From positions 47,918 to 111,917 of the forward strand of contig CAZNRN010000008.1 of the NCBI GenBank assembly GCA_964575605.1: DNA of 64,000 nt. Reading direction: 5' to 3'. This stretch comes from an uncultured Micavibrio sp. (GTDB taxonomy: Bacteria > Pseudomonadota > Alphaproteobacteria > Micavibrionales > UBA2020). The translations under genes were made by a program, and so were the position numbers. Below, one piece after another: positions 1 to 64,000 of the stretch. The notes under the pieces are model-generated. The model was not told the origin of the DNA. It did not search any database and was given only the letters and a program-made list of their open reading frames with translations. How positions within the stretch are numbered: the stretch's first letter is position 1; each line of letters starts with the position of its first letter.

Positions 1-935
1 GCCGTTTCACCGGCCACGCCCCACATGCTGGCCTCGCGCCCCGCCTGCCCCGCGCCGTCGATGAGAACATCGGCGTCGGCATGCATCAGGCGCACCTGCG
101 CGCCCTGCGGGATATCCCCCGCCAGGATGACGCTGCCCTCGTGCTGGTTCACGTTCACCAGCATGCGCACGATGCCGCTGTCCTGCCGGCTGTCGCCTTT
201 CAGGATGGACAGCGGATAAAGCAGCCCGCTGGCCGGCAGCTCCGCCGCCCTGTCGCCCAGGTATTCGCGGTAGACGTTCAGCGCGGGCTTGCTGTCCAGT
301 TCATACAGCACGTTACCCGCCGCGCGCGTCACGCGGCGCAAGGGGCCGAAGGATTTCCAGCCGCAGCGCGTGCCGTGCTTGACCGTCACATGGTCGCCGT
401 AAACGCCGAAGGCGACGGCGCGCGACTGCGATATCTTGCCGTTAAACAAAGTGTAGGTATTGGCAAAACCGGCGCCGTCGCCCGCCATGCCGCCCATCAC
501 GGTCACGCCCTTGTCGAAACTGCCGCCCAGGCCTTTAGCAAATGCCGCACCGTTGACGCGCAAGCCCGGCACCAGCGCGAAAACGCCTTTCAGCTTCGGC
601 CCCGCCAGCGCCTTGCCCAGCTGCTGGCCGGCATAATAGGATTCTTCCGGCGCGTTGACCGGTGCTTCCGCCACTTTCACCTGCGCTGTGTCGAAACGGA
701 TGCCCAGCGCCGAAATGCTGTCGCTGCGCGCGCGCGGGCCCAATATTTCACCGGCGGTCGAACAGCCCAGCACCTGGCAGCCCTGCAAAATCGCGCAGGC
801 CTCTTCCATCGGCTTTTCGTCTTTCCACAGGGCGGGCGTGGCGAAAACGACGGTAACCTGCGGCTTTATCGACGAGACTTTCAGCAGAGCCTCTTTCAGG
901 CCTGCGCGCGGCGCGGTGACGGCGATTGATTTCAT
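1..935 (-). CDS. FIST-domain signalling protein (5' part; 3' end beyond window start)
   Basis: Absent from the ORF track because it is open at the window edge. Manual minus-strand translation from the ATG (complement of 933-935) reads MKSIAVTAPRAGLKEALLKVSSIKPQVTVVFATPALW...QVLGCSTAGEILGP...MGGMAGDG. The register was checked codon by codon at 3-240 and 891-935 with no stops. GAGGAGG lies 5 nt upstream of the ATG. The GCSTAGEI motif is FIST_N-like. The listed + ORF 81..929 is its antisense shadow. Confidence 0.7.
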   Translation of the reverse strand, partial: MKSIAVTAPRAGLKEALLKVSSIKPQVTVVFATPALWKDEKPMEEACAILQGCQVLGCSTAGEILGPRARSDSISALGIRFDTAQVKVAEAPVNAPEESYYAGQQLGKALAGPKLKGVFALVPGLRVNGAAFAKGLGGSFDKGVTVMGGMAGDGAGFANTYTLFNGKISQSRAVAFGVYGDHVTVKHGTRCGWKSFGPLRRVTRAAGNVLYELDSKPALNVYREYLGDRAAELPASGLLYPLSILKGDSRQDSGIVRMLVNVNQHEGSVILAGDIPQGAQVRLMHADADVLIDGAGQAGREASMWGVAGET

Positions 936-945
936 CGTCGCCTCC

Positions 946-1476
946 TCAAGCCCTTGCGGCCTGCTCCTGCATGCGGATGTTGACGACGATCGCACCATCG
1001 TCCCCCTGCGGCGTGTGGCAGCGGAAATTCAGGTGCGCGGTGCCTTCGTCGTTACTGGGTTCATTCTGCGTCTTGGCGACGACGGGGATATCCATTTCGA
1101 AATCGAAACCGCGGCCGTTCAGGAAGGCCTTCACGCGCGAGCCCACGACGTTGGCGACGGCGCAGGCCATGTCCTCACAGATGGCGTCGATCGGCAGTTT
1201 CAGGGCTTCGACGGAGTAGGATTCTTTAGCGATCGTCAGCAGCAGGTCCTGCGCGAACTGGAAGCGGAATTCGACCAGCATACCGCCTTGCGCCAGCGTA
1301 ACGCGGCTGCAGATGTCCTGGCTGTCGCCGCTCATCAGCCCGTCGGCGGATTTCCAGCCCGTGATATCGCGGCTGAACATGGTGTCGAATGTGTCCGCCA
1401 TCGTCCTGCCAACGATGTCCGACACAAACGACTTCATGTCGCGGATATTCTCCAGGGGCTTCAACTGCGATGTCAC
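946..1476 (-). CDS. CheX/CheC-family chemotaxis phosphatase-like protein
   Basis: 176-aa ORF. The pattern ...DICSRVTLAQGGMLVEFRF...ICEDMACAVANVVGSRVKAFLNGRGFDFEMDIPVV matches the CheX layout as I recall it. It overlaps the upstream receiver gene by 4 nt and abuts the FIST gene. Confidence 0.7.
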   Translation of the reverse strand: MTSQLKPLENIRDMKSFVSDIVGRTMADTFDTMFSRDITGWKSADGLMSGDSQDICSRVTLAQGGMLVEFRFQFAQDLLLTIAKESYSVEALKLPIDAICEDMACAVANVVGSRVKAFLNGRGFDFEMDIPVVAKTQNEPSNDEGTAHLNFRCHTPQGDDGAIVVNIRMQEQAARA

Positions 1477-1898
1477 GCCTGCTGCCGCGCTTTCTCGGCG
1501 CGGCGTTCCATCCAGCCGATAACCTTGTTGACGTGTTCCTGCAAGATGCCGTCGGCGACGGGCTTGACGATGTACGACGTCGCGCCCGCTTTCAGCGCCT
1601 CGATGATATAGCGTTCCTCGGATTCGGCCGAGACGATGACGAAGGCTGTGCCGTCATAGGCTTTATCCTCCCGGCACTGCTGCATCAGGTGGTAACCGCT
1701 TTTGCCCGGCATGTTCCAGTCGAGGAAAATAATGTTGTATGGCGTGGCCGCCATCCTGTCCGTCGCTTCCTTGACGTTCGAGGCCTGGTCGACATGGGCG
1801 CAGCCCATGCCTTTTAACTGGCGTTCGATGTCGCAGCGGATGAGCATATGGTCATCGACGACGAGCACTTTCATTTCTGCAATATTAGGCTTGGTCAT
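1473..1898 (-). CDS. single-domain CheY-like response regulator
   Basis: Receiver motifs are KVLVVDDH, FLDWNMPGKSG and YIVKP. I prefer the start at MTKPN (complement of 1896-1898), which has GGAGGG 9 nt upstream. The ORF track extends to 1934. Confidence 0.85.
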   Translation of the reverse strand: MTKPNIAEMKVLVVDDHMLIRCDIERQLKGMGCAHVDQASNVKEATDRMAATPYNIIFLDWNMPGKSGYHLMQQCREDKAYDGTAFVIVSAESEERYIIEALKAGATSYIVKPVADGILQEHVNKVIGWMERRAEKARQQA

Positions 1899-1966
1899 GG
1901 CTTTAGCCCTCCAGGTTAAAGCATACCCGAGCAATGCCTAATAAAGCTATAATATGATTATGTAAT

Positions 1967-3226
1967 TTACTTTTCCACGTAGTCGAGGTCGTCGTGGAAA
2001 GTCTCCTTCACCATGAAAACGCCCAGGAAGGCCAGCGCCATGACGACCGCGAAGACCGCAAGGCCCCCGCCCGTGACGCCAAGCGCCGGAATTAGCGCGC
2101 GGAAGGCCTGCGTTATGGGTATCGCAAGCCCGCGCGCCACGTTCGGCACGCTTGTCGCGGCGGTCGCGCGCAGGTTGGTGCCGAACTGCTCAGCGCCGAT
2201 CTGCACGAACATGCACCAGTACCCGGCGCCGATGCCCAGCAGCAGGCAATAGGCATTGAACTGCAGCAGCGACTGCGGCTTCACGCCCGTGAACACCAGC
2301 ATTGAAAAGACAAGGAACCCCAGCGACAGCGCAATCGCCTTGCGACGGCTTTGCAGGTACTGGCTGACCAGTCCCGTGATCATGTCGCCGATGGCAAGGC
2401 CGATGTAGCAGTACAAAACCGCATTTGCGACGGTCGGCACATCGGGCATGCCGAAATCTTTCGCGAACTCCGGCGCAAAGGTGATGAAGACGCCCACCAC
2501 GCACCAGGTCGGCGCGCCCACCAGCAGCACGGCCGCATAGCGGCGGAAGAGGTCGAGGTCCTTGAAGAACATCAGGATATTGCCGCGCTTGACCTTGGCG
2601 CCCTGTTCTTCGACCTTTTTATACATGCCGGATTCACGCACGCCCATGCGCAGGGCCAGCAGCAGGAAACCCATCACACCGCCGACAAGGTAGGCTTCGC
2701 GCCACGTCACGAAGTGGACGAGGATGCCAGCCGCCGTGGCGCCCAATACACCAATCGTCGCGATAAAGGTGGTGCCAAGGCCGCGGAGCTTGCGCGGCAG
2801 CAGCTCGGAGGCCAGCGTCACGCCCACGCCCAGTTCCCCCGCAAGGCCGATGCCGGTGATAAATCGCAGGATCGCGTATTGCGTCACATCCTGCACGAAA
2901 GAATTCGCGATATTGCCGAGCGAGTACAGAACGATAGAACCGAACAGCACGGAAAGGCGGCCGAATTTGTCCCCCGCCACGCCCCAGAGGAAGCCGCCCA
3001 GCAGCAGCCCCGCCATCTGCGCATTCAGCAGCAGCACGCCCTGGTCGAGCAGCTGAGCTTCGGGAACGCCCAGGTCTTTCAGGCTGGGCACGCGTAAAAT
3101 ATTGAACAAAAGCAGGTCGAAAACATCGACGAAATAGCCGAAGGCGGCCACCAGAATGGTCAGCACGACCATCTTGTCCGCCATCAAACGCGCGATTGCG
3201 CCCTTGTCCGCCGTGGTATCGGTCAT
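1967..3226 (-). CDS. MFS transporter
   Basis: 419 aa with about 12 hydrophobic segments and an MFS loop motif GDKFGR. Substrate unknown. Confidence 0.8.
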   Translation of the reverse strand: MTDTTADKGAIARLMADKMVVLTILVAAFGYFVDVFDLLLFNILRVPSLKDLGVPEAQLLDQGVLLLNAQMAGLLLGGFLWGVAGDKFGRLSVLFGSIVLYSLGNIANSFVQDVTQYAILRFITGIGLAGELGVGVTLASELLPRKLRGLGTTFIATIGVLGATAAGILVHFVTWREAYLVGGVMGFLLLALRMGVRESGMYKKVEEQGAKVKRGNILMFFKDLDLFRRYAAVLLVGAPTWCVVGVFITFAPEFAKDFGMPDVPTVANAVLYCYIGLAIGDMITGLVSQYLQSRRKAIALSLGFLVFSMLVFTGVKPQSLLQFNAYCLLLGIGAGYWCMFVQIGAEQFGTNLRATAATSVPNVARGLAIPITQAFRALIPALGVTGGGLAVFAVVMALAFLGVFMVKETFHDDLDYVEK

Positions 3227-3353
3227 AATAAAGCCTTTGTAAAATGAGCCGCGCCCTTATACCATAGGCTCGATAGGGCAAAAAGACACGATAAGCATCA
3301 GGGCAAGCTATTGGAATCGATTGATAATTCTATAGTAATGCTTTCGTGGTAAA

Positions 3354-3818
3354 ATGGAAAAAGAGAGAAATAGCAAGGATAAGTCCATGCAAGACGCCCC
3401 CCAATCCGACAATTCCCTGCCCCAGCCCGTGAATATTCTGCTGGTCGAGGACGACGAGGTCGACGCCGAGCTGGTCGCCCGCGTGCTCCGCCGCGAGAAG
3501 ATTTCCAACCCCTTTTTCACCGCCACCGACGGGGTCGAGGCGCTGAACCTGCTCAAGGGCCAGACCGCGCCGCAGCAACCCTGCCTTGTGCTGCTCGACA
3601 TCAACATGCCGCGCATGGACGGGTTCCAGCTGCTGGACGCCATGAAGAACGACGAGACGATGAAGAACAACGTCGTTTTCATGCTCACAACCTCCGGCCG
3701 CGACGAGGACAAGCGGCGCGCCGAGAAGATGGACGCCAAGGGATATATTTTAAAAGAAAACACCGGCGCGCTAGTCGACATTTTGCGCCGTTATTGCCAC
3801 GCCGTTAACAAGGCCTGA
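3354..3818 (+). CDS. single-domain response regulator
   Basis: Receiver motifs are ILLVEDDEVD, LLDINMPRMDG and GYILKE. Sits 24 nt upstream of the histidine kinase gene. Confidence 0.85.
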   Translation: MEKERNSKDKSMQDAPQSDNSLPQPVNILLVEDDEVDAELVARVLRREKISNPFFTATDGVEALNLLKGQTAPQQPCLVLLDINMPRMDGFQLLDAMKNDETMKNNVVFMLTTSGRDEDKRRAEKMDAKGYILKENTGALVDILRRYCHAVNKA

Positions 3819-3842
3819 CAAGCGCCTTACACCGGGGACGCC

Positions 3843-5078
3843 ATGCCGACGACACCTTCGCTGCCCGCCGAAGCCGCCAACGCCAACCCGCAACCCGCGC
3901 TCCAGCGCCTGGTCGGCGTCGTCAAGGAACTGTCGCTGGCCCGCGACCTCGACAGCATCATGAGCGTCGTGCGCATCGCCGCCCGCGAGATGACCGGCGC
4001 AGACGGCGCGACTTTCGTGCTGAAGGACGACGACAAATGTTTTTATGCCGAAGAAAACGCGATCAGCCCCCTGTGGAAGGGCCAGCGCTTCCCGCTTAAA
4101 AGCTGCATCAGCGGCTGGGCGATGCTGAACAAGCAGCCCGCGATCATCGAGGATATTTACAACGACCCGCGCGTACCGATCGAGGCCTATAAACCAACCT
4201 TCGTCAAAAGCCTCGCCATGGTGCCCATACGCAAGGAACAGCCGGTCGGCGCCATCGGCAATTACTGGGCCACGCGCCGCCAGCCGACGGAGGAAGAGAT
4301 CGGCCTGCTGCAGGCGCTGGCCGACGTCACCTCGGTCGCCATCGAGAATGTCGGGCTTTACGCCGAGCTGCAGAAAAAAGTGAAATCGCTGGAGGACTCG
4401 AACGAGGAACTGGCGCGCTTCGCCTGGATCGCCTCGCACGACCTGAAATCGCCGCTGCATTCCATCGCCAACCTGACGACATGGATCGAGGAAGACGCGG
4501 GAGACACCCTGCCCCCGCAAAGCCGGACGCACCTCGGCCAGATGCGCCGCCGCGTCCAGCGCATGGAAAAACTGCTCGACGACCTGCTGGAATATTCGAA
4601 AATCGAAAGCAAGCTGGGCGAATCCCCTATGCCGTTGCTGGACGGCGAGGAGCTGATGGCGCATGTGCGCGACTGCGTGAATATCAGGGACGGCTTTACG
4701 CTCGAGGTGTCGCCCGCCTTCAAGGGCATGCGTCTGCCCGCGATGCCGCTGGAGCGGGTTTTCGCCAACCTGATCGACAACGCCATCAAGCACCATGACA
4801 AAACATTCGGCACCGTGCGCGTCACGGCGGAAGAAACGGAATCACATTACGTCTTTACCGTCGCCGACGACGGCCCCGGCATCCCGCCGCAGTTCCATGG
4901 CAAGGTGTTCGAGCTGTTCCAGACGCTGAAGCCGCGCGACAAGGTGGAGGGCAGCGGTATAGGCCTGACCATCGTCAGGAAAATGCTGAACACCCACGGT
5001 TCCGATATCACCCTCATGTCGCAGGGGCGCGGCACGGCCTTCCGCTTCGCCTGGCCGAAACCGCTCCGCCTGACGTAA
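3843..5078 (+). CDS. GAF-domain sensor histidine kinase
   Basis: N-terminal GAF-like region, H-box FAWIASHDLKSPL, N-box NLIDNAIKH, G1 DDGPGI and G2 GSGIGL. Confidence 0.85.
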   Translation: MPTTPSLPAEAANANPQPALQRLVGVVKELSLARDLDSIMSVVRIAAREMTGADGATFVLKDDDKCFYAEENAISPLWKGQRFPLKSCISGWAMLNKQPAIIEDIYNDPRVPIEAYKPTFVKSLAMVPIRKEQPVGAIGNYWATRRQPTEEEIGLLQALADVTSVAIENVGLYAELQKKVKSLEDSNEELARFAWIASHDLKSPLHSIANLTTWIEEDAGDTLPPQSRTHLGQMRRRVQRMEKLLDDLLEYSKIESKLGESPMPLLDGEELMAHVRDCVNIRDGFTLEVSPAFKGMRLPAMPLERVFANLIDNAIKHHDKTFGTVRVTAEETESHYVFTVADDGPGIPPQFHGKVFELFQTLKPRDKVEGSGIGLTIVRKMLNTHGSDITLMSQGRGTAFRFAWPKPLRLT

Positions 5079-5085
5079 TTATCCC

Positions 5086-7143
5086 TTAAGCGCCGAACTT
5101 GCTCTTGGCGTCTTTGCCGCCGGCGTCCTGCTGGTTCAGCATTTTTGCGAGCAATACCTGCACAAGTCCGCCGCCCGAGCCGTCGGCGCCGGTGCCGTTG
5201 GCGGCGCCCGTAACCATGATGTCGGGCGTGATTTTGAGGCCCGCGACCGAGATCGATTTCATGATCTCGACCGAGGTCACGCCGGGTGCGGTAAGCGCGC
5301 TGGCCTGGTCGCGGTAGGCCTTGGCCTGCGCCTCGCCCTTCGCCTGGATGATCGAGGCTTCGGCATCACCGGTCTGTTTGATGCGCGTCGCTTCGGCCTC
5401 GGCCAGCATCCTCACCCGCGCCGCGTCGCCGCGTGCGCGTTCTTCGGTCTGTTTGGCTTCGTGCTGCGCGACCAAAATGCCGGCCTCGGCGGTGATGATC
5501 TTCACCTGCTGGTCGGCTTCGGTCTTGGTCTTTTCGAACTGGACGCGGCGCGTCTCGGCCTCTTTCTTGGCGTCGTACATCGATTTTTCCTGCTCGGCCA
5601 GGTTCTTCTGCTGCGTCGTGCGCATCAGGGCCTCGGGCAGGTGGATGTTCGTCACCATCACCGAGACGATATCGACGCGGTATTTGGTGAGGTCGTTGCG
5701 CACGGCCTCTTCGGCCATTTTCTGTTCTTCCGCGCGGTTCTGCTGGTAGGCGATGGCGGGGGAACGCGCGACCTGCGCCCTGAAGATACCGTCGATCTGC
5801 GGGTGCAGCACGTTTCCTTCCAGCTGCGAGACCGAGCCGATTTTCTGCACCACATAAGGCGCGTTTTCGGGCAGGATACGGTACTGGCAGCGCACTTCCA
5901 CCTTCATCGGGAAGCCGTCGTGCGAGACGACCTCGAAGGGATCGAAGCTTTCCGCGCCGTCGGACTGGTTGTCTTCCGCGCTCCATTCCACCGACCGCGT
6001 CACGGTCGGGATGATGATGACGGAATAGGCGAGCGGGTTGATGTTATAGGCGCCGGGCCCCAGCACTTCGCGCTGGATGCCGCGGAAACCTTTCGAGACC
6101 ACGTGCCTTGTCTTGCCCTTGTCGTCGGAGGCGTCTTCACCCGCCACGGTCTTGTATTCCGACGGGTCCTTGCCGATGTTCGAGATCATCACGCCGACCT
6201 CGCCCTGTTTCACGATCGTCTGCTTGTGGCGGGAAACCGAAAACAGGTAAGGGTTGATGTAATACATACCGGGCGTCAGGATATTTTCCTGGGGCCCTCG
6301 CTGGCCGCCGTTGTCGAGGAATTTCTGGCCGTTCTGGAAGTTTTCATGCTCGGCCGGGGTCTGCACGACGACTTCGTGCTCGTTCATGGGCAGGCCGTCC
6401 CTGGCCTCGACCACGCCGATTTCGTTCTCGCCCACCTGCACGGCGTCCTTGATCTCGACCTCGAAAATCTCGGTGTTGATGTTATAGGTGCCGGGGCGCA
6501 GGAAGTCGATCTGCGGGCCCTTTTGCCCGCCGTTTTTCAGGAAGGCCTCGGCCTTCTGGAAGTTGTCATGGCCCGCGACGCTATGGCCCAGCAGGCTGTT
6601 GAGCGGCGCGCCGTCGGCTGCCGTCACGACGCCGATCTTGCCCTCGGGGATGAAGGTTTTCTTGATCTTCGTCACCTTGAAGAGGAAGGGGTTGATCTTG
6701 AAAGTGCCGTTAGTCAGGAAGCGCAGCTGTTTGCCGCGGATGCCGCCGTTTTTAAGGAAGGCGCCGGGGTCCTGGAAGTTGTTGTGCGTGTTGCCGGCCG
6801 GGTCCTCGGCGAAAATGCGGCCCGCGGGCAGCGTCTGCCCGTCGGCGGCGTCGACGATGCCAAGCTCATCCGCGCCGATGACGAGGAACTGGGGCTTGTA
6901 TTCGACGATCATGATCGGCCATGCGATAAAATGCAGGCCGGGCGCAAGGTAAGCGGCTTTGCGGCCGACCTCGCCCTCAAGGGCGAAGACGTGGCCCGCG
7001 GCAAGCTCCTTGCCGAAGAATCGCCGCTCCAGCACCGCGATCTGGTTGGAGCCGACGTTGACGAGGAACCGCGTCAGCAAAAATATGCCGAGCGAAATGC
7101 CGATGACGATGTAGAAGAATTGCGCTGAAAGAATGTTTTCCAT
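5086..7143 (-). CDS. SPFH/flotillin-family membrane protein (YqiK-like) with repeated N-terminal modules
   Basis: 685 aa. It has an N-terminal TM helix, four repeated ~73-aa modules, and then an SPFH core with an E/A/K/Q-rich flotillin-type coiled coil (AEQEKSMYDAKKEAETRRVQFEKTKTEADQQ...). Confidence 0.8.
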   Translation of the reverse strand: MENILSAQFFYIVIGISLGIFLLTRFLVNVGSNQIAVLERRFFGKELAAGHVFALEGEVGRKAAYLAPGLHFIAWPIMIVEYKPQFLVIGADELGIVDAADGQTLPAGRIFAEDPAGNTHNNFQDPGAFLKNGGIRGKQLRFLTNGTFKINPFLFKVTKIKKTFIPEGKIGVVTAADGAPLNSLLGHSVAGHDNFQKAEAFLKNGGQKGPQIDFLRPGTYNINTEIFEVEIKDAVQVGENEIGVVEARDGLPMNEHEVVVQTPAEHENFQNGQKFLDNGGQRGPQENILTPGMYYINPYLFSVSRHKQTIVKQGEVGVMISNIGKDPSEYKTVAGEDASDDKGKTRHVVSKGFRGIQREVLGPGAYNINPLAYSVIIIPTVTRSVEWSAEDNQSDGAESFDPFEVVSHDGFPMKVEVRCQYRILPENAPYVVQKIGSVSQLEGNVLHPQIDGIFRAQVARSPAIAYQQNRAEEQKMAEEAVRNDLTKYRVDIVSVMVTNIHLPEALMRTTQQKNLAEQEKSMYDAKKEAETRRVQFEKTKTEADQQVKIITAEAGILVAQHEAKQTEERARGDAARVRMLAEAEATRIKQTGDAEASIIQAKGEAQAKAYRDQASALTAPGVTSVEIMKSISVAGLKITPDIMVTGAANGTGADGSGGGLVQVLLAKMLNQQDAGGKDAKSKFGA

Positions 7144-7265
7144 TTGCCCTTAACTCCAGAAAAGCCTGCCCTGCTCCGGCATCATGGACTTTAGACAAAA
7201 GACGTTAACAAAACCTTGTCTGCACATAACGCGCAAACAGGCGGCCGATTAAGGCAAAAGTCTTT

Positions 7266-8150
7266 TCACTGTTTCAGGATTTTCGCCAGTTTTTCACGCA
7301 GGGCGGGGGCAAGTTCGGGGCGCTGCAGGCCGTAGGCGACGCTGGCCTCGATGAAACCGGCGCACTGGCCGCAGTCGAATCGCTCGCCCTCGAACTGGAA
7401 GCCGTAGACCGGTTTGCTTTTCGCGAGGCGCGAGATGGCGTCGGTCAGCTGGATTTCTTTTTTGTCGATGCGCGTCGAACACATGTTGTCGAGGATCGGG
7501 AAGATTTCAGGCTGCAGGATATAACGGCCGATGATGGCGGTGGTGGATGGCGCCTTGTCGCGCGGCGGTTTTTCGACCAGCGATTTCACGCGCAGGTGGC
7601 CTTTTTCCGGGGTGCCATCGATAACGCCGTACAAACTCACCTGGTCCGGCGCGACGTTTTGCGCGGCGATGAGGCTGGAGCCTTCTTCCGCTTCGGCGAA
7701 TTCAACCATCTGCTTCAGCACGCCCTTGCCCTTGCACAGTATCGCATCATCGGGCAGCAGCACCGCGAAGGGGCGCGGGCCCACGACGCCCTGCGCCACA
7801 TACACGGCATGTCCCAAACCGAGCGGCTCGTCCTGATAGACGATTTTCACCGCGCTTTCGGGCAGCGAGCAGTCGCGCATCAGCTTCGCGAAGCCGCCCT
7901 TGCCGAGGCCTTCAAGATAGGCCTCAAGCTCCGGCATGCGGGAGAAATGTTTTTCGATGGCGGATTTGCGGTGCGAGGAGACGAAGACGAATTCCTCGAA
8001 CCCGGCCTCCAGCGCTTCCTCGACCGCGTATTGCAGCAAGGGCTTGTCGACGAGCGGGAACAGCTCCTTCGGCACGGTCTTGGTCGCGGGCAGGAAGCGT
8101 GTTGCCAGCCCGGCCACAGGAAATACGATTTTTTTGATTTTCTCCGCCAT
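7266..8150 (-). CDS. galU: UTP--glucose-1-phosphate uridylyltransferase
   Basis: N-terminus VFPVAGLATRFLPATKTVPKELFPLVDKPLLQY is the classic GalU signature. 294 aa. Confidence 0.9.
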   Translation of the reverse strand: MAEKIKKIVFPVAGLATRFLPATKTVPKELFPLVDKPLLQYAVEEALEAGFEEFVFVSSHRKSAIEKHFSRMPELEAYLEGLGKGGFAKLMRDCSLPESAVKIVYQDEPLGLGHAVYVAQGVVGPRPFAVLLPDDAILCKGKGVLKQMVEFAEAEEGSSLIAAQNVAPDQVSLYGVIDGTPEKGHLRVKSLVEKPPRDKAPSTTAIIGRYILQPEIFPILDNMCSTRIDKKEIQLTDAISRLAKSKPVYGFQFEGERFDCGQCAGFIEASVAYGLQRPELAPALREKLAKILKQ

Positions 8151-8277
8151 GGTTATCCCTTATACCGCAGCATCCATGCCTTTGATAAGGCGGTATAAAT
8201 TTTATTTTACATAGAATACTTGATGTAGCCGGCTGTTACGGCTAAACAAGACACTCCGGAAAATAGAAGAGGCCGCC

Positions 8278-9285
8278 ATGACATCACACAAAGTCGTCAT
8301 TTCCCGCACGTCAGAAGACACCGGTTATTTCGAGATCAAGGACCCCAGCGTCGTGAAGGCGCAGGACGGCTATTATATGTATTGCAGCCTCGGCACCTCG
8401 GTCACCCAGCAATGGGTCATCGGCCGTTTCAAGGCGGAGCACCCCGGCGGGCCGTGGCAGGAACTGCCGCATGCGAAACTGACCGGCGTCGAGGGCGGCG
8501 AGGTTTGCGCGCCCGCGGTCGTGCTGGAGGAAAAAGACGGCAAGCCCGTCTGGAAGATGTATGTGCAGAACACCTGCTTCAGCGAAAACGGCATTATCGC
8601 GCTGGCTGAATCGGAAGACGGCGAGCATTTCACCGCGCTGCCGCCCGCCATGACCGCCGCCGACGTGCCCCGGGGCGATGTGCCCGTCGTGGGGCTTTAC
8701 GATGTCGCGGTGTCTGATGTTGAAAAAGACGGCAGGGCTTATGAATGCATGGCTTTCTCCGCCTACCGCCGCGTGGGCTGCGGCGATGTTTATTTATCGT
8801 TCCGCGAAAAAGGTGCGGCCGCATGGGACGAACCTGTGCTGGCGCTGAAACAGGAAGATGTGCCCTTCCACAACCGCCCTTCCGCGCCCAATTTCGAATG
8901 GGGGCTGGAGGGCGCGAAGGTGGTGCAGCTGGCTGATGATGCCTTCCTGATGGTCGGCGTCGCCTTCCTCGACAAAAGCAACGACGAACGCGGAACGCGC
9001 CAGCGTGTTTTTCTCGCCGCATCGAAAACGCCGGGCGGGCCCTATACCGCCATGAATACGCCGATAGAGCCGACAGCATATCCTGAAGGCAAAGGCGAGA
9101 ACGGCCATCCTGACACCGTTGACATGGACGGCAAGCTTGGCCTGCTCTATCAGGAGCGCGCGGGCGAAGGCAAACCCTGGCACCTGCGCTACACGGAAAT
9201 GGACAAGGCGGAATTGCTGGCCGATGTACGCGCCGCGCTCGCGCCGAAAACCCATTACGTCAAAGCCGCCGCACCGAAGCCGTGA
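8278..9285 (+). CDS. hypothetical protein (possibly a beta-propeller glycoside-hydrolase-like fold; weak)
   Basis: 335-aa ORF with normal composition, divergent from galU. FEIKDPSVVKAQDGYYMYCS resembles the first blade of GH43/GH32-type propellers, but I cannot confirm this. Confidence 0.55.
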   Translation: MTSHKVVISRTSEDTGYFEIKDPSVVKAQDGYYMYCSLGTSVTQQWVIGRFKAEHPGGPWQELPHAKLTGVEGGEVCAPAVVLEEKDGKPVWKMYVQNTCFSENGIIALAESEDGEHFTALPPAMTAADVPRGDVPVVGLYDVAVSDVEKDGRAYECMAFSAYRRVGCGDVYLSFREKGAAAWDEPVLALKQEDVPFHNRPSAPNFEWGLEGAKVVQLADDAFLMVGVAFLDKSNDERGTRQRVFLAASKTPGGPYTAMNTPIEPTAYPEGKGENGHPDTVDMDGKLGLLYQERAGEGKPWHLRYTEMDKAELLADVRAALAPKTHYVKAAAPKP

Positions 9286-9375
9286 TCCTTTAAAAACCGT
9301 TACCCAATTTTAATAATTGGTTTGCTAGAGTAATGGCTCAGCCCCCATTCCTGCGGGGCGCGGGAGCATCAGCAC

Positions 9376-12300
9376 ATGACCACGATGGAAATCGACGAAA
9401 AGAAATCGCGCCTTGGCGGTTTTCCCATCAACTCTGTCCTTATCCTGGCCGCAGCCATGGGCGCGCTGTACAAATACCAGACAATCCCCGCCGCGGTGCT
9501 GCTGACGCTGTCGGCCATGGTGGTTCTGCTGATTATCTTCGGCGAGCGTTTCAAGGCCGACCTCTGGCTTGAATCGCGCGGCATCCCGGGGCGCGAAGCG
9601 ATTTTGCCGCTTATCGCCATGGGCATCGCGATACATTTCGGCGCCGTGCACCTCGATACCATCCCGCGCGTCTTTTTTGAAAAAATCGACATCATCGTTT
9701 TCATTTTGTCGTTTGCGATTATCGCCGAAGGCATCGGGCGCTCGGGCTACTTCGCCTTTGCCGCCTATAAAATCGTGTACAAGTGCCAGGGCAATACCAC
9801 GCGCCTGATTTTGTACCTCTTTATCCTGACCTCCATCCTCACGCTCTTCACCTCGAACGACATCGTCGTGCTGGTGCTCACCCCCATCATCATCTCCGTC
9901 TGCGTGCATGCGGGCATCCGCAACACCAGGCTGTTGCTGCTGGCGCAGTTTATGGCCGCGAATACGCTTTCCATGGGGCTCCTCATCGGCTCGCCCACCA
10001 ACATCATCCTTGGCAAGGCGCTGCATATCGACTTTTTCAGCTACCTGGGGCTGATGCTTGTGCCTGCCATTATGTCGTGCATGCTCAGCATGATCGTCAT
10101 CGACTGGATGAACCACCAGTCGAAACCCGGCACCGGCGGGTTGTTCGTCAAGCGCTGGTCCTATACCGACACCTACCGCGTGCCTGCCTTCGCCAAGTCG
10201 GCGCATTTTACCGACCAGATGCAGCGCTGGCTGGTGCTCTTCTTTGCCGCTGTGGCCTGGCTTGCCGTCGTCTCGGCGATGGAATGGTCGCTGTTCTGCT
10301 CGGCCATCCCGACCGCGCTGATTTCGCTGTTCTATATCTACAAGGAAACCGTGCAGGAAAAAGGCAGTTCGGCCGCCGCGACGAAGGATATCGTTCACCT
10401 CATCCGCTTCCTGCCCTACAGCGTTTTCTTCTTCGCCATGTGCTTCTTCGTCTTCGCGGCAGAAATGGCGCAGCTGGATTACGTCGAAACCGTGCTGCTG
10501 CCCTTTATCAAGGAGCATTTCCTGCGCGATATCGTGCATGCATCGCTCAGCATGATTTTCCTCTCGGGCATACTGGTCAACATGCTGAACGACCTGCCCG
10601 CCGCGGCGCTGCTGTCGGAAATGCTGCAGCAGATGGAAGTCACCGGCGGCGCGCTAGGCGAATACATGCGCATCGTCATCATCCAGGCCTTCCTCGTCGG
10701 CCTTAACATCGGCTGCTATGTGACGCCGATCGGCGCGCTGGCGGGCATCCTGTGGTTCGATATCCTTAAAAAAGAAGAACGCAGGCAAAGAAAATTAATG
10801 GAACAGCACGGCGGCGTCGCGCAACGCGAAATGCTGATTCCCAGCCGCATGGACATGGTGCGCTACGGCTTGATGCACTTCACCTTTGTCGCGCTGGTGC
10901 TGGGTTACCTGCTGCCCTTCTTCATCCAGGTCATCGACCTGCTCATCAGCAGCCCCGAGCAGTCCAACAACAGCCCCCTGAACGGCATGCTGACCATTAA
11001 AAAGTACCTGCCATATATCGGTTTTGGCCTTCTGGCTTTTACCTTTATCACCTTCCGCAACGTGCTGCGCCGCGGCCATGTCCTGCTGGGCCATATGCGC
11101 GAGGTTTTCGTGGTGATGACCAAGGTCACCATCTGGGCGATGAAGAACCGCGGGCTTTATTTTGCCGTCATGGCGGGCATCCTGCTGGCGGGCGCCAGCG
11201 GCCTGCTCTACTGGTCGGAGGCCGCGCATGACGCCATCTATGGTTCCGCCGGCGCAAAGCCGCTGTTCGACAGCATCTCGGGTTTTATCCTCTGGGTGAT
11301 GGTCTTTACGGGTTCCGGCATGTCGGACGCCTTCAAGCCGCATTCGACGCTGGGCCTCGCGCTCACGTCGGTGCTGCCGCTGATGGTGATCGGCGGTATC
11401 GTCATCATGGCGCGCCTCTCGACCGACAAGAGCGTGACCAAGCTCTCGAAACGCCTCGCCAACGGCGAAATCCCGAGCTACCGCATCGTCATCATCAACT
11501 ACAACAACCGCTTCGAGAGCTTCGTGCGGAACGCGCTCTATACCTCCGATGCCTCGATCCTGCTGCTCTGCGACCATGCGCAGTATGACCAGGCGCTGTC
11601 GTTCGCGTCGGAAACCAACCAGACGCACCTGGGTTCCCACCGCCTCTATGCCGCGGTCAAGCACCCAGACCCCTACCACAACTTCCACGAATACCGCATC
11701 GAGCAGGCGGACGAGATTTACCTGCTGTCCGACATGACGACTCAGGGCGAGTACGAGAAACTGCGCTATGTCACCAAGCTCGACGCGCTGCTCAATTCGA
11801 CGCGCGTCACGGCGGTCGAGGGTGTCGACGCGGGCGTCGCAGGCGCGGGGCACGAGGACGCGACCGACAAGGATATCGACGACCTGGCCGGCATGCCGCG
11901 CATCTTCATCGAAACGCCGTCCGAGCGTTTCCGTGAACTGCTGCAACGCTCGAGCAGCCCGCTGATGCTGCGCACCGCCATCCAGGCGACGTTTGACAGC
12001 GACGTGGGCGATTACCTGATGTCCGACATGGACCAGGGCCTGAGCCAGCTGAACGGCTATTACCACACCGGCCGCCCCTCGCGCCTGCCGCAGCTCTTCG
12101 CCGACGGCAAGAGCCCGCTGGAAAAATTCACGCTGCGCGATTTCGAGCTGGACGCAAAAGGCAAGGAGCTGTTCCGCAAGCACTTCTCGGGCCTCGAGCC
12201 GCAGAAGGACGGCGGCGTGCCCGTGCAGCTGCGCGCGCTGAAGCAGTTTTCCATCGGCGTGCGGGCGAAGGTGGCCGACGGCACCTTTGGCGCAAGGTAC

Positions 12301-13389
12301 ATGGAAGGCAAGCAGGCGAAGGAAATCGACTACACCCGCCTGCTGGGCATGGGCATGCGCATCGGCGACAGCCTGATGCACATCGGCATCCCCTCGGCCG
12401 CGCTCTCCATGCAGGCCATCAAGGCTGAAAAAGTCATCATGCGCATGCCCGTCGACCAGGCGGTCGACGGCGGAGCGCCGGAAATGGCGGAGGAAGGCAA
12501 GGTCTTTATCTACAACTTCACCCCGCATTCGAAGAGTTTCGTCGAGCGCCTGCTGCCCGCCTACAAGGGCGAGAAGACAGCGCGCATCGTCATCATGGCC
12601 TTCCCCGACCAGATGGTGCCGGACGGCATCCGCGAAAGCCATGCCGTGCACGTAATGCAGATGGCGCAGACGGAGGAAATGATCAACCACATCTGCCCCC
12701 TGCCCGAAGCCCGCAAGCGCGCCGCGGCGAAGCAGCCGGCCAAGGCCCCCCTGACGCCCGTGCTGGAAAAAGGCGACCGCATCTACGTCTTCCTCGACTT
12801 CGACCGGCCGAACCCCGACACGCCCAGCATCGACTTCATCGACCGCCTCGACCGTCAGCTGAACATGCTGGCGGGGCAGCCCGGCGCGCTGACGCACCCC
12901 GACCTTTATATCGTCGTGGAAACCGCCAACCTCAACAGCCGTTCGCTGTTCGAGAACTTCTTCCTCGACAAGATCATCGACAGCTCGCTGCCGCGCCAGA
13001 ACTACATGGAGGTGTTGTCCAAGGTCTTCCACCGCGCGCTGTCCGACAAGACGCTGCTGGGCTTCGCGCATGGAACGGTGTCGCACTTCCACCTGTCGGC
13101 GAAGATCGCGGCATACCTGTGCCGTTACCACGTCAAATATGCCGAGGACGTGATATTGAAGGATCAGGCGGGCTCGGAAATCCGCATCGTCGGCAAGAGC
13201 TTCGCGCAGGCGGTGCATGAAATCCGCTCCTATTCCATGCCGCCGATGCAGCTGGTGGCGCGCGTGCGCCTGGTGCCGCATGCGGAGCAGGCGGGCAACC
13301 ATGTGCGCCGCAGCTTCCGCCTGGCCGAGGTGCCGGAGACGGAGCCGCTCACCGACGGCGACCTACTGCTCAACATCCCGATGCTGTAA
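9376..13389 (+). CDS. 1337-aa fusion: ArsB/NhaD (IT superfamily) permease + extra TM/pore-like segment + two RCK-like cytoplasmic domains
   Basis: Permease motifs are IDIIVFILSFAIIAEGIGRSGYF, LFTSNDIVVLVLTPIII and LLIGSPTNIILG. The later TM pair flanks FILWVMVFTGSGMSDAF, which is placed like a pore helix and filter. Then come RIVIINYNNRFESFVRNAL and KVFIYNFTPHSKSFVERLL, starts of duplicated Rossmann-like units. Confidence 0.75.
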   Translation: MTTMEIDEKKSRLGGFPINSVLILAAAMGALYKYQTIPAAVLLTLSAMVVLLIIFGERFKADLWLESRGIPGREAILPLIAMGIAIHFGAVHLDTIPRVFFEKIDIIVFILSFAIIAEGIGRSGYFAFAAYKIVYKCQGNTTRLILYLFILTSILTLFTSNDIVVLVLTPIIISVCVHAGIRNTRLLLLAQFMAANTLSMGLLIGSPTNIILGKALHIDFFSYLGLMLVPAIMSCMLSMIVIDWMNHQSKPGTGGLFVKRWSYTDTYRVPAFAKSAHFTDQMQRWLVLFFAAVAWLAVVSAMEWSLFCSAIPTALISLFYIYKETVQEKGSSAAATKDIVHLIRFLPYSVFFFAMCFFVFAAEMAQLDYVETVLLPFIKEHFLRDIVHASLSMIFLSGILVNMLNDLPAAALLSEMLQQMEVTGGALGEYMRIVIIQAFLVGLNIGCYVTPIGALAGILWFDILKKEERRQRKLMEQHGGVAQREMLIPSRMDMVRYGLMHFTFVALVLGYLLPFFIQVIDLLISSPEQSNNSPLNGMLTIKKYLPYIGFGLLAFTFITFRNVLRRGHVLLGHMREVFVVMTKVTIWAMKNRGLYFAVMAGILLAGASGLLYWSEAAHDAIYGSAGAKPLFDSISGFILWVMVFTGSGMSDAFKPHSTLGLALTSVLPLMVIGGIVIMARLSTDKSVTKLSKRLANGEIPSYRIVIINYNNRFESFVRNALYTSDASILLLCDHAQYDQALSFASETNQTHLGSHRLYAAVKHPDPYHNFHEYRIEQADEIYLLSDMTTQGEYEKLRYVTKLDALLNSTRVTAVEGVDAGVAGAGHEDATDKDIDDLAGMPRIFIETPSERFRELLQRSSSPLMLRTAIQATFDSDVGDYLMSDMDQGLSQLNGYYHTGRPSRLPQLFADGKSPLEKFTLRDFELDAKGKELFRKHFSGLEPQKDGGVPVQLRALKQFSIGVRAKVADGTFGARYMEGKQAKEIDYTRLLGMGMRIGDSLMHIGIPSAALSMQAIKAEKVIMRMPVDQAVDGGAPEMAEEGKVFIYNFTPHSKSFVERLLPAYKGEKTARIVIMAFPDQMVPDGIRESHAVHVMQMAQTEEMINHICPLPEARKRAAAKQPAKAPLTPVLEKGDRIYVFLDFDRPNPDTPSIDFIDRLDRQLNMLAGQPGALTHPDLYIVVETANLNSRSLFENFFLDKIIDSSLPRQNYMEVLSKVFHRALSDKTLLGFAHGTVSHFHLSAKIAAYLCRYHVKYAEDVILKDQAGSEIRIVGKSFAQAVHEIRSYSMPPMQLVARVRLVPHAEQAGNHVRRSFRLAEVPETEPLTDGDLLLNIPML

Positions 13390-14780
13390 TGGCAGGCGCC
13401 CCCGCTTCATTCATGGCGAAGGGACAGCGGCGCGAGATGGCCTATAACGGCCCCATGCGCTCGGGCCTTGTCATCGACAGCCGCGCGCTGCTGGTCAGGG
13501 GCTACGAGGTCTACCAGACCGAACTGCTGAACAAACTGAACCCCGCGGGCAGCGGCCAGTGGTACGCGCCGCATATGCAGAACCGCGGCAATAAAATGCA
13601 GATCGACGTCGACACGCGCCGCGGCCGCACCATTTTGCCCGGCTATTTCATCGCGCGCGGCATCGCAGGCGATGCGCTGGCATCGCTGCTGGCGCAGCAC
13701 GGGCTGAAAGGCACGCTCGATGCCCCCGATAACGCCGCCACCTTCCACCTCACCGCCGTCGATATCAGGCTCTACGACATGGGCTATGGCTCCGCCACCT
13801 TTACGGGCGAGATCGAAGCGCACAGGGATATGGATGTCGAGGAATACCGCGAGGCGGCCGAGAAAATCGGATCATTGCTGGCCGATTTCCGCCCCGTCTT
13901 CGTCAGCACGTTTGAACAGGTGTCGGAGGCCGTCGACAATACCTTCGTCGCGCTCAGCTTTCACGGGTTGCGTCCCACCAACAGCTACTGGCGCAACAGC
14001 CACCTGGGGCAGAACATCGGCGACCTGTTCTGGGTGCATCGTCTTTTTTCCATCGAATGCCAGAACCACCAGCAGTTCACGCGCAAGAAAGATCTGTGCA
14101 AGCGCCTTGTGGTGTCGGAGGCCGCCGAGGCGCTCGAGGACATGTCGATCGAGCCCGCCATGGCGGTTTACCCCGGCAACGGCAATTCGGCGGTGATTTT
14201 CGAAAAGGGCAAGGTCAAGCCGCAGGATATCGCCGCGCTGACCAGCATGGTGCGCGCGCAGAATATATTCTATGTCGCCGCCGAAGACATCGACCGCGAC
14301 ATGTTCTACCTGTCGAACGAGCTTGACCGCCAGAAACATTCCAAAAACATGTCGCTGCTGGAAAAACAATCCGAAGTCATCGTCGATTACCAGTCCAAGG
14401 TCACGTTCTTCAGGGCGATTTACGACGATTTCGACAACAGCCTCGACCCGCAGGGCCTGAAAATCTGGCATGCGCTGGAAAAATCATGGGCGACGCGCGA
14501 CCGTTTCGCCAACATGAACACGAAACTGGAACTGGTGGAAAAAATCTATAACCGCATCCGCGAAAACCTGAACCACCTGCAGAACAAGCGCATCGGCGCC
14601 TTCATGCTGGTCTTCACGCTGATCTCGACGCTGTCGGTCATCGTCGACACGGTCGATTTCACGCAAGGCGCGGATTTGAAATACCCCAGCCTGCTCCGCA
14701 TCGGCGTGCTGGGCATGCTGCTGCTGGTGGTGGTCTTCTGCGCCGTGGCGCTGATGAAAGGCGTACGCCGGAAAGTTTAA
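13389..14780 (+). CDS. hypothetical membrane-anchored protein (large cytoplasmic domain, coiled coil, two C-terminal TM helices)
   Basis: 463 aa. The start overlaps the stop of the upstream gene (TAATG at 13387-13391). The C-terminus [21 protein letters not shown] ... [22 protein letters not shown] gives a CorA-like topology, but no GMN motif is present. Confidence 0.7.
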
Positions 14781-15055
14781 AGACGAAACTTGCCCTTCGA
14801 CGCCGGGCCGCAGCAGCGCACGTCGTCGCGGTTGCGCAGTTCGTTCACAATCGCCCAGTCGATATCCTTCACCCAGAAGGTGCCGGTCAGCGCGACGGCG
14901 ATCTTGCCCTTGCCGTGCTTGTTGAAAACTTTTTTCAGCTCGGTCACCGCCTCGCCATGCGGAATGTCCATCATGACGATGAATTCATCGGTCGGCTTGA
15001 TGGGGTTCGCCTTCTGGTATTCGGGGCGGTCGCTGGGCGTCAGGGGCAAAGCCAT
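14777..15055 (-). CDS. hypothetical small protein (92 aa)
   Basis: The composition is balanced and protein-like, unlike the overlapping + ORF 14790..15077. No family recognised. Confidence 0.5.
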
Positions 15056-15208
15056 GGCTGCAATCCTTGTTTATTGAAACACGGCGAGTATAAAGGGTTT
15101 TGGTTTCCATATCAACGCCTTTTTACCCCTTTGAAAAACCGAATCAATTGCGCCCGCAGGGGCCCTTCGGGGATACTCGGCATCATCATTTGCGAAGAAA
15201 GGCCCCGC

Positions 15209-16810
<1,602 letters not shown>

Positions 16811-16813
16811 AGT

Positions 16814-17431
16814 ATGGAATCGTCTATCCGCAGGAAGATCACCGAGCATCTTGCCAATCCTATAAATACAGAGTGTAAAGCAGTTTATTTGTTATGTGAG
16901 CTGCGAAAGCTGTACGACGGCCAAAGGGATGGAATCCCTTTTACATTGCAGATGTGTATTGATTGGGCACTTCATACGGAGCTCAATGGCAAGGGCGCAC
17001 AAAATTTTTTACTTGATGTGGATAAATTTGTAGAAAGCCACTTAAATGGCAACACGGATATCTGCCACGAACACAAAACATTTGAAAATTTTTTATTTAT
17101 TGGTGACTTTAAAGTAGCGCTCAAAGACTTTTTGCTGTCAGAGGGCATCCCCACAGAGATTTGTGATGAAGAGAGCAAGTGGTCTCAATTTATCGCGGCC
17201 TATTCAGGCGTAATTGAAGATGGCAGCTTAAAATACAAAGCCGATGCGCCCTTGAAATTTATCTCGGAAGTTAAGTTCACCAAAGGACGAGCGATAAGCA
17301 ATTCGGATCTCCCATTTGAAATGAGTTGGGAAATTAGGCTACGCGATGGAAGAAAATTAATATCTTCTTTGTCTTGCAACTCAAAGAAAGGCTTTATATT
17401 CCACGCCTCTGAGCTAATTGCCGCGGTATGA
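16814..17431 (+). CDS. hypothetical protein in the low-GC islet
   Basis: 205 aa. It starts 3 nt after the guaA stop. The region is AT-rich, and no family was recognised. Confidence 0.6.
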   Translation: MESSIRRKITEHLANPINTECKAVYLLCELRKLYDGQRDGIPFTLQMCIDWALHTELNGKGAQNFLLDVDKFVESHLNGNTDICHEHKTFENFLFIGDFKVALKDFLLSEGIPTEICDEESKWSQFIAAYSGVIEDGSLKYKADAPLKFISEVKFTKGRAISNSDLPFEMSWEIRLRDGRKLISSLSCNSKKGFIFHASELIAAV

Positions 17432-18099
17432 TTCTTTATTTTTCAAATATAAGAGCCGGACAATTCATAAAAATGAATAATAGCCTTCTCGCGGCTGGAT
17501 TTGTTCTGGTTAGCTTTGTACTTTTTTACAACTCAAGCTTCGCTGGTGAAAATGGCGAATTGACGTTTACCTATACCCATAGTGGATTAGATTGCGGCAA
17601 AGATGGCGCGGGCGAGGAAAAAGAAAACAATTTCACAATAAAGGAGCTTCCCGAATTCTCCGATTATCCCGCAGAAGAGAAATCGGACAAGCTGCTTGAA
17701 TACGCCCAGATAGAAACTCACCCCGACGAATATCACCATTTAGCTGTGCGGCCTGATAAAAAATATGGCGCAAATTTCAACGGGCACTATTTTGTAGTTT
17801 CGGGCAATGTGGCGCAATGCACAGGCTGTGCTTACGCTGAAATCTTTGACACAATCACGGGTAAAAAATTAGGAAAACTGGATAACTATCAGGGGTTCAT
17901 GCCGCCGAAATTCAATATGAACAGCAGCCTCATCATAGAGAACCTGCCGGAGCAAGGCTCCGACTTATGCGTCTTTAACTCGATGCCCCCCATCAACTTT
18001 TACCAGGTAAAAAATAACGAGCTAGTAAAAATCAAAGAAGTGAAATTATTCGAAACGGAAGAATATAAAAAACTCGTTTCTTCGCTATCAAACCAATAA
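17428..18099 (+). CDS. hypothetical exported protein in the low-GC islet
   Basis: ATGA overlap with the previous ORF; an alternative start is MNNSLL at 17473. Signal-peptide-like LLAAGFVLVSFVLFYNSSFAGE. The motif ANFNGHYFVVSGNVAQCTGCAYAEIFDTITGK resembles a recurrent periplasmic hypothetical family (FAGHY...GCG..C....D..TG). Confidence 0.6.
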   Translation: MILYFSNIRAGQFIKMNNSLLAAGFVLVSFVLFYNSSFAGENGELTFTYTHSGLDCGKDGAGEEKENNFTIKELPEFSDYPAEEKSDKLLEYAQIETHPDEYHHLAVRPDKKYGANFNGHYFVVSGNVAQCTGCAYAEIFDTITGKKLGKLDNYQGFMPPKFNMNSSLIIENLPEQGSDLCVFNSMPPINFYQVKNNELVKIKEVKLFETEEYKKLVSSLSNQ

Positions 18100-18125
18100 T
18101 CGCCCTTTTTTAGGCTCACCCCCAT

Positions 18126-18143
18126 TCCAATCGATCGATTGGA
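18126..18143. repeat. perfect 18-bp palindrome TCCAATCGATCGATTGGA
   Basis: Verified base by base. Lies 27 nt downstream of the islet's last stop codon. Confidence 0.9.
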
Positions 18144-18166
18144 CGCTGCCCCGTTTCCGGCAGCCG

Positions 18167-18233
18167 TGATGCGGTTCTTGTGCGGCGCTGATGCGGTTCT
18201 GATGGCGCGCTGATGGCGTTCCTGGGCGGTGCC
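18167..18233. repeat. degenerate 10-12 bp tandem repeat, about 6 units
   Basis: Units are tgatgcggttct / tgtgcggcgc / tgatgcggttc / tgatggcgcgc / tgatggcgttcc / tgggcggtgcc. They lie in the guaB upstream intergenic region. Confidence 0.6.
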
Positions 18234-18246
18234 AGGACGGCGCTAG

Positions 18247-19980
<1,734 letters not shown>

Positions 19981-19995
19981 GGCCGGATTCAGGTG

Positions 19996-20025
19996 TTGAC
20001 TCCGGGTGGCCGGTTATTATATAAA
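19996..20025 (+). promoter_or_regulatory. sigma70-like promoter for the mntP leader
   Basis: TTGACT (19996-20001), an 18-nt spacer, then TATAAA (20020-20025). This predicts a transcription start just before riboswitch stem P1 at 20031. Confidence 0.5.
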
Positions 20026-20030
20026 ATCCC

Positions 20031-20134
20031 TATTGGGGAGTAGCCTCCACAGCCTCCCGGTGGGATGAAGCCAACATACTTGCATTTCGATGCATGGTTT
20101 CATCAGCGGATTTATCCGCCTGGCAAGACCAATA
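20031..20134 (+). promoter_or_regulatory. yybP-ykoY (Mn2+) riboswitch aptamer
   Basis: The conserved blocks GGGGAGTAGC (20035-20044), CAACATAC (20072-20079) and GGCAAGACC (20122-20130) are in the canonical order. Helices verified by hand: P1 TATTGG/CCAATA (20031-36/20129-34), GATGAA/TTCATC (20064-69/20099-104) enclosing TGCAT-ttcg-ATGCA, and GCGGA-ttta-TCCGC (20106-20119). It lies directly upstream of mntP, the classic regulated gene. Confidence 0.85.
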
Positions 20135-20182
20135 CAGCGCGAAAGCCTTTACCGGCTTGTCTTTCGCAGGCTGTATTGTGTC

Positions 20183-20767
20183 ATGAAGCCGGCGGAGATT
20201 ACAAAAGTGGGCATCCTTTCCACCGCCATCCTCGCTTTCAGCATGTCGACCGACGCCTTCGCCGTGTCCATCGGGAAGGGCGCGGGCCTGCACAAACCGC
20301 AGCTGAAGGAAGCCTTCCGCACCGGCGCGATTTTCGGCGCGGTCGAGGCCTCGACCCCCGTGATCGGCTGGCTGCTGGGATTGGCCGCCAGCACGCATGT
20401 CGAAAGCGTCGACCACTGGATCGCGTTTTTCGTGCTGGGCGGCATCGGCGTGAAGATGATTGTCGAGGCCTTCAAGGGTTCCGCAGGCGAAAAACCGCGC
20501 AGCCACAGCATCGGCCGCCTCGCCCTGACAGCGCTTGGCACCAGCATCGATTCGATGGCGGTGGGTGTGAGTTTATCGGTTCTGGGCGCGCCGATTGCGA
20601 TCACCGCCGCCAGCATCGGCCTTGCGACCTTTACCATGGTGACGCTGGGCCTGATGACCGGCCAGTACCTGGGAAGCCGCTTCGGCAAGGGCGCGGAGCT
20701 CTGCGGCGGCGCGGCGCTGCTGTTCCTGGGCACCAAAATACTGCTGGAGCATTTGGGATACATCTAA
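20183..20767 (+). CDS. mntP: manganese efflux pump MntP
   Basis: Two DUF204-type repeats (SMSTDAFAVSIGKG and GTSIDSMAVGVS), about 6 TM helices and a riboswitch upstream. The start was moved to MKPAEI (20183). Confidence 0.85.
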   Translation: MKPAEITKVGILSTAILAFSMSTDAFAVSIGKGAGLHKPQLKEAFRTGAIFGAVEASTPVIGWLLGLAASTHVESVDHWIAFFVLGGIGVKMIVEAFKGSAGEKPRSHSIGRLALTALGTSIDSMAVGVSLSVLGAPIAITAASIGLATFTMVTLGLMTGQYLGSRFGKGAELCGGAALLFLGTKILLEHLGYI

Positions 20768-20798
20768 AGTTTACTACTCCGTCCTTACACACGGAGCA

Positions 20799-20833
20799 GG
20801 CGGGAGCGACTGGACGCGCTCCCGCCTTTTTTT
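20799..20833 (+). terminator. Rho-independent terminator after mntP
   Basis: GGCGGGAGCG (20799-20808), an 8-nt loop, CGCTCCCGCC (20817-20826), then TTTTTTT (20827-20833). An A-run on the other side could let it also serve the convergent purM. Confidence 0.85.
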
Positions 20834-20834
20834 A

Positions 20835-21839
20835 TCAGCAGCTGAAATCCTGCGTGGGCGTCTTGATAACCGCCATGCCGTTACCCGCCACGACCTGCCC
20901 GATCATCCAATAGGGTTCCTTCATATTGCGGAGTTTTTCGGCCAGTTTAGCGGGCTGCGAGGTCGCCACGACAAAACCGATGCCCATGTTGAACGTTTCA
21001 TACAGGTCCTTGCCGTCGAGGCCCGAGCGTTTGACCAGCTCGGCAAAAACCGGCGGAATTTCATCAAGCGCCGGCAGGGTTTCGATTTTGTAATCAAAGC
21101 CCATATTCATGCGCGGGATGTTCGATAAGCCCCCGCCCGTGATATGCGCCATGCCGTTCACCAGCGGCAAAATATCGCGCACCACCGGCCAGTAGATGCG
21201 GGTCGGCACCAGCGCTTCCTGCAGCCATTTCTTTTCGTCTTCTTTAAACAACTTCCGCACCAGCGAATAGCCGTTGGAATGCACGCCTGACGACGGCAAG
21301 GCGAAAAGCGTATCGCCCGCCTTCACCTTAGAACCGTCCAGCAAATCGGCCTTCATCACTTCGCCGACGCAGAAACCGGCAAGGTCGTATTCGCCTGCGT
21401 CATAAAGCCCCGGCATTTCGGCGGTTTCGCCGCCGATAAGCGCGCATTCGGACTGTTTGCAGCCCTCCACCACGCCCTTGATGATGTCTTCGGCGGTTTT
21501 CAGCTCGAGCTTTCCGGTGGCGAGGTAATCGAGGAAGAACAGCGGCTTGGCGCCCGTGCAGATGACGTCGTTGACGCACATCGCCACCAAATCGATACCG
21601 ATGGTATCGTGCTTGTTCAGCCCCTGCGCCAGTTTAACCTTGGTGCCGCAGCCGTCAGTGCCGGTGGCCAGCAGTTTGTCTGCCGCTATTTCATAGAGCG
21701 CGGCAAAGCCGCCCACGCCCGACACGACCCGGTTGTTATAGGTCGATTTGACGCGTTCCTTGATGCGCTCGACAAAGGCGTCGCCACGCTCGATATCTAC
21801 GCCGGCGTCCTTATAGGTTACTTTCTGTGTTTGCGTCAT
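20835..21839 (-). CDS. purM: phosphoribosylformylglycinamidine cyclo-ligase (AIR synthetase)
   Basis: YKDAGVDIERGDAFVERIK, GGFAALY and GTDGCGTKVKLA. Confidence 0.92.
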   Translation of the reverse strand: MTQTQKVTYKDAGVDIERGDAFVERIKERVKSTYNNRVVSGVGGFAALYEIAADKLLATGTDGCGTKVKLAQGLNKHDTIGIDLVAMCVNDVICTGAKPLFFLDYLATGKLELKTAEDIIKGVVEGCKQSECALIGGETAEMPGLYDAGEYDLAGFCVGEVMKADLLDGSKVKAGDTLFALPSSGVHSNGYSLVRKLFKEDEKKWLQEALVPTRIYWPVVRDILPLVNGMAHITGGGLSNIPRMNMGFDYKIETLPALDEIPPVFAELVKRSGLDGKDLYETFNMGIGFVVATSQPAKLAEKLRNMKEPYWMIGQVVAGNGMAVIKTPTQDFSC

Positions 21840-21840
21840 C

Positions 21841-23439
21841 TTAATGCCTGAAATGCCTTCTGCCCGTAAACGTCATGGCGATGCCGGAATCGTTGCAGGC
21901 GGCAATCACCTCTTTATCCTTCACGCTGCCGCCCGGCTGCACGATGTAACGGATGCCCGCCGCCGCCGCGACGCCGATATTGTCGGCGAAGGGGAAGAAC
22001 GCGTCCGATACCAGCACGGCCTGCGCGAGGTCTTTGTGCCCGTTTTCATGCGCCTTTTCGACCGCCTGTTTCATGCTGACGAGGCGGTTGGGATTGCCCA
22101 TGCCCGCGCCGATCATGCTGAGGCCCTTGTCATTCGCGCTGAAAATGCCGATCGCGTTGCTCTTTAAATGCTTGCAGGCCATCACGCCGAAACGCGCCAG
22201 TTCGGTGCGCTCCGCCGAAAACGGCGCGCTGGTCATCGGCTTGAATTCCGCATCGACGCCCTCGTCTTCCTGCTGCACCACCCAGCCGCCCGAGATGGAA
22301 CGCACCATCATCGATTTCTGCGTGCCGGTATAGGGAGCAAGAGCCAGCAGGCGGAGGTTGGCCTTGGCCGCAAAGACTTTCTTCGCGCCTTCGGAATAGG
22401 AGGGCGCGACAATCACCTCGACAAAGCGGTTCGAGAGCCATGTGGCGACGTCTTCGCCCACTTCCATGTTGAAGCACAAAATGCCGCCGAAGCTGCTGAC
22501 CGGGTCGCCCGCCCAGGCGGTTTCAAGCGCCTCCAGCGGCGTTTTGCCAAGGGCGAGGCCGCAGGGGCTGAGGTGCTTGATGATCGACACTGCCGCGGGG
22601 AAAGATTTGTTGCCCAGCGCCGCGATATCGCCGCAGCTGCGCCATGCCGCATCGGCATCGAGCAGGTTGTTGTAGGACAATTCCTTGCCCTGCAGCGGCT
22701 CCGCGCCCGCAAGGCCCGGATTGAAGGGGTCGGCATGCACCCATGATTTCTGGTGCGGGTTTTCGCCGTAGCGCAGCGCCTTGCCGGTCGCGGTCGGGAT
22801 GGCGACGGTGCGCTGCTCCTCGCCCCATTCGCTTTCCATGCGGGCGGCGATCATGCTGTCGTAGTTCGCGGTATGGCGGAAGGCGGCCAGCGCCAGCTTC
22901 GCCCGCGTTTCGGCGCGCACCTGGCCGCCGGTTTCGTTGAGGTCGCGGATGACCATGCCGTATTGCGAGGGTTCGGTCACCACGGCGACTGATGCATAGT
23001 TTTTCGCCGCCGCGCGGATCATGGTGGGGCCGCCCACGTCGATATTCTCGATAATTTCGGCCCAGTCCTTGCTTTTTTTCGCCGTCGCCTCGAAGGGGTA
23101 GAGGTTGCAGACGACAAGGTCGATGGGCTGGATTTTCAGTGCCTCGGCCTGCTTTTCATCCTCGGCATGGCCGCGGCGGAACAGCAGCGCCGATGAAATC
23201 TGGAAGCTGAGCGTTTTCATGCGGCCGCCGAAGGCCTCGGGGTTGCCGGTAACTTTTTCAACGGGGGTATAGGCTAAGCCGTTTTCCTGCAAAAACTTGC
23301 CCGTGCCGCCGGAGGAAATGATTTCCACCTTTTTCTCGACCAGCTTGGCCGCGAGTTCGGCGAGGCCGGTTTTATCGCTGACGCTGACCAGCGCGCGTTT
23401 TATTTCAGACGGCTTTGCGTTCATAGCTGCTTTCCTCAC
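21841..23439 (-). CDS. purH: bifunctional AICAR transformylase / IMP cyclohydrolase
   Basis: RALVSVSDKTGL, GGTGKFL and C-terminal GRRHFRH. The start is at 23439 or at MNAKPSE (23424). Confidence 0.92.
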   Translation of the reverse strand: MRKAAMNAKPSEIKRALVSVSDKTGLAELAAKLVEKKVEIISSGGTGKFLQENGLAYTPVEKVTGNPEAFGGRMKTLSFQISSALLFRRGHAEDEKQAEALKIQPIDLVVCNLYPFEATAKKSKDWAEIIENIDVGGPTMIRAAAKNYASVAVVTEPSQYGMVIRDLNETGGQVRAETRAKLALAAFRHTANYDSMIAARMESEWGEEQRTVAIPTATGKALRYGENPHQKSWVHADPFNPGLAGAEPLQGKELSYNNLLDADAAWRSCGDIAALGNKSFPAAVSIIKHLSPCGLALGKTPLEALETAWAGDPVSSFGGILCFNMEVGEDVATWLSNRFVEVIVAPSYSEGAKKVFAAKANLRLLALAPYTGTQKSMMVRSISGGWVVQQEDEGVDAEFKPMTSAPFSAERTELARFGVMACKHLKSNAIGIFSANDKGLSMIGAGMGNPNRLVSMKQAVEKAHENGHKDLAQAVLVSDAFFPFADNIGVAAAAGIRYIVQPGGSVKDKEVIAACNDSGIAMTFTGRRHFRH

Positions 23440-24193
23440 CCTTCATGATGCGCATGATATTTTCGAAAATCAGGGCGCCATCGCCTTTTTCAGGCGCGAC
23501 GCCGGTGTTTTTATAGGTCTCGCGGAAAATAAACGCCTCGGGGTGCGGCATCAGGCCCAGCACCATGCCGGTCGGGTCGGTCAGCGCGGCGATACGGCCA
23601 TACGAACCATTGACGTCTTCGGTATAGGTGAGCGGCACGAGGCCTTCGTTGATGAGCGCGTCGTAATGTTTCTTTTCCTCGCCGGGCTTGAAGGCGATCC
23701 GGCCTTCGCCATGGCGTATCGGCAGTTCGATCTGCGCTTTCTCCAACCCTTGCGTCCAGAGGCAGATGCTCTGCTGGTCGACGTTGAGGCTGACCCAGCG
23801 GTTGATGAAACCGCCCTGCTCGTTCGCGGCCAGCGCCAGGATGCGCTCTTCCGCCTTCGGATAAGGCAGAAGGCCGAGTTTCACCAGCACCTGGAAACCG
23901 TTGCAGATGCCGATGACGGGCTTGCGGCCCTCGACCATCTTGAAGAATTTATCGCCCAGTTTATGGCGGATTTTGAGCGCGAGTATCTGGCCGGAGCCCA
24001 GTTCGTCGCCGAAGGAAAAACCGCCCGGAATGGCAAGGCCGTCGGCGGTCTTGAGCGTTTCGGGCGCGGCGATGAGGTCGTTGACGTGGATGATTTTGGC
24101 TTCCGCGCCCGCGAATTCGAGCGCGAAGGCGGTTTCACGCTCGCAGTTGATGCCGTCGCCGGCCATGACCATGAATAAAGGTTTTTTCGTCAT
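23405..24193 (-). CDS. purQ: FGAM synthase glutaminase subunit
   Basis: IPGGFSFGDE, catalytic GICNGFQ and MPHPE. Confidence 0.9.
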   Translation of the reverse strand: MTKKPLFMVMAGDGINCERETAFALEFAGAEAKIIHVNDLIAAPETLKTADGLAIPGGFSFGDELGSGQILALKIRHKLGDKFFKMVEGRKPVIGICNGFQVLVKLGLLPYPKAEERILALAANEQGGFINRWVSLNVDQQSICLWTQGLEKAQIELPIRHGEGRIAFKPGEEKKHYDALINEGLVPLTYTEDVNGSYGRIAALTDPTGMVLGLMPHPEAFIFRETYKNTGVAPEKGDGALIFENIMRIMKGEESSYERKAV

Positions 24194-24194
24194 C

Positions 24195-27100
24195 TTAAAA
24201 TCCTCTCTTCCACGCGGTTAAAATGTCATCCAGTGAAATTTCGGTGTCTTTCAGCGCCAGTTTTCCCGTGGCCGCGACTGTCCCAATCTGCGTTGCGGCC
24301 GGGACGGTTTTTTCAAAGGCGGCTTTTTGCGCAGGTGACACGCTGACAACGATGCGCCCGGGCGCTTCGCCAAACAGTGTTGCGGCGTCGGTGTTGATTT
24401 CCAGCGCAGCACCCAGCCGGCCCGCCAGCATGCTTTCGGCGACGGCGACCAGCAGGCCGCCCTCCGACACGTCATGCGCCGAGCGGACAAGGTTTTGTTT
24501 AAGGGCGCTGTGGAGGGCGCGGTAGAGTGCCAGGTTTTTGGCGGGGTCGATCGCGGGGCCGTTGTCGTCGGCCACTTCGAAGGCATAGGCATATTCGGAA
24601 CCGGCGAGGCCTTGCGTGCCTTCAGTGCCCAGTACATAAATAAGGTCGCCCGCGGTGCGGAAGGCAGAACCGGTGGAGGCGCCCATCGGCACCTTCGCCA
24701 TGGCCGTGACCATCAGCGTCGGCAGGCAGCTGATGTTGATATCCATGCCGCGGCCGTCCTTGCCGCGGAAATCGTTCTTCATGCTGTCCTTGCCGGAAAC
24801 CAGCGGCGCGCCATAGGCCTTGCAGATATCGTAAAGCCCCTGGCAGGTGCGTACGAGCTGGCCGAGTTTGTACGCGCCATCGGGATTTTTGGCCGAGGTG
24901 ACAGGGTCGGGCCAGCAGAAATTGTCGAGCAGGCAGAGCATGTCGGGGTCGCCGCCCGCCGTCACGACGTTGCGTACGGCTTCGTCCACCGCGAACTGCG
25001 CCATGCGGTAGGGGTCGAGAGGCGATATGCGCGGCGCCATGCCGCAACCGACCGCAACCGCGTTTTCTTTCTGTCCGCCATGCGGGTAGAGCCAGATGAC
25101 GCCGGCATCCGAAGGGCCGTCGGCCTTTGCGCCCGCGAAGGGTTTCACATGGGTCGAGGCCTGCACCTCGTGGTCGTAGGCGCGCACCCATTTTTCTTTG
25201 GAAGTAATGTTGGGCGAGGCCAGCAGCGTCAGCAGCGCGTCGCGCGTTGCGGGCGCTGCGGTGCGTTTTGCAGACAGCTTGGTCGTTTCCGACCAGCTGG
25301 CGCGCGCCTTCGGCCCCGTCCATTCGGCTTTCAGCTGCATCTGCGGGAGCGAGTTGTGGAGGAAGTGGAGGTCGAGGATGCCGGTCAGCGCGCCCTTGTA
25401 AAACACCTCGAGCTTGCCTGTATCGGTAAATGCGCCGATATCTGTCGCTACCACGCCGCGTTTCATGGCGAGCGAGAGGAAATCTTTCAGCTTTTTCGGC
25501 GGCACGGCCAGCGTCATGCGCTCCTGGCTCTCGGATACCATCAGCTCCCACGGCGAAAGGCCGGGGTATTTGACGGGGCAGAGCGCGAGATCGAGCGACG
25601 CGCCGCCCGACATCTGCGCCATTTCGCCGACGCTGGACGACAGCCCGCCCGCGCCGTTGTCGGTAATCGCCGCATATAAACCAAGGTCGCGCGCCTCGAG
25701 CAGGAAATCAGCCATGCGCTTTTGTGTCAGCGGGTCGCCGATCTGCACCGCGGTGGCGGGCGCGTTTTCGTCCAGCTCGAGCGAGCTGAAGGTTGCGCCG
25801 TGGATGCCGTCCGCGCCGATCGCGCCGCCGACCATCACGATGCGGTCGCCGGCGGCAAGTTTCTTTTCGGATGAATCGCGGCCATCGGGCAGTTTCGGCG
25901 GCAGGACGCCGACGGTGCCGACGAACACCAGCGGCTTGCCCGCATAATCGCGGTCGAAGAAAAAGGCGCCGTTGACCGTGGGAATGCCGCTTTTGTTGCC
26001 GCCGTCCTCGACGCCCTTGTGTACGCCTTCCAAAATGCGGCGGGGCGGCTTGGGGCCAAGCGGCATGAATTGTTCTTCGCCTTTCGCCGGCATGCTGGGC
26101 GGGGCAAAGCAGAAGACGTCGGTATTGGCGATTGGGCGGGCGCCGAGGCCGCAGCCGAGGATATCGCGGTTGACGCCGAGGATGCCGGTCAGCGCGCCGC
26201 CGTAGGGGTCGAGCGCCGAGGGGCTGTTGTGCGTCTCGACCTTGATGCAGAGGTCGATGTTGTCATCGAAACGCACGATGCCCGCGTTGTCGCTGAAAAC
26301 CGACACCAGCCAGTTAAGCTTGCGCTCGGCCTCGATTTCCTTGGTGGCGCGCTTGATGTAGGTTTTGTAAAGGCTGTCGACCTGGCTGGTTTTCCCGTCC
26401 GCGCCGGTGAAATCGATTTTGGCGGCGAAAATCTTGTGCTTGCAGTGTTCGCTCCAGGTCTGGGCGAAGACCTCGATCTCGACGTCGGTCGGGTGCTGCG
26501 GCAGGCCGAGTTTTTTGCGCTCGGCTTGTGTTTCCGGCTTGCGGTAGTAGTCGCGGATATGGCGCAGTTCGGGCAGCGTCATGGCAAGGAAACGCTCCTT
26601 GCTGAGCTTTTCAAGGCCGGCGTCGTCCAGTTCCAGCGACACTTCTTCGGGCTTTGGCGGGTGGGTGAACAATGCCTTGGGCAGCTTCACGTCGTCGAAG
26701 CGTTTTAATTTAACGAATTCGGCATAGGGCCAGACGTCGATTTTCTGGATCAGTTCGTTGGCCAGCAGCTCGCGCGCAACCTTTTTCGCGCCCGCGGCAT
26801 CGACGCCGCCGAAGAGGAAATAAAGGCTGCCGCTCGCGACTTCGGCCTGCAGCCCGGTCAGCGACAGGGCTTCCTCGGCCGATCGGGCGGGGTTATCGGT
26901 GACGCCGGGGCGGTAGGTGATTTCGGCGACGAAGGCGGGCGCGTCTTTAAACGAATAATCGGCGGCACCCGTTTGCGCGCGGGCGAGGACGGGGTCGGCG
27001 AAGACCCTGCCGATTTTCACGGGTGCGTCATTGGCGGCGGAAAGCGGCGCGATTTTATAGACTTTGACTTCTTCGATGGCGGCCAAGGGCACGCCAAGGT

Positions 27101-27215
27101 ATTCCCGCGCCTCCTTCGCCCATTTGTCGAGGCGACGGTCGGGGATATGCGCTGCGACTTCTACCCTGATTGCTGCTGCGCCCATTTGTCCTTCGCCTTT
27201 TCCTTGCCGAGACAT
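24195..27215 (-). CDS. purL: FGAM synthase subunit PurL with an N-terminal PurS-like extension (PurSL-type fusion)
   Basis: 1006 aa versus about 740 for a stand-alone PurL. The PurL core begins near QTWSEHCKHKIF. The preceding ~200 aa form two short alpha/beta units, which I interpret as fused PurS. No separate purS gene is present. The start is ambiguous (27215 or 27185). Confidence 0.85.
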   Translation of the reverse strand: MSRQGKGEGQMGAAAIRVEVAAHIPDRRLDKWAKEAREYLGVPLAAIEEVKVYKIAPLSAANDAPVKIGRVFADPVLARAQTGAADYSFKDAPAFVAEITYRPGVTDNPARSAEEALSLTGLQAEVASGSLYFLFGGVDAAGAKKVARELLANELIQKIDVWPYAEFVKLKRFDDVKLPKALFTHPPKPEEVSLELDDAGLEKLSKERFLAMTLPELRHIRDYYRKPETQAERKKLGLPQHPTDVEIEVFAQTWSEHCKHKIFAAKIDFTGADGKTSQVDSLYKTYIKRATKEIEAERKLNWLVSVFSDNAGIVRFDDNIDLCIKVETHNSPSALDPYGGALTGILGVNRDILGCGLGARPIANTDVFCFAPPSMPAKGEEQFMPLGPKPPRRILEGVHKGVEDGGNKSGIPTVNGAFFFDRDYAGKPLVFVGTVGVLPPKLPDGRDSSEKKLAAGDRIVMVGGAIGADGIHGATFSSLELDENAPATAVQIGDPLTQKRMADFLLEARDLGLYAAITDNGAGGLSSSVGEMAQMSGGASLDLALCPVKYPGLSPWELMVSESQERMTLAVPPKKLKDFLSLAMKRGVVATDIGAFTDTGKLEVFYKGALTGILDLHFLHNSLPQMQLKAEWTGPKARASWSETTKLSAKRTAAPATRDALLTLLASPNITSKEKWVRAYDHEVQASTHVKPFAGAKADGPSDAGVIWLYPHGGQKENAVAVGCGMAPRISPLDPYRMAQFAVDEAVRNVVTAGGDPDMLCLLDNFCWPDPVTSAKNPDGAYKLGQLVRTCQGLYDICKAYGAPLVSGKDSMKNDFRGKDGRGMDINISCLPTLMVTAMAKVPMGASTGSAFRTAGDLIYVLGTEGTQGLAGSEYAYAFEVADDNGPAIDPAKNLALYRALHSALKQNLVRSAHDVSEGGLLVAVAESMLAGRLGAALEINTDAATLFGEAPGRIVVSVSPAQKAAFEKTVPAATQIGTVAATGKLALKDTEISLDDILTAWKRGF

Positions 27216-27907
27216 ACGATTTTCTTGTCGGTGCCGGGGATTTTCTCGAGCCTCCAGCTGCCCGCAATAAGGTGTTTCAGGAATTCCGCATAAATTTCGT
27301 ATTCCAGCTTCATGCCGCGGTCGCGGAATTTTTCAAAGGGCTCTTCCTCTTCCCGCTCGAACGCGCGCTGCAGGATGATGGGGCCGGTATCGACGCCGTC
27401 ATCGACGAAATGCAGCGTCACGCCGGAAATTTTCACTCCTGCGTTAAAGGCCTGCAAATAGCTGTCGGTGCCCGGGAAGGCGGGCAGCAGCGAGGGATGG
27501 ATATTGACGATACGGTTGATGCCGAGTTCGGCGTCATGGAAGCTTTTGACGAATTCGGGGCTGAGGATGCGCATGTAACCGGCCAGAAAAATCCACTCGA
27601 CGTTGTTTTTCTTCAGCACGTCGATGATGGATTTTTCGTGGTCTTCCTTGCTTACGCCCTGCTTGCGGGGCAGGATTTCGCACTGGGTGCCGAATTTCTT
27701 CGCGCGCTCGATGACGCCGGCGTAGGGCTGGTCGGTCAGCACCAGTATCGCCTCGATGCCGTCAAGTTTCTGGCAGTGCGTCAGGATGTTTTCTGCGTTG
27801 GTGCCGTTGCCGGAGGCGAAAACGGCGGCGCGGATGGGGTTATTTGCCCCAGAACTATTTCCCAATGTCTTTCCTCCAATGTGCGCCGTTAAATTTGATA
27901 TGGCCAA
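27161..27907 (-). CDS. purN: phosphoribosylglycinamide formyltransferase
   Basis: AVFASGNGTNAE, NIHPSLLPAFPG and HFVDDGVDTGPII. The annotated start overlaps purD by 53 nt, so the true start may be an internal non-ATG codon. Confidence 0.88.
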   Translation of the reverse strand: MAISNLTAHIGGKTLGNSSGANNPIRAAVFASGNGTNAENILTHCQKLDGIEAILVLTDQPYAGVIERAKKFGTQCEILPRKQGVSKEDHEKSIIDVLKKNNVEWIFLAGYMRILSPEFVKSFHDAELGINRIVNIHPSLLPAFPGTDSYLQAFNAGVKISGVTLHFVDDGVDTGPIILQRAFEREEEEPFEKFRDRGMKLEYEIYAEFLKHLIAGSWRLEKIPGTDKKIVCLGKEKAKDKWAQQQSG

Positions 27908-29162
27908 TGGCCTCGTAGGCGCGTTTGCGCGCCTCTTCCATCGTGGCGCCCAGCGCGGTGACGCCCAGCACGCGGCCGCCCTCGTTCGTCCAGCCTGCGC
28001 CGCCTTTTTTGGCGCCCGAGACGAAGAGCATTTTATTGTCGTTGGTGCCGCTATCCAGCAGCTTTTCAGGCAGGTCGATTTTCTGTCCTAATGTCATGCC
28101 CGTGCCGAAGGTTTCGGGGTAGCCTTCGGAGGCCATGACCACATGCACCGAAGCGCCTTCGCGCAAGGATACCTTTTCTGATTTTAACTGGCCCGCCGCG
28201 GCCGCCGCAAACAGCGGCACGATATCGTTTTCGATCAGCGGCAGCAAAATCTGCGTTTCAGGGTCGCCGAAGCGGGTGTTGAATTCAATCACCTGCACGT
28301 CGTCGCCCTCGATCATCAGGCCCGCGAAGAGGATGCCGCGGAAGGGCGTGCCGCGCGACTGCATGCCTGCCAATACCTTGCGGAAGATGCCTTCGGCCAC
28401 GAAGTTGCGCGCTTTAGCCGAAGGCCAGCCCTGCGGCGCATAGCCGCCCATGCCGCCGGTATTGGGGCCTTCGTCGTTGTCGCGTACGCGTTTATAATCG
28501 CACGCGAACCCCAGCGAGATAAATGTATCGCCATCGCAGAGCGCAAAGGCCGAGGCCTCGCGTCCGGTGATTTTCTGCTCCAGCAACAACCGGTCGCTTT
28601 TTACCTGGCATGCGGCGTTCAACATGAAATCATCGACGGTTTTTTCGGCTTGGGCGCGGTCATGCGTGACGACGACGCCCTTGCCCGCCGAAAGGCCGTC
28701 GGCCTTCAGCACCACGCCCCTGCCCGCCACATCCCAGCCCGCCAGTGCGGCCAGGGCGTCGGAGGCGGAATCGCAGATTTTATAAGGTGCGGTGGGGATG
28801 CCGAATTCGGTCATGAATTCCTTGGCGAATATCTTCGAGCTTTCCAGCTGCGCCGCCGCCTTGCTGGGGCCCAGCACAAGGAAGCCCGCTTTTTCAAGCG
28901 CATCGACAACGCCCGCGGCCAAGGGCTTTTCAGGCCCCACCATGACAAGGCCGGGTTTCAATTCCTGCGCCTTTGCGACCACAAAGGCCGCATCGGCGGG
29001 ATTGCCGGGAATGCAGGTGACTTTATCCAGCACCGCCATGCCGTCGTTGCCGGGAATGGCGTGGATATGGGTGACGCCGGGCGACTGGGACATTTTCCAG
29101 GCGAGCGCATGTTCGCGCCCGCCACCACCCAGCAGCAATACCGATGTCACCGTCTGCGTCAT
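27855..29162 (-). CDS. purD: phosphoribosylamine--glycine ligase
   Basis: VLLLGGGGREHALAWK plus an ATP-grasp region. ATGA overlap with the purC stop. Confidence 0.92.
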   Translation of the reverse strand: MTQTVTSVLLLGGGGREHALAWKMSQSPGVTHIHAIPGNDGMAVLDKVTCIPGNPADAAFVVAKAQELKPGLVMVGPEKPLAAGVVDALEKAGFLVLGPSKAAAQLESSKIFAKEFMTEFGIPTAPYKICDSASDALAALAGWDVAGRGVVLKADGLSAGKGVVVTHDRAQAEKTVDDFMLNAACQVKSDRLLLEQKITGREASAFALCDGDTFISLGFACDYKRVRDNDEGPNTGGMGGYAPQGWPSAKARNFVAEGIFRKVLAGMQSRGTPFRGILFAGLMIEGDDVQVIEFNTRFGDPETQILLPLIENDIVPLFAAAAAGQLKSEKVSLREGASVHVVMASEGYPETFGTGMTLGQKIDLPEKLLDSGTNDNKMLFVSGAKKGGAGWTNEGGRVLGVTALGATMEEARKRAYEAIGHIKFNGAHWRKDIGK

Positions 29163-30337
29163 GCCACTTTCCCGGGCTTTGCCGCAGGCGTCTTGACCAC
29201 TTCGTCAAGGTCCCAGGCGTCGGCGAAAATCGCCTTGCCGTGGAAGCGGACGGAGAGCGCCTTGGCGATGCCCTTGTAAATCATCTCGACGCGCTGCTTG
29301 ACAGCGGGCGCGAGGAGCGGCGGCGTCACCTGCAGTTCATCCATGCAGATTTTCTTCCAGTCTTTTTCGCCGCGCTGTTTCGCCAGGTCCTTGGCGGTTT
29401 CAAGGCCCTTGAGCCATGCGGTTGGGCGGTAGAAGCTGCGCAGCGCTTCTTTCGACAGGTGATGGCCTTCGCGGATCAGGCGCAGTTCGTCGGGGCCGAT
29501 GGAATCAACCAGCATGTATTCGCGGTTCCCCTGGCGGTTTTTCACGCCGAAGCCGAATTCCAGCTTGCCGTCCCACAGTTCAACGCCGATGGCGGCGAAG
29601 ACGTCTTTCAGGCGGAGCGCCGTCAGGCGCGCCAGCACGCCCAGCGCGCGGAATTCTTCAGCCGACAGCCCGGCGATTTCCTGCGCTTCCGCATAGGGCA
29701 GGTAGCGGTCGGAGGTTTCGAGCTTGGTCGAATATTCGATGACGGGAATGTCGAAAACCTCGCCGGAAACAGGAGGCTTGGAGAGCCCCAGCGCCTTGCA
29801 GTATTCGGCATTGCCCGTGCGCTGCAGAAGCGACGAGCCCTCAGGCACGCCGAAACGGAAGATGACTTCGAGCGGCACCAGCGTGTTTTCGGGCTTCGCG
29901 CGGTAGGGCGTGTAATCCCAGTGCAGCTTGCCGTCGATGACGCTGGAGGTCGGGTCGATGACATCGACCGGCGTGACCGCCAGGCAGCGCGACGGCGAGA
30001 GGAATTCGCGCTGCAGCGGAATTTGCCGCGCGTCATGGTCGACGAGACCCAGCATATGGTGCCTCAACCCCGTTTCGCGCAGGCCGCGCAATACGCTTTC
30101 CTGTTCAAACGCCGCAGGCGCCTGCCAGTTCTGCCAGTTTTCGGGCTTGCCAAGGAAGTCGAAGAAGAACCAGCCCATAAAGGCCAGCGCCGCGCCCTTG
30201 TCGGCCAGCAGGTCGGGCATCTGGCCCCAGTCGAAAATGGAATAACGGTCGGAGAATTCGAAGATGTAGGGCGACTGGCCTTCCTCGCCCCTCACGTTTT
30301 TCACGGAACCTTCGTAAATGATGGCGGGTAAAGTCAT
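29159..30337 (-). CDS. purC: SAICAR synthetase (long form)
   Basis: YEGSVKNV...FEFSDRYSIFDWG. The start was moved to MTLPAI (complement of 30335-30337), where ATGA overlaps the purE-like stop. At 392 aa it is longer than common bacterial PurC. Confidence 0.85.
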   Translation of the reverse strand: MTLPAIIYEGSVKNVRGEEGQSPYIFEFSDRYSIFDWGQMPDLLADKGAALAFMGWFFFDFLGKPENWQNWQAPAAFEQESVLRGLRETGLRHHMLGLVDHDARQIPLQREFLSPSRCLAVTPVDVIDPTSSVIDGKLHWDYTPYRAKPENTLVPLEVIFRFGVPEGSSLLQRTGNAEYCKALGLSKPPVSGEVFDIPVIEYSTKLETSDRYLPYAEAQEIAGLSAEEFRALGVLARLTALRLKDVFAAIGVELWDGKLEFGFGVKNRQGNREYMLVDSIGPDELRLIREGHHLSKEALRSFYRPTAWLKGLETAKDLAKQRGEKDWKKICMDELQVTPPLLAPAVKQRVEMIYKGIAKALSVRFHGKAIFADAWDLDEVVKTPAAKPGKVA

Positions 30338-31092
30338 GCTGCTTTCTCCTTGGAAACTTTTGCGGAAGCGCCGAGGCGCGCGACCGAGGCGACGGCGTTG
30401 CGCGTGTTGTTGCACCCGACCCAGAGGCCGCCCTTGTTCGCCCATTCTACCAGTTGCAGGTAGGATTCAGGTTTCTGCGCGTGCGATTTCGACATCAGCG
30501 GCACGTGCAGGCAAAGCTCACCCGGGTGGATATGGACGCTTTCGGCCACAAGGCGCACGTCAAACGCGCCGTCGGTCGAGGACATGTCCGTCAGCTTGAC
30601 CTCGATGCCTTTTTCTTTCGCCGCCGTGCGCGCCTTTTCAATTTCGGCGATGAGTTCGGCATCGGCCATGTATTCGGGCGAGGGCGCCACGAAATTGATG
30701 CGGGAATAATCGACGCGCGCGGTGCCGTATTGTTTCAGGAAGGCGGGGATTTCGGACGGTTTCTGCGGCCCTGCCGTCATCACCGGCACGCCGGGCGGCA
30801 TTTGCGCGATGGAGGCGAAACTGTCGAGCCCGCCGAATTGCGAGGGCACAGCGACGCCGAAGACGGGGATTTTGACCATGGCGGCAACCACACCGGGCAG
30901 CGCCGCGGCAAGGCCTGCGCCGGCCACAACCGCGTCGCCCTTCCATTCGTGCATTTTGGCGTGGAGTTTATCGAGGTCGCGGTGGGCGGAGATGGCTTCG
31001 TATTCCACTTCCGCGAATTTTTTGAGGCTTTCGACCAGCGGCAGCGCCGTCCCTTCGTCGGATTTGCTGCCGAACACTACGAATATCTTCAT
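30334..31092 (-). CDS. purE: atypical PurE-like protein (AIR carboxylase fold + ~120-aa C-terminal extension)
   Basis: VFGSKSDE, SAHRD, GAGLAAALPGVVAA, PVFGVAVP and QMPPGVPVMT match PurE blocks within the first ~125 aa. The remainder is not recognised. Confidence 0.7.
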   Translation of the reverse strand: MKIFVVFGSKSDEGTALPLVESLKKFAEVEYEAISAHRDLDKLHAKMHEWKGDAVVAGAGLAAALPGVVAAMVKIPVFGVAVPSQFGGLDSFASIAQMPPGVPVMTAGPQKPSEIPAFLKQYGTARVDYSRINFVAPSPEYMADAELIAEIEKARTAAKEKGIEVKLTDMSSTDGAFDVRLVAESVHIHPGELCLHVPLMSKSHAQKPESYLQLVEWANKGGLWVGCNNTRNAVASVARLGASAKVSKEKAA

Positions 31093-31133
31093 TACCGTCC
31101 CCCTCGTTAATTAAGAAAAAACTATGTCTAGGC

Positions 31134-32624
31134 TTACCCTGCCGCGCGCGCCTTTTTGCGTTCCTTTGAAAAATGGTCGCCTTCGGCAATCGCCGTCGGG
31201 TACTTGTTGTTGACGCAGGCCATGCAGAGCTTGCTGACGCCGATGGCCTGGCGCAAATCTTCTTCGTCGAGGTAGATGACCTTTTTGACGCCGATCATTT
31301 CGGCCAGGTCTTCCGCCGTCTTGTCATGCGCCACCAGGTCTTTCGCATCGGGGAAATCGATGCCGTAGAAACAGGGGTGGCGGATGGGCGGGCATGTGAT
31401 GCCGAGCGTCACTTCTTTCGCGCCGTGTTTTTTCAGCAGCGAGACGATGTGTTTCGACGTCGTGCCGCGCACGATGGAATCGTCAATCAGGAAGATATTC
31501 TTGCCAGCGATTTCGCCGGCGACGGGGCTCAGCTTCAGCTCCACCGCGTGCTCGCGCTTGTGCTGGCTGTTCAGGATAAAGCTGCGCGCCACGTAACGGT
31601 TTTTGATAAGCCCTTCGCGGTACGGCAGCTTGAGCGCATCGGCGACAGATATTGCCGAAGGCCGGCTGGTATCCGGCACCGGCATCACGACATCGGGCGA
31701 AATCTCGCCGGATTTGATGGCGGCGGCGGCGCGCTGGCCGAGGCGCTCGCCCAGTTTCAGGCGCACGCCGTAAACGGGGTGATGGTCGATCGAGCTTTCG
31801 GCGCCCGAGAAGTAAACCCATTCGAACATGCAATGGGCTTTTTCTTCCTTGCGCACCACGGCGCTTTGCAGCTGTCCCTTGGTGTCGATAAAGATAACCT
31901 CGCCGGGCTCGACATCGCGCAGGTATTGGTAGCCAAGGTAGGTCATGGCGATGGTTTCGGAGGCGAAGCACCAGGTTTTAACGCCGTTTTCTTCCTTCAC
32001 GCCCAGCGCCATGGGGCGGATGCCCTTGGGGTCGCGGAAGGCGACCATGCCCTGCCCAGCGATCAGGCCCAGCACGGCGTAGCCGCCGATGACGGTATCG
32101 AACATCTTCGACGCCGCCTGTTTTATATTGTCGAAGCTGAATGTTTTAGCCGAGGGCAGCGCCTCGCCGTCCATCAGGAAGTGGCCGAAGTAGTGGATCA
32201 GCGCTTCCAGGTCGTTTGCGGTCAGCAGCTGGTGGTGGAAACGCTCGGACAATTCCTGCTTGAGGCTGTAATAGTTGAGCGCATTGCCGTTATGCACCAT
32301 GCCTAGGCCGAAGGGGATGCCCTCCACCATCGGCTGGATGTCGCGGGTGCCGTCGCCGCCGGCCGTGGCATAGCGCGTATGCCCTATCGCCATGTAACCG
32401 CCCAGCTTTTCGACTTTTTCGCGGGTGAAGACATTGGCGACGAGGCCGAGGTCTTTTTCCATAGCGAACATGCGCGTGACGTTGTCATATGTCAGGATAC
32501 CCGCAGCGTCCTGCCCGCGGTGCTGAAGCGCCAGCAGGCCGCGGAACGCCTCGTAGGCGGCGGAATAGGACACTCCTCGACTCCCGTTTTCTTCAGGGCC
32601 GATAATGCCAATAATTCCGCACAT
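31134..32624 (-). CDS. purF: amidophosphoribosyltransferase
   Basis: N-terminal MCGIIGI (Ntn Cys), LQHRGQDAAG and PRTase loop LIDDSIVRGTT. Confidence 0.93.
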   Translation of the reverse strand: MCGIIGIIGPEENGSRGVSYSAAYEAFRGLLALQHRGQDAAGILTYDNVTRMFAMEKDLGLVANVFTREKVEKLGGYMAIGHTRYATAGGDGTRDIQPMVEGIPFGLGMVHNGNALNYYSLKQELSERFHHQLLTANDLEALIHYFGHFLMDGEALPSAKTFSFDNIKQAASKMFDTVIGGYAVLGLIAGQGMVAFRDPKGIRPMALGVKEENGVKTWCFASETIAMTYLGYQYLRDVEPGEVIFIDTKGQLQSAVVRKEEKAHCMFEWVYFSGAESSIDHHPVYGVRLKLGERLGQRAAAAIKSGEISPDVVMPVPDTSRPSAISVADALKLPYREGLIKNRYVARSFILNSQHKREHAVELKLSPVAGEIAGKNIFLIDDSIVRGTTSKHIVSLLKKHGAKEVTLGITCPPIRHPCFYGIDFPDAKDLVAHDKTAEDLAEMIGVKKVIYLDEEDLRQAIGVSKLCMACVNNKYPTAIAEGDHFSKERKKARAAG

Positions 32625-32763
32625 TTAGCGATTACCCGTGAATCAGATGATGGCTGATTGGTGAGCAGACTATACGAGGATTCCTGCAAGATATGCCAGC
32701 GAATTCTGATCTTATTGCGAAAGCCTGCGCCCGCGTTTTCGGAAATTTAAACGCGCCTGTTCA

Positions 32764-33411
32764 ATGCGCGGCGAAACAGGCATGATTACAAAAGAAAAAA
32801 TCACGGCAGGGAAAATCACCGACATGGCAACCGATATCACCAAAGATCCGCGCGTCTCCTCCATCGTCAACCGCGTCAAAAATATCCTGCTGACGCCCCA
32901 GACGGAATGGGACAAGATCGAGGGCGAAAGCACGACCATCCAGAAACTGTTCACCGGCTATGTGCTGATACTGGCGGTTATCCCGGCTGTTTTCACGTTC
33001 CTGTACCTGGTTTTGTTCGCCCCCAGCGTTGCCATCGGCACCGTCACGATCGGCCTGTCGATCGGCACCAAAATCGGCATCACGCTGCTGTCGTATGTGC
33101 AGAGCCTTTTGCTGGTGGCCGTGCTGGGCCTGATCTCGGAAAACCTCGCGCCCCAATTCGGCGGCAAGCAGGACCGCCTGCAGGCGTTCAAGCTGGCGGC
33201 CTATTCGCTGACAGCGTCATGGGTGGCTGGCGTGCTTTCGCTGCTGTCGCCTATCCTGGCGATGGTGGTGGGCCTTTATTCCTACTACCTTTTCTACCTC
33301 GGCTGCCAGAAGCTGCTGAAAGTTTCGAAGGACAAGGCCATCGTCTTTACGGCGATCGTCGCCGTCGTCGCCCTGATCGTGATGGGCGTCGTCATGGCGA
33401 TTGCGCGTTAA
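32764..33411 (+). CDS. Yip1-domain membrane protein
   Basis: ILLTPQTEWDKIEGE followed by about 5 TM helices is a typical bacterial YIP1 layout. The start may be MITKEK (32782). Confidence 0.7.
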   Translation: MRGETGMITKEKITAGKITDMATDITKDPRVSSIVNRVKNILLTPQTEWDKIEGESTTIQKLFTGYVLILAVIPAVFTFLYLVLFAPSVAIGTVTIGLSIGTKIGITLLSYVQSLLLVAVLGLISENLAPQFGGKQDRLQAFKLAAYSLTASWVAGVLSLLSPILAMVVGLYSYYLFYLGCQKLLKVSKDKAIVFTAIVAVVALIVMGVVMAIAR

Positions 33412-36400
33412 TCAGCGCGCGACTGACGGCTTTTTCTGCGCATTGAGGTTCGCGGCCTTGCGGCGGTATTCCGCCGCGGTGTCGAATATCTCCGACATTT
33501 TCGTGGGCTTGGCGAAGACGGCGAAGCCGTTCTGCTTGATATAGTTATACAGCGTGCCCACCTTCATCTTGCGGCCGTCGGTCGCCTTGGGCGTCCACAT
33601 CTGGTAGCCCAGCGCCTGCGCGAATTCCTCGTCGATGAGGGCGCGCGACATCAAGGACTGCGCCGTGTGTCCGCCGGTCAGCTTTTCGAATGACGTGCCG
33701 TCGCGTTTTGCCATCTGGTCGAGGCAGTAAACCGCCAGCTGCGCCAGTTCCGGCTTATGGAAGGCGCCGATATTGGGCGTGCGCAAGCTTGATTGGTGGT
33801 CGATGTTCTTGCCATAGGTCGCGCAGACCGGGCTGCCGTGCACCTTGAACTGGGCATGCGACCATTTTTCGTACGAGAGGCGCACACGGTCGTGCAGCGT
33901 TTCGATATCGTCGCTGGCGAAGTTCTTGTCCGCGCCGCATTTCTGGAAGACCTCGATCGGGTTGTTCTTGCGGTCGTCCTGCGCCGAGGGGCGGTCGTAA
34001 AGCATGAAGTGCGAGATGATATCCATCTGGCGGAAGGTGCGGCCCAGCTGGTCTTCGTCGAACTGCGTGACCTTGCCGTCGGCACTCTTCGGCTGCAATT
34101 CGGCGGAGGGGCGGTTTTTCAGCACCCAGAAGAAAGGCTGCACCGGGGCGACGCCGCCCTCGAGGCCGTACTGGAACAGCATCTGCATGTGGTCGAGCTC
34201 GCGCTGTTTATCCTTGTGCGCGTTGCCGGCGATCATGCCGCCGTGCAGGTCGCCGCCCCAGGTGGCGTAACTGTTGCGCCCTTCGTCGAGGTTGGGGTTC
34301 GAAATGGCGATTTTGTTCTCGACGTTCGAGAACAGCATGATCAGCACCTGGCGCAGGCGCGCCTGGATGTTTTCATAGGCAATCGAATGCTCGTCCTTCG
34401 CGGTCGACAGCACGTCGCCCGCGACTTCTTCAAACGTCGATTTCAACACGTGGATGCGGCGGTCGAGTTCTTCGGGCGTCGTGTCGTCCTTGCGCGTGCG
34501 CAGGATGCCCGCGATTTCCTTGCGGATTTCCGCGTCGCGTTCGTCCGAAATCTGCCCCGGGTTCACGCCCGAGAAAATTTCGGCATAGACTTCGACAAGG
34601 CGCTGCACGTTGCGGTATTCGAAGACGCCGCCGATGCCTTTATAAGCCTTGCCATCCGGCGTCACGCCGCCTTCGATAAGGGTTTTAGCGGCGCGGAGTG
34701 TATCATCGGACGAGTTATCGGTGCCCATGTAGACGCAGGTCAGCATCTTGTCCATACAGGCGTCAATCGCAGCCTCTTTCCCGCCGCTCGCATTCGCGGC
34801 GAGGATGTCCTTTTTGTATTTCAGATGACCCATCGCCTCGACGAAGCCCTCGACGCCCAGTTCGTTCATGCCGAGTTCGACCATGAAGCGCACCTTGGCG
34901 GCGTTATAGGCGGAGTCAGCGCCCCCTGATAGCGCCTGCGTCACGCCCTGTATCTTGTTCTTGCGCATATAGTCGAAGAGCCAGAGCGTTTCGTTGCGCA
35001 TCTCCTCTTCCATCTCGCGGCGGGGGCCGTGTTCCCAGGGGGCGGGGCCGTCCTGCACGGGGGCGGTATGTTTATCGGCGAAGCTATGCTCGATGGTCAC
35101 ATGCGGCGCATGGCCCTTGTCGACCGGAGGTGTCACGGTCACGGTCTGGCTGGTATAGGCCATATCCTTAAAGCTCGCGCGCACGCCTTCGGAAATGATT
35201 TTCCCGTCCTGCGCCATCAGGCGGGAGCCGAATTGCGCGAACGTCGAACCACTGCTGCCCAGGCCGTCGGTATGCACGATAACGTCACAATGGCGCGTCG
35301 CCAGTTCGCACAGCTCATAGTGCTTGTCGATTTTATTGGCCGCGGGCGGGCTGGCGTTGGGGTTGATCATGACGGTGATGTCGAAATTCTTTGCCTTTTG
35401 CGCCAGCGGGTTGTCGCGGTCGTAGTTGCTGTTGTCGGGTGCGCCGTCATAGTGCGAGCCGATCCAGTACATTTCGCAAATAATTTGGACAATGTTCGCC
35501 ACACGGCCGTTTTTTCCGCGCAATTGCGTCACGGGGGAGCCGAAGGGGATGGTTTTGGCGGGCACGGTGGTGCCGTCGTCATACGACATGCCCGGCAGTT
35601 CGATCATGATAGTGCCGTCGCGGCCCTTGCCGAACTTGTTCTCGTATTCGTTGGCTTCCTTGTCGTTCCATTCCTCGAAATGGCGTTTTTCGTAGCCCCT
35701 TTCGTAGTTGAACAGGTAGCTTTTGCACGACATCGAAACGACGTCGCCGCCCGAGAGCAGCGTCTGCACGTTGAACTGGTTATTGGTGCGGTTGAAAATA
35801 GCGTTCTTGCGGCGGTCCAGCTGGTCGGGCAGGTCTTTATCCGCGAAATACCACGGGTGGCCGACAGAAATGACGAGGTTCGGGTCTTTGGACGCCGCGT
35901 AATCCGCGATGATCTGCAGCATCTGGCGCGTCTTGGCGTTGTCGGAATAATAGAATTCGTCGCCGCGTTCATAGGCCGACAGTCCCAGTTCCTCGAGGCA
36001 CAGCAGGTCCGCGCCGTCTTCCACGGCTTTATCAATCGCCTTGCAGATATTGGCAAGGTTGCGGGGCCAGTCGCCGCCGGTCTGGTTGCAGCTAGCCGAG
36101 GCGATTTTCATTTCGAATGGAGTGGACATAGCCTGTTCCTTCTTTGTGTAATTCTCTTTCACCAGCGCGGCCGCAGCCTCGCCCAGCTTTTTGATGTCGT
36201 TAGAGCCCGCCGCCGCCAGCACATCGGCCGTCGAAATGCCGGCCTCAAGGCGCAGGCGGTCGAGGCTGAGGTCGAAAACGGTCAGGGGGATGTTGTTTTT
36301 TTCCAGCAGCGCCTTGTCGGGGTTCGCATCGCGCGCGGCTTTCGCCAATTCGACAATATAATCCGGCGCGGCCATCAGCGATTTTTGCGTATCGGTGAGT

Positions 36401-36948
36401 TTCGCAAGATCGAAGCCGCGGATTTGCGTCGCGTTCACCTCGTCATCGGCCGGGTTCTGGTTGCGGGATTCCCATGCGCCGATGCCGCGGGCGGTGAAGC
36501 CGTCGGCATACTGGCTGAGCGGGCGTATCGCGCCGCCTGCGTCTTTGGCATCCGCCGCCTTGATGCGGTAATGCACGGCGGCTTTGCCCGCAAAGGGGGT
36601 TTTTTGCAGCTGGTTGTAAAAACCGTTCAGCCAGCGCTGCTGGTTGCCGACATCGGGCAGCGTCATGACCAGCGCGTCGTCATACAGTTCCGGCACCGCG
36701 CGCTTCAGCTGTTCTTTTTGCTGTTCCAGCGTCAGCGGGTTTTTGACGGGGTCGAAGAACGCGCTGTCGGAGCCGTTGGTCGAGCCGATGAAGAAGACAG
36801 GCTTCAGGCCTGTCGCCGCAATCTCGCGCAGGCAGTCGGCATGGACACGGTGCATGGGCGCGCGGCGGCCGATGGAAATCGCGTATTCGACGCCGCCGGC
36901 TTTCAAAGCCGTCTTTACCTCGTCGCCATGTCCGCGATATATGCTCAT
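33412..36948 (-). CDS. nadE: triple fusion: NMNAT-like nucleotidyltransferase + CN-hydrolase glutaminase + NAD synthetase (NadE)
   Basis: 1178 aa. Residues ~22-110 read ISIGRRAPMHRVHADCL...FFIGSTNGSDSAFFDPVKNPLTLEQQ, which is like the NadM/cytidylyltransferase pattern IGRFQPxHxGH...IGS...NPFT. A canonical NadE would start at M274 (MSTPFEMKIASASCNQTGGDW). The PP-loop is ALSGGADS. Confidence 0.8.
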   Translation of the reverse strand: MSIYRGHGDEVKTALKAGGVEYAISIGRRAPMHRVHADCLREIAATGLKPVFFIGSTNGSDSAFFDPVKNPLTLEQQKEQLKRAVPELYDDALVMTLPDVGNQQRWLNGFYNQLQKTPFAGKAAVHYRIKAADAKDAGGAIRPLSQYADGFTARGIGAWESRNQNPADDEVNATQIRGFDLAKLTDTQKSLMAAPDYIVELAKAARDANPDKALLEKNNIPLTVFDLSLDRLRLEAGISTADVLAAAGSNDIKKLGEAAAALVKENYTKKEQAMSTPFEMKIASASCNQTGGDWPRNLANICKAIDKAVEDGADLLCLEELGLSAYERGDEFYYSDNAKTRQMLQIIADYAASKDPNLVISVGHPWYFADKDLPDQLDRRKNAIFNRTNNQFNVQTLLSGGDVVSMSCKSYLFNYERGYEKRHFEEWNDKEANEYENKFGKGRDGTIMIELPGMSYDDGTTVPAKTIPFGSPVTQLRGKNGRVANIVQIICEMYWIGSHYDGAPDNSNYDRDNPLAQKAKNFDITVMINPNASPPAANKIDKHYELCELATRHCDVIVHTDGLGSSGSTFAQFGSRLMAQDGKIISEGVRASFKDMAYTSQTVTVTPPVDKGHAPHVTIEHSFADKHTAPVQDGPAPWEHGPRREMEEEMRNETLWLFDYMRKNKIQGVTQALSGGADSAYNAAKVRFMVELGMNELGVEGFVEAMGHLKYKKDILAANASGGKEAAIDACMDKMLTCVYMGTDNSSDDTLRAAKTLIEGGVTPDGKAYKGIGGVFEYRNVQRLVEVYAEIFSGVNPGQISDERDAEIRKEIAGILRTRKDDTTPEELDRRIHVLKSTFEEVAGDVLSTAKDEHSIAYENIQARLRQVLIMLFSNVENKIAISNPNLDEGRNSYATWGGDLHGGMIAGNAHKDKQRELDHMQMLFQYGLEGGVAPVQPFFWVLKNRPSAELQPKSADGKVTQFDEDQLGRTFRQMDIISHFMLYDRPSAQDDRKNNPIEVFQKCGADKNFASDDIETLHDRVRLSYEKWSHAQFKVHGSPVCATYGKNIDHQSSLRTPNIGAFHKPELAQLAVYCLDQMAKRDGTSFEKLTGGHTAQSLMSRALIDEEFAQALGYQMWTPKATDGRKMKVGTLYNYIKQNGFAVFAKPTKMSEIFDTAAEYRRKAANLNAQKKPSVAR

Positions 36949-36956
36949 GCAGCCTT

Positions 36957-38141
36957 TTAAGGATTGAATTTACGCGTGATTGAAGATTGCGGCTTTCCCG
37001 CGTCGGCGGTAATCGCCAGTATCCCTTCGACCGTGGCCGTACCGACGTGGCGCGATTTTGCAAGGCGCTCGGGCGTGCCGTCGAGGCTGAAAGGGGTTTC
37101 CGCGCCGCCCGGGATGGGGATGCCGCGGCAGATTTCGGGGACGAGGTTGGTTTCAACCTCCATCCCGCGCATCTTGAAGTGGCCTGCCAGAAAATCGACC
37201 ACGTTGTTGGCCGAGAATTCTACGCAGAAGTTGGTGGCGAGGCCGCCGATGTTGATCTGGACATTCTCGCAGCCCTGTTTTTTCAGCGCGCGGGCGATCT
37301 GCTTGAACACGTCCCAGGCCGCCGTCATGCTGTCACCGTCGTTTTCGACGCCGATGCCGTAGCTGTCAACTTCGGAATCCGCGCCTTTGCGGATGACGTA
37401 GTATTCATTGCCGGTCGCTTCGTCCTTGTGATAGACGGTCGGGCTCATCAGGTCGTCGTTGAGCTTCGATTGCAGCCCCTGCGGCAGTTTCATGTCGGCG
37501 GGATAGAGCGCACTGTCGGTGCCCTGAACGCAATGTTTCGTCCAGAGCGTCTGGGTCGACAGCTCCGCGCCGTTCGCGCGCATGTCGTCGAAGGTTTCGG
37601 GCAGGTATTCGTCCAGCACCTTTTTGACGCGGTAGGAATTTTTCGACGACGACTGGAACGTCGCCTCGCTCGACAGCTCGACCTTGCGGATCCGGCCGTC
37701 TTCTTCCTTCACGCCGATGATCTTGCGGTCTTCGTCCAGCACAATCTCTTCAAAAGGAAACGCCGCGGGCGGGTTTTCCATGCCATTGAAGAAATGCACG
37801 GGCTGCTGCGCGCGCTGTTTCAATTCTTCGCCGTCCACGTCCGGCTGGCCGTTGGCGGCCAGGAACTTGCGGAATTTTTCCATGCGGTATTCCATCACGC
37901 CCGGATGGTTGACCATGAAGCTGATGTGGTTGGCGGGGTGGTAATCCTGCCCGAGGATGAAAACCGTGTTGCGGCCCTTCTCGATCATTTTGCCCATGAT
38001 AGGCGTTACCTGTTCGCCGCCGGGGACATACAAAACGCCGCCCTGCGCTTCGGTCAGCGTGAAGTCGAGGAAGCCGCGTTCGGGGTCGATGAAGATATTG
38101 ATGACGGCGGTTTTCTTGCCGTTTAACTGATGCAGCGCCAT
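36957..38141 (-). CDS. pncA: nicotinamidase (isochorismatase family) with a large insertion
   Basis: IFIDPERGF, QDYHPANH, LWTKHCVQGTDSA, RKGADSEVDSYG and GLATNFCV match PncA catalytic and metal motifs. The start was moved to MALHQL (complement of 38139-38141), preceded by GGGAGG and lying 1 nt after the pncB stop. Confidence 0.8.
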   Translation of the reverse strand: MALHQLNGKKTAVINIFIDPERGFLDFTLTEAQGGVLYVPGGEQVTPIMGKMIEKGRNTVFILGQDYHPANHISFMVNHPGVMEYRMEKFRKFLAANGQPDVDGEELKQRAQQPVHFFNGMENPPAAFPFEEIVLDEDRKIIGVKEEDGRIRKVELSSEATFQSSSKNSYRVKKVLDEYLPETFDDMRANGAELSTQTLWTKHCVQGTDSALYPADMKLPQGLQSKLNDDLMSPTVYHKDEATGNEYYVIRKGADSEVDSYGIGVENDGDSMTAAWDVFKQIARALKKQGCENVQINIGGLATNFCVEFSANNVVDFLAGHFKMRGMEVETNLVPEICRGIPIPGGAETPFSLDGTPERLAKSRHVGTATVEGILAITADAGKPQSSITRKFNP

Positions 38142-38142
38142 G

Positions 38143-40071
38143 TTACATGCCTCCCGCTTTGGGCAGCTGGGTATTGCCGCCCTCGAAGCGTTCTTTGTAG
38201 GATTCAACCCCCTGCCCGCCCGTGGCGTGACCGAGGTGTTTTTGTTCGCAGGCCGCGCGCTGGTCGAAGAGCTTGCGGTCGAGGTAGACGGGGATGTGCG
38301 CCTGCTCGGGCGGCAGCGACGCGTTCATCGCGGCGATATCGATATTGAGGTTTTTATCGCCCGATTTAAATGCGGCGTTAAAGGCCGCGACCAGTTTTTC
38401 CTTGAGCACTTCAGCGCGCGGGCGGCGCACCCTGCGCACGTTTTCGGGCAGGGTGTTCAGGCCGTCCTTGATACGTTTTTCCAGCACGGAAAGGTCGGTC
38501 GTGAATTTGCCGCTGCCGGGATGTGTTTCTTTCTGCGGCAGGTCGGACATCACATATTTGCCGTCTTCGTCGAAGACGGGAATCAGGCTGTCTTTTGCAA
38601 CCAGTTTACCGTCGTTCGTTTTAACGTCCTTGAAGTTGCGCAGGTTGACCATCTCGCCTTTCGGGTCGAGGCCGAGGGTTTCGTCGTAAATCACGACATG
38701 CGAGAGTTTACCGTCTTCGGTGTAGAAGCGGCGCGAGTTGATCACGCCGGGGTTCGACGATTTCACGGGCGCGTTCGACGCGACCTTCATCACCGGCGTC
38801 ATGTTGTCCTGCTTCGGTTCTTCGCCCTGCTCCAGCACATCCATATAAACGTTGGATGCCTTGTAGACGAGGCCGAGAGGCGCCACGTGGGAGCCCGCGG
38901 TGCCGATCCCCCAGCTGCGGAAGAAGGCGCCTTTCGCGCGCATTTCCTGCGCCGTGTGTTCGTCGATGCCGTCGGCGGCCGAGCAGAAGACGGTGCATTT
39001 ATCGGAGACTTTCAGCAGCTCCGCGTCGCTCATCCTATCGGCCTGCTCGCGCGTAACGCCGGGGATAAAGCCTTCCTCGGCAAAGCGTCGCAGCGCTATT
39101 TTCGAATATTCGACGATATCGCCGCTGTCGAAACGTACGCCGTAACCCGCGCCCAGCCCCAGCGCGCGAAGTTCCTTGATGACCGTGATTGCGTTTTCAA
39201 GGCCTTTCATGGGGTCGTAGGTATCGACCAGCAAAATGCCGCTTTCGGGGTGCGCGAAGGCGAAGCTGCGGAAGGCGTCTTCCTTCAGCGCCCAGCGCAA
39301 TTCGCGGATCTTGCCTTCGTCGTTCATCTTGAACATTTCGGCCAGCGTCACACCCGCGATTTCATGCCCGTGCGTCATCACCCAGGCATGGTCCATCGTG
39401 CCGGCAAAGGGCTGCGCGAAGTTTTTCGCGGCCGTGCCGGTCGAGCTTGATTTATAACCGCCGGCGCCAAGAGAGCGCGACGATTCAAGCATCGCGCCCA
39501 GGCCCGGGCCGCGGCGCATGCCCTGCGCGCTGGCGGCGCCCGTGGGGGAGCCGTTGTCGAGTTCTTCCTCGACCGCGTCGCACTGACGCGCGCCCTGCGT
39601 CATGTAGCCGCTGTGGCCGTTCATCAGGCCGAGCGCCACGGATTCCAGCATCTTCACCTGCGCGATCGGGCCCGACACGCGCAGCACGGGTTCCTGCGGG
39701 AAGAAGACGCCGCCCTCGGGCTGCGCCTCGATCTTCAGCTTGAATTCCATTTCGGAAAGGTACTGGATAAACGCCTCGGCAAAGACCGGCTTGCCGGAGG
39801 GGCGTTTTTGCGAACGCAGGAAGTTCAGGTCGTCTTCGGTAAAGCCGTGTTCCTGCCAGCGCTTGACGATATCGATGAGGCCTTCGAGGCCGCCCGCGAT
39901 GCTGTAGCCGCCGCCTAAAGCTTCCTTGCGGCCGAACATATAAAAGGTGGCGGGGTTGTCGGCGCGGCCTTCGAGCCAGTAGCCGTAGGCCGTCGTGAAA
40001 TGGTATTTGTCCGTCAAAAGCGGGGTCGTCTGATCGACATCATATGTATCAGCTATAAAACCCATCTGCAC
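38143..40071 (-). CDS. pncB: nicotinate phosphoribosyltransferase (long form)
   Basis: PLLTDKYHFTTAYGYW...ATFYMFGRK...AGGLEGLIDIV...FTEDDLNFL and GTMDHAWVM match NAPRT-type motifs. At 642 aa it is clearly longer than the ~400-490 aa typical of PncB. Confidence 0.8.
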   Translation of the reverse strand: MQMGFIADTYDVDQTTPLLTDKYHFTTAYGYWLEGRADNPATFYMFGRKEALGGGYSIAGGLEGLIDIVKRWQEHGFTEDDLNFLRSQKRPSGKPVFAEAFIQYLSEMEFKLKIEAQPEGGVFFPQEPVLRVSGPIAQVKMLESVALGLMNGHSGYMTQGARQCDAVEEELDNGSPTGAASAQGMRRGPGLGAMLESSRSLGAGGYKSSSTGTAAKNFAQPFAGTMDHAWVMTHGHEIAGVTLAEMFKMNDEGKIRELRWALKEDAFRSFAFAHPESGILLVDTYDPMKGLENAITVIKELRALGLGAGYGVRFDSGDIVEYSKIALRRFAEEGFIPGVTREQADRMSDAELLKVSDKCTVFCSAADGIDEHTAQEMRAKGAFFRSWGIGTAGSHVAPLGLVYKASNVYMDVLEQGEEPKQDNMTPVMKVASNAPVKSSNPGVINSRRFYTEDGKLSHVVIYDETLGLDPKGEMVNLRNFKDVKTNDGKLVAKDSLIPVFDEDGKYVMSDLPQKETHPGSGKFTTDLSVLEKRIKDGLNTLPENVRRVRRPRAEVLKEKLVAAFNAAFKSGDKNLNIDIAAMNASLPPEQAHIPVYLDRKLFDQRAACEQKHLGHATGGQGVESYKERFEGGNTQLPKAGGM

Positions 40072-40206
40072 ACCACTCTTTTTTAATTAAATCAGGTAGT
40101 TACTTCTTTTTCGGTGACTCTATATGATTTTCATAACCAAGTCAATCTGATTATGGTATATTGCCAGCCGAGAGTGATTCACCCCGCTATATAATAGGCT
40201 TACATA

Positions 40207-41319
40207 ATGAACAAAGCGCTAAAGCCCCTGCTCCTCGTCGGCAACAACACGGCGCCGGAAACGCGCAAGGCGCTCGAGGAAAGTGGCCAGTTCGAGGTCA
40301 TCACCGCCAGCATCGGCAAATTTGTCAGCGGCGAGCCCTTTGCCGAGCTGCACAAGGGCGAGGAAAAAGTTTACGCCGACAACCTCGCGCGCCTGAAGGG
40401 CGCGAAGGTCTATGTGCTGCAATCGACGTCGGAGCCCGTGGCCGACAGCTTCCAGCACATGCTGCTCATGGCGCATACGCTGAAATATTTCGGCGCGGGC
40501 GACGTGACCGCCATCTGCCCCTTCGCGGCGGGCTTGAGGCAGGACCGCGCGTTCAAGGACCGCTTCACATCGGTCGCGGCCGTGCTGTTCGCGCAGCAGA
40601 TGAAGGCGTCGGGTATCGACGGGGTCATCACCATGACGCCCCATTCCAAGGGCGCGATTGCGGAATACACCAAGGTTTTCGGCGACCGCTTTATTCCGCT
40701 CGCCACCACCAAGATGTTCGCGGATGACATCAAAGCGCGCTTCGGTTGCGACCCGGACCAGCTCTGCATCGGCGCGCCCGACGGCGCGGACAAGGCGACT
40801 GACGAAGGGCAGACACGCGCCCGCGAGCTTGCCAGGGCCATCTTCGGCCGCGCGGACGACGACTGCATGTTCCGCATCTCGAAAACGCATACCGGCGTGA
40901 ACAATACAAAAATCACCGCCTTCGACGGCGATGTGGCGGGCAAGGATTGCGTAATCATCGACGACATGATCGACGGCGGTTCCACCATGAACAACGCTGC
41001 CGCCATGCTAAAGGCGCAGGGTGCCCGTTCCGTCACCTGCTACGCCACGCATGGCATCCTCACGAACAACGCGCTTGAAAAACTGCTGGAGGCCAAATAC
41101 GACGGCATGCACAATGCCATCGATAAAATCGTCATCACCGACAGTATCCCCGGCGCCGCCGAGAAACTGGCCGCACTGCTGGCGCAGCAGCCCAAGCTGG
41201 CCGGCCGCGTGGAAATTTTGTCGGTCGGCGATATGGCCGTGAAACAGGTGAAGAAAGACATGGCGCCCACCGCCGTCCGTCCCGCCGCACAGGGCCCGAA
41301 GGCCGCTTTCGGCCGTTAA
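40207..41319 (+). CDS. ribose-phosphate pyrophosphokinase-like protein (divergent Prs)
   Basis: PRPP-binding loop VIIDDMIDGGSTM and a two-domain PRTase layout. 370 aa. Divergently transcribed from pncB. Confidence 0.6.
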   Translation: MNKALKPLLLVGNNTAPETRKALEESGQFEVITASIGKFVSGEPFAELHKGEEKVYADNLARLKGAKVYVLQSTSEPVADSFQHMLLMAHTLKYFGAGDVTAICPFAAGLRQDRAFKDRFTSVAAVLFAQQMKASGIDGVITMTPHSKGAIAEYTKVFGDRFIPLATTKMFADDIKARFGCDPDQLCIGAPDGADKATDEGQTRARELARAIFGRADDDCMFRISKTHTGVNNTKITAFDGDVAGKDCVIIDDMIDGGSTMNNAAAMLKAQGARSVTCYATHGILTNNALEKLLEAKYDGMHNAIDKIVITDSIPGAAEKLAALLAQQPKLAGRVEILSVGDMAVKQVKKDMAPTAVRPAAQGPKAAFGR

Positions 41320-41322
41320 GCC

Positions 41323-42021
41323 GTGGAAGAAAAGAAACCCCGCAGGAAACTGAAATACACGGTGCGCGGCATCCTTGCCGTGCTGCTTGTCTGCGTGGCC
41401 TATCTTTACCTCACCATTCCTGACGCGAAAAAACTGCCGCCGCTGAAGGACGGCGACATGGTTTTCCAGACGACAATGGACGTGCAGTCATGGGCGGTTA
41501 TCTTCGCCTCGCACAGCCCCTATACGCATATGGGCTTTATCCGCCTGACAAAGCGCGGCGCGGTGGTGGTGGAGGCCGTGGGGCCGGTCAAGGAAACGCC
41601 GCTGCAGGACTGGATGGTGCGCGGCTCGGGCATGCGCGTCAGCATCATGCGCCTCAAAGACCTGACGGAAGCTGACGCCAAGGCCGCCCTTGCCGCCGCG
41701 CGCAAGCACTACGGCAAGCCCTATGACATTTACTTCCTGCCCGGCGACGATGCGTTTTATTGCAGCGAGTTGGTCTACGATTCATTCAAGCGCACGGGCG
41801 TGACGGTCGGCGAAATGCAAAAAGTCGGCGAGCTTGGCCAGTCCTATGCGATGGACAAGATTATCGCCGCGCGCTGGCCCAGCTATCCGCCCTGCCGCAA
41901 GGATGGCATGACGCTGGATAAATGCCGCGCCATCATCATGGACCAGCCGCTGGTCACCCCCGCCAGCCTCGCCCGCGACAGCCGCGTGGAAATGGTCTGG
42001 TCGAACTATCCGTTTGAATAA
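41323..42021 (+). CDS. YiiX-family permuted papain-like (NlpC/P60) hydrolase
   Basis: GDMVFQ...YTHMGF...VVEAVGPVKETPLQDW...YGKPYD...FYCSELVY aligns well by eye with E. coli YiiX. GTG start. Confidence 0.8.
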   Translation: MEEKKPRRKLKYTVRGILAVLLVCVAYLYLTIPDAKKLPPLKDGDMVFQTTMDVQSWAVIFASHSPYTHMGFIRLTKRGAVVVEAVGPVKETPLQDWMVRGSGMRVSIMRLKDLTEADAKAALAAARKHYGKPYDIYFLPGDDAFYCSELVYDSFKRTGVTVGEMQKVGELGQSYAMDKIIAARWPSYPPCRKDGMTLDKCRAIIMDQPLVTPASLARDSRVEMVWSNYPFE

Positions 42022-42074
42022 CCTGTATATTTCCCCTCTGGCCAAGAGGTTCTGGAAATCGTAGGCTTCTGTCT

Positions 42075-43151
42075 ATGACAAAACAGGCCCTCGCCGCCGC
42101 CATCGACGCTCTGAAAAACCAGGATGATGCATACTTCGCCAACAGCATCGCCAAGCCGGACCTGTTGTCCTCCGCAAAAAAAACGCTCGCCAATTTTGAC
42201 GACGACGTCGAACGCGTGAAACGCGAAGGCGCCGTCCTCTTCGCAACGCCGCCCGCATCCGGCGATGCGCTGGCCGCGCTCTTCGATATCTGGCGCAAGG
42301 ACCCGCCCTCGACCGCCGCGGTGGTGACCGTCGCCGCGCAGGCGCTGGGCATCGATGAAGACGCGCCCGCATACAAGGCCGCACTGATGGCCGCCATCGC
42401 AGCCGACGTCGACCCCGGCCATGCCTATCACAACACCAGCCATTTCCGCGAAGTCACCTGCAGCATGGCAAGGCTGCTGACGGTGAACAACGAACTGGCG
42501 GCATCTGGCGCCAAAGGCACGGAACTGCTGGACAGCGACAGCATGGCAAAATGCCTGCTGGCCGCCGCATCGCACGACCTGTTGCACAGCGGCGGCAACA
42601 ATACCGTGGCAGGCGTCCACCAGCGTTACCGCCTGGAAGACAAGGCCATCGGCGCGGCCGAACCCTTTATGCAGCTGGCGGGCATGAAGGCGCGCGACAT
42701 CGAAGATGTGCGCGTCATGATCCGTGTTACCGATATTTCGAAAGACGCCGGCGGTTTCAGCCCGCACAACCTGCTGCGCGAAATTTACGGCGAGACTTTC
42801 GAAGACAAAGAAATCGAAAAACGCCCCGCGCGCCCGAAGGAACTCGCGCGACTTGGCAAGGATGATAGGCTGCTGGTCATGGCCGCGCTGATGAGCGATG
42901 CGGACCTGACGCCTTCGGCCGCCACGGCCTATGACTTTTCGCGCCGCCAGACGACACTGATGAACCGCGAAAATCCGGATATCAAGGATAACGACGCCTC
43001 GCTGGCGGGTTTCCTGAAGTTTCTCATGGGCGGCACCTTTACCTCCGTCGCGGGCAAAACGGCGGGACAGACGGCGCTCGACGGCATTTATCAGGATGCG
43101 CACGCAAAAGTACCGCAGAAAGACCCGAAATCCGCGCCAAAAACACCTTAA
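42075..43151 (+). CDS. class I (eukaryote-type) cyclic-nucleotide phosphodiesterase-like HD protein
   Basis: YHNTSHFREV, then HDLLHSGGNNTV. The latter fits the PROSITE PDEASE_I pattern H-D-[LIVMFY]-x-H-x-[AG]-x(2)-[NQ]-x-[LIVMFY] at every position (checked by hand). MSDADL follows later. Confidence 0.65.
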   Translation: MTKQALAAAIDALKNQDDAYFANSIAKPDLLSSAKKTLANFDDDVERVKREGAVLFATPPASGDALAALFDIWRKDPPSTAAVVTVAAQALGIDEDAPAYKAALMAAIAADVDPGHAYHNTSHFREVTCSMARLLTVNNELAASGAKGTELLDSDSMAKCLLAAASHDLLHSGGNNTVAGVHQRYRLEDKAIGAAEPFMQLAGMKARDIEDVRVMIRVTDISKDAGGFSPHNLLREIYGETFEDKEIEKRPARPKELARLGKDDRLLVMAALMSDADLTPSAATAYDFSRRQTTLMNRENPDIKDNDASLAGFLKFLMGGTFTSVAGKTAGQTALDGIYQDAHAKVPQKDPKSAPKTP

Positions 43152-43210
43152 GCCTTGGCGCGACTCGCGACGGGCTGTTAGAAGGTCTCAGGCAATAATA
43201 AAGAACCTGC

Positions 43211-44485
43211 ATGACCGCCGCCCCCAAAAAAGCCAAAACCAAATTCGACCTGAACGTGCTGAAGATACGTAACTTCCGCATGCTGCTGGCGACGCGCATG
43301 TTCATCATAATGGCGCTGCAGTCCCAATCGGTGATCGTCGGCTGGCAGATATATTCGCTCACGGGCGACGCCTTTATGCTGGGCCTGACCGGTCTGGCCG
43401 AGGCCATCCCCGCCATTTCCTGCGCCTTTTTCGCGGGCCATGTTGTGGATGTTGGAAATCCGCGCAAAATATACATCACCGCTATCGGCATCCTTGCGCT
43501 CAACACCATTACGCTCGCGGCCTTTGCGGGCGGCTATGCGCCCATCGACAAAAGCTGGCTGCTCTACCTGATTTATTTCGGCATCTTCCTGTCGGGCCTT
43601 GCGCGCGCCTTCGTCATCCCTGCGTCCTTCACCATACTGTCGCTGGTGGTGAAGCGGGAGGAAATGCCGGCCGCCGCCGCATGGCTTGGCACCGGGTTCC
43701 AGACGTCGTCGATTATCGCGCCCGCCGCCGCCGGCCTTATCTATGGCGGTTACGGCGCGCATGGCGCATGGCTGCTGCCCGCAACGCTGCTGACCTGCGC
43801 CTTTGGCGCCGTCAATGCGCTGAAGGTCGGAAGCCATCCGCGCGGCGAGAAAAAAGAAAGCGCGGTCAAATCCATCACCGCCGGCTGGAAATTCATCTGG
43901 GAGCACAAGGTGCTGCTGTCGATGATGGCGCTCGACATGTTCGCGGTGCTGTTTGGCGGCGCGGTCGCGATGCTGCCTGCGGTCGCGGAACAAATCCTGC
44001 ATGCGGGGCCGCAGGCGCTGGGCGCGCTCCGCGCCGCGCCCGCCATGGGGGCGATATTCACCACGCTCTACCTTGCGCTGAACCCGATGAAAAAAGTTTC
44101 GGCCGTCAAACTGCTCTGGGTCGTGACGGGCTTCGGTTTTTGCATGCTGGGCTTCGGCCTCTCCGAAACCTTGTGGATTTCCATGGCCTGCCTTGCGCTC
44201 TCTGGCGTTTTCGACAGCGTCAGCATGACGATCCGCGCGACGCTGATGCAGCTGCTGACCCCCGACCACATGCGCGGGCGCGTGTCTTCCATCAGTTCGA
44301 TGTTCATTATTTCATCGAATGAAATCGGGGCGTTTGAATCGGGCACGGCGGCGCGCCTGCTCGGCCTTGCGCCCTCGATCATCTTCGGCGGCATAGGCAC
44401 CTTGGTCGTGACGGGCATCATCGCCTGCCTCTCGCCCCAGCTGCGGCGCACGGTGGTCGAGGTCGAAGCGCCGAAAAACACGTAA
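43211..44485 (+). CDS. MFS transporter
   Basis: 424 aa, about 12 TM helices, NFRMLLATRMF start typical of MFS_3/EntS-like exporters. Confidence 0.8.
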   Translation: MTAAPKKAKTKFDLNVLKIRNFRMLLATRMFIIMALQSQSVIVGWQIYSLTGDAFMLGLTGLAEAIPAISCAFFAGHVVDVGNPRKIYITAIGILALNTITLAAFAGGYAPIDKSWLLYLIYFGIFLSGLARAFVIPASFTILSLVVKREEMPAAAAWLGTGFQTSSIIAPAAAGLIYGGYGAHGAWLLPATLLTCAFGAVNALKVGSHPRGEKKESAVKSITAGWKFIWEHKVLLSMMALDMFAVLFGGAVAMLPAVAEQILHAGPQALGALRAAPAMGAIFTTLYLALNPMKKVSAVKLLWVVTGFGFCMLGFGLSETLWISMACLALSGVFDSVSMTIRATLMQLLTPDHMRGRVSSISSMFIISSNEIGAFESGTAARLLGLAPSIIFGGIGTLVVTGIIACLSPQLRRTVVEVEAPKNT

Positions 44486-44604
44486 AATCAGGCACGCGGT
44501 AATAATATTATAATTGTCGTCCACAGCCCCCGGACGCGGGGTTGCCATGCTATGCTTAATCCATTAAAAACACAGAACCTGAAAATAGCGAAGGCACAGA
44601 GCCG

Positions 44605-46683
44605 ATGGATAATCGCGTCACACCGACCGAGTCCGGCACTGCTGCCGTCATGGGCGCATCCTATGACGGCAAAGGGGTAAACTTTGCCATCTATTCAAAA
44701 CATGCCGAAAAAATCGAGCTCTGCCTTTTCGACGATAAAGGCGAAAAAGAAATCGAGCGCATCACGCTCCCCGCCCGCACCGGCGACGTCTGGCACGGCT
44801 ATGTGCCGGGGCTGAAACCGGGGCAGGTCTACGGCTACCGCGTGCACGGCCCCTATGACCCCGAAAACGGCCACCGTTTCAATCCGCAGAAACTGCTGCT
44901 CGACCCCTATGCCGCGGAAGTCGTCGGGCAGATCAACTGGACCGAAGAGCAGACCAACCCGCACAAGGACAGCGCGCCCGCCACCGTCAAGGCACGCGTG
45001 GCGGAGCCCCTGCCCGCCTCGACCGTCGCAGCACCCAATATCGCACGCAACGATATGCGCATCGCCGAGATGCATGTGCGCGGAGCGACCATGCTGGACG
45101 AAAAAGTGCCGGAGGAAGTACGCGGCACCTATGCCGGCCTCGCCTCAGACGCCTTTATCGACTACGTCAAGAACGAGCTGAAGGCGAATACCATCGAACT
45201 GATGCCGGCGCATGCCAAGCTCAACGACCTCTTCCTCGTGCAGAAGGGCCTGAAGAATTACTGGGGCTATAACACCGTCGGCTATTTCGCCCCAGAGCCT
45301 GAATATGCGGCGGACAAGGACAACGCCCGCGCCGAATTCAAGGCCATGGTCGACAAGCTGCATGCAAACGGCATAGAAATCATTCTGGATGTCGTCTTCA
45401 ACCACGCGGGCGAAGGGGACGAGCGGGGGCCGACGCTGCTGTTCCGCGGCATCGACAACGCCAGCTATTACCGGCTCGACCCCCGCGACAAGCGCAAATA
45501 CGTCAATGACACCGGTTGCGGCAATACGCTTGATGCCGACAACCCCGCTGTGCGCAAGATGATTTTGGATAGCCTGCGCCATTGGGTGATCGAATACGGC
45601 ATCGACGGCTTCCGCTTCGACCTCGCTCCCGTGCTGGGGCGCAACGCCAGCGGCTATTCGAAAGACGCGCCTTTCTTCAAGGAAATCGAGGCCGACCCCG
45701 TATTGTCGAAAATCAAATTAATCGCCGAGCCCTGGGACCCCGGCCCCGGCGGCTACCAGCTGGGCAACTTCCCCAAGGGCTGGGCGGAATGGAACGACCG
45801 TTTCCGCGACGACGTGCGCAAGTTCTGGCGCGGCGATTACGACACCATCGGCTGGCTGGCGACGCGCCTTGCGGGTTCCGCCCCCGAATTCGACCGCGGC
45901 GGCCGCGTGCCCCAGGACAGCGTGAATTTCATCACCTGCCACGACGGCTTTACGCTGCACGATGTCGTCAGCTATTCGCACAAGCACAACCTGGCGAACG
46001 GCGAGGACAACCGCGACGGCACCGGCGAAAACTACAGCGCAAATTACGGGGCTGAAGGCCTGACCACCGACCACGCCGTGATCGCGCTGCGCGAACAGCA
46101 AAAACGCAACATGCTGGCGACGCTGTTCATGGCGCAGGGCACGCCCATGCAGCTGCTGGGCGACGAGCGCGGCAACAGCCAGGGCGGTAACAACAACGCC
46201 TATTGCCAGGACAACAACACCGGCTGGGTCGAATGGGACGAAACGACGGCGGAGGGCAAAAAAACCGCCGCTTTCGTTAAAAAACTCGCCGAATTCCGCG
46301 ACGAACATTCATACCTCTGCGCCGACCATTTCCTGCACGGCCGCGAAAAATGCGCCGACGGCATCCCCGACCTGCAATGGATCGCCACCAACGGCCAGCC
46401 CCGCACCGACGCCGACTGGCAAAAGCGCGACGATAAATGTTTGGGCATGCTCCTTAACGAAGGCGCCATCACCGGCAAGCCCAAAGGCCGGCGACTGATG
46501 GCGGTGTTCAACAGCGCCGCCTCCTCGACCGAATTCAAGCTTCCCGAACTGAAGGGCGGCAGCGGCTGGGTCAAGGCGCTCGACACCACACAGCCGGGTG
46601 ATGATGGCAAGACAGCTATCGCCGACGGGGCAAAAGTCACTATCCCCGCCCGCTCGGTCGTCGTGTTCGTGCAGGAACCCTGA
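44605..46683 (+). CDS. glgX: glycogen debranching enzyme
   Basis: GVNFAIYS, GYRVHGPYDPENGHRFNPQKLLLDPYA, DGFRFDLA, EPWD and CHDGFTL. Confidence 0.9.
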   Translation: MDNRVTPTESGTAAVMGASYDGKGVNFAIYSKHAEKIELCLFDDKGEKEIERITLPARTGDVWHGYVPGLKPGQVYGYRVHGPYDPENGHRFNPQKLLLDPYAAEVVGQINWTEEQTNPHKDSAPATVKARVAEPLPASTVAAPNIARNDMRIAEMHVRGATMLDEKVPEEVRGTYAGLASDAFIDYVKNELKANTIELMPAHAKLNDLFLVQKGLKNYWGYNTVGYFAPEPEYAADKDNARAEFKAMVDKLHANGIEIILDVVFNHAGEGDERGPTLLFRGIDNASYYRLDPRDKRKYVNDTGCGNTLDADNPAVRKMILDSLRHWVIEYGIDGFRFDLAPVLGRNASGYSKDAPFFKEIEADPVLSKIKLIAEPWDPGPGGYQLGNFPKGWAEWNDRFRDDVRKFWRGDYDTIGWLATRLAGSAPEFDRGGRVPQDSVNFITCHDGFTLHDVVSYSHKHNLANGEDNRDGTGENYSANYGAEGLTTDHAVIALREQQKRNMLATLFMAQGTPMQLLGDERGNSQGGNNNAYCQDNNTGWVEWDETTAEGKKTAAFVKKLAEFRDEHSYLCADHFLHGREKCADGIPDLQWIATNGQPRTDADWQKRDDKCLGMLLNEGAITGKPKGRRLMAVFNSAASSTEFKLPELKGGSGWVKALDTTQPGDDGKTAIADGAKVTIPARSVVVFVQEP

Positions 46684-46821
46684 CCCCTCTACCCGCGCCC
46701 CGTCTTTTCCCGAGTCGTCCCTACGATTCCAAAGTTTCCGCCTACTGTCAGACTTTATGAAAATCGCTCGTTTTGATTTTCTTTTTAAATTCAGTGCTTT
46801 AACAACTCCGTTAAATCATCA

Positions 46822-46879
46822 TTGACTTATACTCTGTAAGATTATAAATAATACTCTCTAAGAGCATATATTATACTCT
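46822..46879 (+). promoter_or_regulatory. putative promoter (TTGACT-N17-TAAATA) overlapped by three ATACTCT direct repeats phased 22 bp apart
   Basis: TTGACT lies at 46822-46827 and TAAATA at 46845-46850. ATACTCT lies at 46829-46835, 46851-46857 and 46873-46879 (indexed base by base). The region is AT-rich and the first operon ATG is at 46916. Confidence 0.5.
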
Positions 46880-46915
46880 TACCGATGATATTCATAATCA
46901 AGAAGAAGAAATCAC

Positions 46916-47836
46916 ATGCGCGCCATCGTCAAAAACAAAAATTCATTGGGTGTACAAAACATCCCCGCCCCGCTACTCACCGCTGACACCGACGTGATTA
47001 TCGAGGTGAAACTGGCGGGGCTTTGCCGCACCGACGTCTTCGTGGCGGAGGGGCGCATCCCCTGCAAGGAAACCCTTGTCCTCGGCCACGAATTTTCGGG
47101 CGTCGTGGTGCAGGCAGGCAGCGATGCCGATTTTTCCCAAGGCGACCGCGTGACGGCCATGCCCGTGCTGCCCTGTTTCGCCTGCGAGCGCTGCGACGCG
47201 GGCCGCGCCGACCAGTGCCAGAGAACCACCATGCTGGGCATCGACGTTGACGGCGCCTTTGCCGAGCGCGTGGCCGTGCCCGCGACCGCCGTCTACAAAA
47301 TTCCCGATACCATGTCCTACCGCCTTGCCGCCTATGCCGAGCCTGTGGCGGCCGCGCTGTCGGTGATGAAATCGGGCATCGAAAAATCGCAGCGCGGCGT
47401 GATTTACGGCAACAACCGCTTCAGCCACCTGATATTGCGCATCATGCGCGCCTATGATTTCAAAAACGTCACCATTCACGACCCGAAAACGGCGGTGCTG
47501 CAGGAATCGCGCTATGATTTTGCCGTTGAAACGCTGGCCGCCAATCAAACCATGAGCGAATTGATGACCGCCGTGAAACCCGGCGGCCGCATCGTGCTGA
47601 AAAGCCGCAAGCATGAACCCGTTGGAATTTGTTTTGCCGAGGCGGTGCGCAAGGAAATCACCTTCACCGCCGTCAACTATGGCGAATTCGGCGAGGCGAT
47701 CCGCTTGATGGCCGAGGGGTTGATTGCAGTGGATGATTTATTGGGCGAGGAATACGGCCTTGGCGATTACGCCACAGTGTTCGAGCGTTCAAAAACGCTG
47801 GAAACCCGCAAGGTTTTCTTCAACCCGGAGAAATAA
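46916..47836 (+). CDS. zinc-dependent MDR alcohol dehydrogenase-like protein
   Basis: GLCRTDVFV, GHEFSGVV and the Cys cluster CFACERCDAGRADQC (structural Zn). Confidence 0.8.
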   Translation: MRAIVKNKNSLGVQNIPAPLLTADTDVIIEVKLAGLCRTDVFVAEGRIPCKETLVLGHEFSGVVVQAGSDADFSQGDRVTAMPVLPCFACERCDAGRADQCQRTTMLGIDVDGAFAERVAVPATAVYKIPDTMSYRLAAYAEPVAAALSVMKSGIEKSQRGVIYGNNRFSHLILRIMRAYDFKNVTIHDPKTAVLQESRYDFAVETLAANQTMSELMTAVKPGGRIVLKSRKHEPVGICFAEAVRKEITFTAVNYGEFGEAIRLMAEGLIAVDDLLGEEYGLGDYATVFERSKTLETRKVFFNPEK

Positions 47837-47837
47837 C

Positions 47838-49751
47838 ATGTGCGGCATCACCGGCATCGTCTCGGCATCTCGCCCCGCAGGCATGGAACAGCTGAAACGC
47901 GGCACCGACGCGCTGGTCCACCGCGGCCCGGACGGCGAGGGTTTTTATATCGCCGCCAATAAAACGGCTGCCCTCGGCCACCGCCGCCTGTCGATCGTCG
48001 ACCTGTCGACCGGCAGCCAGCCGATTTCCAGCGAAGACGGCCGCAAGCACATCGTCGTTAACGGCGAATTCTACGGTCACGCCGACATCCGCCGCGGCCT
48101 TGAAGCACTCGGGCATGTTTTCAAGACAAAGTCCGACAGCGAGATTGCGCTGCACCTGTACGAGGAATACGGCACAGCCTGCCTCGAACACCTGCGCGGC
48201 GAATTCGCCTTTATCCTCTGGGACGAAGACAAGCAGATGCTGTTCGCCGCGCGCGACCGTTTTGGCATCAAGCCGCTGTGCTATACCCAATATAACGGCC
48301 AGTTACTGCTGGCATCCGAGGCGAAAGCCCTGTTTGCCATGGGCGCGCCCGCGGCCTGGGACGATTACAGCTTTTTCCACGCCGCCCAGCTGCAATACAC
48401 GCCGCAGGACCGCACGCTGTTTAAAAACATTTTCCAGCTGAAGCCCGGCCATGCGCTGGTGGCCAAGGGCGGCCGCACCGAAACCTTTAAATACTGGGAC
48501 CTTGATTTCCTGCCCGAAGCGCAAACCGATAAAGGCAGCGAAAAAGACCTCATCGACGCCTTCGCAGCGGAACTGGAACAATCCATCCGCCTGCGGCTGA
48601 TGGCCGATGTGCCGGTCTGTTTCCACCTGTCGGGCGGGCTGGACAGCGCAAGCGTGCTCGGCCTGGCCGCCAGCATCACGGGCAAGCAGCTGGATGCCTT
48701 CACCGTCAGCTTCGGGCATGAAGGCTACGACGAACTGCCCATCGCCGAAGAAATGGCCAAGACCCGCGGCGCGCGCCTGCACGCGGTCCACGTAACGCAA
48801 GAGGATTTAGTGCGCGAGCTGCCCGACGCTGTTTATTACGGCGAAGGCCTCGCCATCAACGGCCACCTGGCCGGCAAATACATGCTGAACCGCGCCATCC
48901 GCCGCGCCGGGTTCAAGGTTGCCTTGACGGGCGAAGGCTCTGACGAAATCCTCGCCGGCTATCCGCACCTGCGGCAGGACCTGCTGCGCGCGGAGGCGTC
49001 GAACGACGTCGCCGCCAAAGCCATGGCGAAAATCTACGCCACCAACGGCGCATCGGCCGGGGTACAAATCGCCCTTGGCGCCCAACTACCGACGCAGGCC
49101 GTGAAAGCGGCGCTGGGGTATACCCCCGCCTTCCTCGAGGCCAAGGCCTCGCTGGGTAGCCGCATGTCCGGCGTGCTCTCGGACGGTTTCGCCGCGCAAT
49201 TCACGCGCACCGACAGCTATGCCGAACTGATGGCGGCAACGCCTGTGGCCGAACAGCTGAAAGGCCGCCACCCCGTGAACCAGTCGTCGTGGATATGGGC
49301 GAAGACGGCGCTGGCCAATTACATCCTGCGCACGCTGGGCGACGGGATGGAGATGGCGCAGTCGGTCGAAGGCCGCCTGCCCTTCCTCGACCACAAGCTG
49401 TTCGAAACCGCGCGCCGCCTGCCGCTGGGCCTGAAAATAAAAGGCATGGTGGAAAAATACGTGCTGCGCGAAGCTGCAAAACCCCACATCACCGATACCA
49501 TCTACCGCCGCCAGAAACACCCCTTCATGGCGCCGCCCGTGACGTCGCATGCCAATGCCGCACTGATGGAACTGGTGGGCGATACGCTGCAATCGGCGAG
49601 CTTCGCCGCACTGCCTTTCTTCGACCGCAAGAAAGCGCTGGCAGCCCTGCACGGACTGCCCGCCATGGCAGCGCCGGAGCGCGCCGCGATGGAGCCCGTT
49701 CTGATGACGATGCTGACCGCTAACATGCTGCAACAGGAATTCGGATTATGA
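47838..49751 (+). CDS. asparagine synthetase B-like glutamine amidotransferase
   Basis: Start MCGITGIV (Ntn Cys2), HRGPDGEG and PP-loop HLSGGLDSA. The start was moved from 47724 to 47838, 1 nt after the upstream stop. Confidence 0.85.
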   Translation: MCGITGIVSASRPAGMEQLKRGTDALVHRGPDGEGFYIAANKTAALGHRRLSIVDLSTGSQPISSEDGRKHIVVNGEFYGHADIRRGLEALGHVFKTKSDSEIALHLYEEYGTACLEHLRGEFAFILWDEDKQMLFAARDRFGIKPLCYTQYNGQLLLASEAKALFAMGAPAAWDDYSFFHAAQLQYTPQDRTLFKNIFQLKPGHALVAKGGRTETFKYWDLDFLPEAQTDKGSEKDLIDAFAAELEQSIRLRLMADVPVCFHLSGGLDSASVLGLAASITGKQLDAFTVSFGHEGYDELPIAEEMAKTRGARLHAVHVTQEDLVRELPDAVYYGEGLAINGHLAGKYMLNRAIRRAGFKVALTGEGSDEILAGYPHLRQDLLRAEASNDVAAKAMAKIYATNGASAGVQIALGAQLPTQAVKAALGYTPAFLEAKASLGSRMSGVLSDGFAAQFTRTDSYAELMAATPVAEQLKGRHPVNQSSWIWAKTALANYILRTLGDGMEMAQSVEGRLPFLDHKLFETARRLPLGLKIKGMVEKYVLREAAKPHITDTIYRRQKHPFMAPPVTSHANAALMELVGDTLQSASFAALPFFDRKKALAALHGLPAMAAPERAAMEPVLMTMLTANMLQQEFGL

Positions 49752-50536
49752 CCCCCGACGCACAGGAAAGAACCAAAGCCAGCTGGTGCGAAGATTTCTT
49801 CGACGACCTTTTCGCCGAACACTGCCTTGCAACCCGCACGCCAGACGAGCTGCAGGCCATCACCACCTTCCTGCAGCGTGAGCTGAAACTTGGAACCGGC
49901 GACGCCGTTTTCGACCAGTGCTGCGGCATTGGCACGCTCAGCCTTGCGCTGGCGAAGCGGGGGTTGCGCACCTTTGGCGTCGACCTTATCCCTTCCTACA
50001 TCGACACGGCAAAAAACGCGGCGGTAAAGATGCAGGCCGCCTGCACTTTCGCTGCGGCCGACGCGGCTTTCTATTGCCCACCCGTGCCCTGCGACGCCGC
50101 TATCAACTGGTGGACCAGTTTCGGTTATTTCGAGGACGACGCCGAAAACCTGAAAATGCTGAAAGCCGCGCGCCGCAGCCTGAAGCCCGGCGCGTCCTTT
50201 GCGCTTGATTACATGAACACGCCCGAACGCCTTGCGCTGATGGGCGGCAGGCCCGTGACGTCATGGCGCGCGGAAAAACCCGGCTGCGTCGTCTCCTGCG
50301 ACACCCGCATCGACGGCCGCATGCTGGTCAAGGACTGGAAATACGAAGGCGCGGATAGCAGGAAGGTTGAAAAACGCGGCGGCGGCGTCAAGCTGTACAC
50401 GCAGCAGGAACTCGAAAGCCTGCTGGAGCAGGCCGGTTTCACCGCCGTCCGCTTCTATGGCAGTGTCAAGGGCGAGGCACTGGCCGTCAACAGCCCGCGC
50501 TGCATCGCCATCGCGCAAAACGGCAGTGCGCCATGA
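49748..50536 (+). CDS. class I SAM-dependent methyltransferase
   Basis: Motif I VFDQCCGIGTLSLALA, followed by GVDL and LKPGASF. ATGA overlap on both sides. Confidence 0.8.
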   Translation: MTPDAQERTKASWCEDFFDDLFAEHCLATRTPDELQAITTFLQRELKLGTGDAVFDQCCGIGTLSLALAKRGLRTFGVDLIPSYIDTAKNAAVKMQAACTFAAADAAFYCPPVPCDAAINWWTSFGYFEDDAENLKMLKAARRSLKPGASFALDYMNTPERLALMGGRPVTSWRAEKPGCVVSCDTRIDGRMLVKDWKYEGADSRKVEKRGGGVKLYTQQELESLLEQAGFTAVRFYGSVKGEALAVNSPRCIAIAQNGSAP

Positions 50537-51354
50537 TGCTGCCCTTTCCGCAGGCAGATAACGAAACTTTCCGCCGCGCGGTCTATGCGGGCGGCATCTT
50601 CCGCATACCCGCCACCACGCTTTCGGCGACGTTGGCGGCGGAAGTGATGGAGACGATGGCCGCGTATTTTGGCGCCCCCGGGACCGCGCATGAACGATAT
50701 ACATTTGCTGATATGCAGCCCGCCATGTCCGCTGCCCGCGCGGAGCTGGCGTCGCAACAGCGCTACCGCGATATCCAGTCGCAACTGCTGGCGGCTGCGG
50801 GTTTCACGCCTGATGAGCTTGCCGTCGACGCCTTGCGCCTGCGCTGCGTAATGAATAACGGCCACCTGAACAAGGGCGCGGAACTGGCCTATACCGCCCA
50901 CCGCGATACATGGTACGGCAACCCTCAGGCACAGCTGAATTTCTGGATGGCGCTGCATGACGTGACGCCGGCGCAAAGCTTTACCTTCTATCCCTCGCTC
51001 TTCACCCGACCGGTGGCGAATACATCGCAGGGTTTCAGCTATGCGACGTGGATGGAAAAACGCGGCTGGCAAGGCGCGAAAAGCGACGCGGCGGTGGAAT
51101 ACCCCGTCGTGCTGGAACAGCCGCAAGACACTGCCGCCTTTTCCTTCACGGCCAGTGCCGGCGATATGATCGTCTTTTCGGCCGCGCAACTCCACCAAAC
51201 CGTTAAAAATTCGAGCGGCATCACGCGTTACAGCCTCGATTTCCGCGCCGTGCACCTGGGCGACCACAAGGCAGGTTTGGGCGCGCCCAATGCCGACAAC
51301 GGCTCGCAGCCCGAGGCGCTGAAGGATTACTACACGCCGGGCAGGGCGGCATGA
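50533..51354 (+). CDS. PhyH-like Fe(II)/2-oxoglutarate oxygenase-like protein
   Basis: AHRDTWY (HxD), NFWMALHDV and AGDMIVFSAAQLHQTVKNSSGITRYSLDFR (distal His plus Arg) fit the PhyH/2OG oxygenase facial triad layout. Confidence 0.6.
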   Translation: MMLPFPQADNETFRRAVYAGGIFRIPATTLSATLAAEVMETMAAYFGAPGTAHERYTFADMQPAMSAARAELASQQRYRDIQSQLLAAAGFTPDELAVDALRLRCVMNNGHLNKGAELAYTAHRDTWYGNPQAQLNFWMALHDVTPAQSFTFYPSLFTRPVANTSQGFSYATWMEKRGWQGAKSDAAVEYPVVLEQPQDTAAFSFTASAGDMIVFSAAQLHQTVKNSSGITRYSLDFRAVHLGDHKAGLGAPNADNGSQPEALKDYYTPGRAA

Positions 51355-54300
51355 AAACGCTCTGGCAGCACATGGCGCCTTCCGCGGCCATCGCCATCCG
51401 CGACAATGGCCGCGAGATCAGCTATGCCGAAATGCTCGGCCGCGCCGCCGCGCTGGGTGAAAAGCTGAAGGCACAGGGCGTTACGTCCGAAACCCCGGTT
51501 GCGCTATCGCTGGAGAAATCGGCAGAATACATCATCGCGCTGCTGGCTGTCTGGCATGCGGGCGGGGCTTTTGTCCCGCTGCCGCCATCGCTGCCGGAGG
51601 AACGCCGCAAATTTATTATCGGCGACGCGGGCATCAGGCATTTCATTTCCCGTGAAGACGTAACGGCAGAGACAGCTTCTACCGCGCCTTTCGCTGCGCA
51701 AGCCGGTGCGCTTGCCTATATCATCTATACATCGGGCTCGACGGGCAGGCCCAAGGGCGTGATGGTCGAGCACCGCGGCTTGATGAACCTGTTTTCGGCG
51801 CAGGCGAAAGCTTTCGGCATGAAGGCCGGAAGCCGCTCGCTCTTCTGCCTCTCGGTCAATTTCGACGCTTCGGTGTCGGATATCGGCGTAGCGCTCTATG
51901 CCGGCGCGATGCTGGTGATTGATGGCAGCGACAGGCCCTTGCCGCAGGTGATGCGCACCCATGCCATCACCCATATCGACATGCCGCCCGCGCTGCTGAA
52001 ATCGATGCAGCCTGCCGATATGCCCGACAGCCTTGAAACCATCATTATCGGCGGCGAGGCCTGCCCGCCCGCGACGGTGCGCGACTTTGCCCGGAAATTC
52101 CGCGTCGTCAACGTCTATGGCCCGACCGAGGCGACCGTCTGCACCAGCCTGAATATCTGCGACGCCCAAACCTGGGACAAGCCCCTGATCGGCAACCCGC
52201 TGCCCGATGTCGAGTATGCCGTTATCGACGGTGAGCTGCAAATAGGCGGCGGCATGCTGGCGCGCGGGTATGTCAACCTGCCCGCGCTGACTGCCGAAAA
52301 ATTCATTACACGCGGCGGAAAGCGATTTTACCGCACGGGCGACAGCGTGCGCGAAACGCCGCAGGGGCTTGAATTCCTCGGCCGCATCGACCGCCAGTTC
52401 AAGCTGCGCGGCCAGTTGGTGGAACCGGACGAGGTCGAGGCACAGCTGCGCAGCCATCCGCAGGTGATGAAAGCGGCCGTTATCAAACGCGGCGAACAGC
52501 TGGTCGCCTTCGTCGCGCTGTCCGATAAATCCGCCAAAGCGGGTTTGGCGGACTGGCTGGCGGCACGCTTGCCCGCCTATATGGTGCCGCAGCATTTCGA
52601 GGTCGTTTCGCGCCTGCCATTGACGGTCACCGACAAAATCGATTATGCCGCACTGGCAACCCTGCCGCTGCAGACCGATCGCGCGCGCATCGTTCCCCGT
52701 ACCGAGACCGAAAAAAAGCTCTTCGCCATCTGGCAGGCCGTATTGAAACACGGCGATTTTGGCGTGACCGACGCCTTTTACGCCGCGGGCGGGGATTCGC
52801 TGGGCATTATACGCATGGCGATGGAATCCGAGCGGCAAGGGCTGCCGCTGTCTCCAGAGTTTATCGCGCGGCACATGACTATCGAGGCACAGGCCGCACA
52901 TATGGGGCAGAACGCCAGCGCACTTTCCGCCGCATGGCTGAAAGAAGACGTTGCTTTTTCGAAAGAAGACATTCAGTTGCTGGAAAAGGCTGCGCAGCGC
53001 CCCGCTACCCCTGCAAAACTTGAAAATATCCTGCTGACCGGCGCAACGGGTTTCCTCGGCTCGCGCGTATTGTGTGAATTGCTGGCGCAGACGAAGGCCA
53101 CCGTTTACTGCCTTGTGCGCGCACCCGATGCAGCCGGCGCGTTGCAGCGCATGATCGACGCGGCGGCGAAATTCGCCGTGCCCGCGACAGACTGGTCGCG
53201 CGTAGTGCCCGTCACCGGCGACCTGACGCAGCCATGCGGCGGACTGGACGCCGCCGCATGGCAAAGCCTTGCCGATAATATTGACGCCATTTACCACTGC
53301 GCCGCCTGCGTCAATATGGTGCTGCCCTATGCCGATATGCGGGCGGCGAATACGGGCGCGGCGCTCGAACTGCTGCGCCTTGCCGCTACGGGCAAACGCA
53401 AATCGCTGCATTACGCTTCGACCCTGTCGGTTTTCGTTGCGACGGACCAGAACACCGGCACATTGCTGGAAAGCGACCGCCTTGAAAACGTCACCACCGT
53501 TTACGGCGGCTATGCCCAGACGAAATTCGCAGCGGAATGGATGCTATTGCAGGCGCCGCATGAGGCCGTGCCTGTATCGCATTACAGGTTGGGATTGATT
53601 ACCGGCGATACAGTAACGGGCGCGGCTTCGGCCACCGATTTCCTCGCGCTGTTCTTCAAGGGCGCGCGCGAGCTGGGCGCTATGCCGGAAGAGGCGTTGA
53701 AAACCCTCTCGGTCGATATCACGCCGCTCGATTACGCCGCAAAAGCGCTGGTTTCCCTCTCCCTGGGCGGCAGGCCCGATGTTTACCACATCGCAGGCAA
53801 GGGCGTGACGCTGGAGCAGCTGGTGAAGCCGCTGAACCTGCGCGCCCTGCCGAAAACCCGCTGGCTGGAGATGATGCGCAACAAGCCGCTGGGCATGGAA
53901 GAAACCGCGGCCGCCCTGTCGCTCTGCCGCATCTTCGGCGACGCGGAATTTTCGCGCCACCGCACCATGGACCTGTTTCAGGCGACCAGCGTTATCTTTG
54001 ATACCCGCAATACAGATGCCGTCCTAGATTTCACCTGCCCGCCTGCGGATGAAAAACTGATTTCGCTTTATGCCGCGCAATCGCTGAAAGGCGCGCCGCG
54101 CGTGAAAATCTGCCTTTTCGGGCCGGAGTCGACGGGCAAGTCGACGCTGGCGGAAAAGCTGGCGGGGCATTACAAGGCGGCCTTCGTGCCCGAATACGCC
54201 AAGCAGCATATCGCGGCCAATGACGGCGATATCGGCTATGACGATATCCCGAAAATCGCGGCGGGACAGGCAAAGGCGGAATCGGCTGCGAAAACCGCAC

Positions 54301-54617
54301 CGCTGCTGTTCTGTGATACCGACCTGATCACCACCACGATCTGGAGCGACTGGCTGTTCCGCGACTGCCCGCAGTGGGTGCGTGACGCGGCCGAGGCCTC
54401 GCGCTATGACCTTTATTTGCTGATGGATGTCGATACGCCCTGGGTGGCCGATATCCACCGCTACCTGCCCGAAGACCGCGCGAATTTTCTCGCCCGCTGC
54501 GAAGACGAATTGCGCGCCCGCGGACTGCGGTATATAAAGCTGTCGGGCAGCTGGGACGATAAATTCAAAAACGCCTGCGCCGAAGTCGAGAAGGTCAGAG
54601 GAGAAAAACATGCTTGA
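51351..54617 (+). CDS. NRPS-like adenylation - PCP - thioester reductase fused to a NadR-type P-loop kinase (AAA_28-like) domain
   Basis: A domain: YIIYTSGSTGRPKGV, FDASVSD, YGPTE and YRTGD. PCP: GGDSLG (~52791). R domain: LLTGATGFLGSRV (~53031) and YAQTK. C-terminal ~175 aa: ICLFGPESTGKSTLAEKLA...FCDTDLITT...LLMDVDTPWVAD, which aligns by eye with the E. coli NadR ribosylnicotinamide kinase domain. Confidence 0.85.
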   Translation: MKTLWQHMAPSAAIAIRDNGREISYAEMLGRAAALGEKLKAQGVTSETPVALSLEKSAEYIIALLAVWHAGGAFVPLPPSLPEERRKFIIGDAGIRHFISREDVTAETASTAPFAAQAGALAYIIYTSGSTGRPKGVMVEHRGLMNLFSAQAKAFGMKAGSRSLFCLSVNFDASVSDIGVALYAGAMLVIDGSDRPLPQVMRTHAITHIDMPPALLKSMQPADMPDSLETIIIGGEACPPATVRDFARKFRVVNVYGPTEATVCTSLNICDAQTWDKPLIGNPLPDVEYAVIDGELQIGGGMLARGYVNLPALTAEKFITRGGKRFYRTGDSVRETPQGLEFLGRIDRQFKLRGQLVEPDEVEAQLRSHPQVMKAAVIKRGEQLVAFVALSDKSAKAGLADWLAARLPAYMVPQHFEVVSRLPLTVTDKIDYAALATLPLQTDRARIVPRTETEKKLFAIWQAVLKHGDFGVTDAFYAAGGDSLGIIRMAMESERQGLPLSPEFIARHMTIEAQAAHMGQNASALSAAWLKEDVAFSKEDIQLLEKAAQRPATPAKLENILLTGATGFLGSRVLCELLAQTKATVYCLVRAPDAAGALQRMIDAAAKFAVPATDWSRVVPVTGDLTQPCGGLDAAAWQSLADNIDAIYHCAACVNMVLPYADMRAANTGAALELLRLAATGKRKSLHYASTLSVFVATDQNTGTLLESDRLENVTTVYGGYAQTKFAAEWMLLQAPHEAVPVSHYRLGLITGDTVTGAASATDFLALFFKGARELGAMPEEALKTLSVDITPLDYAAKALVSLSLGGRPDVYHIAGKGVTLEQLVKPLNLRALPKTRWLEMMRNKPLGMEETAAALSLCRIFGDAEFSRHRTMDLFQATSVIFDTRNTDAVLDFTCPPADEKLISLYAAQSLKGAPRVKICLFGPESTGKSTLAEKLAGHYKAAFVPEYAKQHIAANDGDIGYDDIPKIAAGQAKAESAAKTAPLLFCDTDLITTTIWSDWLFRDCPQWVRDAAEASRYDLYLLMDVDTPWVADIHRYLPEDRANFLARCEDELRARGLRYIKLSGSWDDKFKNACAEVEKVRGEKHA

Positions 54618-55716
54618 ACGCACCGCCGAAATCGTCGAGGGCATCGAAAGCGAATTCGTGGGGCACGGCCTCGCCTTCGGCAAGTTCATGCCGCCCACCA
54701 ACGGGCATATCTACTTTCTCAACTTTGCCCGGAAATCATGCCGAAAGCTGACCATCCTCGTCTGCTCGCTGCCGACCGAACCCATCCCGGGTGAGCAGCG
54801 TTACAAATGGATCAAGGAGCTGTTCCCCGACTGCAACGTCGTGCACCATTACATCGACATCCCGCAGGAGCCCAAGGGCCCCGGCGACATCGCGTTTTTC
54901 GAGACATGGCGCGACAGTATCCACAAGCACTGCCCCGGCGAAACCTTCGACGCGCTTTTCGCGTCGGAATCCTACGGCTATAACGTCGCGAAAATCATGG
55001 ATATCAAATTCGTGCCCGTCGACGTCAAGCGCGACCTGGTGCAGATATCGGGCACCGCCATGCGTGACAACCCCTTGCAGCATTGGGAACACCTGCACCC
55101 CGTCGTGCGCCCCTATTTCCTGAAGCGCATCGCCGTGGTCGGCCCTGAATCGACCGGCAAATCGATGCTGGCGAAAAACCTGGCCGCGCATTTCGGCACG
55201 GTGCATGTCGGCGAATACGCCCGCGCCATGCTGACCGATTACGCGGCGAACATCCCGGGCTTCGATGTGTCCAAACCAACGCTGCGCGATTTTTCGACCA
55301 TTGCGCGCGGGCAGGTGGCGTCGGAGGAATCTTTATCCCGTCAAGCCAACCGTTTACTGGTCTGCGACACCGAGCTTGCCACCACCGCCTATTGGGCGCG
55401 GCATTTCTTTGGGCAATGCCCGCACTGGATCGAAAAAGCGGCTGAGGCGCGGAAATACGACCTTTACATGCTGCTCGACCCCCGCGGCATCGAAAAACAC
55501 TATGCCGATGACGCACTGCGCTTTATGCCGAAGCTGGAGGACCGTATTGCCATGTTCGACTGGTGGAAGGCGGAGCTGACCCGCCGCGGCCTGCCCTATG
55601 CCGTGATATCGGGCGATGACTGGCGCGCAAGGTTCCAGCAGGCCGTCGTCGCCGTCTACCAGAATATCCCCGGCATGATTTCGGCCGAAGGCGCAAGACT
55701 TGGCAGTGCCGCCTGA
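54610..55716 (+). CDS. NadR-family bifunctional NMN adenylyltransferase / ribosylnicotinamide kinase homolog lacking the HTH domain
   Basis: FGKFMPPTNGHIYFLNFA resembles E. coli NadR FGKFYPLHTGHIYLIQRA. ISGTAMRDNP is present. The kinase domain reads VVGPESTGKSMLAKNLA...VCDTELATT. 8-nt overlap (ATGCTTGA) with the upstream gene. Confidence 0.8.
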   Translation: MLERTAEIVEGIESEFVGHGLAFGKFMPPTNGHIYFLNFARKSCRKLTILVCSLPTEPIPGEQRYKWIKELFPDCNVVHHYIDIPQEPKGPGDIAFFETWRDSIHKHCPGETFDALFASESYGYNVAKIMDIKFVPVDVKRDLVQISGTAMRDNPLQHWEHLHPVVRPYFLKRIAVVGPESTGKSMLAKNLAAHFGTVHVGEYARAMLTDYAANIPGFDVSKPTLRDFSTIARGQVASEESLSRQANRLLVCDTELATTAYWARHFFGQCPHWIEKAAEARKYDLYMLLDPRGIEKHYADDALRFMPKLEDRIAMFDWWKAELTRRGLPYAVISGDDWRARFQQAVVAVYQNIPGMISAEGARLGSAA

Positions 55717-55733
55717 ACTGCTGTAAACTGGCG

Positions 55734-56234
55734 GTGGAGGTCCCCATGCGCCAGCGCCGTTCTGCCGGAAAATTCTTTTTTCAGCGATTGCTGATTATCG
55801 GCCTTATCATCGTCTTTGGCGCGCCTGCCGCGCTGAAGGAAATGGCGACGCTGAACCCGCTCGACCCCACGGGCCGCGTCGACAGCTATCGCGCCGCAGC
55901 CGCGCCGCGCCTGCCCGACAGCCGCCGCATCCATATCCTCTATGGCGACGACCACGGCGGCGGGCACCTGCATGGCGTGAACAGGCCCTGCAAATCCGAA
56001 TTTCCCGCCGACTGGAGCGAAAAAGACATCGTGGCCTCCGTCAAGGCAATCGCCGCCAACGACAACCTCGGCTGGCAGCGGCAGAAAAACGGGAATGTGG
56101 TGGCAGACACAGTCGACCATGGCGTGAAAATCCGCGTCGTGCTGAACAGCGACCTGACCGAAATCGTCACGGCCTATCCGCTGTCGACGCCGCGCAACGC
56201 CTGCCCGGCCGCCAACGACAACGAAAAAGATTAA
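55734..56234 (+). CDS. membrane-anchored/exported EndoU_bacteria-like nuclease-domain protein
   Basis: N-terminal hydrophobic helix FFFQRLLIIGLIIVFGAPAAL. Then HILYGDDHGGGHLHG...CKSEFPADWSEKDI...GVKIRVVLNSDLTEIVTAYPL, which matches my recollection of the bacterial EndoU toxin-domain profile. The alternative ATG start is at 55746. Confidence 0.65.
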   Translation: MEVPMRQRRSAGKFFFQRLLIIGLIIVFGAPAALKEMATLNPLDPTGRVDSYRAAAAPRLPDSRRIHILYGDDHGGGHLHGVNRPCKSEFPADWSEKDIVASVKAIAANDNLGWQRQKNGNVVADTVDHGVKIRVVLNSDLTEIVTAYPLSTPRNACPAANDNEKD

Positions 56235-57241
56235 ACTTCGTCCTTATAGGGATGCGTCACGCCGTTGAAGTCGGTGACGTCGTAACCGTCTCCGTTTTCT
56301 GCGATGCGGGCGGCGCCTGCCGGCACCTTGCCGTGGCCGCCCGGGATATCCAGCATATAATGCGGCTGAGCGATGCCCGACAGCCTGCCAAGCAGCGAAG
56401 ACACCAGCGCGCGCCCCTCTTTCAGCGTCACGCGGAAGTGCGAAGTACCCGGCGCCATATCGGGATGGTGCAGGTAATAGGGCTTTACCTTCATCGCCGT
56501 AAAGGCGCGGAACAGCTGTTCCAGCACGCCCGCGTCATTATTGACGCCCTTCAGCAACGTGGATTGAGATAATAACGGTATGCCCGCCGCGATAAATTTC
56601 TGCGCCGCCGCCTTGACCGTGTCGGTCAGTTCGCGCGGATGGTTGGCGTGGAAGACGACATAGACGGCTTTATCGGACGCCAGCGCCGCGACCAGTTCAT
56701 CGGTCACGCGCGAGGGGTCGGCCACCGGCACGCGCGTGTGGTAACGCACCACCTGCACATGCTGCATTTCGTTCAGCGCCACCATGATTTCCGACAGACG
56801 CCGCGGCGACAACACAAACGGGTCGCCGCCCGTGACAATCACTTCCCAGATGGTGGGCGTGTTGCGGATATAGGCCAGCGCCTTCTGCAATTCCTCGCGG
56901 CCCAGCATCTCGCTGCCCGGTCCCACTTTTTCGCGGCGGAAACAGAAGCGGCAATAGACGGCGCAGACATGCACGGGTTTCAGCAGCACGCGGTCCGGAT
57001 AGCGGTGCACGATGCCTTTGACGGGCGAATGCGCGTCGTCGCCGATAGGGTCGGCCAGTTCGCCGGGCGTTGTTTTCAGCTCTTCGGCCGAGGGCAGGTA
57101 TTGCTTCGCAATAGGGTCGGCGGGGTCAGTGGCGTCCACCAGCTCCATCACCTCGTCCGTCACGGCCACGGCATAGCGCTCCATCACCTCTGCGAGGGGA
57201 TCGTCGGGGGAGAGCGTTTTTGCTTGAGGTTTTGTTGCCAT
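56231..57241 (-). CDS. KamA-family radical SAM lysine 2,3-aminomutase-like protein (EpmB/YjeK-like)
   Basis: CAVYCRFCFRRE (CxxxCxxC), VIVTGGDP and YYLHHPD. 336 aa. Confidence 0.85.
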   Translation of the reverse strand: MATKPQAKTLSPDDPLAEVMERYAVAVTDEVMELVDATDPADPIAKQYLPSAEELKTTPGELADPIGDDAHSPVKGIVHRYPDRVLLKPVHVCAVYCRFCFRREKVGPGSEMLGREELQKALAYIRNTPTIWEVIVTGGDPFVLSPRRLSEIMVALNEMQHVQVVRYHTRVPVADPSRVTDELVAALASDKAVYVVFHANHPRELTDTVKAAAQKFIAAGIPLLSQSTLLKGVNNDAGVLEQLFRAFTAMKVKPYYLHHPDMAPGTSHFRVTLKEGRALVSSLLGRLSGIAQPHYMLDIPGGHGKVPAGAARIAENGDGYDVTDFNGVTHPYKDEV

Positions 57242-57381
57242 GTCCCTGCTGCCAATGGCGTTATTATGTAGAGTATTCGGGCGGCAGGGTCAACCATCCC
57301 CAGCTATACCCCTGAATTTACGCTTGCAATCCATTATTTATGTAATATACTGCCCGCCACACATTCCATGGAGAGACCAGT

Positions 57382-57738
57382 ATGAAAGCAACCGAATTCG
57401 CCTATTACCTGCAGGGCTATTTTGAAATCGACGGCAACGACCGCGCGCTGACCAACGCGCAGGCGAAAAAGGTGCTGGAACGCGCCAAGCAGTCCAAGCC
57501 CGATGGCAATGCGCAGGCGCAGTCTTTCGCCGATTACACCGCGGGCGTCCTGTTCCCCGTCACGGTCGAGGACCAGTCGGACAAATTCCTCTCCACCGTC
57601 ACGCGCGAGCTGAAAACGAAACTGAACGACCTCTTCATCCACGCGATCGACCCGAACGTGCCCGGCAACCAGGAACAGCTGCGCAACACGCACCGCCCCG
57701 ACCGTCCGGGCGGCGGCCGCATTGAAGCAATGTGTTAA
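57382..57738 (+). CDS. hypothetical protein (118 aa), paralog pair member 1
   Basis: It shares an N-terminal motif with the next ORF: EF...L.GYFE.....D..L...QA. Confidence 0.55.
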   Translation: MKATEFAYYLQGYFEIDGNDRALTNAQAKKVLERAKQSKPDGNAQAQSFADYTAGVLFPVTVEDQSDKFLSTVTRELKTKLNDLFIHAIDPNVPGNQEQLRNTHRPDRPGGGRIEAMC

Positions 57739-57745
57739 TACGGCG

Positions 57746-57982
57746 ATGACCAACGCCGAATTCCGCGTCTGGCTGACAGGCTATTTCGAACTGGCCGACG
57801 GCGACACCCCGCTGAACGCGCAGCAGGCGCTGGTGATCATCAACCACCTGAACCTGGCCGAAGCGGTCGAGGGCAAGCTGGACGCGCAGAACGACAATAT
57901 CCGCAACACCCTGCGCAGCTTCATCCAGAATAATTCCGATGCCGCCGATGTCACCGCGCGCGTGCAGGGATTGCTGACGTGA
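57746..57982 (+). CDS. hypothetical protein (~79 aa), paralog pair member 2
   Basis: MTNAEFRVWLTGYFELADGDTPLNAQQALVI parallels TEFAYYLQGYFEIDGNDRALTNAQAKKV in the preceding ORF. The ORF track starts at 57722. Confidence 0.5.
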   Translation: MTNAEFRVWLTGYFELADGDTPLNAQQALVIINHLNLAEAVEGKLDAQNDNIRNTLRSFIQNNSDAADVTARVQGLLT

Positions 57983-58536
57983 AAAACTGCCGCCTTGTCA
58001 TCCCTGCTGTTGCCTATGTGGCCAGCTATGCCGAAGCCTTGAAGGAAGGCCATCGCTGTGGCGCCGACGCCGTGCATGACGACGCCGAGATCGCGGAAAT
58101 CCTTGCCGACCCCGCCGCCTTTATCGCGGAACTGACCGGCCCCAAACCCGCCACCTTTATCGACGAACTGGGCGAGGAAGTGGAGCGCGTGCCCTCGACC
58201 ACCGTCTGGCTGCTGGAAGGAGACACGTTTATCGGCGACGCCGGCATCCGCCACCGCCTCAACGACAAGCTTTTCAAATCGGGCGGAAATATCGGTTACG
58301 GCGTGCGGCCGTCGAAACAGGGCAAGGGTTACGCGACCGAAATGCTGCGCCAGTGCCTTGTCTGGTGCCGTGATAACCTCGGGCTGGAACGCGCGCTTCT
58401 CACGTGCCGCGTCGATAACGAGGCCTCAGCCCGCGTCATGGAAAAAAACGGCGGCGAGCTGATCGATATCACCCCACACCCCTATGCCATTGGAATGATG
58501 CAGAAAAGATACTGGCTGCCCGTTCCGCCCAAATAA
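57979..58536 (+). CDS. GNAT-family N-acetyltransferase
   Basis: IGYGVRPSKQGKGYATEML...VDNEASARVMEKNGGEL is an acetyl-CoA binding core. GTGA overlap with the upstream ORF. Confidence 0.8.
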   Translation: MKNCRLVIPAVAYVASYAEALKEGHRCGADAVHDDAEIAEILADPAAFIAELTGPKPATFIDELGEEVERVPSTTVWLLEGDTFIGDAGIRHRLNDKLFKSGGNIGYGVRPSKQGKGYATEMLRQCLVWCRDNLGLERALLTCRVDNEASARVMEKNGGELIDITPHPYAIGMMQKRYWLPVPPK

Positions 58537-58647
58537 CCCTGCTCCGTGATTTTTCTTTACATAATTCTATATATTTGATACACAATCTGCTCCAAATCCC
58601 TTATTCCGCCTATCGCGGCTGCAGGAACAAGTGTTAAGAAAGCGCGC

Positions 58648-60006
58648 ATGACGACGACCGCACCGAAGAAAAAGAAGAACACCAAAGAACAGGAAGCCCC
58701 GACCGTGGGCATCGTGTCGCTCGGCTGCCCCAAGGCGCTGGTCGATACGGAGCGGATTCTGACGCAGCTGAGATCCGAAGGTTACCAGCTCTCCCCCGAT
58801 TACGCAGGCGCGGACATGGTGATCGTAAACACCTGCGGCTTCCTCGACAGCGCGAAGAAGGAATCGCTGGAGGCCATCGGCGAAGCGATGAGCGCCAACG
58901 GCAAGGTCATCGTGACGGGCTGCATGGGCGCCGAGCCCGAGCAGATTACCAAGGAATTTCCCAAGGTGCTGGCCGTGACCGGCCCGCAGCAGTACGAAGC
59001 CGTGGTCAGCGAAGTGCACAAGGTAGCACCCCCGCCGCACGACCCCTTCGTCGACCTCGTCCCGCCGCAGGGTATCAAGCTGACGCCCCGCCATTATGCG
59101 TATTTGAAGATTTCCGAGGGCTGCAACAACCGTTGCACCTTCTGCATTATCCCTAAGCTACGCGGCGACCTCGTCTCTCGCCCTGTTATTCAGGTGCTGG
59201 CGGAAGCCGAACGCCTTGTGAAGGCGGGCGTGAAGGAAATCCTTGTGATCTCGCAGGATACTTCCGCTTACGGCATCGATACCAAATACCAGGCCTATCC
59301 GTATAAAAACCGTACGGTGCGCACGAAGTTCATCGACCTGTGCAAGGAACTGGGCGAGCTGGGCGTCTGGGTGCGTTTGCACTACGTCTATCCCTATCCG
59401 CATGTGGACGAGGTTTTCGGGTTGATGAACGAGGGCAAGGTCCTGCCCTATATCGACATCCCCTTCCAGCATGCTTCGCCCGCGGTGCTGAAAAACATGC
59501 GCCGCCCCGCGCACCAGGAAAAAACGCTGGAGCGCATCAAAAGCTGGCGCAAGATGTGCCCCGACCTCACCATCCGATCGACCTTCATCGTCGGCTTCCC
59601 CGGCGAAACGGACGCGGATTTCGAATTGCTGCTGCAGTTCATGAAAGAGGCGGAGCTGGAGCGCGTCGGCTGCTTCAAATACGAACCGGTGACGGGCGCC
59701 GATTCAAACAAGATCGAGCCCCACGTCGCGCCCGAAGTGATGGAAGAACGCTACCACCGCTTTATGACGCTGCAGCAGGAAATTTCGGCCAAGAAACTCG
59801 CCGCGAAAATCGGCCGCACCCTGCCCGTGCTGATCGACAGCGTCGGCCAGGAAGGTGCGCTCGGCCGTTCATCCGCCGACGCCCCCGAGATTGACGGCAA
59901 CGTGAAAATCATGAGCAAAAACCTGAAACTCGCCCCCGGCGACCTCGTCAACGTCAAAATCACCGAAGCCGACGAATACGACCTGACCGGCAAGCTGGCG
60001 GTTTAA
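58648..60006 (+). CDS. rimO: ribosomal protein S12 methylthiotransferase
   Basis: [22 protein letters not shown], radical [11 protein letters not shown] and a C-terminal TRAM region. Confidence 0.9.
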
Positions 60007-60560
60007 AAAATCCCGAGGAAACGTTTTCTTTTCGCAGGCGGCTGTGGCTGCGGCGCTTCTACGGGCGCGGGCGCTGCTGCGGGTTGCGGTTGGGGTTTCG
60101 CGGGGAGCAGGAAATCCATTATCTCGGTACGCTTGGCGCTGCGGGCATAGCCATAGGCGGACATGCCGGTGGCGTTTTTGTAGAAGGGGTCGGCGCCTTT
60201 TTCGACCAGCAACTTAGCAACATCCATATGGCCGTGGCCGGCCGCGCCCATCAGGGGCGTGGAATTGATGCGGTTTTTGACCTCGAGCGGGATGCCTTTT
60301 TCCAGCAGGAATTCGACGGCGGCCTTGTGGCCGTACTGCGCCGCGAAAAACAGCGCGGTATTGCCGCAGTCGTCGGTGGCCAGCAGCCTTGCGCCTTTTT
60401 CCAGCTGCGCCTTCAGCGCGGACACATCGCCCCGGCGCGCGGCGTCGAGGTAAGGTTTTTCGAGCACGCCCAGCGCCCTGTCCATCGCGGCATCCGCCTT
60501 ATTGAAGGCGGCGCGCAAGGCGGCCATTTCTTCTTTCACAGCCTTGAATTCATCATCCAT
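60003..60560 (-). CDS. ankyrin-repeat protein with N-terminal coiled coil and P/Q-rich tail
   Basis: [24 protein letters not shown] and [26 protein letters not shown] are ANK repeats. The tail is [20 protein letters not shown]. Confidence 0.8.
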
Positions 60561-60562
60561 GG

Positions 60563-61213
60563 TCAGCGTCCTTTCACGGGTGCGGCGAGTTTCAGCTTGC
60601 CCAGGCCACAGTCGAAGACCTCTTCCTCGCTGCGCTTGCCGCCGCGGCGGCGGTGTTCGTCGAAGGCCTTTTGCAGCGCGCCGCGGTCGGGCAGCTGGCT
60701 GAAGGCTTCGCGCTGCAGCGCCTCGACCTCGCCGGCTTCGGATTTACGCACGAAGGTCACGCGCTCGAGGCGTTTGAAGTCGTAAATTTCCTGCATGAAA
60801 CGGTCGTCGACCTGCCAGACGTTGCTGACCTCATCGGGCAGGCGTTTCAGCGCGCGGATGCAGTTGGCATGCGACTGGTCGCGCGCATAGGCCATCGCGG
60901 TCTTGTTGTCGTTGTTCACCCGCTTGGTATCCGCGCCGCGTTCCATCAGCAGCGCTACAACCTGCGCATTACCGCGAAAGGCGGCGCACATCAGCGGGGT
61001 CGATTTCTTGGTATTGACGATATTGGGGTCGGCGCCGTTGTCGAGCAGCCATTCGACGATCAATGCATGGCCCTTGTTGGCCGCGCGCACCAGCGGCGGG
61101 TCGCCGGCACCGGTGGCGTTCACATTCGCGCCGCGCCGGACGGCGTCGATGGCGCGCTGGCCTTCACCGTTCTCGCAGGCGTCACAAAGCTCTTTATCTT
61201 CCGCCATGCCCAT
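60563..61213 (-). CDS. ankyrin-repeat protein with a conserved unknown C-terminal domain
   Basis: ANK repeats are PPLVRAANKGHALIVEWLLDNGADPN and STPLMCAAFRGNAQVVALLMERGAD. The C-terminal domain EIYDFKRLERV... is shared with the next gene. Confidence 0.8.
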   Translation of the reverse strand: MGMAEDKELCDACENGEGQRAIDAVRRGANVNATGAGDPPLVRAANKGHALIVEWLLDNGADPNIVNTKKSTPLMCAAFRGNAQVVALLMERGADTKRVNNDNKTAMAYARDQSHANCIRALKRLPDEVSNVWQVDDRFMQEIYDFKRLERVTFVRKSEAGEVEALQREAFSQLPDRGALQKAFDEHRRRGGKRSEEEVFDCGLGKLKLAAPVKGR

Positions 61214-61216
61214 GCG

Positions 61217-61909
61217 TTACAGCCTTTTGCGCGGGCCGTCGCCCTCGCGCGGCTTGAATTTCACCAGCACTTCGGGGAACACTTCCGCCTCCGCGCGCCT
61301 GCCGCCTTTTTTGACGTAGTCGTTGAAGGCATGCCGCAGCGCCGTGCGGTCGCGGATATCGTCGAAATCCTGCCGCGTCACGGCCTCGACCGGGCCGGTC
61401 GGCGATGCGCGCACCATCGAAATGCGCTCCAGCAGCTTGAAGTCGTAAATTTCTTCCAGCGTCTTGTCGCGCAGGGGGCGGGTACGCACGATTTCTTCGG
61501 GGCCTTCGGGATGCGGCGGGACTTTTTCGGCGACCAGCAAAGCCACTATCTTGTAATGGCCATGCACCAGCGCAAATTCCATCGCGTTCGCGCCGCCCTT
61601 GTGGCGCAGCTCGCGGTCGGCGCCGGCCTCGAACAGCAGGCGCGCACATTCGAGATGCCCCTGCTCGGCCGCGCCCATCAGGGGCGTCGCGAGGCGTTCG
61701 TTCAAGCCGTCGACCGGCGCGCCCTGCGCCAGCAAAAATTTCACGCAAGCCGCATGGCCGTTGTACGCGGCGTAAAACAGCGGCCCGTTGTTTTTCTGTT
61801 CGATATGCGCGCCCGCGTCGACAAGGCGTTTGACCTCCGCCAGGTCGCCGCGCTTGCAGGCCTCGGTCAGGTCATGGTCGCGCTGTTTTTGCGGATTGCC
61901 GCCGAACAT
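61217..61909 (-). CDS. ankyrin-repeat protein with a conserved unknown C-terminal domain
   Basis: ANK repeats are GPLFYAAYNGHAACVKFLLAQGAP and ATPLMGAAEQGHLECARLLFEAGAD. The C-terminal domain is EIYDFKLLERI.... Confidence 0.8.
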   Translation of the reverse strand: MFGGNPQKQRDHDLTEACKRGDLAEVKRLVDAGAHIEQKNNGPLFYAAYNGHAACVKFLLAQGAPVDGLNERLATPLMGAAEQGHLECARLLFEAGADRELRHKGGANAMEFALVHGHYKIVALLVAEKVPPHPEGPEEIVRTRPLRDKTLEEIYDFKLLERISMVRASPTGPVEAVTRQDFDDIRDRTALRHAFNDYVKKGGRRAEAEVFPEVLVKFKPREGDGPRKRL

Positions 61910-62142
61910 GTTTTTTCCCTAAAGATGAATTCCCATAGCGGTAGCACGCGGTATTTTTGGACGCAATATCGCATGATATTTTACATAACTTGATAATGAG
62001 AGGGACGACCCCTTCGGGGGGCGGTTTCTCAGAGGTTCAAGCCGCCCAAGGCACCCGTTTCCTGCCCGAATCCCTTGACGGTGATTATGAAATATACGAT
62101 AAAGATGCCAACTATAATTGAATCATTTCAAGAAGGCTGCCC

Positions 62143-63120
62143 ATGCCAGGGATCATCAAAAACCGGGTACTCGTTTTCATTACTGTTGCCATCCTCGCGG
62201 CCGGCCTCGCCGCCCCCGCCGCTGCCGGCGTCTTCGACGGCATCACGAACATCTTCTCTCCCAAGACCAAGGCCGCGGCGAAAAAAGCCGCCGAAAGCCC
62301 CGAAGCCCAGAACGCCAGCACCGGCTGCCTCGAAGGCATGCTGAACGCAGTTGCCTCGGGCATCGACAAGAAGCAGGGCTGCGCGCAGGGCATCCAGCGC
62401 AAGTTCCAGGAACAGGAACAGAAGGACCAGCAGAAGGAACAGGAACTGCTGCAGCAGAAAACCGCCGAAAGCTATAACCGCCGCATCGACCGCGTCAACG
62501 AGCGCATCATCGAGCGCCAGCCGCGCATCGAGCGCATCGTCGCCGAGAAAAAAGGCGACGCCCCCGTGCGCGACGAGGAAGACATCGTCAAGGACATGGA
62601 CAAGAAATGCCGCAACGACGCCAATTGCCGCGAAGCCGTGATCGAGGCCGAGATGGAGCAGGCGTCGCCCGGCGTATTCAAAAGCGTCTGGTACTGGATG
62701 TTCCCGGGTTCCGCCCCCAAGGCGAAGAAAGAACTGAAAGGCATCGAGCGCGACATCGCCTTCCTCGAAAAATCGATGGAGCAGATAAAGGACACGATCG
62801 ACGAGGCCGAAGAACAGTTCGAAAACGCCACCACCACAAAACAGAAGAGCGAATACGCGCGCGACAAGGGCCAGCTGGTGTCGCAATACAGCCAGGCCAT
62901 GCAGGCGCTGAAAACGCTGAAAGAGCAGCAGGACACGCTGGACAGCGGTTATTTCGCCTATGTCGCCATGTTCTTTGCGGCCATCGGCGGTACGGTGATG
63001 AAGAAATTCAGCGACCATACCGTGAACCTCTCCCTCGATAGCGCCAAGGGCATTATTTCCCGCGTGCGCGGCCGCAAGAAAAAGGGCACCAAAAAAGGCC
63101 CCGAGCATTCGATGTACTAA
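62143..63120 (+). CDS. hypothetical exported coiled-coil protein with a C-terminal TM helix
   Basis: Signal-like VLVFITVAILAAGLAAPAAAG, E/K/Q-rich heptad-like stretches, late TM FAYVAMFFAAIGGTVM and a basic tail. Confidence 0.65.
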   Translation: MPGIIKNRVLVFITVAILAAGLAAPAAAGVFDGITNIFSPKTKAAAKKAAESPEAQNASTGCLEGMLNAVASGIDKKQGCAQGIQRKFQEQEQKDQQKEQELLQQKTAESYNRRIDRVNERIIERQPRIERIVAEKKGDAPVRDEEDIVKDMDKKCRNDANCREAVIEAEMEQASPGVFKSVWYWMFPGSAPKAKKELKGIERDIAFLEKSMEQIKDTIDEAEEQFENATTTKQKSEYARDKGQLVSQYSQAMQALKTLKEQQDTLDSGYFAYVAMFFAAIGGTVMKKFSDHTVNLSLDSAKGIISRVRGRKKKGTKKGPEHSMY

Positions 63121-63142
63121 CCCTTTACCGACAGGTCTTCCT

Positions 63143-63976
63143 ATGAAAAAACTCGCCCTTCTCCTTGCCGCCCTCGTCTTCCTCGCCGCGCCCGCGCGTG
63201 CCGAACTGGTCGCGAAAGAAATCAAGTACAAGGACGGCGAAACCGAACTGGCCGGTTACTACGTCTACGACAGCGCCTTCACCGTGCCCCTTCCCGGCGT
63301 CATCGTCATCCACGAATGGTGGGGCCATAACGATTACGCGCGCCGCCGCGCCGACCAGCTGGCGGGCCTCGGCTATGCCGCCTTCGCCGTCGATATGTAC
63401 GGCACCAACAAAATGGCAAGCAACCCGCAGGAAGCAACCGCGCTGTCGAAGCCTTTTTATGACGACCGCAAGATGATGGTCGCGCGTGCCGAAGCAGGCC
63501 TGAATACGCTCCTCGCCCAGCCGCACGTCGACAAAACCCGCACCGGCGCTGTCGGTTACTGCTTTGGCGGCACCGTCGCGCTTGAAATGGCGCGCAAAGG
63601 GCTCGACCTGAAAGGGGTCGCGGTCTTTCACGCCGGGCTTTCCACGCCCGAGCGCGCCGAGCCCGCGCGCGTCAAGGCGCAGGTGCTGGCCCTGAACGGC
63701 GGCGCCGATAAAATGGTGAGCGAGGAAGAGCGCAATAATTTCGTATCGGAAATGACCGCCGCGGGCGTGACCTATAAAAACGTCGTCTACCCCGACGCGC
63801 TGCACGCCTTCACCAACCCCAAGGCGACCGAAATCGGCGAGCGTTTCAACATCCCCGTCGCCTACAACGCCGATGCGGACAAGAAATCATGGGCGGAGAT
63901 GGAGGCCTTCTTCGCGCGCCTCTTCAAGCCGAAAACCGAAACGCCTGAAACGCCCGAAGCCCCGGCCGCGCAATAA
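63143..63976 (+). CDS. dienelactone hydrolase family protein (exported)
   Basis: Signal peptide MKKLALLLAALVFLAAPARA, VIVIHEWWG, nucleophile elbow GYCFGG and ALHAF. Confidence 0.85.
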   Translation: MKKLALLLAALVFLAAPARAELVAKEIKYKDGETELAGYYVYDSAFTVPLPGVIVIHEWWGHNDYARRRADQLAGLGYAAFAVDMYGTNKMASNPQEATALSKPFYDDRKMMVARAEAGLNTLLAQPHVDKTRTGAVGYCFGGTVALEMARKGLDLKGVAVFHAGLSTPERAEPARVKAQVLALNGGADKMVSEEERNNFVSEMTAAGVTYKNVVYPDALHAFTNPKATEIGERFNIPVAYNADADKKSWAEMEAFFARLFKPKTETPETPEAPAAQ

Positions 63977-64000
63977 TGACAAACGACTCCGCCAAAACCG
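63976..64000 (+). CDS. possible start of the next CDS (partial)
   Basis: TAATG overlap with the preceding stop. It reads MTNDSAKT and then the window ends, which is too short to judge. Confidence 0.25.

Follow-up and report, generated by a model that had tools for sequence, protein, structure and literature searches.

A putative Preiss-Handler-type NAD salvage module with a Prs-like gene in an uncultured Micavibrio-like alphaproteobacterium

Operons for the Preiss-Handler route to NAD are known in the arrangements pncA-pncB-nadE (e.g., in Pseudomonas) and pncA-pncB-nadD-nadE (in Clostridium), as described in a study of the NrtR regulon in 2008 (PMC2330246). The same study reported operons of Shewanella, Acinetobacter, Chromobacterium, and Cytophaga in which nadV is accompanied by a second, committed paralogue of prs and left open why a separate PRPP synthase should be committed to pyridine salvage (PMC2330246). 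In Francisella tularensis, the adenylyltransferase NadM partners an NMN synthetase, which is an adapted NadE homologue (PMC3376133). The phage NARP1 pair consists of a Prs-family and a type II phosphoribosyltransferase-family protein, which serve NAD rebuilding (10.1101/2024.02.11.579819; PMC13586617; PMC12774641). A prs gene beside such a transferase is the signature of Adps-Namat and is rare for ordinary bacterial prs (10.1101/2024.02.11.579819), while Adps itself is marked by a remodelled PP loop (DDICD...) and by loss of the C-terminal α11-α12 module (PMC13586617).

Here, a stretch of 64,000 nucleotides (the window) from an uncultured Micavibrio-like alphaproteobacterium was analysed. In our assessment, one locus within it is quite likely to be a Preiss-Handler-type module for NAD salvage or recycling with a committed PRPP supply. 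This reading is based on family membership, catalytic motifs, the predicted fold of a domain named X, operon structure, linkage, and fusions; from these we infer the enzyme activities, the substrate order, and the regulation. Like the known operons, the locus combines genes for a nicotinamidase, a nicotinate phosphoribosyltransferase (NAPRTase), a NaMN adenylyltransferase, and a glutamine-dependent NAD synthetase. Unlike them, it has a NadM-like domain fused to NadE in place of a separate NadD, its members are highly divergent and longer, a Prs-like gene belongs to the module, and no NrtR, NiaR, or NadR regulator was seen near the locus.

Gene layout and protein families

The placement of the open reading frames (ORFs) in the initial annotation matches the ORF list: frames at 33412-36948 (1178 aa), 36957-38207, and 38143-40071 form a tight minus-strand operon, in which a pncB-like gene is followed by a pncA-like gene and the gene for the 1178-aa protein, and the Prs-like gene is divergent from this operon across a spacer of 35% GC (Table 1). 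The pncA-like frame encodes 416 aa if read from a TTG, and the annotated 394 aa from the ATG at 38141, which is preceded by the Shine-Dalgarno sequence GGGAGG; the lengths of 1178 and 370 aa stand as well. Likewise, the gap of 1 nt between the pncB stop codon and this ATG and that of 8 nt between the pncA-like and 1178-aa genes are present, both accompanied by Shine-Dalgarno-like sequences. The pncB-like gene itself lies where it was placed, but its annotated length of 642 aa (from a GTG at 40071) needs correction: the start is probably the ATG at 40065, giving 640 aa, because a stop codon occupies the GTG-CAG position in a 90%-identical locus (L001). All four proteins exceed the typical length of their families, as had been noted, by fusion, insertions, and C-terminal tails. 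Directly downstream of the Prs-like gene lies a purine supercluster (purF, purE, purC, purD, purL, purQ, purH, and purM).

Table 1. Features of the predicted NAD salvage locus, in coordinates of the window.
Feature	Position	Strand	Remarks
NAD synthetase (ATP pyrophosphatase) domain, ~residues 640-1178	33412..35031	-	PF02540
Glutaminase (carbon-nitrogen hydrolase) domain, ~residues 279-600	35149..36114	-	PF00795
N-terminal domain X, predicted N(a)MN adenylyltransferase of the NadM type, residues 1-277	36118..36948	-	Predicted fold, motifs
PncA-like nicotinamidase, 394 aa	36957..38141	-	Isochorismatase fold, large insertions
PncB-like nicotinate phosphoribosyltransferase, 640 aa from ATG	38143..40065	-	PF17767, TIGR01513, PDB matches
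AT-rich divergent control region	40066..40206		GC 34.8%, conserved promoter-like element for pncB operon
Imperfect inverted repeat of the initial annotation	40133..40154		Present; operator role unsupported
Prs-like ribose-phosphate diphosphokinase, 370 aa	40207..41319	+	Distinct clade adjoining pncB

The PncB-like protein, which belongs to a clade of proteins of 600-680 aa, matches NAPRTase_N (PF17767) with 80.7 bits (cut-off 32.6) and TIGR01513 over residues 17-551 at E = 5e-70, where its 236.7 bits do not reach the equivalog cut-off of 297.4. Its best PDB matches are the NAPRTases of E. faecalis and human, and the active-site histidine is kept in GTMDHAW (222), aligned with GTHAHS of the E. 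faecalis enzyme (2f7f). For the PncA-like protein, no match to Pfam Isochorismatase was obtained at E ≤ 0.01, and NCBIfam PRK11609 scores 55.5 bits, below its cut-off of 174, because at least two insertions, the largest of about 95 aa, split the fold; orthologues of 223-249 aa that do match Pfam Isochorismatase fill the pncA position of the operon in three relatives (L009, L010, and L013). The protein matches the nicotinamidase of A. baumannii (2wt9) at E = 8e-15, and its conserved motifs IDPERGF (18), QDYHPANHISF (65), WTKHCVQ (200), IRKG (250), and ATNFCV (302) align with 2wt9 and 1ilw, so that both the Asp-Lys-Cys triad and the Asp/His/His metal site are present. The residues in these motifs presumably have the catalytic and metal-site roles established for PncA.

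The N-terminal part of the 1178-aa protein, domain X, has no Pfam match, and CTP_transf_like (PF01467) is absent even at E ≤ 10. Its AlphaFold2 model (pLDDT 92.8) finds the NadM proteins of Francisella and Synechocystis as top PDB matches in Foldseek (E = 1.4e-5, TM 0.51). It carries an HxxH-like motif, GRRAPMHRVH (27-36), and an ISxTxxR-like motif, NATQIR (172-177); distant members of the family have GRRQPMHQGH at the first and relatives ISASAIR at the second. A profile of domain X reaches NMNAT-like proteins that do bear PF01467 (about E = 1e-16), and the family comprises about 50 representative clusters at E < 1e-30. Domain X is an NMNAT-like family undetected by Pfam, and the predicted fold and the motifs, which uphold the proposed NMNAT-like character of this part, suggest that it is most likely an earlier unrecognised NadM-type adenylyltransferase domain fused to NAD synthetase. 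The family phrog_395 (cytidyltransferase) also matches it at E = 1e-4. Elsewhere in the window (54610-55716), a NadR-like NMNAT is encoded, which lacks the N-terminal part of E. coli-type NadR, as its alignment begins at position 66; it could be another source of the adenylylation step.

The remainder of the 1178-aa protein matches CN_hydrolase (PF00795; 27.8 bits, cut-off 23.2) and NAD_synthase (PF02540; 47.3 bits, cut-off 21). It scores 117 bits against the NadE equivalog models, far under the cut-off of 479, and its best PDB match is the glutamine-dependent NAD synthetase of C. hutchinsonii (3ilv, E = 2e-29). The G-domain of 3ilv and of 4f4h aligns with the glutaminase domain, in which the motifs LEELGL (318), CKSYLF (408), and ICEMYW (490) presumably contribute the Glu-Lys-Cys triad, and the synthetase domain has the P-loop SGGADS at residues 674-679.

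The Prs-like protein scores 150 bits against TIGR01251 (cut-off 113), has three Pfam Prs domains above their cut-offs, and is about 30% identical to the Prs structures of E. coli and Burkholderia. It keeps RQDR (111), the histidine in TPHS (144), the catalytic-loop lysine in SKTH (225), and the ribose-phosphate loop DDMIDGGST (252), and its C-terminal segment aligns with the C-terminus of canonical Prs and extends beyond it. Throughout the clade, the histidine of SKTH replaces the second catalytic-loop residue (Arg199 in B. subtilis), and the phosphate loop reads DGGST, not the canonical DT[GA]GT. With members scoring at least 170 bits and canonical Prs at most 116 bits, the Prs-like proteins are, by sequence, a distinct clade.

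The HMM check thus bore out the family assignments of the initial annotation for Prs (TIGR01251), NadE (both Pfam domains), PncB (NAPRTase_N and TIGR01513), and PncA (the match to 2wt9 and the motifs), and no profile reassigned the phosphoribosyltransferase or the hydrolase to a family outside NAD metabolism. Because most scores fall under curated equivalog cut-offs, the proteins are divergent family members, and most likely represent known enzymes in strongly diverged forms, most of them without a name. The complete nicotinamide-to-NAD route with PRPP supply that had been proposed is upheld by profiles, motifs, PDB matches, and linkage, to which the activities are fitted as follows. The PncA-like protein would deamidate nicotinamide to nicotinate, the Prs-like protein would form PRPP from ribose 5-phosphate and ATP, and the PncB-like protein would join nicotinate and PRPP to NaMN. 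Domain X, acting as a NadM-type adenylyltransferase, would then convert NaMN to NaAD, and the glutaminase and NAD synthetase portions of the same protein would amidate the latter to NAD.

Control region and conservation in relatives

The claim of a 135-bp AT-rich control region holds for its composition (34.8% GC compared to 60% in the window), but its size is probably 141 bp, given the likely start of the pncB-like gene at position 40065. The mean column identity of the spacer to L001 and L003 is 86%, and a promoter-like element, TTGACT-17-TAGAGT (40145-40117, minus strand), is invariant in all three loci. From this conserved, σ70-like promoter, pncB, pncA, and X-nadE would be transcribed as one operon, with prs read in the opposite direction. 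No Rfam match was obtained for the spacer, and RNA folding is not in excess; neither a Nudix nor a regulator domain was detected in the scanned window ORFs, which cover most of the frames with 200 aa or more. The inverted repeat ATAACCA-N8-TGATTAT, which had been put forward as a possible operator, sits where it was placed, with one mismatch, but an operator role is not supported, given its chance-level frequency and the lack of co-conservation of its arms. With 7-nt arms, at most one mismatch, and a spacer of 0-20, the 135-bp region holds three such repeats compared to 4.7 ± 3.3 in 2000 shuffles, and at least one is present in 95% of shuffled spacers. The arms have two mismatches in L001 and three in L003, with no compensating changes, and the invariant part of the repeat is its central GATTGACTT, i.e., the conserved -35-like box that the repeat overlaps.

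The initial annotation would have been called into question by genes unlinked in related genomes. However, pncB-pncA-nadE is kept in every relative with a pncB-like gene, with or without domain X (L001, L004-L006, L009-L011, L013, and L015; in L002 and L003, the sequence stops inside pncA or past it). The proposed linkage of Prs to pncB also persists in most contexts: the two genes are adjacent in L001, L003, L009-L011, and L013-L015, at 40-90% identity and in three gene orders, whereas no Prs was found in the examined pncB flanks of a sister group (L002 and L004-L006; 10 kb upstream and up to about 5 kb downstream). Manual comparison of tables for contigs of equal size paired the Prs-like protein with NadE in about 17 cases and with a PncB-like protein in about 15, some on contigs of only 4-8 kb. 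Domain X is not obligatory in the module, because the clusters of L009 and L013 are without it. It is fused to NadE here, and in relatives to Prs (P0098-P0103 and others), to an inositol-monophosphatase-family domain, or to a methyltransferase, and also stands alone; one relative has a Nudix-Prs-like fusion (P0164), in which the REAMEE motif is intact by reading of the alignment, and some PncB-like proteins exceed 1000 aa. The fusions suggest a functional link among the parts of the module. In two further loci (L007 and L008), the same chromosomal site, flanked by GlgX and MFS genes on one side and by Yip1, purF, purE, and purC on the other as in the window, holds NAMPT, X-Prs, and NadE genes instead; judged by these neighbours, domain X must there serve a PRPP-dependent mononucleotide route.

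Alternative explanations for the locus

The Prs-like protein could be the sole housekeeping PRPP synthase, placed here by the adjoining purine supercluster and standing outside the NAD module. The purine genes directly downstream, and a number of Prs-like clusters similar to that of NadE clusters, fit this explanation, and purF also consumes PRPP. It appears unlikely, however, since the adjacency to pncB survives without purine genes in L009 (with trp genes), L013, and L014, and the X and Nudix fusions link the Prs-like protein to NAD metabolism; besides, a housekeeping enzyme would be compatible with PRPP supply to PncB. The Preiss-Handler order of the last two steps might also be exchanged as in Francisella, with the NadE part amidating NaMN to NMN and domain X adenylylating NMN to NAD. 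F. tularensis NadM is indeed the closest structural match of domain X, and a 50%-identical domain X occurs beside the NAMPT-like gene in L007 and L008, which is why NMN is presumably accepted there. Against this order, which we regard as decidedly unlikely, stand the two-domain, glutamine-type architecture of the NadE part and its best match to the C. hutchinsonii NAD synthetase, and nothing in its sequence hints at NaMN specificity; moreover, Acinetobacter combines a bifunctional NadM with a conventional two-domain NAD synthetase (PMC3376133).

A more far-reaching proposal takes the module for a deamidated analogue of NARP1, in which the Prs-like protein would convert ADP-ribose to ADPR-PP, the PncB-like protein would join ADPR-PP and nicotinate to NaAD, and NadE would finish the synthesis; NAD would then be regenerated from the products of its cleavage, bypassing any mononucleotide. 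The Prs-like gene does stand beside a type II phosphoribosyltransferase gene in almost all contexts examined, both proteins are divergent and longer than the canonical enzymes, the short motifs SGE, PHS, and DGGxT are common to the Prs-like protein and a Felixounavirus Adps, and the four-gene clusters without X (L009 and L013) would be self-sufficient. Nevertheless, this chemistry has only a very slim chance of being correct: the Prs-like protein is far nearer to canonical Prs, with 119-136 bits compared to 65 bits for Adps, and the Adps signatures are absent, as the loop reads DDMIDGGST, not DDICD, and the C-terminal segment lost from Adps (PMC13586617) is kept. In addition, an NMNAT-like domain, which needs a mononucleotide substrate, is fused to the Prs-like protein or to NadE, and the Nudix-Prs fusion would destroy ADP-ribose, yet supply ribose 5-phosphate. 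That the Prs-like and PncB-like proteins are a bacterial counterpart of NARP1 that, together with PncA, rebuilds NAD from nicotinamide and ADP-ribose is rated as highly improbable. In a milder version, the chemistry would be canonical and the module would serve predatory Micavibrio-like bacteria as a dedicated system for reconstituting NAD, in which Nudix and Prs would recycle ADP-ribose to PRPP and which would have its own, so far unnamed NMNAT domain family.

Relation to known NAD salvage systems

As the preferred Preiss-Handler reading describes a textbook pathway, the main gain lies in annotation and in evolutionary insight. Where the sources name the family members, several are labelled "hypothetical protein" or named only in part, e.g., "nitrilase-related carbon-nitrogen hydrolase", so that NAD salvage could be overlooked when the metabolism of Micavibrio-like predators is reconstructed. 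Compared to NadM, including the NadM-Nudix proteins of Francisella and Synechocystis (2r5w, 2qjo), domain X shares the Rossmann-like fold, the HxGH-type and ISxTxxR-type motifs, and the tendency to fuse with another enzyme of the NAD cycle. It differs in being 16-20% identical and PF01467-negative, in about 80 additional residues of helical structure in its C-terminal part, and in having the fusion partners named above, not Nudix. These changing partners make domain X a useful marker for NAD-cycle genes, and a protein with three activities (adenylyltransferase, glutaminase, and NAD synthetase) could carry NaMN to NAD in one polypeptide.

With phage NARP1, the locus shares the obligatory pairing, for rebuilding NAD, of a Prs-family with a type II phosphoribosyltransferase-family protein and a few short Adps motifs. 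The transferase here is, however, of the NAPRTase family and not a NAMPT (a NAMPT-like neighbour occurs only in L007 and L008), and the module, which is chromosomal, bacterial, and of native GC content, adds a nicotinamidase, an NMNAT-like domain, and an NAD synthetase. From canonical Prs, the clade found here differs by its length of about 370 aa, by an identity of at most 33%, and by possible fusions to NMNAT-like or Nudix domains. The clade extends the puzzle of the committed PRPP synthase raised in 2008, which has become weightier since phage Adps showed that Prs-like proteins beside such transferases can differ in substrate. As in the prs-nadV operons, a gene of the PRPP synthase family lies beside a pyridine phosphoribosyltransferase gene of NAD salvage, although the partner in the window is of the NAPRTase family and not NadV; the variant with NAMPT, X-Prs, and NadE is directly comparable. 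One chromosomal site, at which the cassette is amidated (NAMPT) in some relatives and deamidated (PncA/PncB) in others, offers a clean natural experiment on how one pathway replaces another.

Organization and identity of the NAD genes

The ORF map recovers the pncB-like gene, the pncA-like gene, the gene of the 1178-aa protein and the divergent Prs-like gene where the initial annotation had placed them, with two small coordinate corrections. The three minus-strand genes form a tight operon: in the raw sequence, the TAA stop codon of the pncB-like gene is followed after 1 base by the ATG of the pncA-like gene, with GGGAGG just upstream of this ATG, and the 8-nt gap AAGGCTGC precedes the gene of the 1178-aa protein. 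The true start of the pncB-like gene is probably the ATG at 40065 (640 aa, leaving a spacer of 141 bp to prs), because the aligned related locus L001 (90% identical) has GTG-TAA, i.e., a stop codon right after the GTG, where the window has GTG-CAG. The window is ordinary chromosome. Horizontal acquisition of the cluster was considered and rejected: its GC content (0.59-0.61) is the same as that of the window, and therefore nothing suggests recent transfer. The closest loci belong to metagenome-assembled genomes labelled Alphaproteobacteria, "Bdellovibrionales" or Micavibrio sp.; NCBI still places Micavibrio under Bdellovibrionales.

Features of the window, with the four NAD genes as in the ORF map
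Feature	Position	Strand	Description
1337-aa ORF	9376-13389	plus	first ~470 residues match CitMHS/ArsB-type transporters
Antisense ORF	10795-13302		long; overlaps the 1337-aa ORF
Purine cluster	14915-32624	minus and plus	minus: purF, purE-like (252 aa, long), purC-like, purD, purL, purQ, purH, purM; plus: guaA, guaB
Two ORFs	16814-18099	plus	205 and 223 aa, between guaA and guaB
Manganese (yybP-ykoY) riboswitch	20023-20121	plus	53 bits vs gathering score 45
ORF at riboswitch	20065-20913		no family match
1178-aa protein gene	33412-36948	minus	domain X, glutaminase, NAD synthetase
pncA-like	36957-38207	minus	416 aa from TTG, or 394 aa from ATG at 38141
pncB-like	38143-40071	minus	642 aa from GTG
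Inverted repeat	40133-40154		ATAACCA-N8-TGATTAT
Palindrome	40174-40182	plus	GTGATTCAC
Prs-like	40207-41319	plus	370 aa
Six-gene set	46916-55716	plus	ADH-like, asparagine-synthase-like, methyltransferase, PhyH-like dioxygenase, 1088-aa protein, NadR-like
NadR-like	54610-55716	plus	TIGR01526, 211 bits

Apart from a proposed operator, the initial family assignments are supported by profile, PDB and motif matches for each gene. The PncB-like protein exceeds the cut-off of the Pfam NAPRTase N-domain and matches TIGR01513 over nearly its full length (E 5e-70), yet stays under the equivalog cut-off; its best solved relatives are the NAPRTases of E. faecalis and human, whose active-site His motif it keeps. 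A Pfam search with the PncA-like protein gave no match; it aligns to A. baumannii nicotinamidase in three collinear pieces (E 8e-15), with all catalytic and metal-binding motifs kept, and its extra length consists of at least two insertions, the largest of ~95 aa. Short PncA orthologues (223-249 aa, with Pfam Isochorismatase) occupy the equivalent operon position in the related loci L009, L010 and L013, and the long form recurs in the distant L011. In the 1178-aa protein, carbon-nitrogen hydrolase and NAD synthase domains each score over the Pfam cut-off, an SGGADS loop is present, and among PDB entries the glutamine-dependent NAD synthetase 3ilv matches best. Two related proteins, P0077 (1932 aa) and P0083 (1736 aa), read manually, apparently carry the glutaminase and NAD synthetase unit in tandem duplicate within one polypeptide; the first copy in P0083 looks degenerate.

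The control region and the surrounding genes

The spacer between pncB and prs is AT-rich, as initially described (GC 34.8% vs 60% for the window), and its column identity reaches 86% over three loci (window, L001 and L003), whose proteins are 64-90% identical. The suggestion that the inverted repeat could be an operator did not hold up: its arms gather uncompensated mismatches in L001 and L003, and shuffles show that repeats of such quality are expected by chance in DNA this AT-rich. A conserved palindrome at this position is thus ruled out by both the spacer alignment and the shuffle test, and a repeat search at seed 6 found no inverted repeat. The invariant bases at this site are instead the central GATTGACTT and the downstream TAGAGT, which together make up a sigma-70-like promoter match, the only one on the minus strand. 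The spacer was likewise rejected as the site of a riboswitch or leader RNA (no Rfam match at E<=1; folding z-score -0.94), and no regulator was identified among the window ORFs scanned, which include most of those of at least 200 aa. A TATAAT-like box adjoins the palindrome GTGATTCAC, which precedes the prs start codon by ~25 nt. The palindrome is part of a block, reading GGGGTGAATCAC on the opposite strand, in which the window, L001 and L003 do not differ. As an operator candidate it is preferable to the repeat, yet it is too short for a firm judgement.

The large purine cluster lies directly beside the NAD locus, and several PRPP-consuming pathways are therefore grouped with the Prs-like gene. 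The two ORFs between guaA and guaB have no Pfam or NCBIfam match; GC in this region is much lower (~0.50 over 2 kb, 31-33% locally), and it may be an inserted element. The riboswitch lies upstream of the adjoining ORF and overlaps its listed start. The gene model of the 1337-aa ORF, whose last ~870 residues are without match, is uncertain.

On the other side, ~13 kb from the cluster, the NadR-like gene encodes a predicted bifunctional NMN adenylyltransferase/ribosylnicotinamide kinase, a candidate for a second NMNAT and a nicotinamide riboside salvage route. The protein has the motif FGKFMPPTNGH and an AAA_28 domain over residues 173-341; its alignment to E. coli-type NadR begins at position 66 of the model, whose N-terminal part is missing from it. 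The gene ends a set of six, most of them overlapping at their stop and start codons, that resembles a single operon. The 1088-aa protein of this set combines adenylation, carrier and thioester-reductase parts with a C-terminal NadR-kinase-like AAA_28 domain. Some of these genes are found beside the NAD locus in L008 and L011 as well, and the set could encode a modified-pyridine-nucleoside pathway.

Domain X, its fusions and the exchange of salvage cassettes

The N-terminal residues 1-277 of the 1178-aa protein, termed domain X, gave only noise against Pfam, even at E<=10, and a PDB sequence search with this N-terminus returned no match; a weak match to a PHROG cytidyltransferase was found. The AlphaFold2 model of X (mean pLDDT 92.8) retrieved with Foldseek, as best PDB matches, the NadM proteins (NMN adenylyltransferase/ADP-ribose pyrophosphatase) of Francisella and Synechocystis, followed by other HxGH nucleotidyltransferases. 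A set of 23 homologous X domains was aligned. X has GRRAPMHRVH (GRRQPMHQGH in distant members) and NATQIR (ISASAIR in relatives), the two NMNAT-family signature motifs. Searching 1.84 billion representative proteins with the X profile yielded 51 full-length relatives at E<1e-30, and lower-ranked matches of 170-190 aa that cover the profile core only; all three of these that were scanned contain Pfam CTP_transf_like, one of them fused to NAD kinase. The Foldseek matches to NadM, the NMNAT motifs and the profile link to CTP_transf_like proteins thus lead us to predict that X is a divergent NadM-like adenylyltransferase domain, and with NadE domains in the same protein, the initial reading of an NMNAT-like/NadE fusion was right.

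X is fused to NadE in the window; elsewhere it is fused to the Prs-like protein (~620-670 aa; P0098-P0103 and others), with a NadE of ~890 aa, or stands alone. It also occurs on the C-terminus of an inositol-monophosphatase-family domain and on the N-terminus of SAM-methyltransferase-like domains (examples of both: P0231, P0232, P0235, L014 11360-13051, P0261 and P0266); the former partner may act as a phosphatase on NADP or nucleotides. The X-NadE and X-Prs fusions are strong evidence that X, the Prs-like protein and NadE act in one pathway with PRPP-derived mononucleotides as intermediates. The variant loci L007 and L008 share the flanks of the window (GlgX and MFS on one side; Yip1, purF, purE and purC on the other) but pncA and pncB are absent, and the genes between the flanks are NAMPT-like, X-Prs and NadE. 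One site in the lineage therefore holds a nicotinamide salvage cassette that is deamidating in some members and non-deamidating in others, always with the Prs-like protein and X.

The Prs-like clade, phage Adps and known salvage systems

The Prs-like protein scores above the cut-offs of TIGR01251 and of three Pfam Prs domains and is ~30% identical to the E. coli and Burkholderia enzymes. It is a member of a separate clade (35-92% identity, 360-400 aa), within which scores are at least 170 bits, with a sharp drop to at most 116 bits for canonical Prs. As for linkage, the order pncB-pncA-nadE recurs in every related locus with a pncB-like gene. In L001, L003 and L015 the Prs-like gene and pncB diverge as they do in the window; they also diverge in L009 and L010, where NadE lacks X, and in L011, where a Nudix domain is fused to Prs. 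The marine L013 has a co-directional prs-pncB-pncA-nadE, and L014 has pncA-prs-pncB followed by an X-bearing inositol-monophosphatase-family protein of the P0231/P0232 type. A manual table comparison also indicates that contigs of identical length recur among many of the NadE, Prs-like and PncB-like matches, some of these contigs being only 4-8 kb. The linkage of Prs to pncB is not universal: the sister group L002 and L004-L006 has no Prs in the flanks examined, and the unlinked pncB operon of L006 has no NAD-related genes in its flanks.

The phage protein Adps, homologous to Prs, pyrophosphorylates ADP-ribose and nearly always adjoins a NAMPT-like transferase (10.1101/2024.02.11.579819). A similar role here, with the Prs-like protein and its transferase resembling the Adps/Namat pair of phage NARP1, would be in keeping with their near-obligatory pairing, with a His in place of the second catalytic-loop Arg, with a phosphate loop unlike the canonical one, and with three short motifs (SGE, PHS, DGGxT) that resemble Adps. 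However, aligned to one Felixounavirus Adps, the Prs-like protein scores 65 bits, compared to 119-136 bits against canonical Prs; it has DDMIDGGST, not DDICD, and part of it still aligns to the C-terminal Prs segment missing from Adps (PMC13586617). Identity with Adps was rejected on overall similarity and these defining features, and a NARP1-like function has a low probability. Ribose 5-phosphate is favoured as the substrate, because the fusion of the Prs-like protein to Nudix and the fusions of the NMNAT-like domain point to it.

Within the open-access literature on Micavibrio NAD metabolism and NadM-NadE fusions, no description was found of the three-domain X-NadE protein, nor, in the open-access literature, of the X family, of a Prs-like clade tied to pncB, or of the cassette swap of the L007/L008 type. 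The interest of the locus is mainly one of annotation, together with the question of the actual role of Prs-like proteins that have a pyridine phosphoribosyltransferase as partner. Operons of pncA, pncB and nadE have already been described, as have paralogues of prs dedicated to nicotinamide salvage, whose authors noted that no reason for such dedication was known (PMC2330246), and NadM is known to work with a two-domain NAD synthetase in Acinetobacter or with NMN synthetase in Francisella (PMC3376133).

Follow-up and report, generated by a model that had tools for sequence, protein, structure and literature searches.

A recurrent gene cassette joining an adenylation-carrier-reductase protein to a NadR-like module, with an adenylylated NAD-like metabolite as its proposed product

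Six genes on the + strand of a 64,000-nt stretch of DNA from an uncultured Micavibrio sp. (“the window”) appear to form a self-contained, regulated biosynthetic cassette (46916–55716). Most likely, it makes a small adenylylated metabolite of the dinucleotide type (i.e., NAD-like), derived from one specific polar α-amino acid; we put the probability of this reading at roughly 0.4. In order, the genes encode a Zn-dependent medium-chain dehydrogenase of the polyol/threonine-dehydrogenase type (46916–47836; 306 aa), an AsnB-like glutamine-dependent amidotransferase (47838–49751; 637 aa), a class I SAM-dependent methyltransferase (49748–50536; 262 aa), a PhyH-type Fe(II)/2-oxoglutarate oxygenase (50533–51354; 273 aa), a four-domain adenylation-carrier-reductase-kinase protein, A-PCP-R-K1 (51351–54617; 1088 aa), and a NadR-like protein that lacks an HTH domain (54610–55716; 368 aa). 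The ORF list and direct reading of the sequence show that neighboring genes overlap or abut, with junctions TAAcATG (47834–47840), ATGA (at 49748, 50533, and 51351), and ATGCTTGA (54610–54617). These junctions match exactly those on which a first-pass annotation had based its claim of a single coupled unit, and Pfam and NCBIfam profile searches of the six ORFs bear out all of its domain calls, the nucleotidyltransferase being recognized through NCBIfam and NadR alignment rather than Pfam. The same annotation knew of no described pathway with such a combination. Indeed, none was found for the cassette or its product in the literature searched, where papers on NadR structures and NARP3 served for comparison only; NCBIfam has no equivalog for the cassette, and source names are generic. 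Further upstream in the window, 6–13 kb from the cassette, are NAPRT-like, Prs-like, and NadE-like genes; the NadE-like and NAPRT-like proteins both score below NCBIfam cutoffs.

The cassette is widespread. Using the kinase region as query, we gathered 80 species-level loci and defined the core as the Zn-dehydrogenase, the AsnB-like amidotransferase, A-PCP-R, and the NadR-like protein. Co-conservation, which the first-pass annotation had named as a check, is evident: half of the loci (40/80) contain the core, 35 of them in colinear order, and 30 also have the methyltransferase and PhyH-like oxygenase. Cassettes occur in Alphaproteobacteria, Magnetococcales, Planctomycetota, Melainabacteria, Myxococcota, Armatimonadota, and Acidobacteriota (at least seven phyla), and because the same gene order recurs in several phyla, the arrangement is far beyond chance. 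Across the neighborhoods of cassette loci, the only conserved genes are the six of the cassette itself. A KamA-family gene, EndoU, and RimO are found with it in Alphaproteobacteria alone, a pattern that suggests synteny; the first-pass annotation was right to leave the KamA-family gene unlinked.

The NadR-type module is integral to the cassette, as three observations indicate. First, no complete cassette lacks it. Second, it is fused to the reductase in more than one way: as A-PCP-R-K1 in Alphaproteobacteria, and as a single A-PCP-R-NMNAT-kinase chain in P0073 (with 25 members) and P0081. Third, in Melainabacteria, where the NMNAT half of the module has decayed, it adjoins a tandem double NadD (NF000840, 281 bits; cutoff 150) that appears to replace the lost domain. 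PnuC is found in no cassette locus, whereas pnuC precedes 18 of the 27 stand-alone NadR-like homologues; most homologues are either pnuC-adjacent or in a cassette, and never both.

The A-PCP-R-K1 protein indicates what the cassette consumes. It comprises an adenylation domain (~51384–52658; AMP-binding, AMP-binding_C), a carrier domain (~52716–52901; PP-binding), a thioester reductase domain (~53025–54080; NAD_binding_4), and a fused NadR-type P-loop kinase, K1 (~54105–54566; AAA_28, 1.5e-33). The reductase domain scores 235.5 against TIGR01746 (cutoff 213.35), and the protein has a GGDSL serine as well as YxxxK. The adenylation domain keeps the amino-acid-type Asp235 together with Lys517, has a pocket of the long polar side-chain type, and carries the specificity code DASDIGVVCK (1AMU numbering). 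The code DASD[IVL]GV[VI]CK is found in all 34 of 34 cassettes, despite overall identities of only 33–80%, suggesting that the same single polar amino acid is used in all lineages. Judged against published codes, this amino acid may be Gln, Glu, or Lys-like. Text searches of the searchable literature turned up no instance of the cassette code and no paper giving at least two of the six reference codes together.

The products of the first two genes likewise keep their catalytic features. In the dehydrogenase (ADH_N, 6e-26), which is found in all complete cassettes, the catalytic Zn site (GLCRTD, GHEFSG, EPVAA) and four structural Cys are invariant across the family, with G-x-I-x-G-x-N-R in place of GxGxxG. 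Its AF2 model (pLDDT 95) resembles threonine, polyol, and DHPS dehydrogenases (TM 0.86–0.90). The amidotransferase, starting at ATG 47838 with MCGI, combines GATase_7 and Asn_synthase domains (7.6e-76), exceeds the TIGR01536 cutoff (438 vs 267), and has the Cys2 nucleophile and an SGGLDS PP-loop.

The methyltransferase and oxygenase are accessory genes. The former (Methyltransf_25/23/31), with a conserved DQCCGxG motif, is missing from 7 of the 40 core cassettes and occurs elsewhere as an MT-A-PCP-R fusion (P0072); the latter usually accompanies it. The oxygenase (PhyH, 26.6 bits; cutoff 22) belongs to a small family of 72 clusters at E ≤ 1e-5, nearly all 260–330 aa long, in which H123-R-D125, H221, R232, and R238 are invariant. 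Its AF2 model (pLDDT 94) is nearest by Foldseek to PtlH, MysH, SptF, SnoN, and SyrB2, with TM ~0.5 and ≤17% identity.

The last gene consists of an NMN-adenylyltransferase-like domain (~54664–55104) followed by a second, diverged AAA_28 kinase domain, K2 (~55126–55635). It matches TIGR01526 over residues 19–342 (1.8e-62, 211.5 bits, below the cutoff of 341) and aligns end to end with NadR structures 8x7f, 9x6f, and 1lw7. Pfam CTP_transf_like is sub-threshold (17.6 vs 21), TIGR00125 passes (33.5 vs 27.7), and the nucleotidyltransferase call is based on the latter and the NadR alignment. Counting K1, the operon thus encodes two kinase domains but a single nucleotidyltransferase domain. The first-pass annotation had proposed two NadR-type nucleotide modules; its NadR-type calls hold, but the doubling is confined to the kinase and is a lineage-specific elaboration. 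The fused second kinase is restricted to Alphaproteobacteria and Magnetococcales; cassettes elsewhere contain a single NadR-like gene, which is the more common arrangement and probably the ancestral one. In the window, K1 is the canonical copy: it shares a chain with the reductase and retains GPESTGKS, CDTDL, and the VDTPWVADIHRYLP lid. K2, the copy that stayed behind in the NadR-like gene, has diverged: its Walker A is intact, but it carries a 9-residue insertion, and its lid is remodeled.

Sequence comparison places the cassette NadR-like proteins very close to salvage enzymes. The window protein has GKFMPPTNGH and QISGTAMR, and its F26, H33, F117, S119, V144, and I146 match NAD contacts of Bas30_86, an experimentally characterized protein with a crystal structure (phage NARP3 Bas30_86/87; PMC13464706). 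Divergence is greater in its NMNAT domain and K2, which are ~43–47% identical to PnuC-linked and cassette-linked proteins alike. These two groups themselves have 155 alignment columns that are ≥80% conserved in both, only 6 of which differ, 4 of them conservatively; one lid position splits the groups cleanly (Q in PnuC-linked proteins, V in cassettes, H in K1). TIGR01526 scores are likewise similar for a Stieleria cassette copy (302) and a PnuC-linked Nostoc copy (301). At the sequence level, there is thus almost nothing to tell the cassette NadR-like proteins from the nicotinamide-riboside (NR) salvage enzymes linked to PnuC; the residues compared may be mostly catalytic or ATP-binding rather than specificity-determining.

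Expression of the cassette is likely regulated from the AT-rich promoter/operator region upstream (46822–46890, + strand). It contains TTGACT (46822–46827) and, with a period of exactly 22 bp, three repeats of 20 nt (46827–46890; TTATACTCTGTAAGATTATA and two variants) that are imperfect palindromes and for which we infer an operator role. The repeat block is kept in three related loci (L005, L001, and L006), and the surrounding intergenic DNA is not. A TATACTC-N5-GAGTATA inverted repeat is present in L001, L006, and L007. Rfam has no match at 46500–47100.

How might these enzymes act together? Catalytic residues are intact in the AsnB-like enzyme, reductase, PhyH protein, and dehydrogenase, and the sequences support a partial scheme. 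The adenylation domain would select one amino acid, identical in all lineages, and pass it to the carrier domain, from which the Tyr/Lys-competent reductase would release an aldehyde or alcohol. The Ntn-type amidotransferase would add a carboxamide, the Zn enzyme would perform one alcohol/carbonyl redox step, and the oxygenase and methyltransferase, where encoded, would contribute hydroxylation and methylation. The NadR-type module may then phosphorylate a pathway intermediate and adenylylate it with ATP; the order of steps is likewise provisional. Since conserved and ligand-contact positions are near-identical to those of genuine NR kinase/NMN adenylyltransferases, we expect the module to act on NR, NMN, or a compound resembling either, rather than on a simple choline-like alcohol. 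Because no ribosyl or phosphoribosyl transferase is encoded in the cassette, general metabolism would have to supply any riboside substrate.

The first-pass annotation preferred LicA/LicC-like head-group activation. On such a model, an amino alcohol from the reductase would be phosphorylated by the P-loop kinase and converted by the NMNAT-like domain to an NDP-amino alcohol, a donor for lipid or glycan decoration (LicA/LicC, ECT, or TagD logic). The position of the kinase immediately behind the reductase, or of the entire NadR-like module there in P0073 and P0081, is consistent with this, as is the resemblance of the Zn dehydrogenase to enzymes of small polar alcohols; the cytidylyltransferase-like superfamily also includes alcohol-phosphate nucleotidyltransferases. 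However, across 36 cassette loci there is no co-conserved transferase (phosphotransferases and glycosyltransferases included), flippase, or transporter; the profile matches include neither a choline-kinase nor a LicC-type family; and the kinase and NMNAT pockets have almost no group-specific change relative to NR salvage enzymes, which is unexpected for an acyclic amino alcohol. The salvage-like NadR proteins and lack of a co-conserved transferase or transporter make head-group activation doubtful and favor an adenylylated NAD-like product. The annotation's own alternative, an NR/NMN-derived product, fits better, given the conserved salvage positions and NAD contacts.

A second alternative takes the salvage resemblance at face value: the first five genes would make a molecule derived from an amino aldehyde or amino alcohol (a cyclic imine, piperidone, or pyrazine type), and the NadR-like protein would perform plain NR to NMN to NAD salvage, feeding two nicotinamide-cofactor-dependent steps or shielding the producer from an NAD-directed product. 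α-Amino aldehydes from A-T-R enzymes such as AusA and PvfC often cyclize spontaneously, and the NAPRT-like, Prs-like, and NadE-like genes upstream in the window also fit. We consider it unlikely: the NadR-like gene occurs, translationally coupled, in all complete cassettes, it is fused to the reductase in at least two ways, its lost NMNAT domain appears to be replaced by the adjacent tandem NadD, and its usual salvage partner PnuC is in no cassette locus. Finally, it is highly improbable that the cassette replaces PnuC by making a riboside or mononucleotide for NAD supply, with NadE-like amidation by the AsnB-like enzyme: the clean pnuC/cassette split, retention in Micavibrio-labeled MAGs (L012 and L016) of a genus with small genomes, and the PP-loop amidation chemistry shared by AsnB and NadE are outweighed by the absence of a ribosyl transferase, the optional methyltransferase and oxygenase, the NadE-like and NAPRT-like proteins also encoded in the window, and the chemical reasoning that no simple cyclization turns a C1-reduced α-amino acid (recognized through Asp235) into a pyridine-3-carboxamide.

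The preferred reading, an adenylylated NAD-like product, can be set against several known systems. AsnB/NadE-type amidotransferases acting on non-aspartate carboxylates (PhzH, β-lactam synthetase, TsnB9, and NAD synthetase) share the Cys2 glutaminase and SGGxDS adenylating domain with the cassette enzyme, whose best PDB relatives are TsnB9 hydroxyamidotransferase (7ylz), the closest solved structure, and E. coli AsnB (1ct9); it scores below the cutoff for AsnB proper (291 vs 499) and those of the PEP-CTERM, NAGGN, and lasso-cyclase subfamilies. Like the NRPS-like A-T-R enzymes (MxcG of myxochelin, Lys2 aminoadipate reductase, carboxylic acid reductases, and AusA/PvfC), A-PCP-R-K1 has stand-alone adenylation, carrier, and thioester-reductase domains and no condensation or thioesterase domain. 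MxcG is its best curated match (residues 12–826), but scores are far below all equivalog cutoffs (MxcG, 482 vs 2300; CAR, 174 vs 1300; Lys2, 244 vs 1030). Unlike those enzymes, it is fused to a nucleotide-metabolism kinase or, in P0073 and P0081, to an entire NadR-like module, a fusion for which no described case was found in the literature searched.

The likeness to PanK-PPAT-DPCK (CoA), RibF (FAD), and LicA/LicC and ECT/CCT (phospho-alcohol head groups) is one of logic only: a P-loop kinase followed by an (H/T)xGH-superfamily nucleotidyltransferase would yield an ADP- or NDP-linked compound from an alcohol, and the second kinase of Alphaproteobacteria recalls DPCK or NAD kinase. Pfam and NCBIfam searches place no cassette protein in these families; the domains are specifically NadR-type, and LicA and LicC have other folds. 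The closest relatives are the HTH-less, PnuC-paired NadR-like NMNAT/RNK enzymes (NARP3 Bas30_86/87, PMC13464706; the H. influenzae and L. lactis NadR structures), with which the cassette proteins share catalytic motifs, a two-domain layout with the NMNAT domain ahead of the P-loop kinase, and the residues that in Bas30_86 contact NAD or belong to the NR site. Planctomycetota cassette copies have a mean 55% identity to PnuC-linked copies (within-group means, 62–66%), and both kinds fall below the TIGR01526 cutoff. Unlike salvage NadR, cassette copies are translationally coupled or fused to the A-PCP-R protein and never adjoin pnuC, and the window copy differs further in its duplicated kinase (K1 fused, K2 with a remodeled lid) and in having Thr in place of the first His of HxGH.

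The six genes of the cassette all lie on the + strand, with open reading frames (ORFs) at 46916-47836 (Zn medium-chain dehydrogenase, MDR), 47838-49751 (glutamine-dependent AsnB-like amidotransferase), 49748-50536 (class I methyltransferase), 50533-51354 (PhyH-like oxygenase), 51351-54617 (a 1088-aa adenylation-carrier-reductase protein, A-PCP-R), and 54610-55716 (NadR-like protein). Their junctions, read from the sequence, are exactly those described in the first-pass annotation: one TAAcATG, three ATGA overlaps, and an 8-bp overlap, ATGCTTGA. Profile searches upheld all of the domain calls made there. The description of “two NadR-type modules” holds for the kinases, since there are two NadR-type kinase domains, i.e., K1, fused to the A-PCP-R protein, and K2, in the 368-aa NadR-like protein; it does not hold for the nucleotidyltransferase, of which the whole operon encodes a single NMNAT-like domain. 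The GC content of the operon (0.58–0.62) is the same as that of the remaining window, and hence there is no sign of recent import.

The operon is preceded by an AT-rich leader, with TTGACT at 46822 and three 20-nt imperfect palindromes (TTATACTCT...ATA) at 46827-46890 that are spaced by exactly 22 bp and overlap the putative promoter. The palindrome block is kept in three relatives with 60–80% protein identity (L005, L001, and L006), and the intergenic DNA around it is not, a pattern suggesting that operator sites overlap a promoter. TATACTC-N5-GAGTATA is found in L001, L006, and L007. The palindromes probably act as a regulator's operator. An Rfam search upstream of the operon found no riboswitch and no other Rfam family; a scan for sigma-70 promoters made no call at the putative promoter, and terminator-like matches were at background level.

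To define the distribution of the cassette, one genome per species was scanned with the reductase C-terminus and kinase as the query, yielding 379 relatives, with 80 loci kept; the window's proteins were then mapped onto these loci. The full core (dehydrogenase, AsnB-like protein, A-PCP, R, and kinase) is present in half of them (40 of 80) and is colinear in 35 of those 40, so the operon proposed from a single genome is indeed co-conserved in others. Both the methyltransferase and the oxygenase accompany the core in 30 of the 40 loci, and neither does in 6. The remainder of the set includes 13 loci truncated by contig ends and 27 that carry the NadR-like gene alone. Cassettes occur in Alphaproteobacteria, Magnetococcales, Planctomycetota, Melainabacteria/Obscuribacterales, Myxococcota, Armatimonadota, and Acidobacteriota, and three carriers are cultured: Stieleria magnilauensis and Rhodopirellula sp. 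SM50 (Planctomycetota) and Sulfidibacter corallicola (Acidobacteriota). When the flanking ORFs of 36 cassette loci were clustered, no further gene was common across phyla, and no transporter, transferase, or phosphoribosyltransferase was conserved around these loci.

Gene fusions argue that the nucleotide module and the reductase belong to one pathway. There are three kinds. The first is the A-PCP-R-K1 protein of the window, a fusion shared by ~50 database clusters, those with a named source being Alphaproteobacteria metagenome-assembled genomes; beyond these clusters are hundreds of A-PCP-R relatives without a kinase. Neither the 1088-aa protein nor P0001 had an exact match in the contig index. 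The second kind, seen in P0073 (25 member sequences) and P0081, is a single-chain A-PCP-R-NMNAT-kinase, with motifs intact and 43–45% identity to the Stieleria NadR-like protein over ~320 residues; the genes sit behind cassette-type dehydrogenase and AsnB-like genes. In the third kind, P0072, a methyltransferase is placed ahead of A-PCP-R. The ADH-AsnB and PhyH-A fusions seemingly present in Sulfidibacter (L054) were rejected, because they came from ORFs extended too far in GC-rich DNA. That the cassette encodes a single conserved pathway is well supported.

The 1088-aa protein consists of adenylation, carrier, and thioester-reductase domains followed by a C-terminal AAA_28 kinase domain. It scores above the cutoffs of both TIGR01733 (325.4; cutoff 317.4) and TIGR01746 (235.5; cutoff 213.35), has the carrier serine (GGDSL) and the reductase YxxxK motif (YAQTK), and has no condensation or thioesterase domain. 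We derived the adenylation specificity code by alignment to PheA (1AMU; positions 235, 236, 239, 278, 299, 301, 322, 330, 331, and 517). The window code is DASDIGVVCK, and DASD[IVL]GV[VI]CK is found in all 34 cassettes analysed, with the adenylation and carrier region merely 33–80% identical among them. Asp235 and Lys517 mark the substrate as an alpha-amino acid. The nearest codes appear to be those for Gln (DAQDLGVVDK), Glu (DAKDLGVVDK), and Lys (DAESIGSVCK), and this suggests a long, polar, Gln/Glu/Lys-like side chain; the discriminating position, 239, is Ser. Assignment of a single amino acid from the Stachelhaus code was abandoned, since the reference codes were not confirmed in the literature searched.

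The AsnB-like protein and the oxygenase have the hallmarks of their families. The AsnB-like protein starts at the ATG at 47838, giving the obligatory Cys2 (MCGI), and is a class II (Ntn) amidotransferase by its MCGI and SGGLDS motifs and its TIGR01536 score (438 vs a cutoff of 267); it falls under the AsnB equivalog NF006949 (291 < 499). The PhyH-type oxygenase scores above the Pfam cutoff (26.6 > 22) and has invariant H123/D125, H221, R232, and R238, in line with the HxD...H facial triad and 2OG-binding Arg of Fe(II)/2-oxoglutarate oxygenases. An AF2 model (pLDDT 94) confirms its double-stranded beta-helix fold, and its top Foldseek matches, PtlH, MysH, SptF, and SnoN (probability 1.00), are distant kin only, with TM ~0.5. 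PDB sequence searches returned no match for the oxygenase and generic relatives only for the methyltransferase, dehydrogenase, and AsnB-like protein. The dehydrogenase (46916-47836) has catalytic and structural Zn ligands and an MDR fold, confirmed by an AF2 model (pLDDT 95), and groups with threonine, polyol, and DHPS dehydrogenases; its Pfam ADH_zinc_N score is 21.9 vs a cutoff of 31.8. The cassette dehydrogenase family comprises 582 clusters, nearly all of 300–340 aa, and the family alignment (A4) has the GxGxxG loop swapped for an invariant G161-x3-G165-x-N167-R168 in an otherwise normal MDR fold. The enzyme may use an unusual cofactor or, possibly, a phosphorylated substrate.

The NadR-like protein can be aligned over its full length with solved NadR structures, covering both the NMNAT and the ribosylnicotinamide-kinase domain; the alignment begins at the NMNAT domain, and there is no N-terminal HTH. 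The NMNAT motifs (H/T)xGH and ISxTxxR are present as GKFMPPTNGH and QISGTAMR, non-alphaproteobacterial cassettes carrying PPHxGH in place of PPTNGH. The NMNAT call comes from TIGR00125 and the NadR alignment, the Pfam CTP_transf_like score being under threshold. As a residue reference we used the crystal structure of Bas30_86, an HTH-less NadR-like enzyme (phage NARP3). Its K10 and the NAD contacts F11, H18, F110, S112, V139, and I141 correspond to K25, F26, H33, F117, S119, V144, and I146 in the window protein, and K1 and K2 both keep its NR-site residues (E230 and D275). K1 has a canonical Walker A, Walker B, and lid (GPESTGKS, CDTDL, and VDTPWVADIHRYLP). In K2 of the window, Walker A and B are intact, the lid is remodelled, and there is a 9-residue insertion. 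The K2 P-loop is gone from alphaproteobacterial cassettes that have neither methyltransferase nor oxygenase (L002, L012, and L016, two of them labelled Micavibrio), where K2 is predicted to be dead.

Stand-alone homologues, 45–57% identical over the kinase region, lie directly after pnuC, which encodes a nicotinamide-riboside (NR) transporter, in 18 of 27 loci (PF04973, 2e-60); PnuC is in none of the cassette loci. Experiments have established that an HTH-less NadR-like enzyme, paired with PnuC, turns imported NR into NMN and NAD (PMC13464706). At the sequence level, cassette-linked proteins are barely distinguishable from PnuC-linked ones: 155 columns are ≥80% conserved in both groups and only 6 differ, 4 of them conservatively. 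The NAD-contact positions are identical or conservative in the two groups and are lost in Melainabacteria only. Against the TIGR01526 cutoff of 341 bits, the window protein scores 211.5, the Stieleria cassette copy 302.5, and a PnuC-linked Nostoc homologue 301; because the Nostoc copy also falls short, the cutoff leaves out the entire HTH-less clade. Searched against plasmids, the NadR-like protein matched nothing beyond ordinary NadR or PnuC-linked genes.

Outside Alphaproteobacteria and Magnetococcales, a kinase-free A-PCP-R gene is followed by a single NMNAT-kinase gene, which is probably the ancestral state; the additional kinase has a 170-aa gene of its own in Magnetococcales and is fused in Alphaproteobacteria. 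In Melainabacteria, the NMNAT half has no NMNAT motifs. A protein of two tandem NadD (nicotinate-nucleotide adenylyltransferase) domains is encoded directly upstream of the NadR-like gene without HxGH in Melainabacteria and some Cyanobacteria (L031, 7972-9276; also L053, L056, L057, L060, L062, L063, L069, L075, and L076). The adenylyltransferase function thus appears to have been kept via a different pyridine-nucleotide enzyme.

The surroundings in the window include further NAD-related genes, all atypical, 6–13 kb upstream of the cassette: an oversized NadE-like protein (1178 aa; 33412-36948, − strand) with CN_hydrolase and NAD_synthase domains far under NCBIfam cutoffs; a 642-aa NAPRT/NAMPT-like phosphoribosyltransferase (38143-40071, − strand; 238 bits, under cutoff); and a PRPP-synthetase paralogue (40207-41319, + strand). 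Between the last of these and the cassette lie genes for a C92 peptidase, a weakly PDEase-like protein, an MFS transporter, and GlgX. An NAPRT-like gene is also found upstream in L001, the closest long relative; in other phyla, the NAD-related upstream genes are not beside the cassette. The cluster could supply a phosphoribosylation step absent from the cassette, or its position could be coincidence.

Further upstream are a 1337-aa transporter-like ORF (9376-13389, + strand), residues ~1–470 of which match CitMHS/ArsB-type proteins and the remaining ~870 of which have no Pfam match, and guaA (14915-16810) and guaB (18295-19980). Two ORFs of 205 and 223 aa without a Pfam match lie between guaA and guaB (16814-18099, + strand), the first starting 4 nt past the guaA end; their GC3 is 0.44–0.47 vs ~0.8 elsewhere, and the pair may be a foreign insertion. 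A manganese (yybP-ykoY) riboswitch (20023-20121, + strand; 53 bits, cutoff 45) precedes an MntP efflux gene (20090-20767, + strand); since the longest MntP ORF call overlaps the aptamer, the true start is probably further downstream. Several genes in the purine run purM, purH, purL, purD, purC, and purF (20835-32624, − strand) score well under NCBIfam equivalog cutoffs (e.g., purC, 115 vs 190), in keeping with an alphaproteobacterial lineage that branches deeply or evolves fast.

Downstream, a small protein with a stand-alone EndoU_bacteria nuclease domain and a hydrophobic N-terminus (55734-56234, + strand) starts 17 nt past the NadR-like stop codon and is followed by a convergent KamA-family gene (56231-57241, − strand; TIGR03822, 485 bits), a GNAT acetyltransferase gene (57979-58536, + strand), and RimO (58648-60006, + strand). 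Many alphaproteobacterial cassettes have the EndoU/KamA/RimO block nearby, those of other phyla never do, and an inserted two-component system parts the block from the cassette in L001 and L006. We therefore regard the block as synteny, outside the cassette, and the first-pass annotation was right to leave the KamA-family gene unlinked.

The sequence evidence supports a pathway in which the NRPS-like protein activates one polar amino acid and releases it reductively, and which includes an amidation and a Zn-dependent redox step, with hydroxylation and methylation optional. We propose that the NadR-type module would then phosphorylate and adenylylate a pathway intermediate. We favour a NAD-like product, or action on a nicotinamide-riboside-like intermediate, because the module resembles an unaltered NR-kinase/NMN-adenylyltransferase. 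In its full form, this reading posits a so far unknown adenine-dinucleotide-type metabolite in at least seven phyla, a cofactor or an NAD analogue/antimetabolite, whose non-adenosine half would come from a reduced, amidated polar amino acid; we give it about one chance in five. Several of these phyla include predatory lineages.

It is possible instead that the cassette activates a head group, making an NDP-amino-alcohol donor in the manner of LicA/LicC, as the first-pass annotation had put forward, and the fusion of a kinase directly to the reductase fits this. Set against it are the unaltered look of the module and the lack of a co-conserved transferase; moreover, Pfam and NCBIfam searches of the six proteins found no choline-kinase-fold kinase or LicC-type nucleotidyltransferase, so LicA/LicC-type activation as such is not upheld. 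The split between PnuC-linked and cassette-linked genes suggests another role, i.e., that the cassette is a new source of NAD precursors, one that is chemically hard to square with an alpha-amino-acid starter and the missing ribosyl transferase. A de novo nicotinamide ring from the activated amino acid was considered and dropped, as no plausible cyclisation to a 3-carboxamide pyridine was found. Three observations speak against the NadR-like enzyme being only an accessory, for NAD supply or producer protection: fusions to the reductase exist, the gene is coupled in every complete cassette, and a NadD gene lies beside the NMNAT domain that has decayed.

The claim that no described pathway has this combination is supported: no paper on the cassette or its likeness was found in the literature searched, which covers few subscription journals, and only the NadR structure and NARP3 papers were useful for comparison. 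Among NCBIfam equivalogs, PADLOC models, and source annotations, nothing beyond generic names covers the cassette, and PADLOC, which models known anti-phage defence systems, gave no match other than generic methyltransferase similarity. An arrangement kept from Planctomycetota to Alphaproteobacteria, together with an invariant code, points to an unrecognised, widespread nucleotide-linked metabolite and not to an antibiotic peculiar to one strain. A NAD-like product would bear on NAD metabolism, antimetabolite warfare, and cofactor diversity, and the three cultured carriers make the question directly testable.

Each part of the cassette belongs to an enzyme family already known; the novelty lies in the joining of an A-T-R reductase to a NadR-type module, a link that is conserved and in some cases a fusion. 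The window A-PCP-R protein scores far under the equivalog cutoffs of MxcG, Lys2, CAR, and AusA, and thus is not equivalent to any of them. With LicA/LicC, the cassette has in common only the logic of a kinase followed by a nucleotidyltransferase. NAD, FAD, and CoA, the universal dinucleotide cofactors, are each built by a kinase and an adenylyltransferase; in the cassette, a pair of that type is hard-wired, and even fused, to an NRPS-like amino-acid reductase.

What the first reader, a model, noticed from the sequence alone, without database searches (positions are those of the whole stretch)
51351..54617. A-T-R (adenylation/PCP/thioester reductase) protein carrying a C-terminal ribosylnicotinamide-kinase-like P-loop domain
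A-T-R proteins such as Lys2/CAR-like reductases normally end at the reductase domain. This 1088-aa ORF continues for about 175 aa (from ~54103): KICLFGPESTGKSTLAEKLAGHYKAAFVPEYAKQHI...LLFCDTDLITTTIWSDWLF...YDLYLLMDVDTPWVADIHRYLPED. This aligns by eye, block for block, with the kinase domain of E. coli NadR (ILGGESSGKSTL...FIDTDFVTTQAF...LENNTPWVADGLRSLG). A fused kinase implies that the reductively released product is phosphorylated in cis. The A4 region FDASVSD retains the Asp that usually contacts an alpha-amino group, which hints at an amino-acid substrate (inference).
Basis: partly seen in the sequence, partly recalled or inferred. Interest (0 to 1): 0.82.

Follow-up and report, generated by a model that had tools for sequence, protein, structure and literature searches.

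The report
NRPS-like reductase fused to NadR-type kinase
A real, conserved gene fuses an amino-acid-activating reductase to a NadR-type kinase inside an undescribed six-gene operon found in many bacterial phyla, which most likely makes a phosphorylated, nucleotide-tagged small molecule that nobody has identified.

Summary
Window 51351-54617 (+) is one uninterrupted 1088-aa ORF: adenylation, carrier, thioester-reductase and AAA_28 domains. The last domain is a NadR ribosylnicotinamide-kinase (RNK)-type P-loop kinase by HMM, by PDB sequence search and by predicted fold. It is not a frameshift artefact: 55 of the 120 best database relatives carry the same fusion.

The next gene (54610-55716) is a complete NadR-like protein: NMN-adenylyltransferase (NMNAT)-like domain plus a second AAA_28. 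The ORF sits in a tightly packed operon: Zn-dehydrogenase, AsnB-like amidotransferase, methyltransferase, PhyH-like dioxygenase, A-T-R-kinase, NadR-like. This cassette recurs in 31 of 80 species-representative loci across many phyla.

Three architectures exist:
- A-T-R plus a separate NMNAT-RNK.
- A-T-R-RNK plus NMNAT-RNK (this window).
- A-T-R-NMNAT-RNK in one chain.

Where the kinase is fused, the downstream kinase domain has diverged or lost its P-loop, while the NMNAT motifs persist. So the fused domain is the pathway's working kinase.

Most likely mechanism (inferred): amino acid, reduced to aldehyde or alcohol, phosphorylated, then adenylylated. The substrate and product are unknown. I found no literature on it.

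The parts
46916..47836 (+). Zn-dependent medium-chain dehydrogenase (ADH_N), first gene of the cassette
   Evidence: Pfam ADH_N 6e-26. Best NCBIfam and PDB relatives are polyol / threonine / galactitol-1-P dehydrogenases. Present in 24 of 31 cassette loci.
47838..49751 (+). AsnB-like glutamine-dependent amidotransferase. The true start is MCG..., residue 39 of the TTG ORF.
   Evidence: GATase_7 + Asn_synthase. TIGR01536 scores 437.7 bits against a cut-off of 267. Best PDB hits: 7ylz hydroxyamidotransferase 8e-53, E. coli AsnB 1e-47. Present in 26 of 31 loci.
49748..50536 (+). SAM-dependent methyltransferase (accessory member of the cassette)
   Evidence: Methyltransf_25/23/31. Present in 19 of 31 loci. 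Fused to NMNAT-RNK in P0137.
50533..51354 (+). PhyH-like Fe(II)/2-oxoglutarate dioxygenase (accessory member)
   Evidence: PhyH 8.7e-6. Family-invariant H123-R-D125, H221 and R232. Present in 20 of 31 loci. No significant PDB relative.
51351..54617 (+). A-T-R-RNK fusion protein, 1088 aa (the finding)
51384..52637 (+). Adenylation domain (residues 12-429), specificity code DASAIGVVCK
   Evidence: Pfam. TIGR01733 scores 325.4 against a cut-off of 317.4. Code computed.
52716..52901 (+). Carrier (PCP) domain, GGDS with Ser483
   Evidence: PP-binding 8.5e-7. G480, D482 and S483 are invariant.
53025..54080 (+). Thioester reductase domain (residues 559-910). TGATGFLG Rossmann motif, Y721/K725.
   Evidence: TIGR01746 scores 235.5 against a cut-off of 213.35. 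Best PDB hit is the MxaA R domain 4u7w, 2.5e-49. Invariant residues.
54102..54614 (+). NadR-RNK-type P-loop kinase domain (residues 918-1088; Pfam AAA_28 919-1071)
54120..54146 (+). Walker A / P-loop GPESTGKST (residues 924-932)
   Evidence: G924-S931 invariant in 51 fused proteins.
54303..54323 (+). Walker B strand LLFCDTD (D989)
   Evidence: D989 invariant. Aligns with the NadR IDTD motif.
54432..54470 (+). LID-region motif DTPWVADIHRYLP (residues 1028-1040)
   Evidence: D1028, D1034, H1036, R1037 and P1040 invariant. Aligns with NadR NNTPWVADGLRSL. Lowest-confidence loop of the model.
54610..55716 (+). NadR-like protein, 368 aa. Its start overlaps the stop of the fusion gene by 8 nt.
   Evidence: TIGR01526 matches positions 3-325 of 325, 1.8e-62. 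Aligns full length to NadR 8x7f, 2.4e-27.
54664..55104 (+). NMNAT-like nucleotidyltransferase domain (GKFMPPTNGH, ISGTAMR)
55126..55632 (+). Second AAA_28 domain (RNKd). P-loop intact, but it has an 8-aa insert and a replaced LID-region motif.
   Evidence: Pfam 2.2e-33. 40% identical to the fused domain. Alignment.

Best explanation
The ORF is a single-module NRPS-like reductase whose C-terminus carries the working kinase of a conserved, uncharacterised small-molecule pathway.

Shown:
- All catalytic motifs of the A, PCP, R and kinase domains are intact and conserved.
- The gene is translationally coupled into a six-gene operon.
- The same A-T-R is linked to a NadR-type NMNAT+RNK unit in every lineage, either as a neighbouring gene or as a fusion.

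Inferred mechanism:
1. The A domain loads an alpha-amino acid with a long or large uncharged side chain. The code is DAS[A/S][I/V]GV[V/I]CK and the substrate is unknown.
2. The R domain releases it reductively as the amino aldehyde.
3. The R domain or the operon's Zn-dehydrogenase takes it to the amino alcohol.
4. The fused P-loop domain phosphorylates a hydroxyl of that product with ATP.
5. The downstream NMNAT-like enzyme joins AMP to the new phosphate, giving an ADP-linked (dinucleotide-like) product.
6. The AsnB-like enzyme converts a carboxylate into an amide. The methyltransferase and the dioxygenase are optional tailoring steps.

Fusing the kinase to the reductase would capture a reactive or diffusible intermediate. 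In lineages with the fusion, the original kinase domain of the NadR-like gene became redundant.
For: Domain identity and intact motifs.

Operon: overlapping stop/start codons across 49748-55716; same gene order in relatives.

The cassette occurs in 31 of 80 species-representative loci, from Alphaproteobacteria/Micavibrio, Melainabacteria, Sericytochromatia, Myxococcota, Legionella, Planctomycetota, Verrucomicrobiota, Bacteroidota, Bdellovibrionota and Xenobia. No family other than the six is conserved.

Fusions that link the parts:
- A-T-R-NMNAT-RNK: P0073, P0081, P0145. The P0081 locus has no separate NadR-like gene.
- NMNAT-RNK-methyltransferase: P0137.
- Fused kinases fall in more than one part of the RNK tree.

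Functional replacement:
- The fused domain keeps the motifs of the unfused-cassette kinases and is 45-53% identical to them.
- The downstream kinase domain has lost its P-loop and Walker B, and is truncated, in L002, L009, L088 and L089.
- It is altered in the window, L001 and L008.
- The NMNAT motifs stay intact.

The A-domain code is the same in all three architectures.

Chemical precedent, from my own knowledge: in chloramphenicol biosynthesis CmlP (A-T-R) makes an amino alcohol whose primary hydroxyl is phosphorylated by a P-loop kinase. NMN, 4'-phosphopantetheine and phosphocholine are all phosphomonoesters that enzymes of this nucleotidyltransferase superfamily adenylylate or cytidylylate.
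Against: - No acceptor substrate has been determined for any cassette kinase.
- The fused domain keeps most of the positions it shares with true NadR kinases (EY, G[QH], DTD..TT, PWV.D..R). That would also fit a riboside acceptor.
- NAD-salvage-type genes lie near the cassette: window NAPRTase-like, PRPP-synthetase-like and NadE-like genes; NAMPT in L001; a PncA-like gene and a tandem NadD in L006. A NadD-NadD-NMNAT-RNK fusion also exists.
- The Zn-dehydrogenase is closest to secondary-alcohol/polyol dehydrogenases rather than to aldehyde reductases.
- Whether the R domain does a 2- or a 4-electron reduction cannot be read from sequence.
- The role of the second, intact downstream kinase domain in this window is unexplained.
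Confidence: 0.5

Rival explanations
1. The kinase and the NMNAT-like enzyme are still genuine nicotinamide-riboside kinase and NMN adenylyltransferase. The cassette is then an NAD-related pathway: making, modifying or recycling a pyridine nucleoside or nucleotide, or coupling NAD supply to the reductase. The fusion reflects that link rather than phosphorylation of the reduced amino acid.
For: - Homology to NadR over both domains.
- Shared motif positions with NadR in the kinase.
- NAD-salvage-type genes near the cassette in the window, in L001 (NAMPT), in L006 (isochorismatase/PncA-like plus tandem NadD) and in L027 (Prs-like).
- P0138 is a NadD-NadD-NMNAT-RNK fusion. In Melainabacteria the NMNAT motif is degenerate exactly where a NadD-like gene is adjacent.
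Against: - Only 27-30% identity to characterised NadR kinases.
- Both the tail and the downstream protein score far below the NCBIfam NadR equivalog cut-offs (113.6 and 211.5 against 341).
- No phosphoribosyl- or glycosyl-transferase is conserved in the cassette.
- Recurrent physical fusion to an amino-acid-type A-T-R, and to the cassette methyltransferase, is hard to explain by cofactor supply.
- The neighbouring NAD genes are not conserved across phyla.
Confidence: 0.25
2. The amino aldehyde made by A-T-R cyclises or condenses into an N-heterocycle. For example, an amide-bearing aldehyde could close to a pyridone- or pyrazine-like ring. A housekeeping enzyme then ribosylates it. The RNK and NMNAT domains turn that nucleoside into an NAD analogue.
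For: - Amino aldehydes from A-T-R enzymes are known to cyclise to pyrazines and pyrazinones (PMC7586950, listed; also my own knowledge).
- The AsnB-like enzyme could supply a carboxamide as in nicotinamide.
- The dehydrogenase could aromatise the ring.
- The NadR-type motifs are retained.
Against: - There is no ribosylating enzyme in the cassette.
- The reading is entirely inferential.
- The specificity code gives no hint of Asn, Gln or Asp.
Confidence: 0.12
3. The fused AAA_28 domain is not catalytic. It would act as an ATP/NAD-sensing regulatory or docking module, as has been proposed for part of enterobacterial NadR's role, controlling the reductase or recruiting the NadR-like partner.
For: - NadR's kinase domain has regulatory roles in enterobacteria (my own knowledge).
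- The downstream kinase-like domains in L002, L009, L088 and L089 persist as P-loop-less remnants, which shows the fold can be kept without catalysis.
Against: - The P-loop G924-S931, the Walker B D989 and the LID-region D1034/H1036/R1037 are invariant in 51 fused proteins.
- It is the downstream copy, not the fused one, that decays.
Confidence: 0.06
4. The fusion is an artefact: a frameshift, a mis-assembly, or two genes read as one.
For: None found.
Against: - One open frame with no stop.
- 55 of the 120 best relatives, from independent assemblies, have the same architecture and junction.
- Confident single-chain model: pLDDT 87.4 overall, and 76-91 in the 10-residue blocks around the junction.
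Confidence: 0.01

Closest known systems
NadR (E. coli / Salmonella / H. influenzae / L. lactis): bifunctional NMN adenylyltransferase + ribosylnicotinamide kinase
   Same: - The fused tail has the same fold and motifs as the NadR kinase domain: P-loop, Walker B DTD, PWV.D..R LID region. TMq 0.83 to 8x7f.
- The downstream gene reproduces the NMNAT-RNK two-domain layout.
   Different: - 27-30% identity, below the NadR equivalog cut-offs.
- No HTH domain.
- The kinase is attached to an NRPS-like A-T-R.
- It sits in a biosynthetic-looking cassette.
- The substrate is untested.
Single-module NRPS-like A-T-R reductases: Lys2 alpha-aminoadipate reductase, the MxcG terminal module, PvfC, ATRed, HqlA/LnaA, carboxylic acid reductases, fungal ATRR glycine-betaine reductase (A-T-R-R)
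   Same: - A-T-R order.
- Asp235/Lys517.
- Ppant Ser.
- SDR-type R domain with Y-x3-K.
   Different: - None of these is described with a C-terminal P-loop kinase.
- This protein scores far below the equivalog cut-offs of Lys2 (244 against 1030), CAR (174 against 1300) and MxcG (482 against 2300).
- Its specificity code matched nothing in the searchable literature.
Chloramphenicol pathway: CmlP (A-T-R giving an amino alcohol) plus chloramphenicol 3-O-phosphotransferase, a P-loop kinase (from my own knowledge)
   Same: The logic is the same: an NRPS reductase makes an amino alcohol, and a P-loop kinase phosphorylates its primary hydroxyl.
   Different: - There the two proteins are separate.
- The kinase belongs to a different P-loop family and serves self-resistance.
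- No nucleotidyltransferase follows.
Kinase + nucleotidyltransferase pairs that activate alcohols: choline kinase/CCT (LicA/LicC), PanK..PPAT/DPCK in CoA synthesis. Also nucleotide-tagged intermediates in FR-900098 and fosfomycin biosynthesis (FrbH, Fom1). All from my own knowledge.
   Same: - A hydroxyl is phosphorylated, and an HxGH-superfamily nucleotidyltransferase then joins the phosphate to a nucleotide.
- Tailoring enzymes may act on the tagged intermediate. Compare the NMNAT-RNK-methyltransferase fusion P0137.
   Different: - The enzyme families used for the kinase step differ.
- None of these is coupled to an NRPS-like reductase.

Membership tests
Pfam AAA_28 / NadR ribosylnicotinamide-kinase-type P-loop kinases | Profile match above the curated threshold over the whole domain | tested here: met
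   PF13521 scores 116.7 bits against a cut-off of 27, covering profile positions 1-164 of 164.
Pfam AAA_28 / NadR ribosylnicotinamide-kinase-type P-loop kinases | Walker A GxxxxGK[ST], Walker B hhhhD, and a LID-region Arg | tested here: met
   GPESTGKST, LLFCDTD and DTPWVADIHRY are present and invariant in 51 fused homologues.
Pfam AAA_28 / NadR ribosylnicotinamide-kinase-type P-loop kinases | Fold closest to the NadR kinase domain rather than to other P-loop kinases | tested here: met
   In the Foldseek PDB search the top three hits are NadR 8x7f, 1lw7 and 6gyf (TMq 0.76-0.83). Thymidylate kinases come next at about 0.5-0.7.
NadR proper (NCBIfam TIGR01526 / NF005988 equivalogs) | Score at or above the curated equivalog cut-off | tested here: not met
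   - Tail: 113.6 against 341.15, and 74.1 against 201. The TIGR01526 model spans both domains, so a lone kinase domain cannot reach its cut-off.
- Downstream two-domain protein: 211.5 against 341.15, and 118.8 against 201.
NadR proper (NCBIfam TIGR01526 / NF005988 equivalogs) | Phosphorylates nicotinamide riboside | not testable with these tools
   The NR-binding residues of the NadR kinase site are not defined in the structures described in PMC7221760. No residue-level test was possible.
NRPS-like A-T-R thioester reductases | Amino-acid adenylation domain with Asp235 and Lys517 | tested here: met
   TIGR01733 scores 325.4 against a cut-off of 317.4. D172 and K429 are invariant.
NRPS-like A-T-R thioester reductases | Carrier domain with the phosphopantetheine-attachment Ser | tested here: met
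   PP-binding 29.6 against a cut-off of 20.8. GGDS has S483 invariant.
NRPS-like A-T-R thioester reductases | Terminal SDR-type reductase: Rossmann TGxxGxxG and catalytic Y-x3-K | tested here: met
   TIGR01746 scores 235.5 against a cut-off of 213.35. T563/G564/G567, Y721 and K725 are invariant.
Lys2 / CAR / MxcG / AusA (named A-T-R enzymes) | Equivalog-level similarity | tested here: not met
   - Lys2 (TIGR03443): 244 against 1030.
- CAR: 174 against 1300.
- MxcG: 482 against 2300.
- AusA: 342 against 2500.
All.
Known anti-phage defence systems (PADLOC) | Any profile match | tested here: not met
   No hit for the fusion protein, the NadR-like protein, EndoU, the PhyH-like protein or the dehydrogenase.

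The most novel reading that the evidence does not exclude
The six-gene cassette makes a previously unknown ADP-linked amino-alcohol metabolite. This would be an acyclic, NAD-like 'dinucleotide': a cationic amine plus a carboxamide in place of ribosyl-nicotinamide. It could serve as a cofactor, a signal, or an NAD/aminoacyl-adenylate antimetabolite. It would be built by an NRPS-like reductase that hands its product directly to NadR-derived kinase and adenylyltransferase modules. On this reading, NadR-type enzymes have been recruited repeatedly from vitamin salvage into secondary metabolism.
Probability: 0.3. Interest if true: 0.85.

Novelty: new variant of a known kind. Interest (0 to 1): 0.68.

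Why it matters
NRPS-like A-T-R enzymes are widely mined, and their released aldehydes or alcohols are normally thought to leave the enzyme free. Here a kinase of the NadR family sits directly on the reductase. NadR-family kinases are known only from NAD salvage. In sister lineages a whole kinase-adenylyltransferase unit is fused to the reductase.

That defines a compact operon of four to six genes, spread across many phyla including predatory and host-associated bacteria. Its product is unknown, and none of my literature searches found it described.

The work gives a directly testable hypothesis: reduce, phosphorylate, adenylylate. It gives a clear example of domain duplication and fusion followed by decay of the original copy. 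It also cautions that 'NadR/NMNAT' annotations in such genomes may not mean NAD salvage.

Tried and rejected
- Frameshift or artefact: rejected.
- An unrelated P-loop family for the tail: rejected.
- Defence-system membership: no PADLOC hits.
- Horizontal-transfer island by composition: GC is flat at about 0.58-0.63 over 36-64 kb.
- Promoter and terminator scans: no more sites than in shuffled sequence. The operon is defined by gene overlaps only.
- Literature: eight searches found nothing relevant. Terms tried were NadR / RNK / NMNAT with NRPS / thioester reductase, 'NRPS-like' with nicotinamide riboside kinase, kinase / amino alcohol / nucleotidyltransferase combinations, and the Stachelhaus strings. 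The term 'AAA_28' only matched unrelated accession-like strings.
- Residue-level test of NR binding: not possible. The L. lactis NadR paper reports no ligand in the canonical kinase site.
- Substrate hints from accessory enzymes:
  - The PhyH-like family profile has no significant PDB relative. The weak CytC3 (0.42) and PtlH (0.96) hits are not usable.
  - The methyltransferase's best PDB hit is an unnamed 'putative methyltransferase'.
  - The AsnB-like enzyme is about equally close to a hydroxyamidotransferase and to AsnB.
- Extra conserved neighbours (transferase, transporter, PRTase): none across 31 loci.
- The afdb50 fold library was unavailable.

Full report
**Observation.** Window 51351-54617 (+) is a single ATG-initiated ORF of 1088 codons with no internal stop.

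Pfam places these domains:
- AMP-binding, residues 12-307
- AMP-binding_C, 361-429
- PP-binding, 456-517
- NAD_binding_4, 562-799
- AAA_28, 919-1071 (E 1.5e-33)

NCBIfam agrees. The amino-acid adenylation domain (TIGR01733) and the thioester-reductase domain (TIGR01746) both score above their curated cut-offs. The last 170 residues match only the kinase half (positions 165-325) of the NadR model TIGR01526.

Against PDB sequences, the tail's only full-domain hits are NadR proteins (8x7f 3e-15, 1lw7 6e-9). Every other P-loop protein matches just the ~35-residue P-loop stretch.

An AlphaFold model of the tail (pLDDT 90.5, pTM 0.85) finds NadR 8x7f, 1lw7 and 6gyf as its three best structural matches. 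TMq is 0.83 and rmsd 1.9 Å for 8x7f. Thymidylate kinases follow at lower TM-scores. The full-length model is confident throughout, including across the R-kinase junction (pLDDT 87.4).

**The fusion is real.** 55 of the 120 best 90%-identity clusters found with the protein have the same A-T-R-AAA_28 composition, at 45-79% identity. Those that carry a source name are alphaproteobacterial metagenome-assembled genomes. In an alignment of 51 of them, the following are invariant:
- the P-loop (G924-S931)
- the Walker-B Asp (D989)
- the LID-region residues D1028, D1034, H1036, R1037
- the carrier Ser483
- the reductase Rossmann motif and Y721/K725
- the A-domain Asp235 and Lys517 equivalents (D172, K429)

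A frameshift or assembly artefact is excluded. The kinase domain is under the kind of constraint expected of an active enzyme.

The gene overlaps its neighbours on both sides. The run 46916-55716 reads as follows:

| Coordinates | Product |
|---|---|
| 46916-47836 | Zn-dependent dehydrogenase |
| 47838-49751 | AsnB-like glutamine amidotransferase (starts MCG...) |
| 49748-50536 | SAM methyltransferase |
| 50533-51354 | PhyH-like Fe/2OG dioxygenase |
| 51351-54617 | the A-T-R-kinase |
| 54610-55716 | 368-aa NadR-like protein |

The 368-aa protein aligns end to end with NadR. It has an NMNAT-like nucleotidyltransferase domain (GKFMPPTNGH, ISGTAMR) followed by a second AAA_28 domain. This second domain is 40% identical to the fused one.

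**The same cassette elsewhere.** It appears around relatives in other assemblies. It also appears in 31 of the 80 best species-representative genome loci returned by a pattern scan. Taxa include:
- Alphaproteobacteria and Micavibrio
- Obscuribacterales / Melainabacteria
- Sericytochromatia
- Archangium, Labilithrix, Polyangiaceae
- Legionella
- Xenobia
- Paludibacteraceae
- Rhodopirellula, Pirellulales, Planctomycetaceae
- Prosthecobacter
- Bdellovibrionota

Clustering all ORFs of these loci shows that only the six families are conserved. No glycosyl-, phosphoribosyl- or other transferase and no transporter travels with them. The methyltransferase (19 of 31 loci) and the dioxygenase (20 of 31) are accessory. 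The core is the dehydrogenase, the amidotransferase, A-T-R and NMNAT-RNK.

**Three architectures and what they imply.**
- (i) A-T-R of about 920-980 aa followed by, or preceded by, a separate NMNAT-RNK gene. Examples are L004, L007 (Micavibrio) and L006 (Obscuribacterales).
- (ii) A-T-R-RNK plus a separate NMNAT-RNK. Examples are the window, L001, L002, L008, L009, L088 and L089.
- (iii) A-T-R-NMNAT-RNK in one chain. Examples are P0073 (1290 aa), P0081 (1369 aa) and P0145 (1307 aa). The P0081 locus then lacks a separate NadR-like gene.

There is also an NMNAT-RNK-methyltransferase fusion, P0137.

In a neighbour-joining tree of kinase domains, the cassette kinases form a group well separated from enterobacterial and Haemophilus NadR (27-30% identity). 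The fused domains of the window's clade nest among unfused cassette kinases (45-53% identity). Other fused proteins (P0053, P0054, P0133) fall elsewhere, which suggests more than one fusion event (NJ only, so tentative).

The fused domain keeps the cassette kinase motifs: GPESTGKST, PEYA, CDTD, TTxIWS, YDLYLLxD and DxPWVxDxHRYLP. The downstream kinase domain of type (ii) genomes does not. In L002, L009, L088 and L089 it has lost the P-loop and Walker B and is truncated.

In the window, L001 and L008 the downstream domain keeps the P-loop. But it carries an 8-residue insert and a replaced LID-region motif. In L008 the gene is split into two ORFs.

Throughout, the NMNAT motifs of that gene stay intact.

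The simplest reading has three parts:
- The pathway needs one kinase and one nucleotidyltransferase working with the reductase.
- In the window's lineage the kinase was duplicated onto the reductase.
- The original copy then became free to decay or change.

In the window's own subclade the downstream kinase-like domain is still well conserved. It is 75% identical to L001's, against 65.5% for the fused domain. So it probably retains some function, which I cannot name.

**Substrate.** I anchored the Stachelhaus positions on the A4 and A5 motifs and read them from the alignment. The code is DASAIGVVCK for the window, and DAS[A/S][I/V]GV[V/I]CK for 19 of the 21 fused, unfused and triple-fused members checked. 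The other two, P0081 and P0084, differ at one position each. All architectures therefore very probably use the same substrate.

Asp235 and Lys517 argue for an alpha-amino acid. The pocket has no charged residue.

From memory, the code is nearest the Lys code (DAESIGSVCK) without its acidic residue, and the Tyr code (DASTVAAVCK). The best curated NCBIfam hit is the Lys-activating MxcG module. My guess is a long or bulky uncharged side chain. This is inference only. The code strings occur in no searchable paper.

The AsnB-like enzyme is about equally close to a natural-product hydroxyamidotransferase (7ylz) and to E. coli AsnB. The dioxygenase has an H-x-D...H...R signature but no informative structural relative. 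The dehydrogenase is nearest polyol/threonine dehydrogenases.

**Mechanism.** I commit to the following, at about 50% confidence:
1. The A domain loads the amino acid on the carrier.
2. The R domain releases it as aldehyde, or alcohol.
3. The Zn-dehydrogenase may complete the reduction.
4. The fused kinase phosphorylates the new hydroxyl.
5. The NMNAT-like enzyme adenylylates the phosphate to give an ADP-linked product.
6. The amidotransferase, methyltransferase and dioxygenase tailor it.

What is shown: the domain identities, the intact catalytic motifs, operon coupling, cassette conservation, the fusions, and decay of the redundant copy. What is inferred: the order of reactions and the identity of every substrate.

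Precedents, all from my own knowledge:
- Chloramphenicol: CmlP (A-T-R) gives an amino alcohol, and a P-loop 3-O-phosphotransferase acts on it.
- The kinase + HxGH-nucleotidyltransferase logic of CDP-choline, CoA and NAD synthesis.
- The nucleotide-tagged intermediates of FR-900098 and fosfomycin biosynthesis.

**Main rival (about 25%).** The kinase and the NMNAT-like enzyme still act on nicotinamide-riboside-like nucleosides, and the cassette is NAD-related.

For it:
- Most motif positions shared with true NadR are kept.
- The window has a NAPRTase-like gene, a PRPP-synthetase-like gene and a very long NadE-like gene 7-18 kb upstream.
- L001 has NAMPT nearby.
- In Melainabacteria the cassette sits next to a PncA-like gene and a tandem NadD. 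The cassette's own NMNAT motif is degenerate there, and a NadD-NadD-NMNAT-RNK fusion exists.

Against it:
- Identity to NadR is low and scores are below the equivalog cut-offs.
- No ribosylating enzyme is conserved, and no NAD gene is conserved with the cassette across phyla.
- Cofactor supply does not explain repeated physical fusion to an amino-acid-type reductase and to the methyltransferase.

A hybrid idea is that the aldehyde becomes a heterocycle that is ribosylated and turned into an NAD analogue. I rate it about 12%. A purely regulatory pseudokinase is unlikely given the invariant catalytic residues.

**Novelty and score.** Every domain belongs to a known family, so this is not categorically new. 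But an NRPS-like reductase carrying a NadR-type kinase, its triple-fused relatives, and the cassette as a whole were absent from every literature search I could run. No curated NCBIfam equivalog covers them either. I class it as a new variant of a known kind, with interest 0.68. Its chemistry is unresolved.

Noticed in passing
window 38143-40071 (-), 40207-41319 (+), 33412-36948 (-): There is a divergent pair: a 641-aa NAPRTase_N-like phosphoribosyltransferase and a PRPP-synthetase-like protein. There is also an unusually long (1177 aa) ORF with CN_hydrolase + NAD_synthase domains, where typical glutamine-dependent NadE proteins are about half that length. These NAD-salvage-type genes lie 7-18 kb upstream of the cassette.
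   Followed up: partly
window 55734-56234 (+); also L001 17773-18261, L002 14385-14897, L009, L088 12323-12805: A small bacterial EndoU-nuclease-domain protein sits just downstream of the cassette in the alphaproteobacterial relatives (directly after the NadR-like gene in the window, L002, L009 and L088; about 3 kb further on in L001), but not in other phyla. No PADLOC hit. Its role is unknown.
   Followed up: partly
window 56231-57241 (-) and 58648-60006 (+): A KamA-family radical-SAM protein (TIGR03822 'lysine-2,3-aminomutase-like', 1e-145) and RimO lie next to the cassette. They are syntenic in L001 and L002. This is possibly relevant if the A-domain substrate is Lys-like, but they are absent from cassettes in other phyla.
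   Followed up: no
L002 13375-14355, L009 ~13219-14250, L088 11342-12289, L089 11318-12190: In these fused-type genomes the downstream NadR-like proteins keep the NMNAT motifs. Their kinase halves have lost the P-loop (e.g. RVALQGGDAATRAAL) and Walker B, and are truncated. They are pseudokinase remnants.
   Followed up: yes
L008 9723-10229 and 10233-10800: In this alphaproteobacterial MAG the downstream NadR-like gene is split into separate NMNAT (169 aa) and kinase-like (189 aa) ORFs. This could be a frameshift, a sequencing error or a genuine split.
   Followed up: no
L006 2021-5475; L012 ~16322-17374; protein P0138: In Melainabacteria the cassette's NMNAT-like HxGH motif is degenerate (QNSH, TNAH, HVGD). 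A tandem NadD-NadD protein is adjacent, or fused as NadD-NadD-NMNAT'-RNK (789 aa). L006 also has a PncA-like isochorismatase next to it.
   Followed up: partly
proteins P0197, P0241, P0135: Other fusions of this kinase family exist: RNK-aldose-1-epimerase (484 aa), RNK-CTP_transf in reversed order (408 aa), and a Se/S-carrier-like domain upstream of an NMNAT-RNK (401 aa).
   Followed up: no
window 9376-13389 (+): A 1337-aa ORF has a CitMHS/ArsB-type permease domain only in residues ~75-466. The remaining ~870 residues have no Pfam match.
   Followed up: no
window 14915-32624: This stretch is a dense block of purine/GMP genes: guaA, guaB, purH, purL, purD, a SAICAR synthetase with a long N-terminal extension (427 aa), and a purF-like gene.
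   Followed up: no
window 51504-53411 (-) and similar: Long antisense ORFs (e.g. 635 aa) lie inside the A-T-R gene. Their counterparts recur in relatives only as shadows of the coding strand. This is typical of ~60% GC DNA, and they are not genes.
   Followed up: yes
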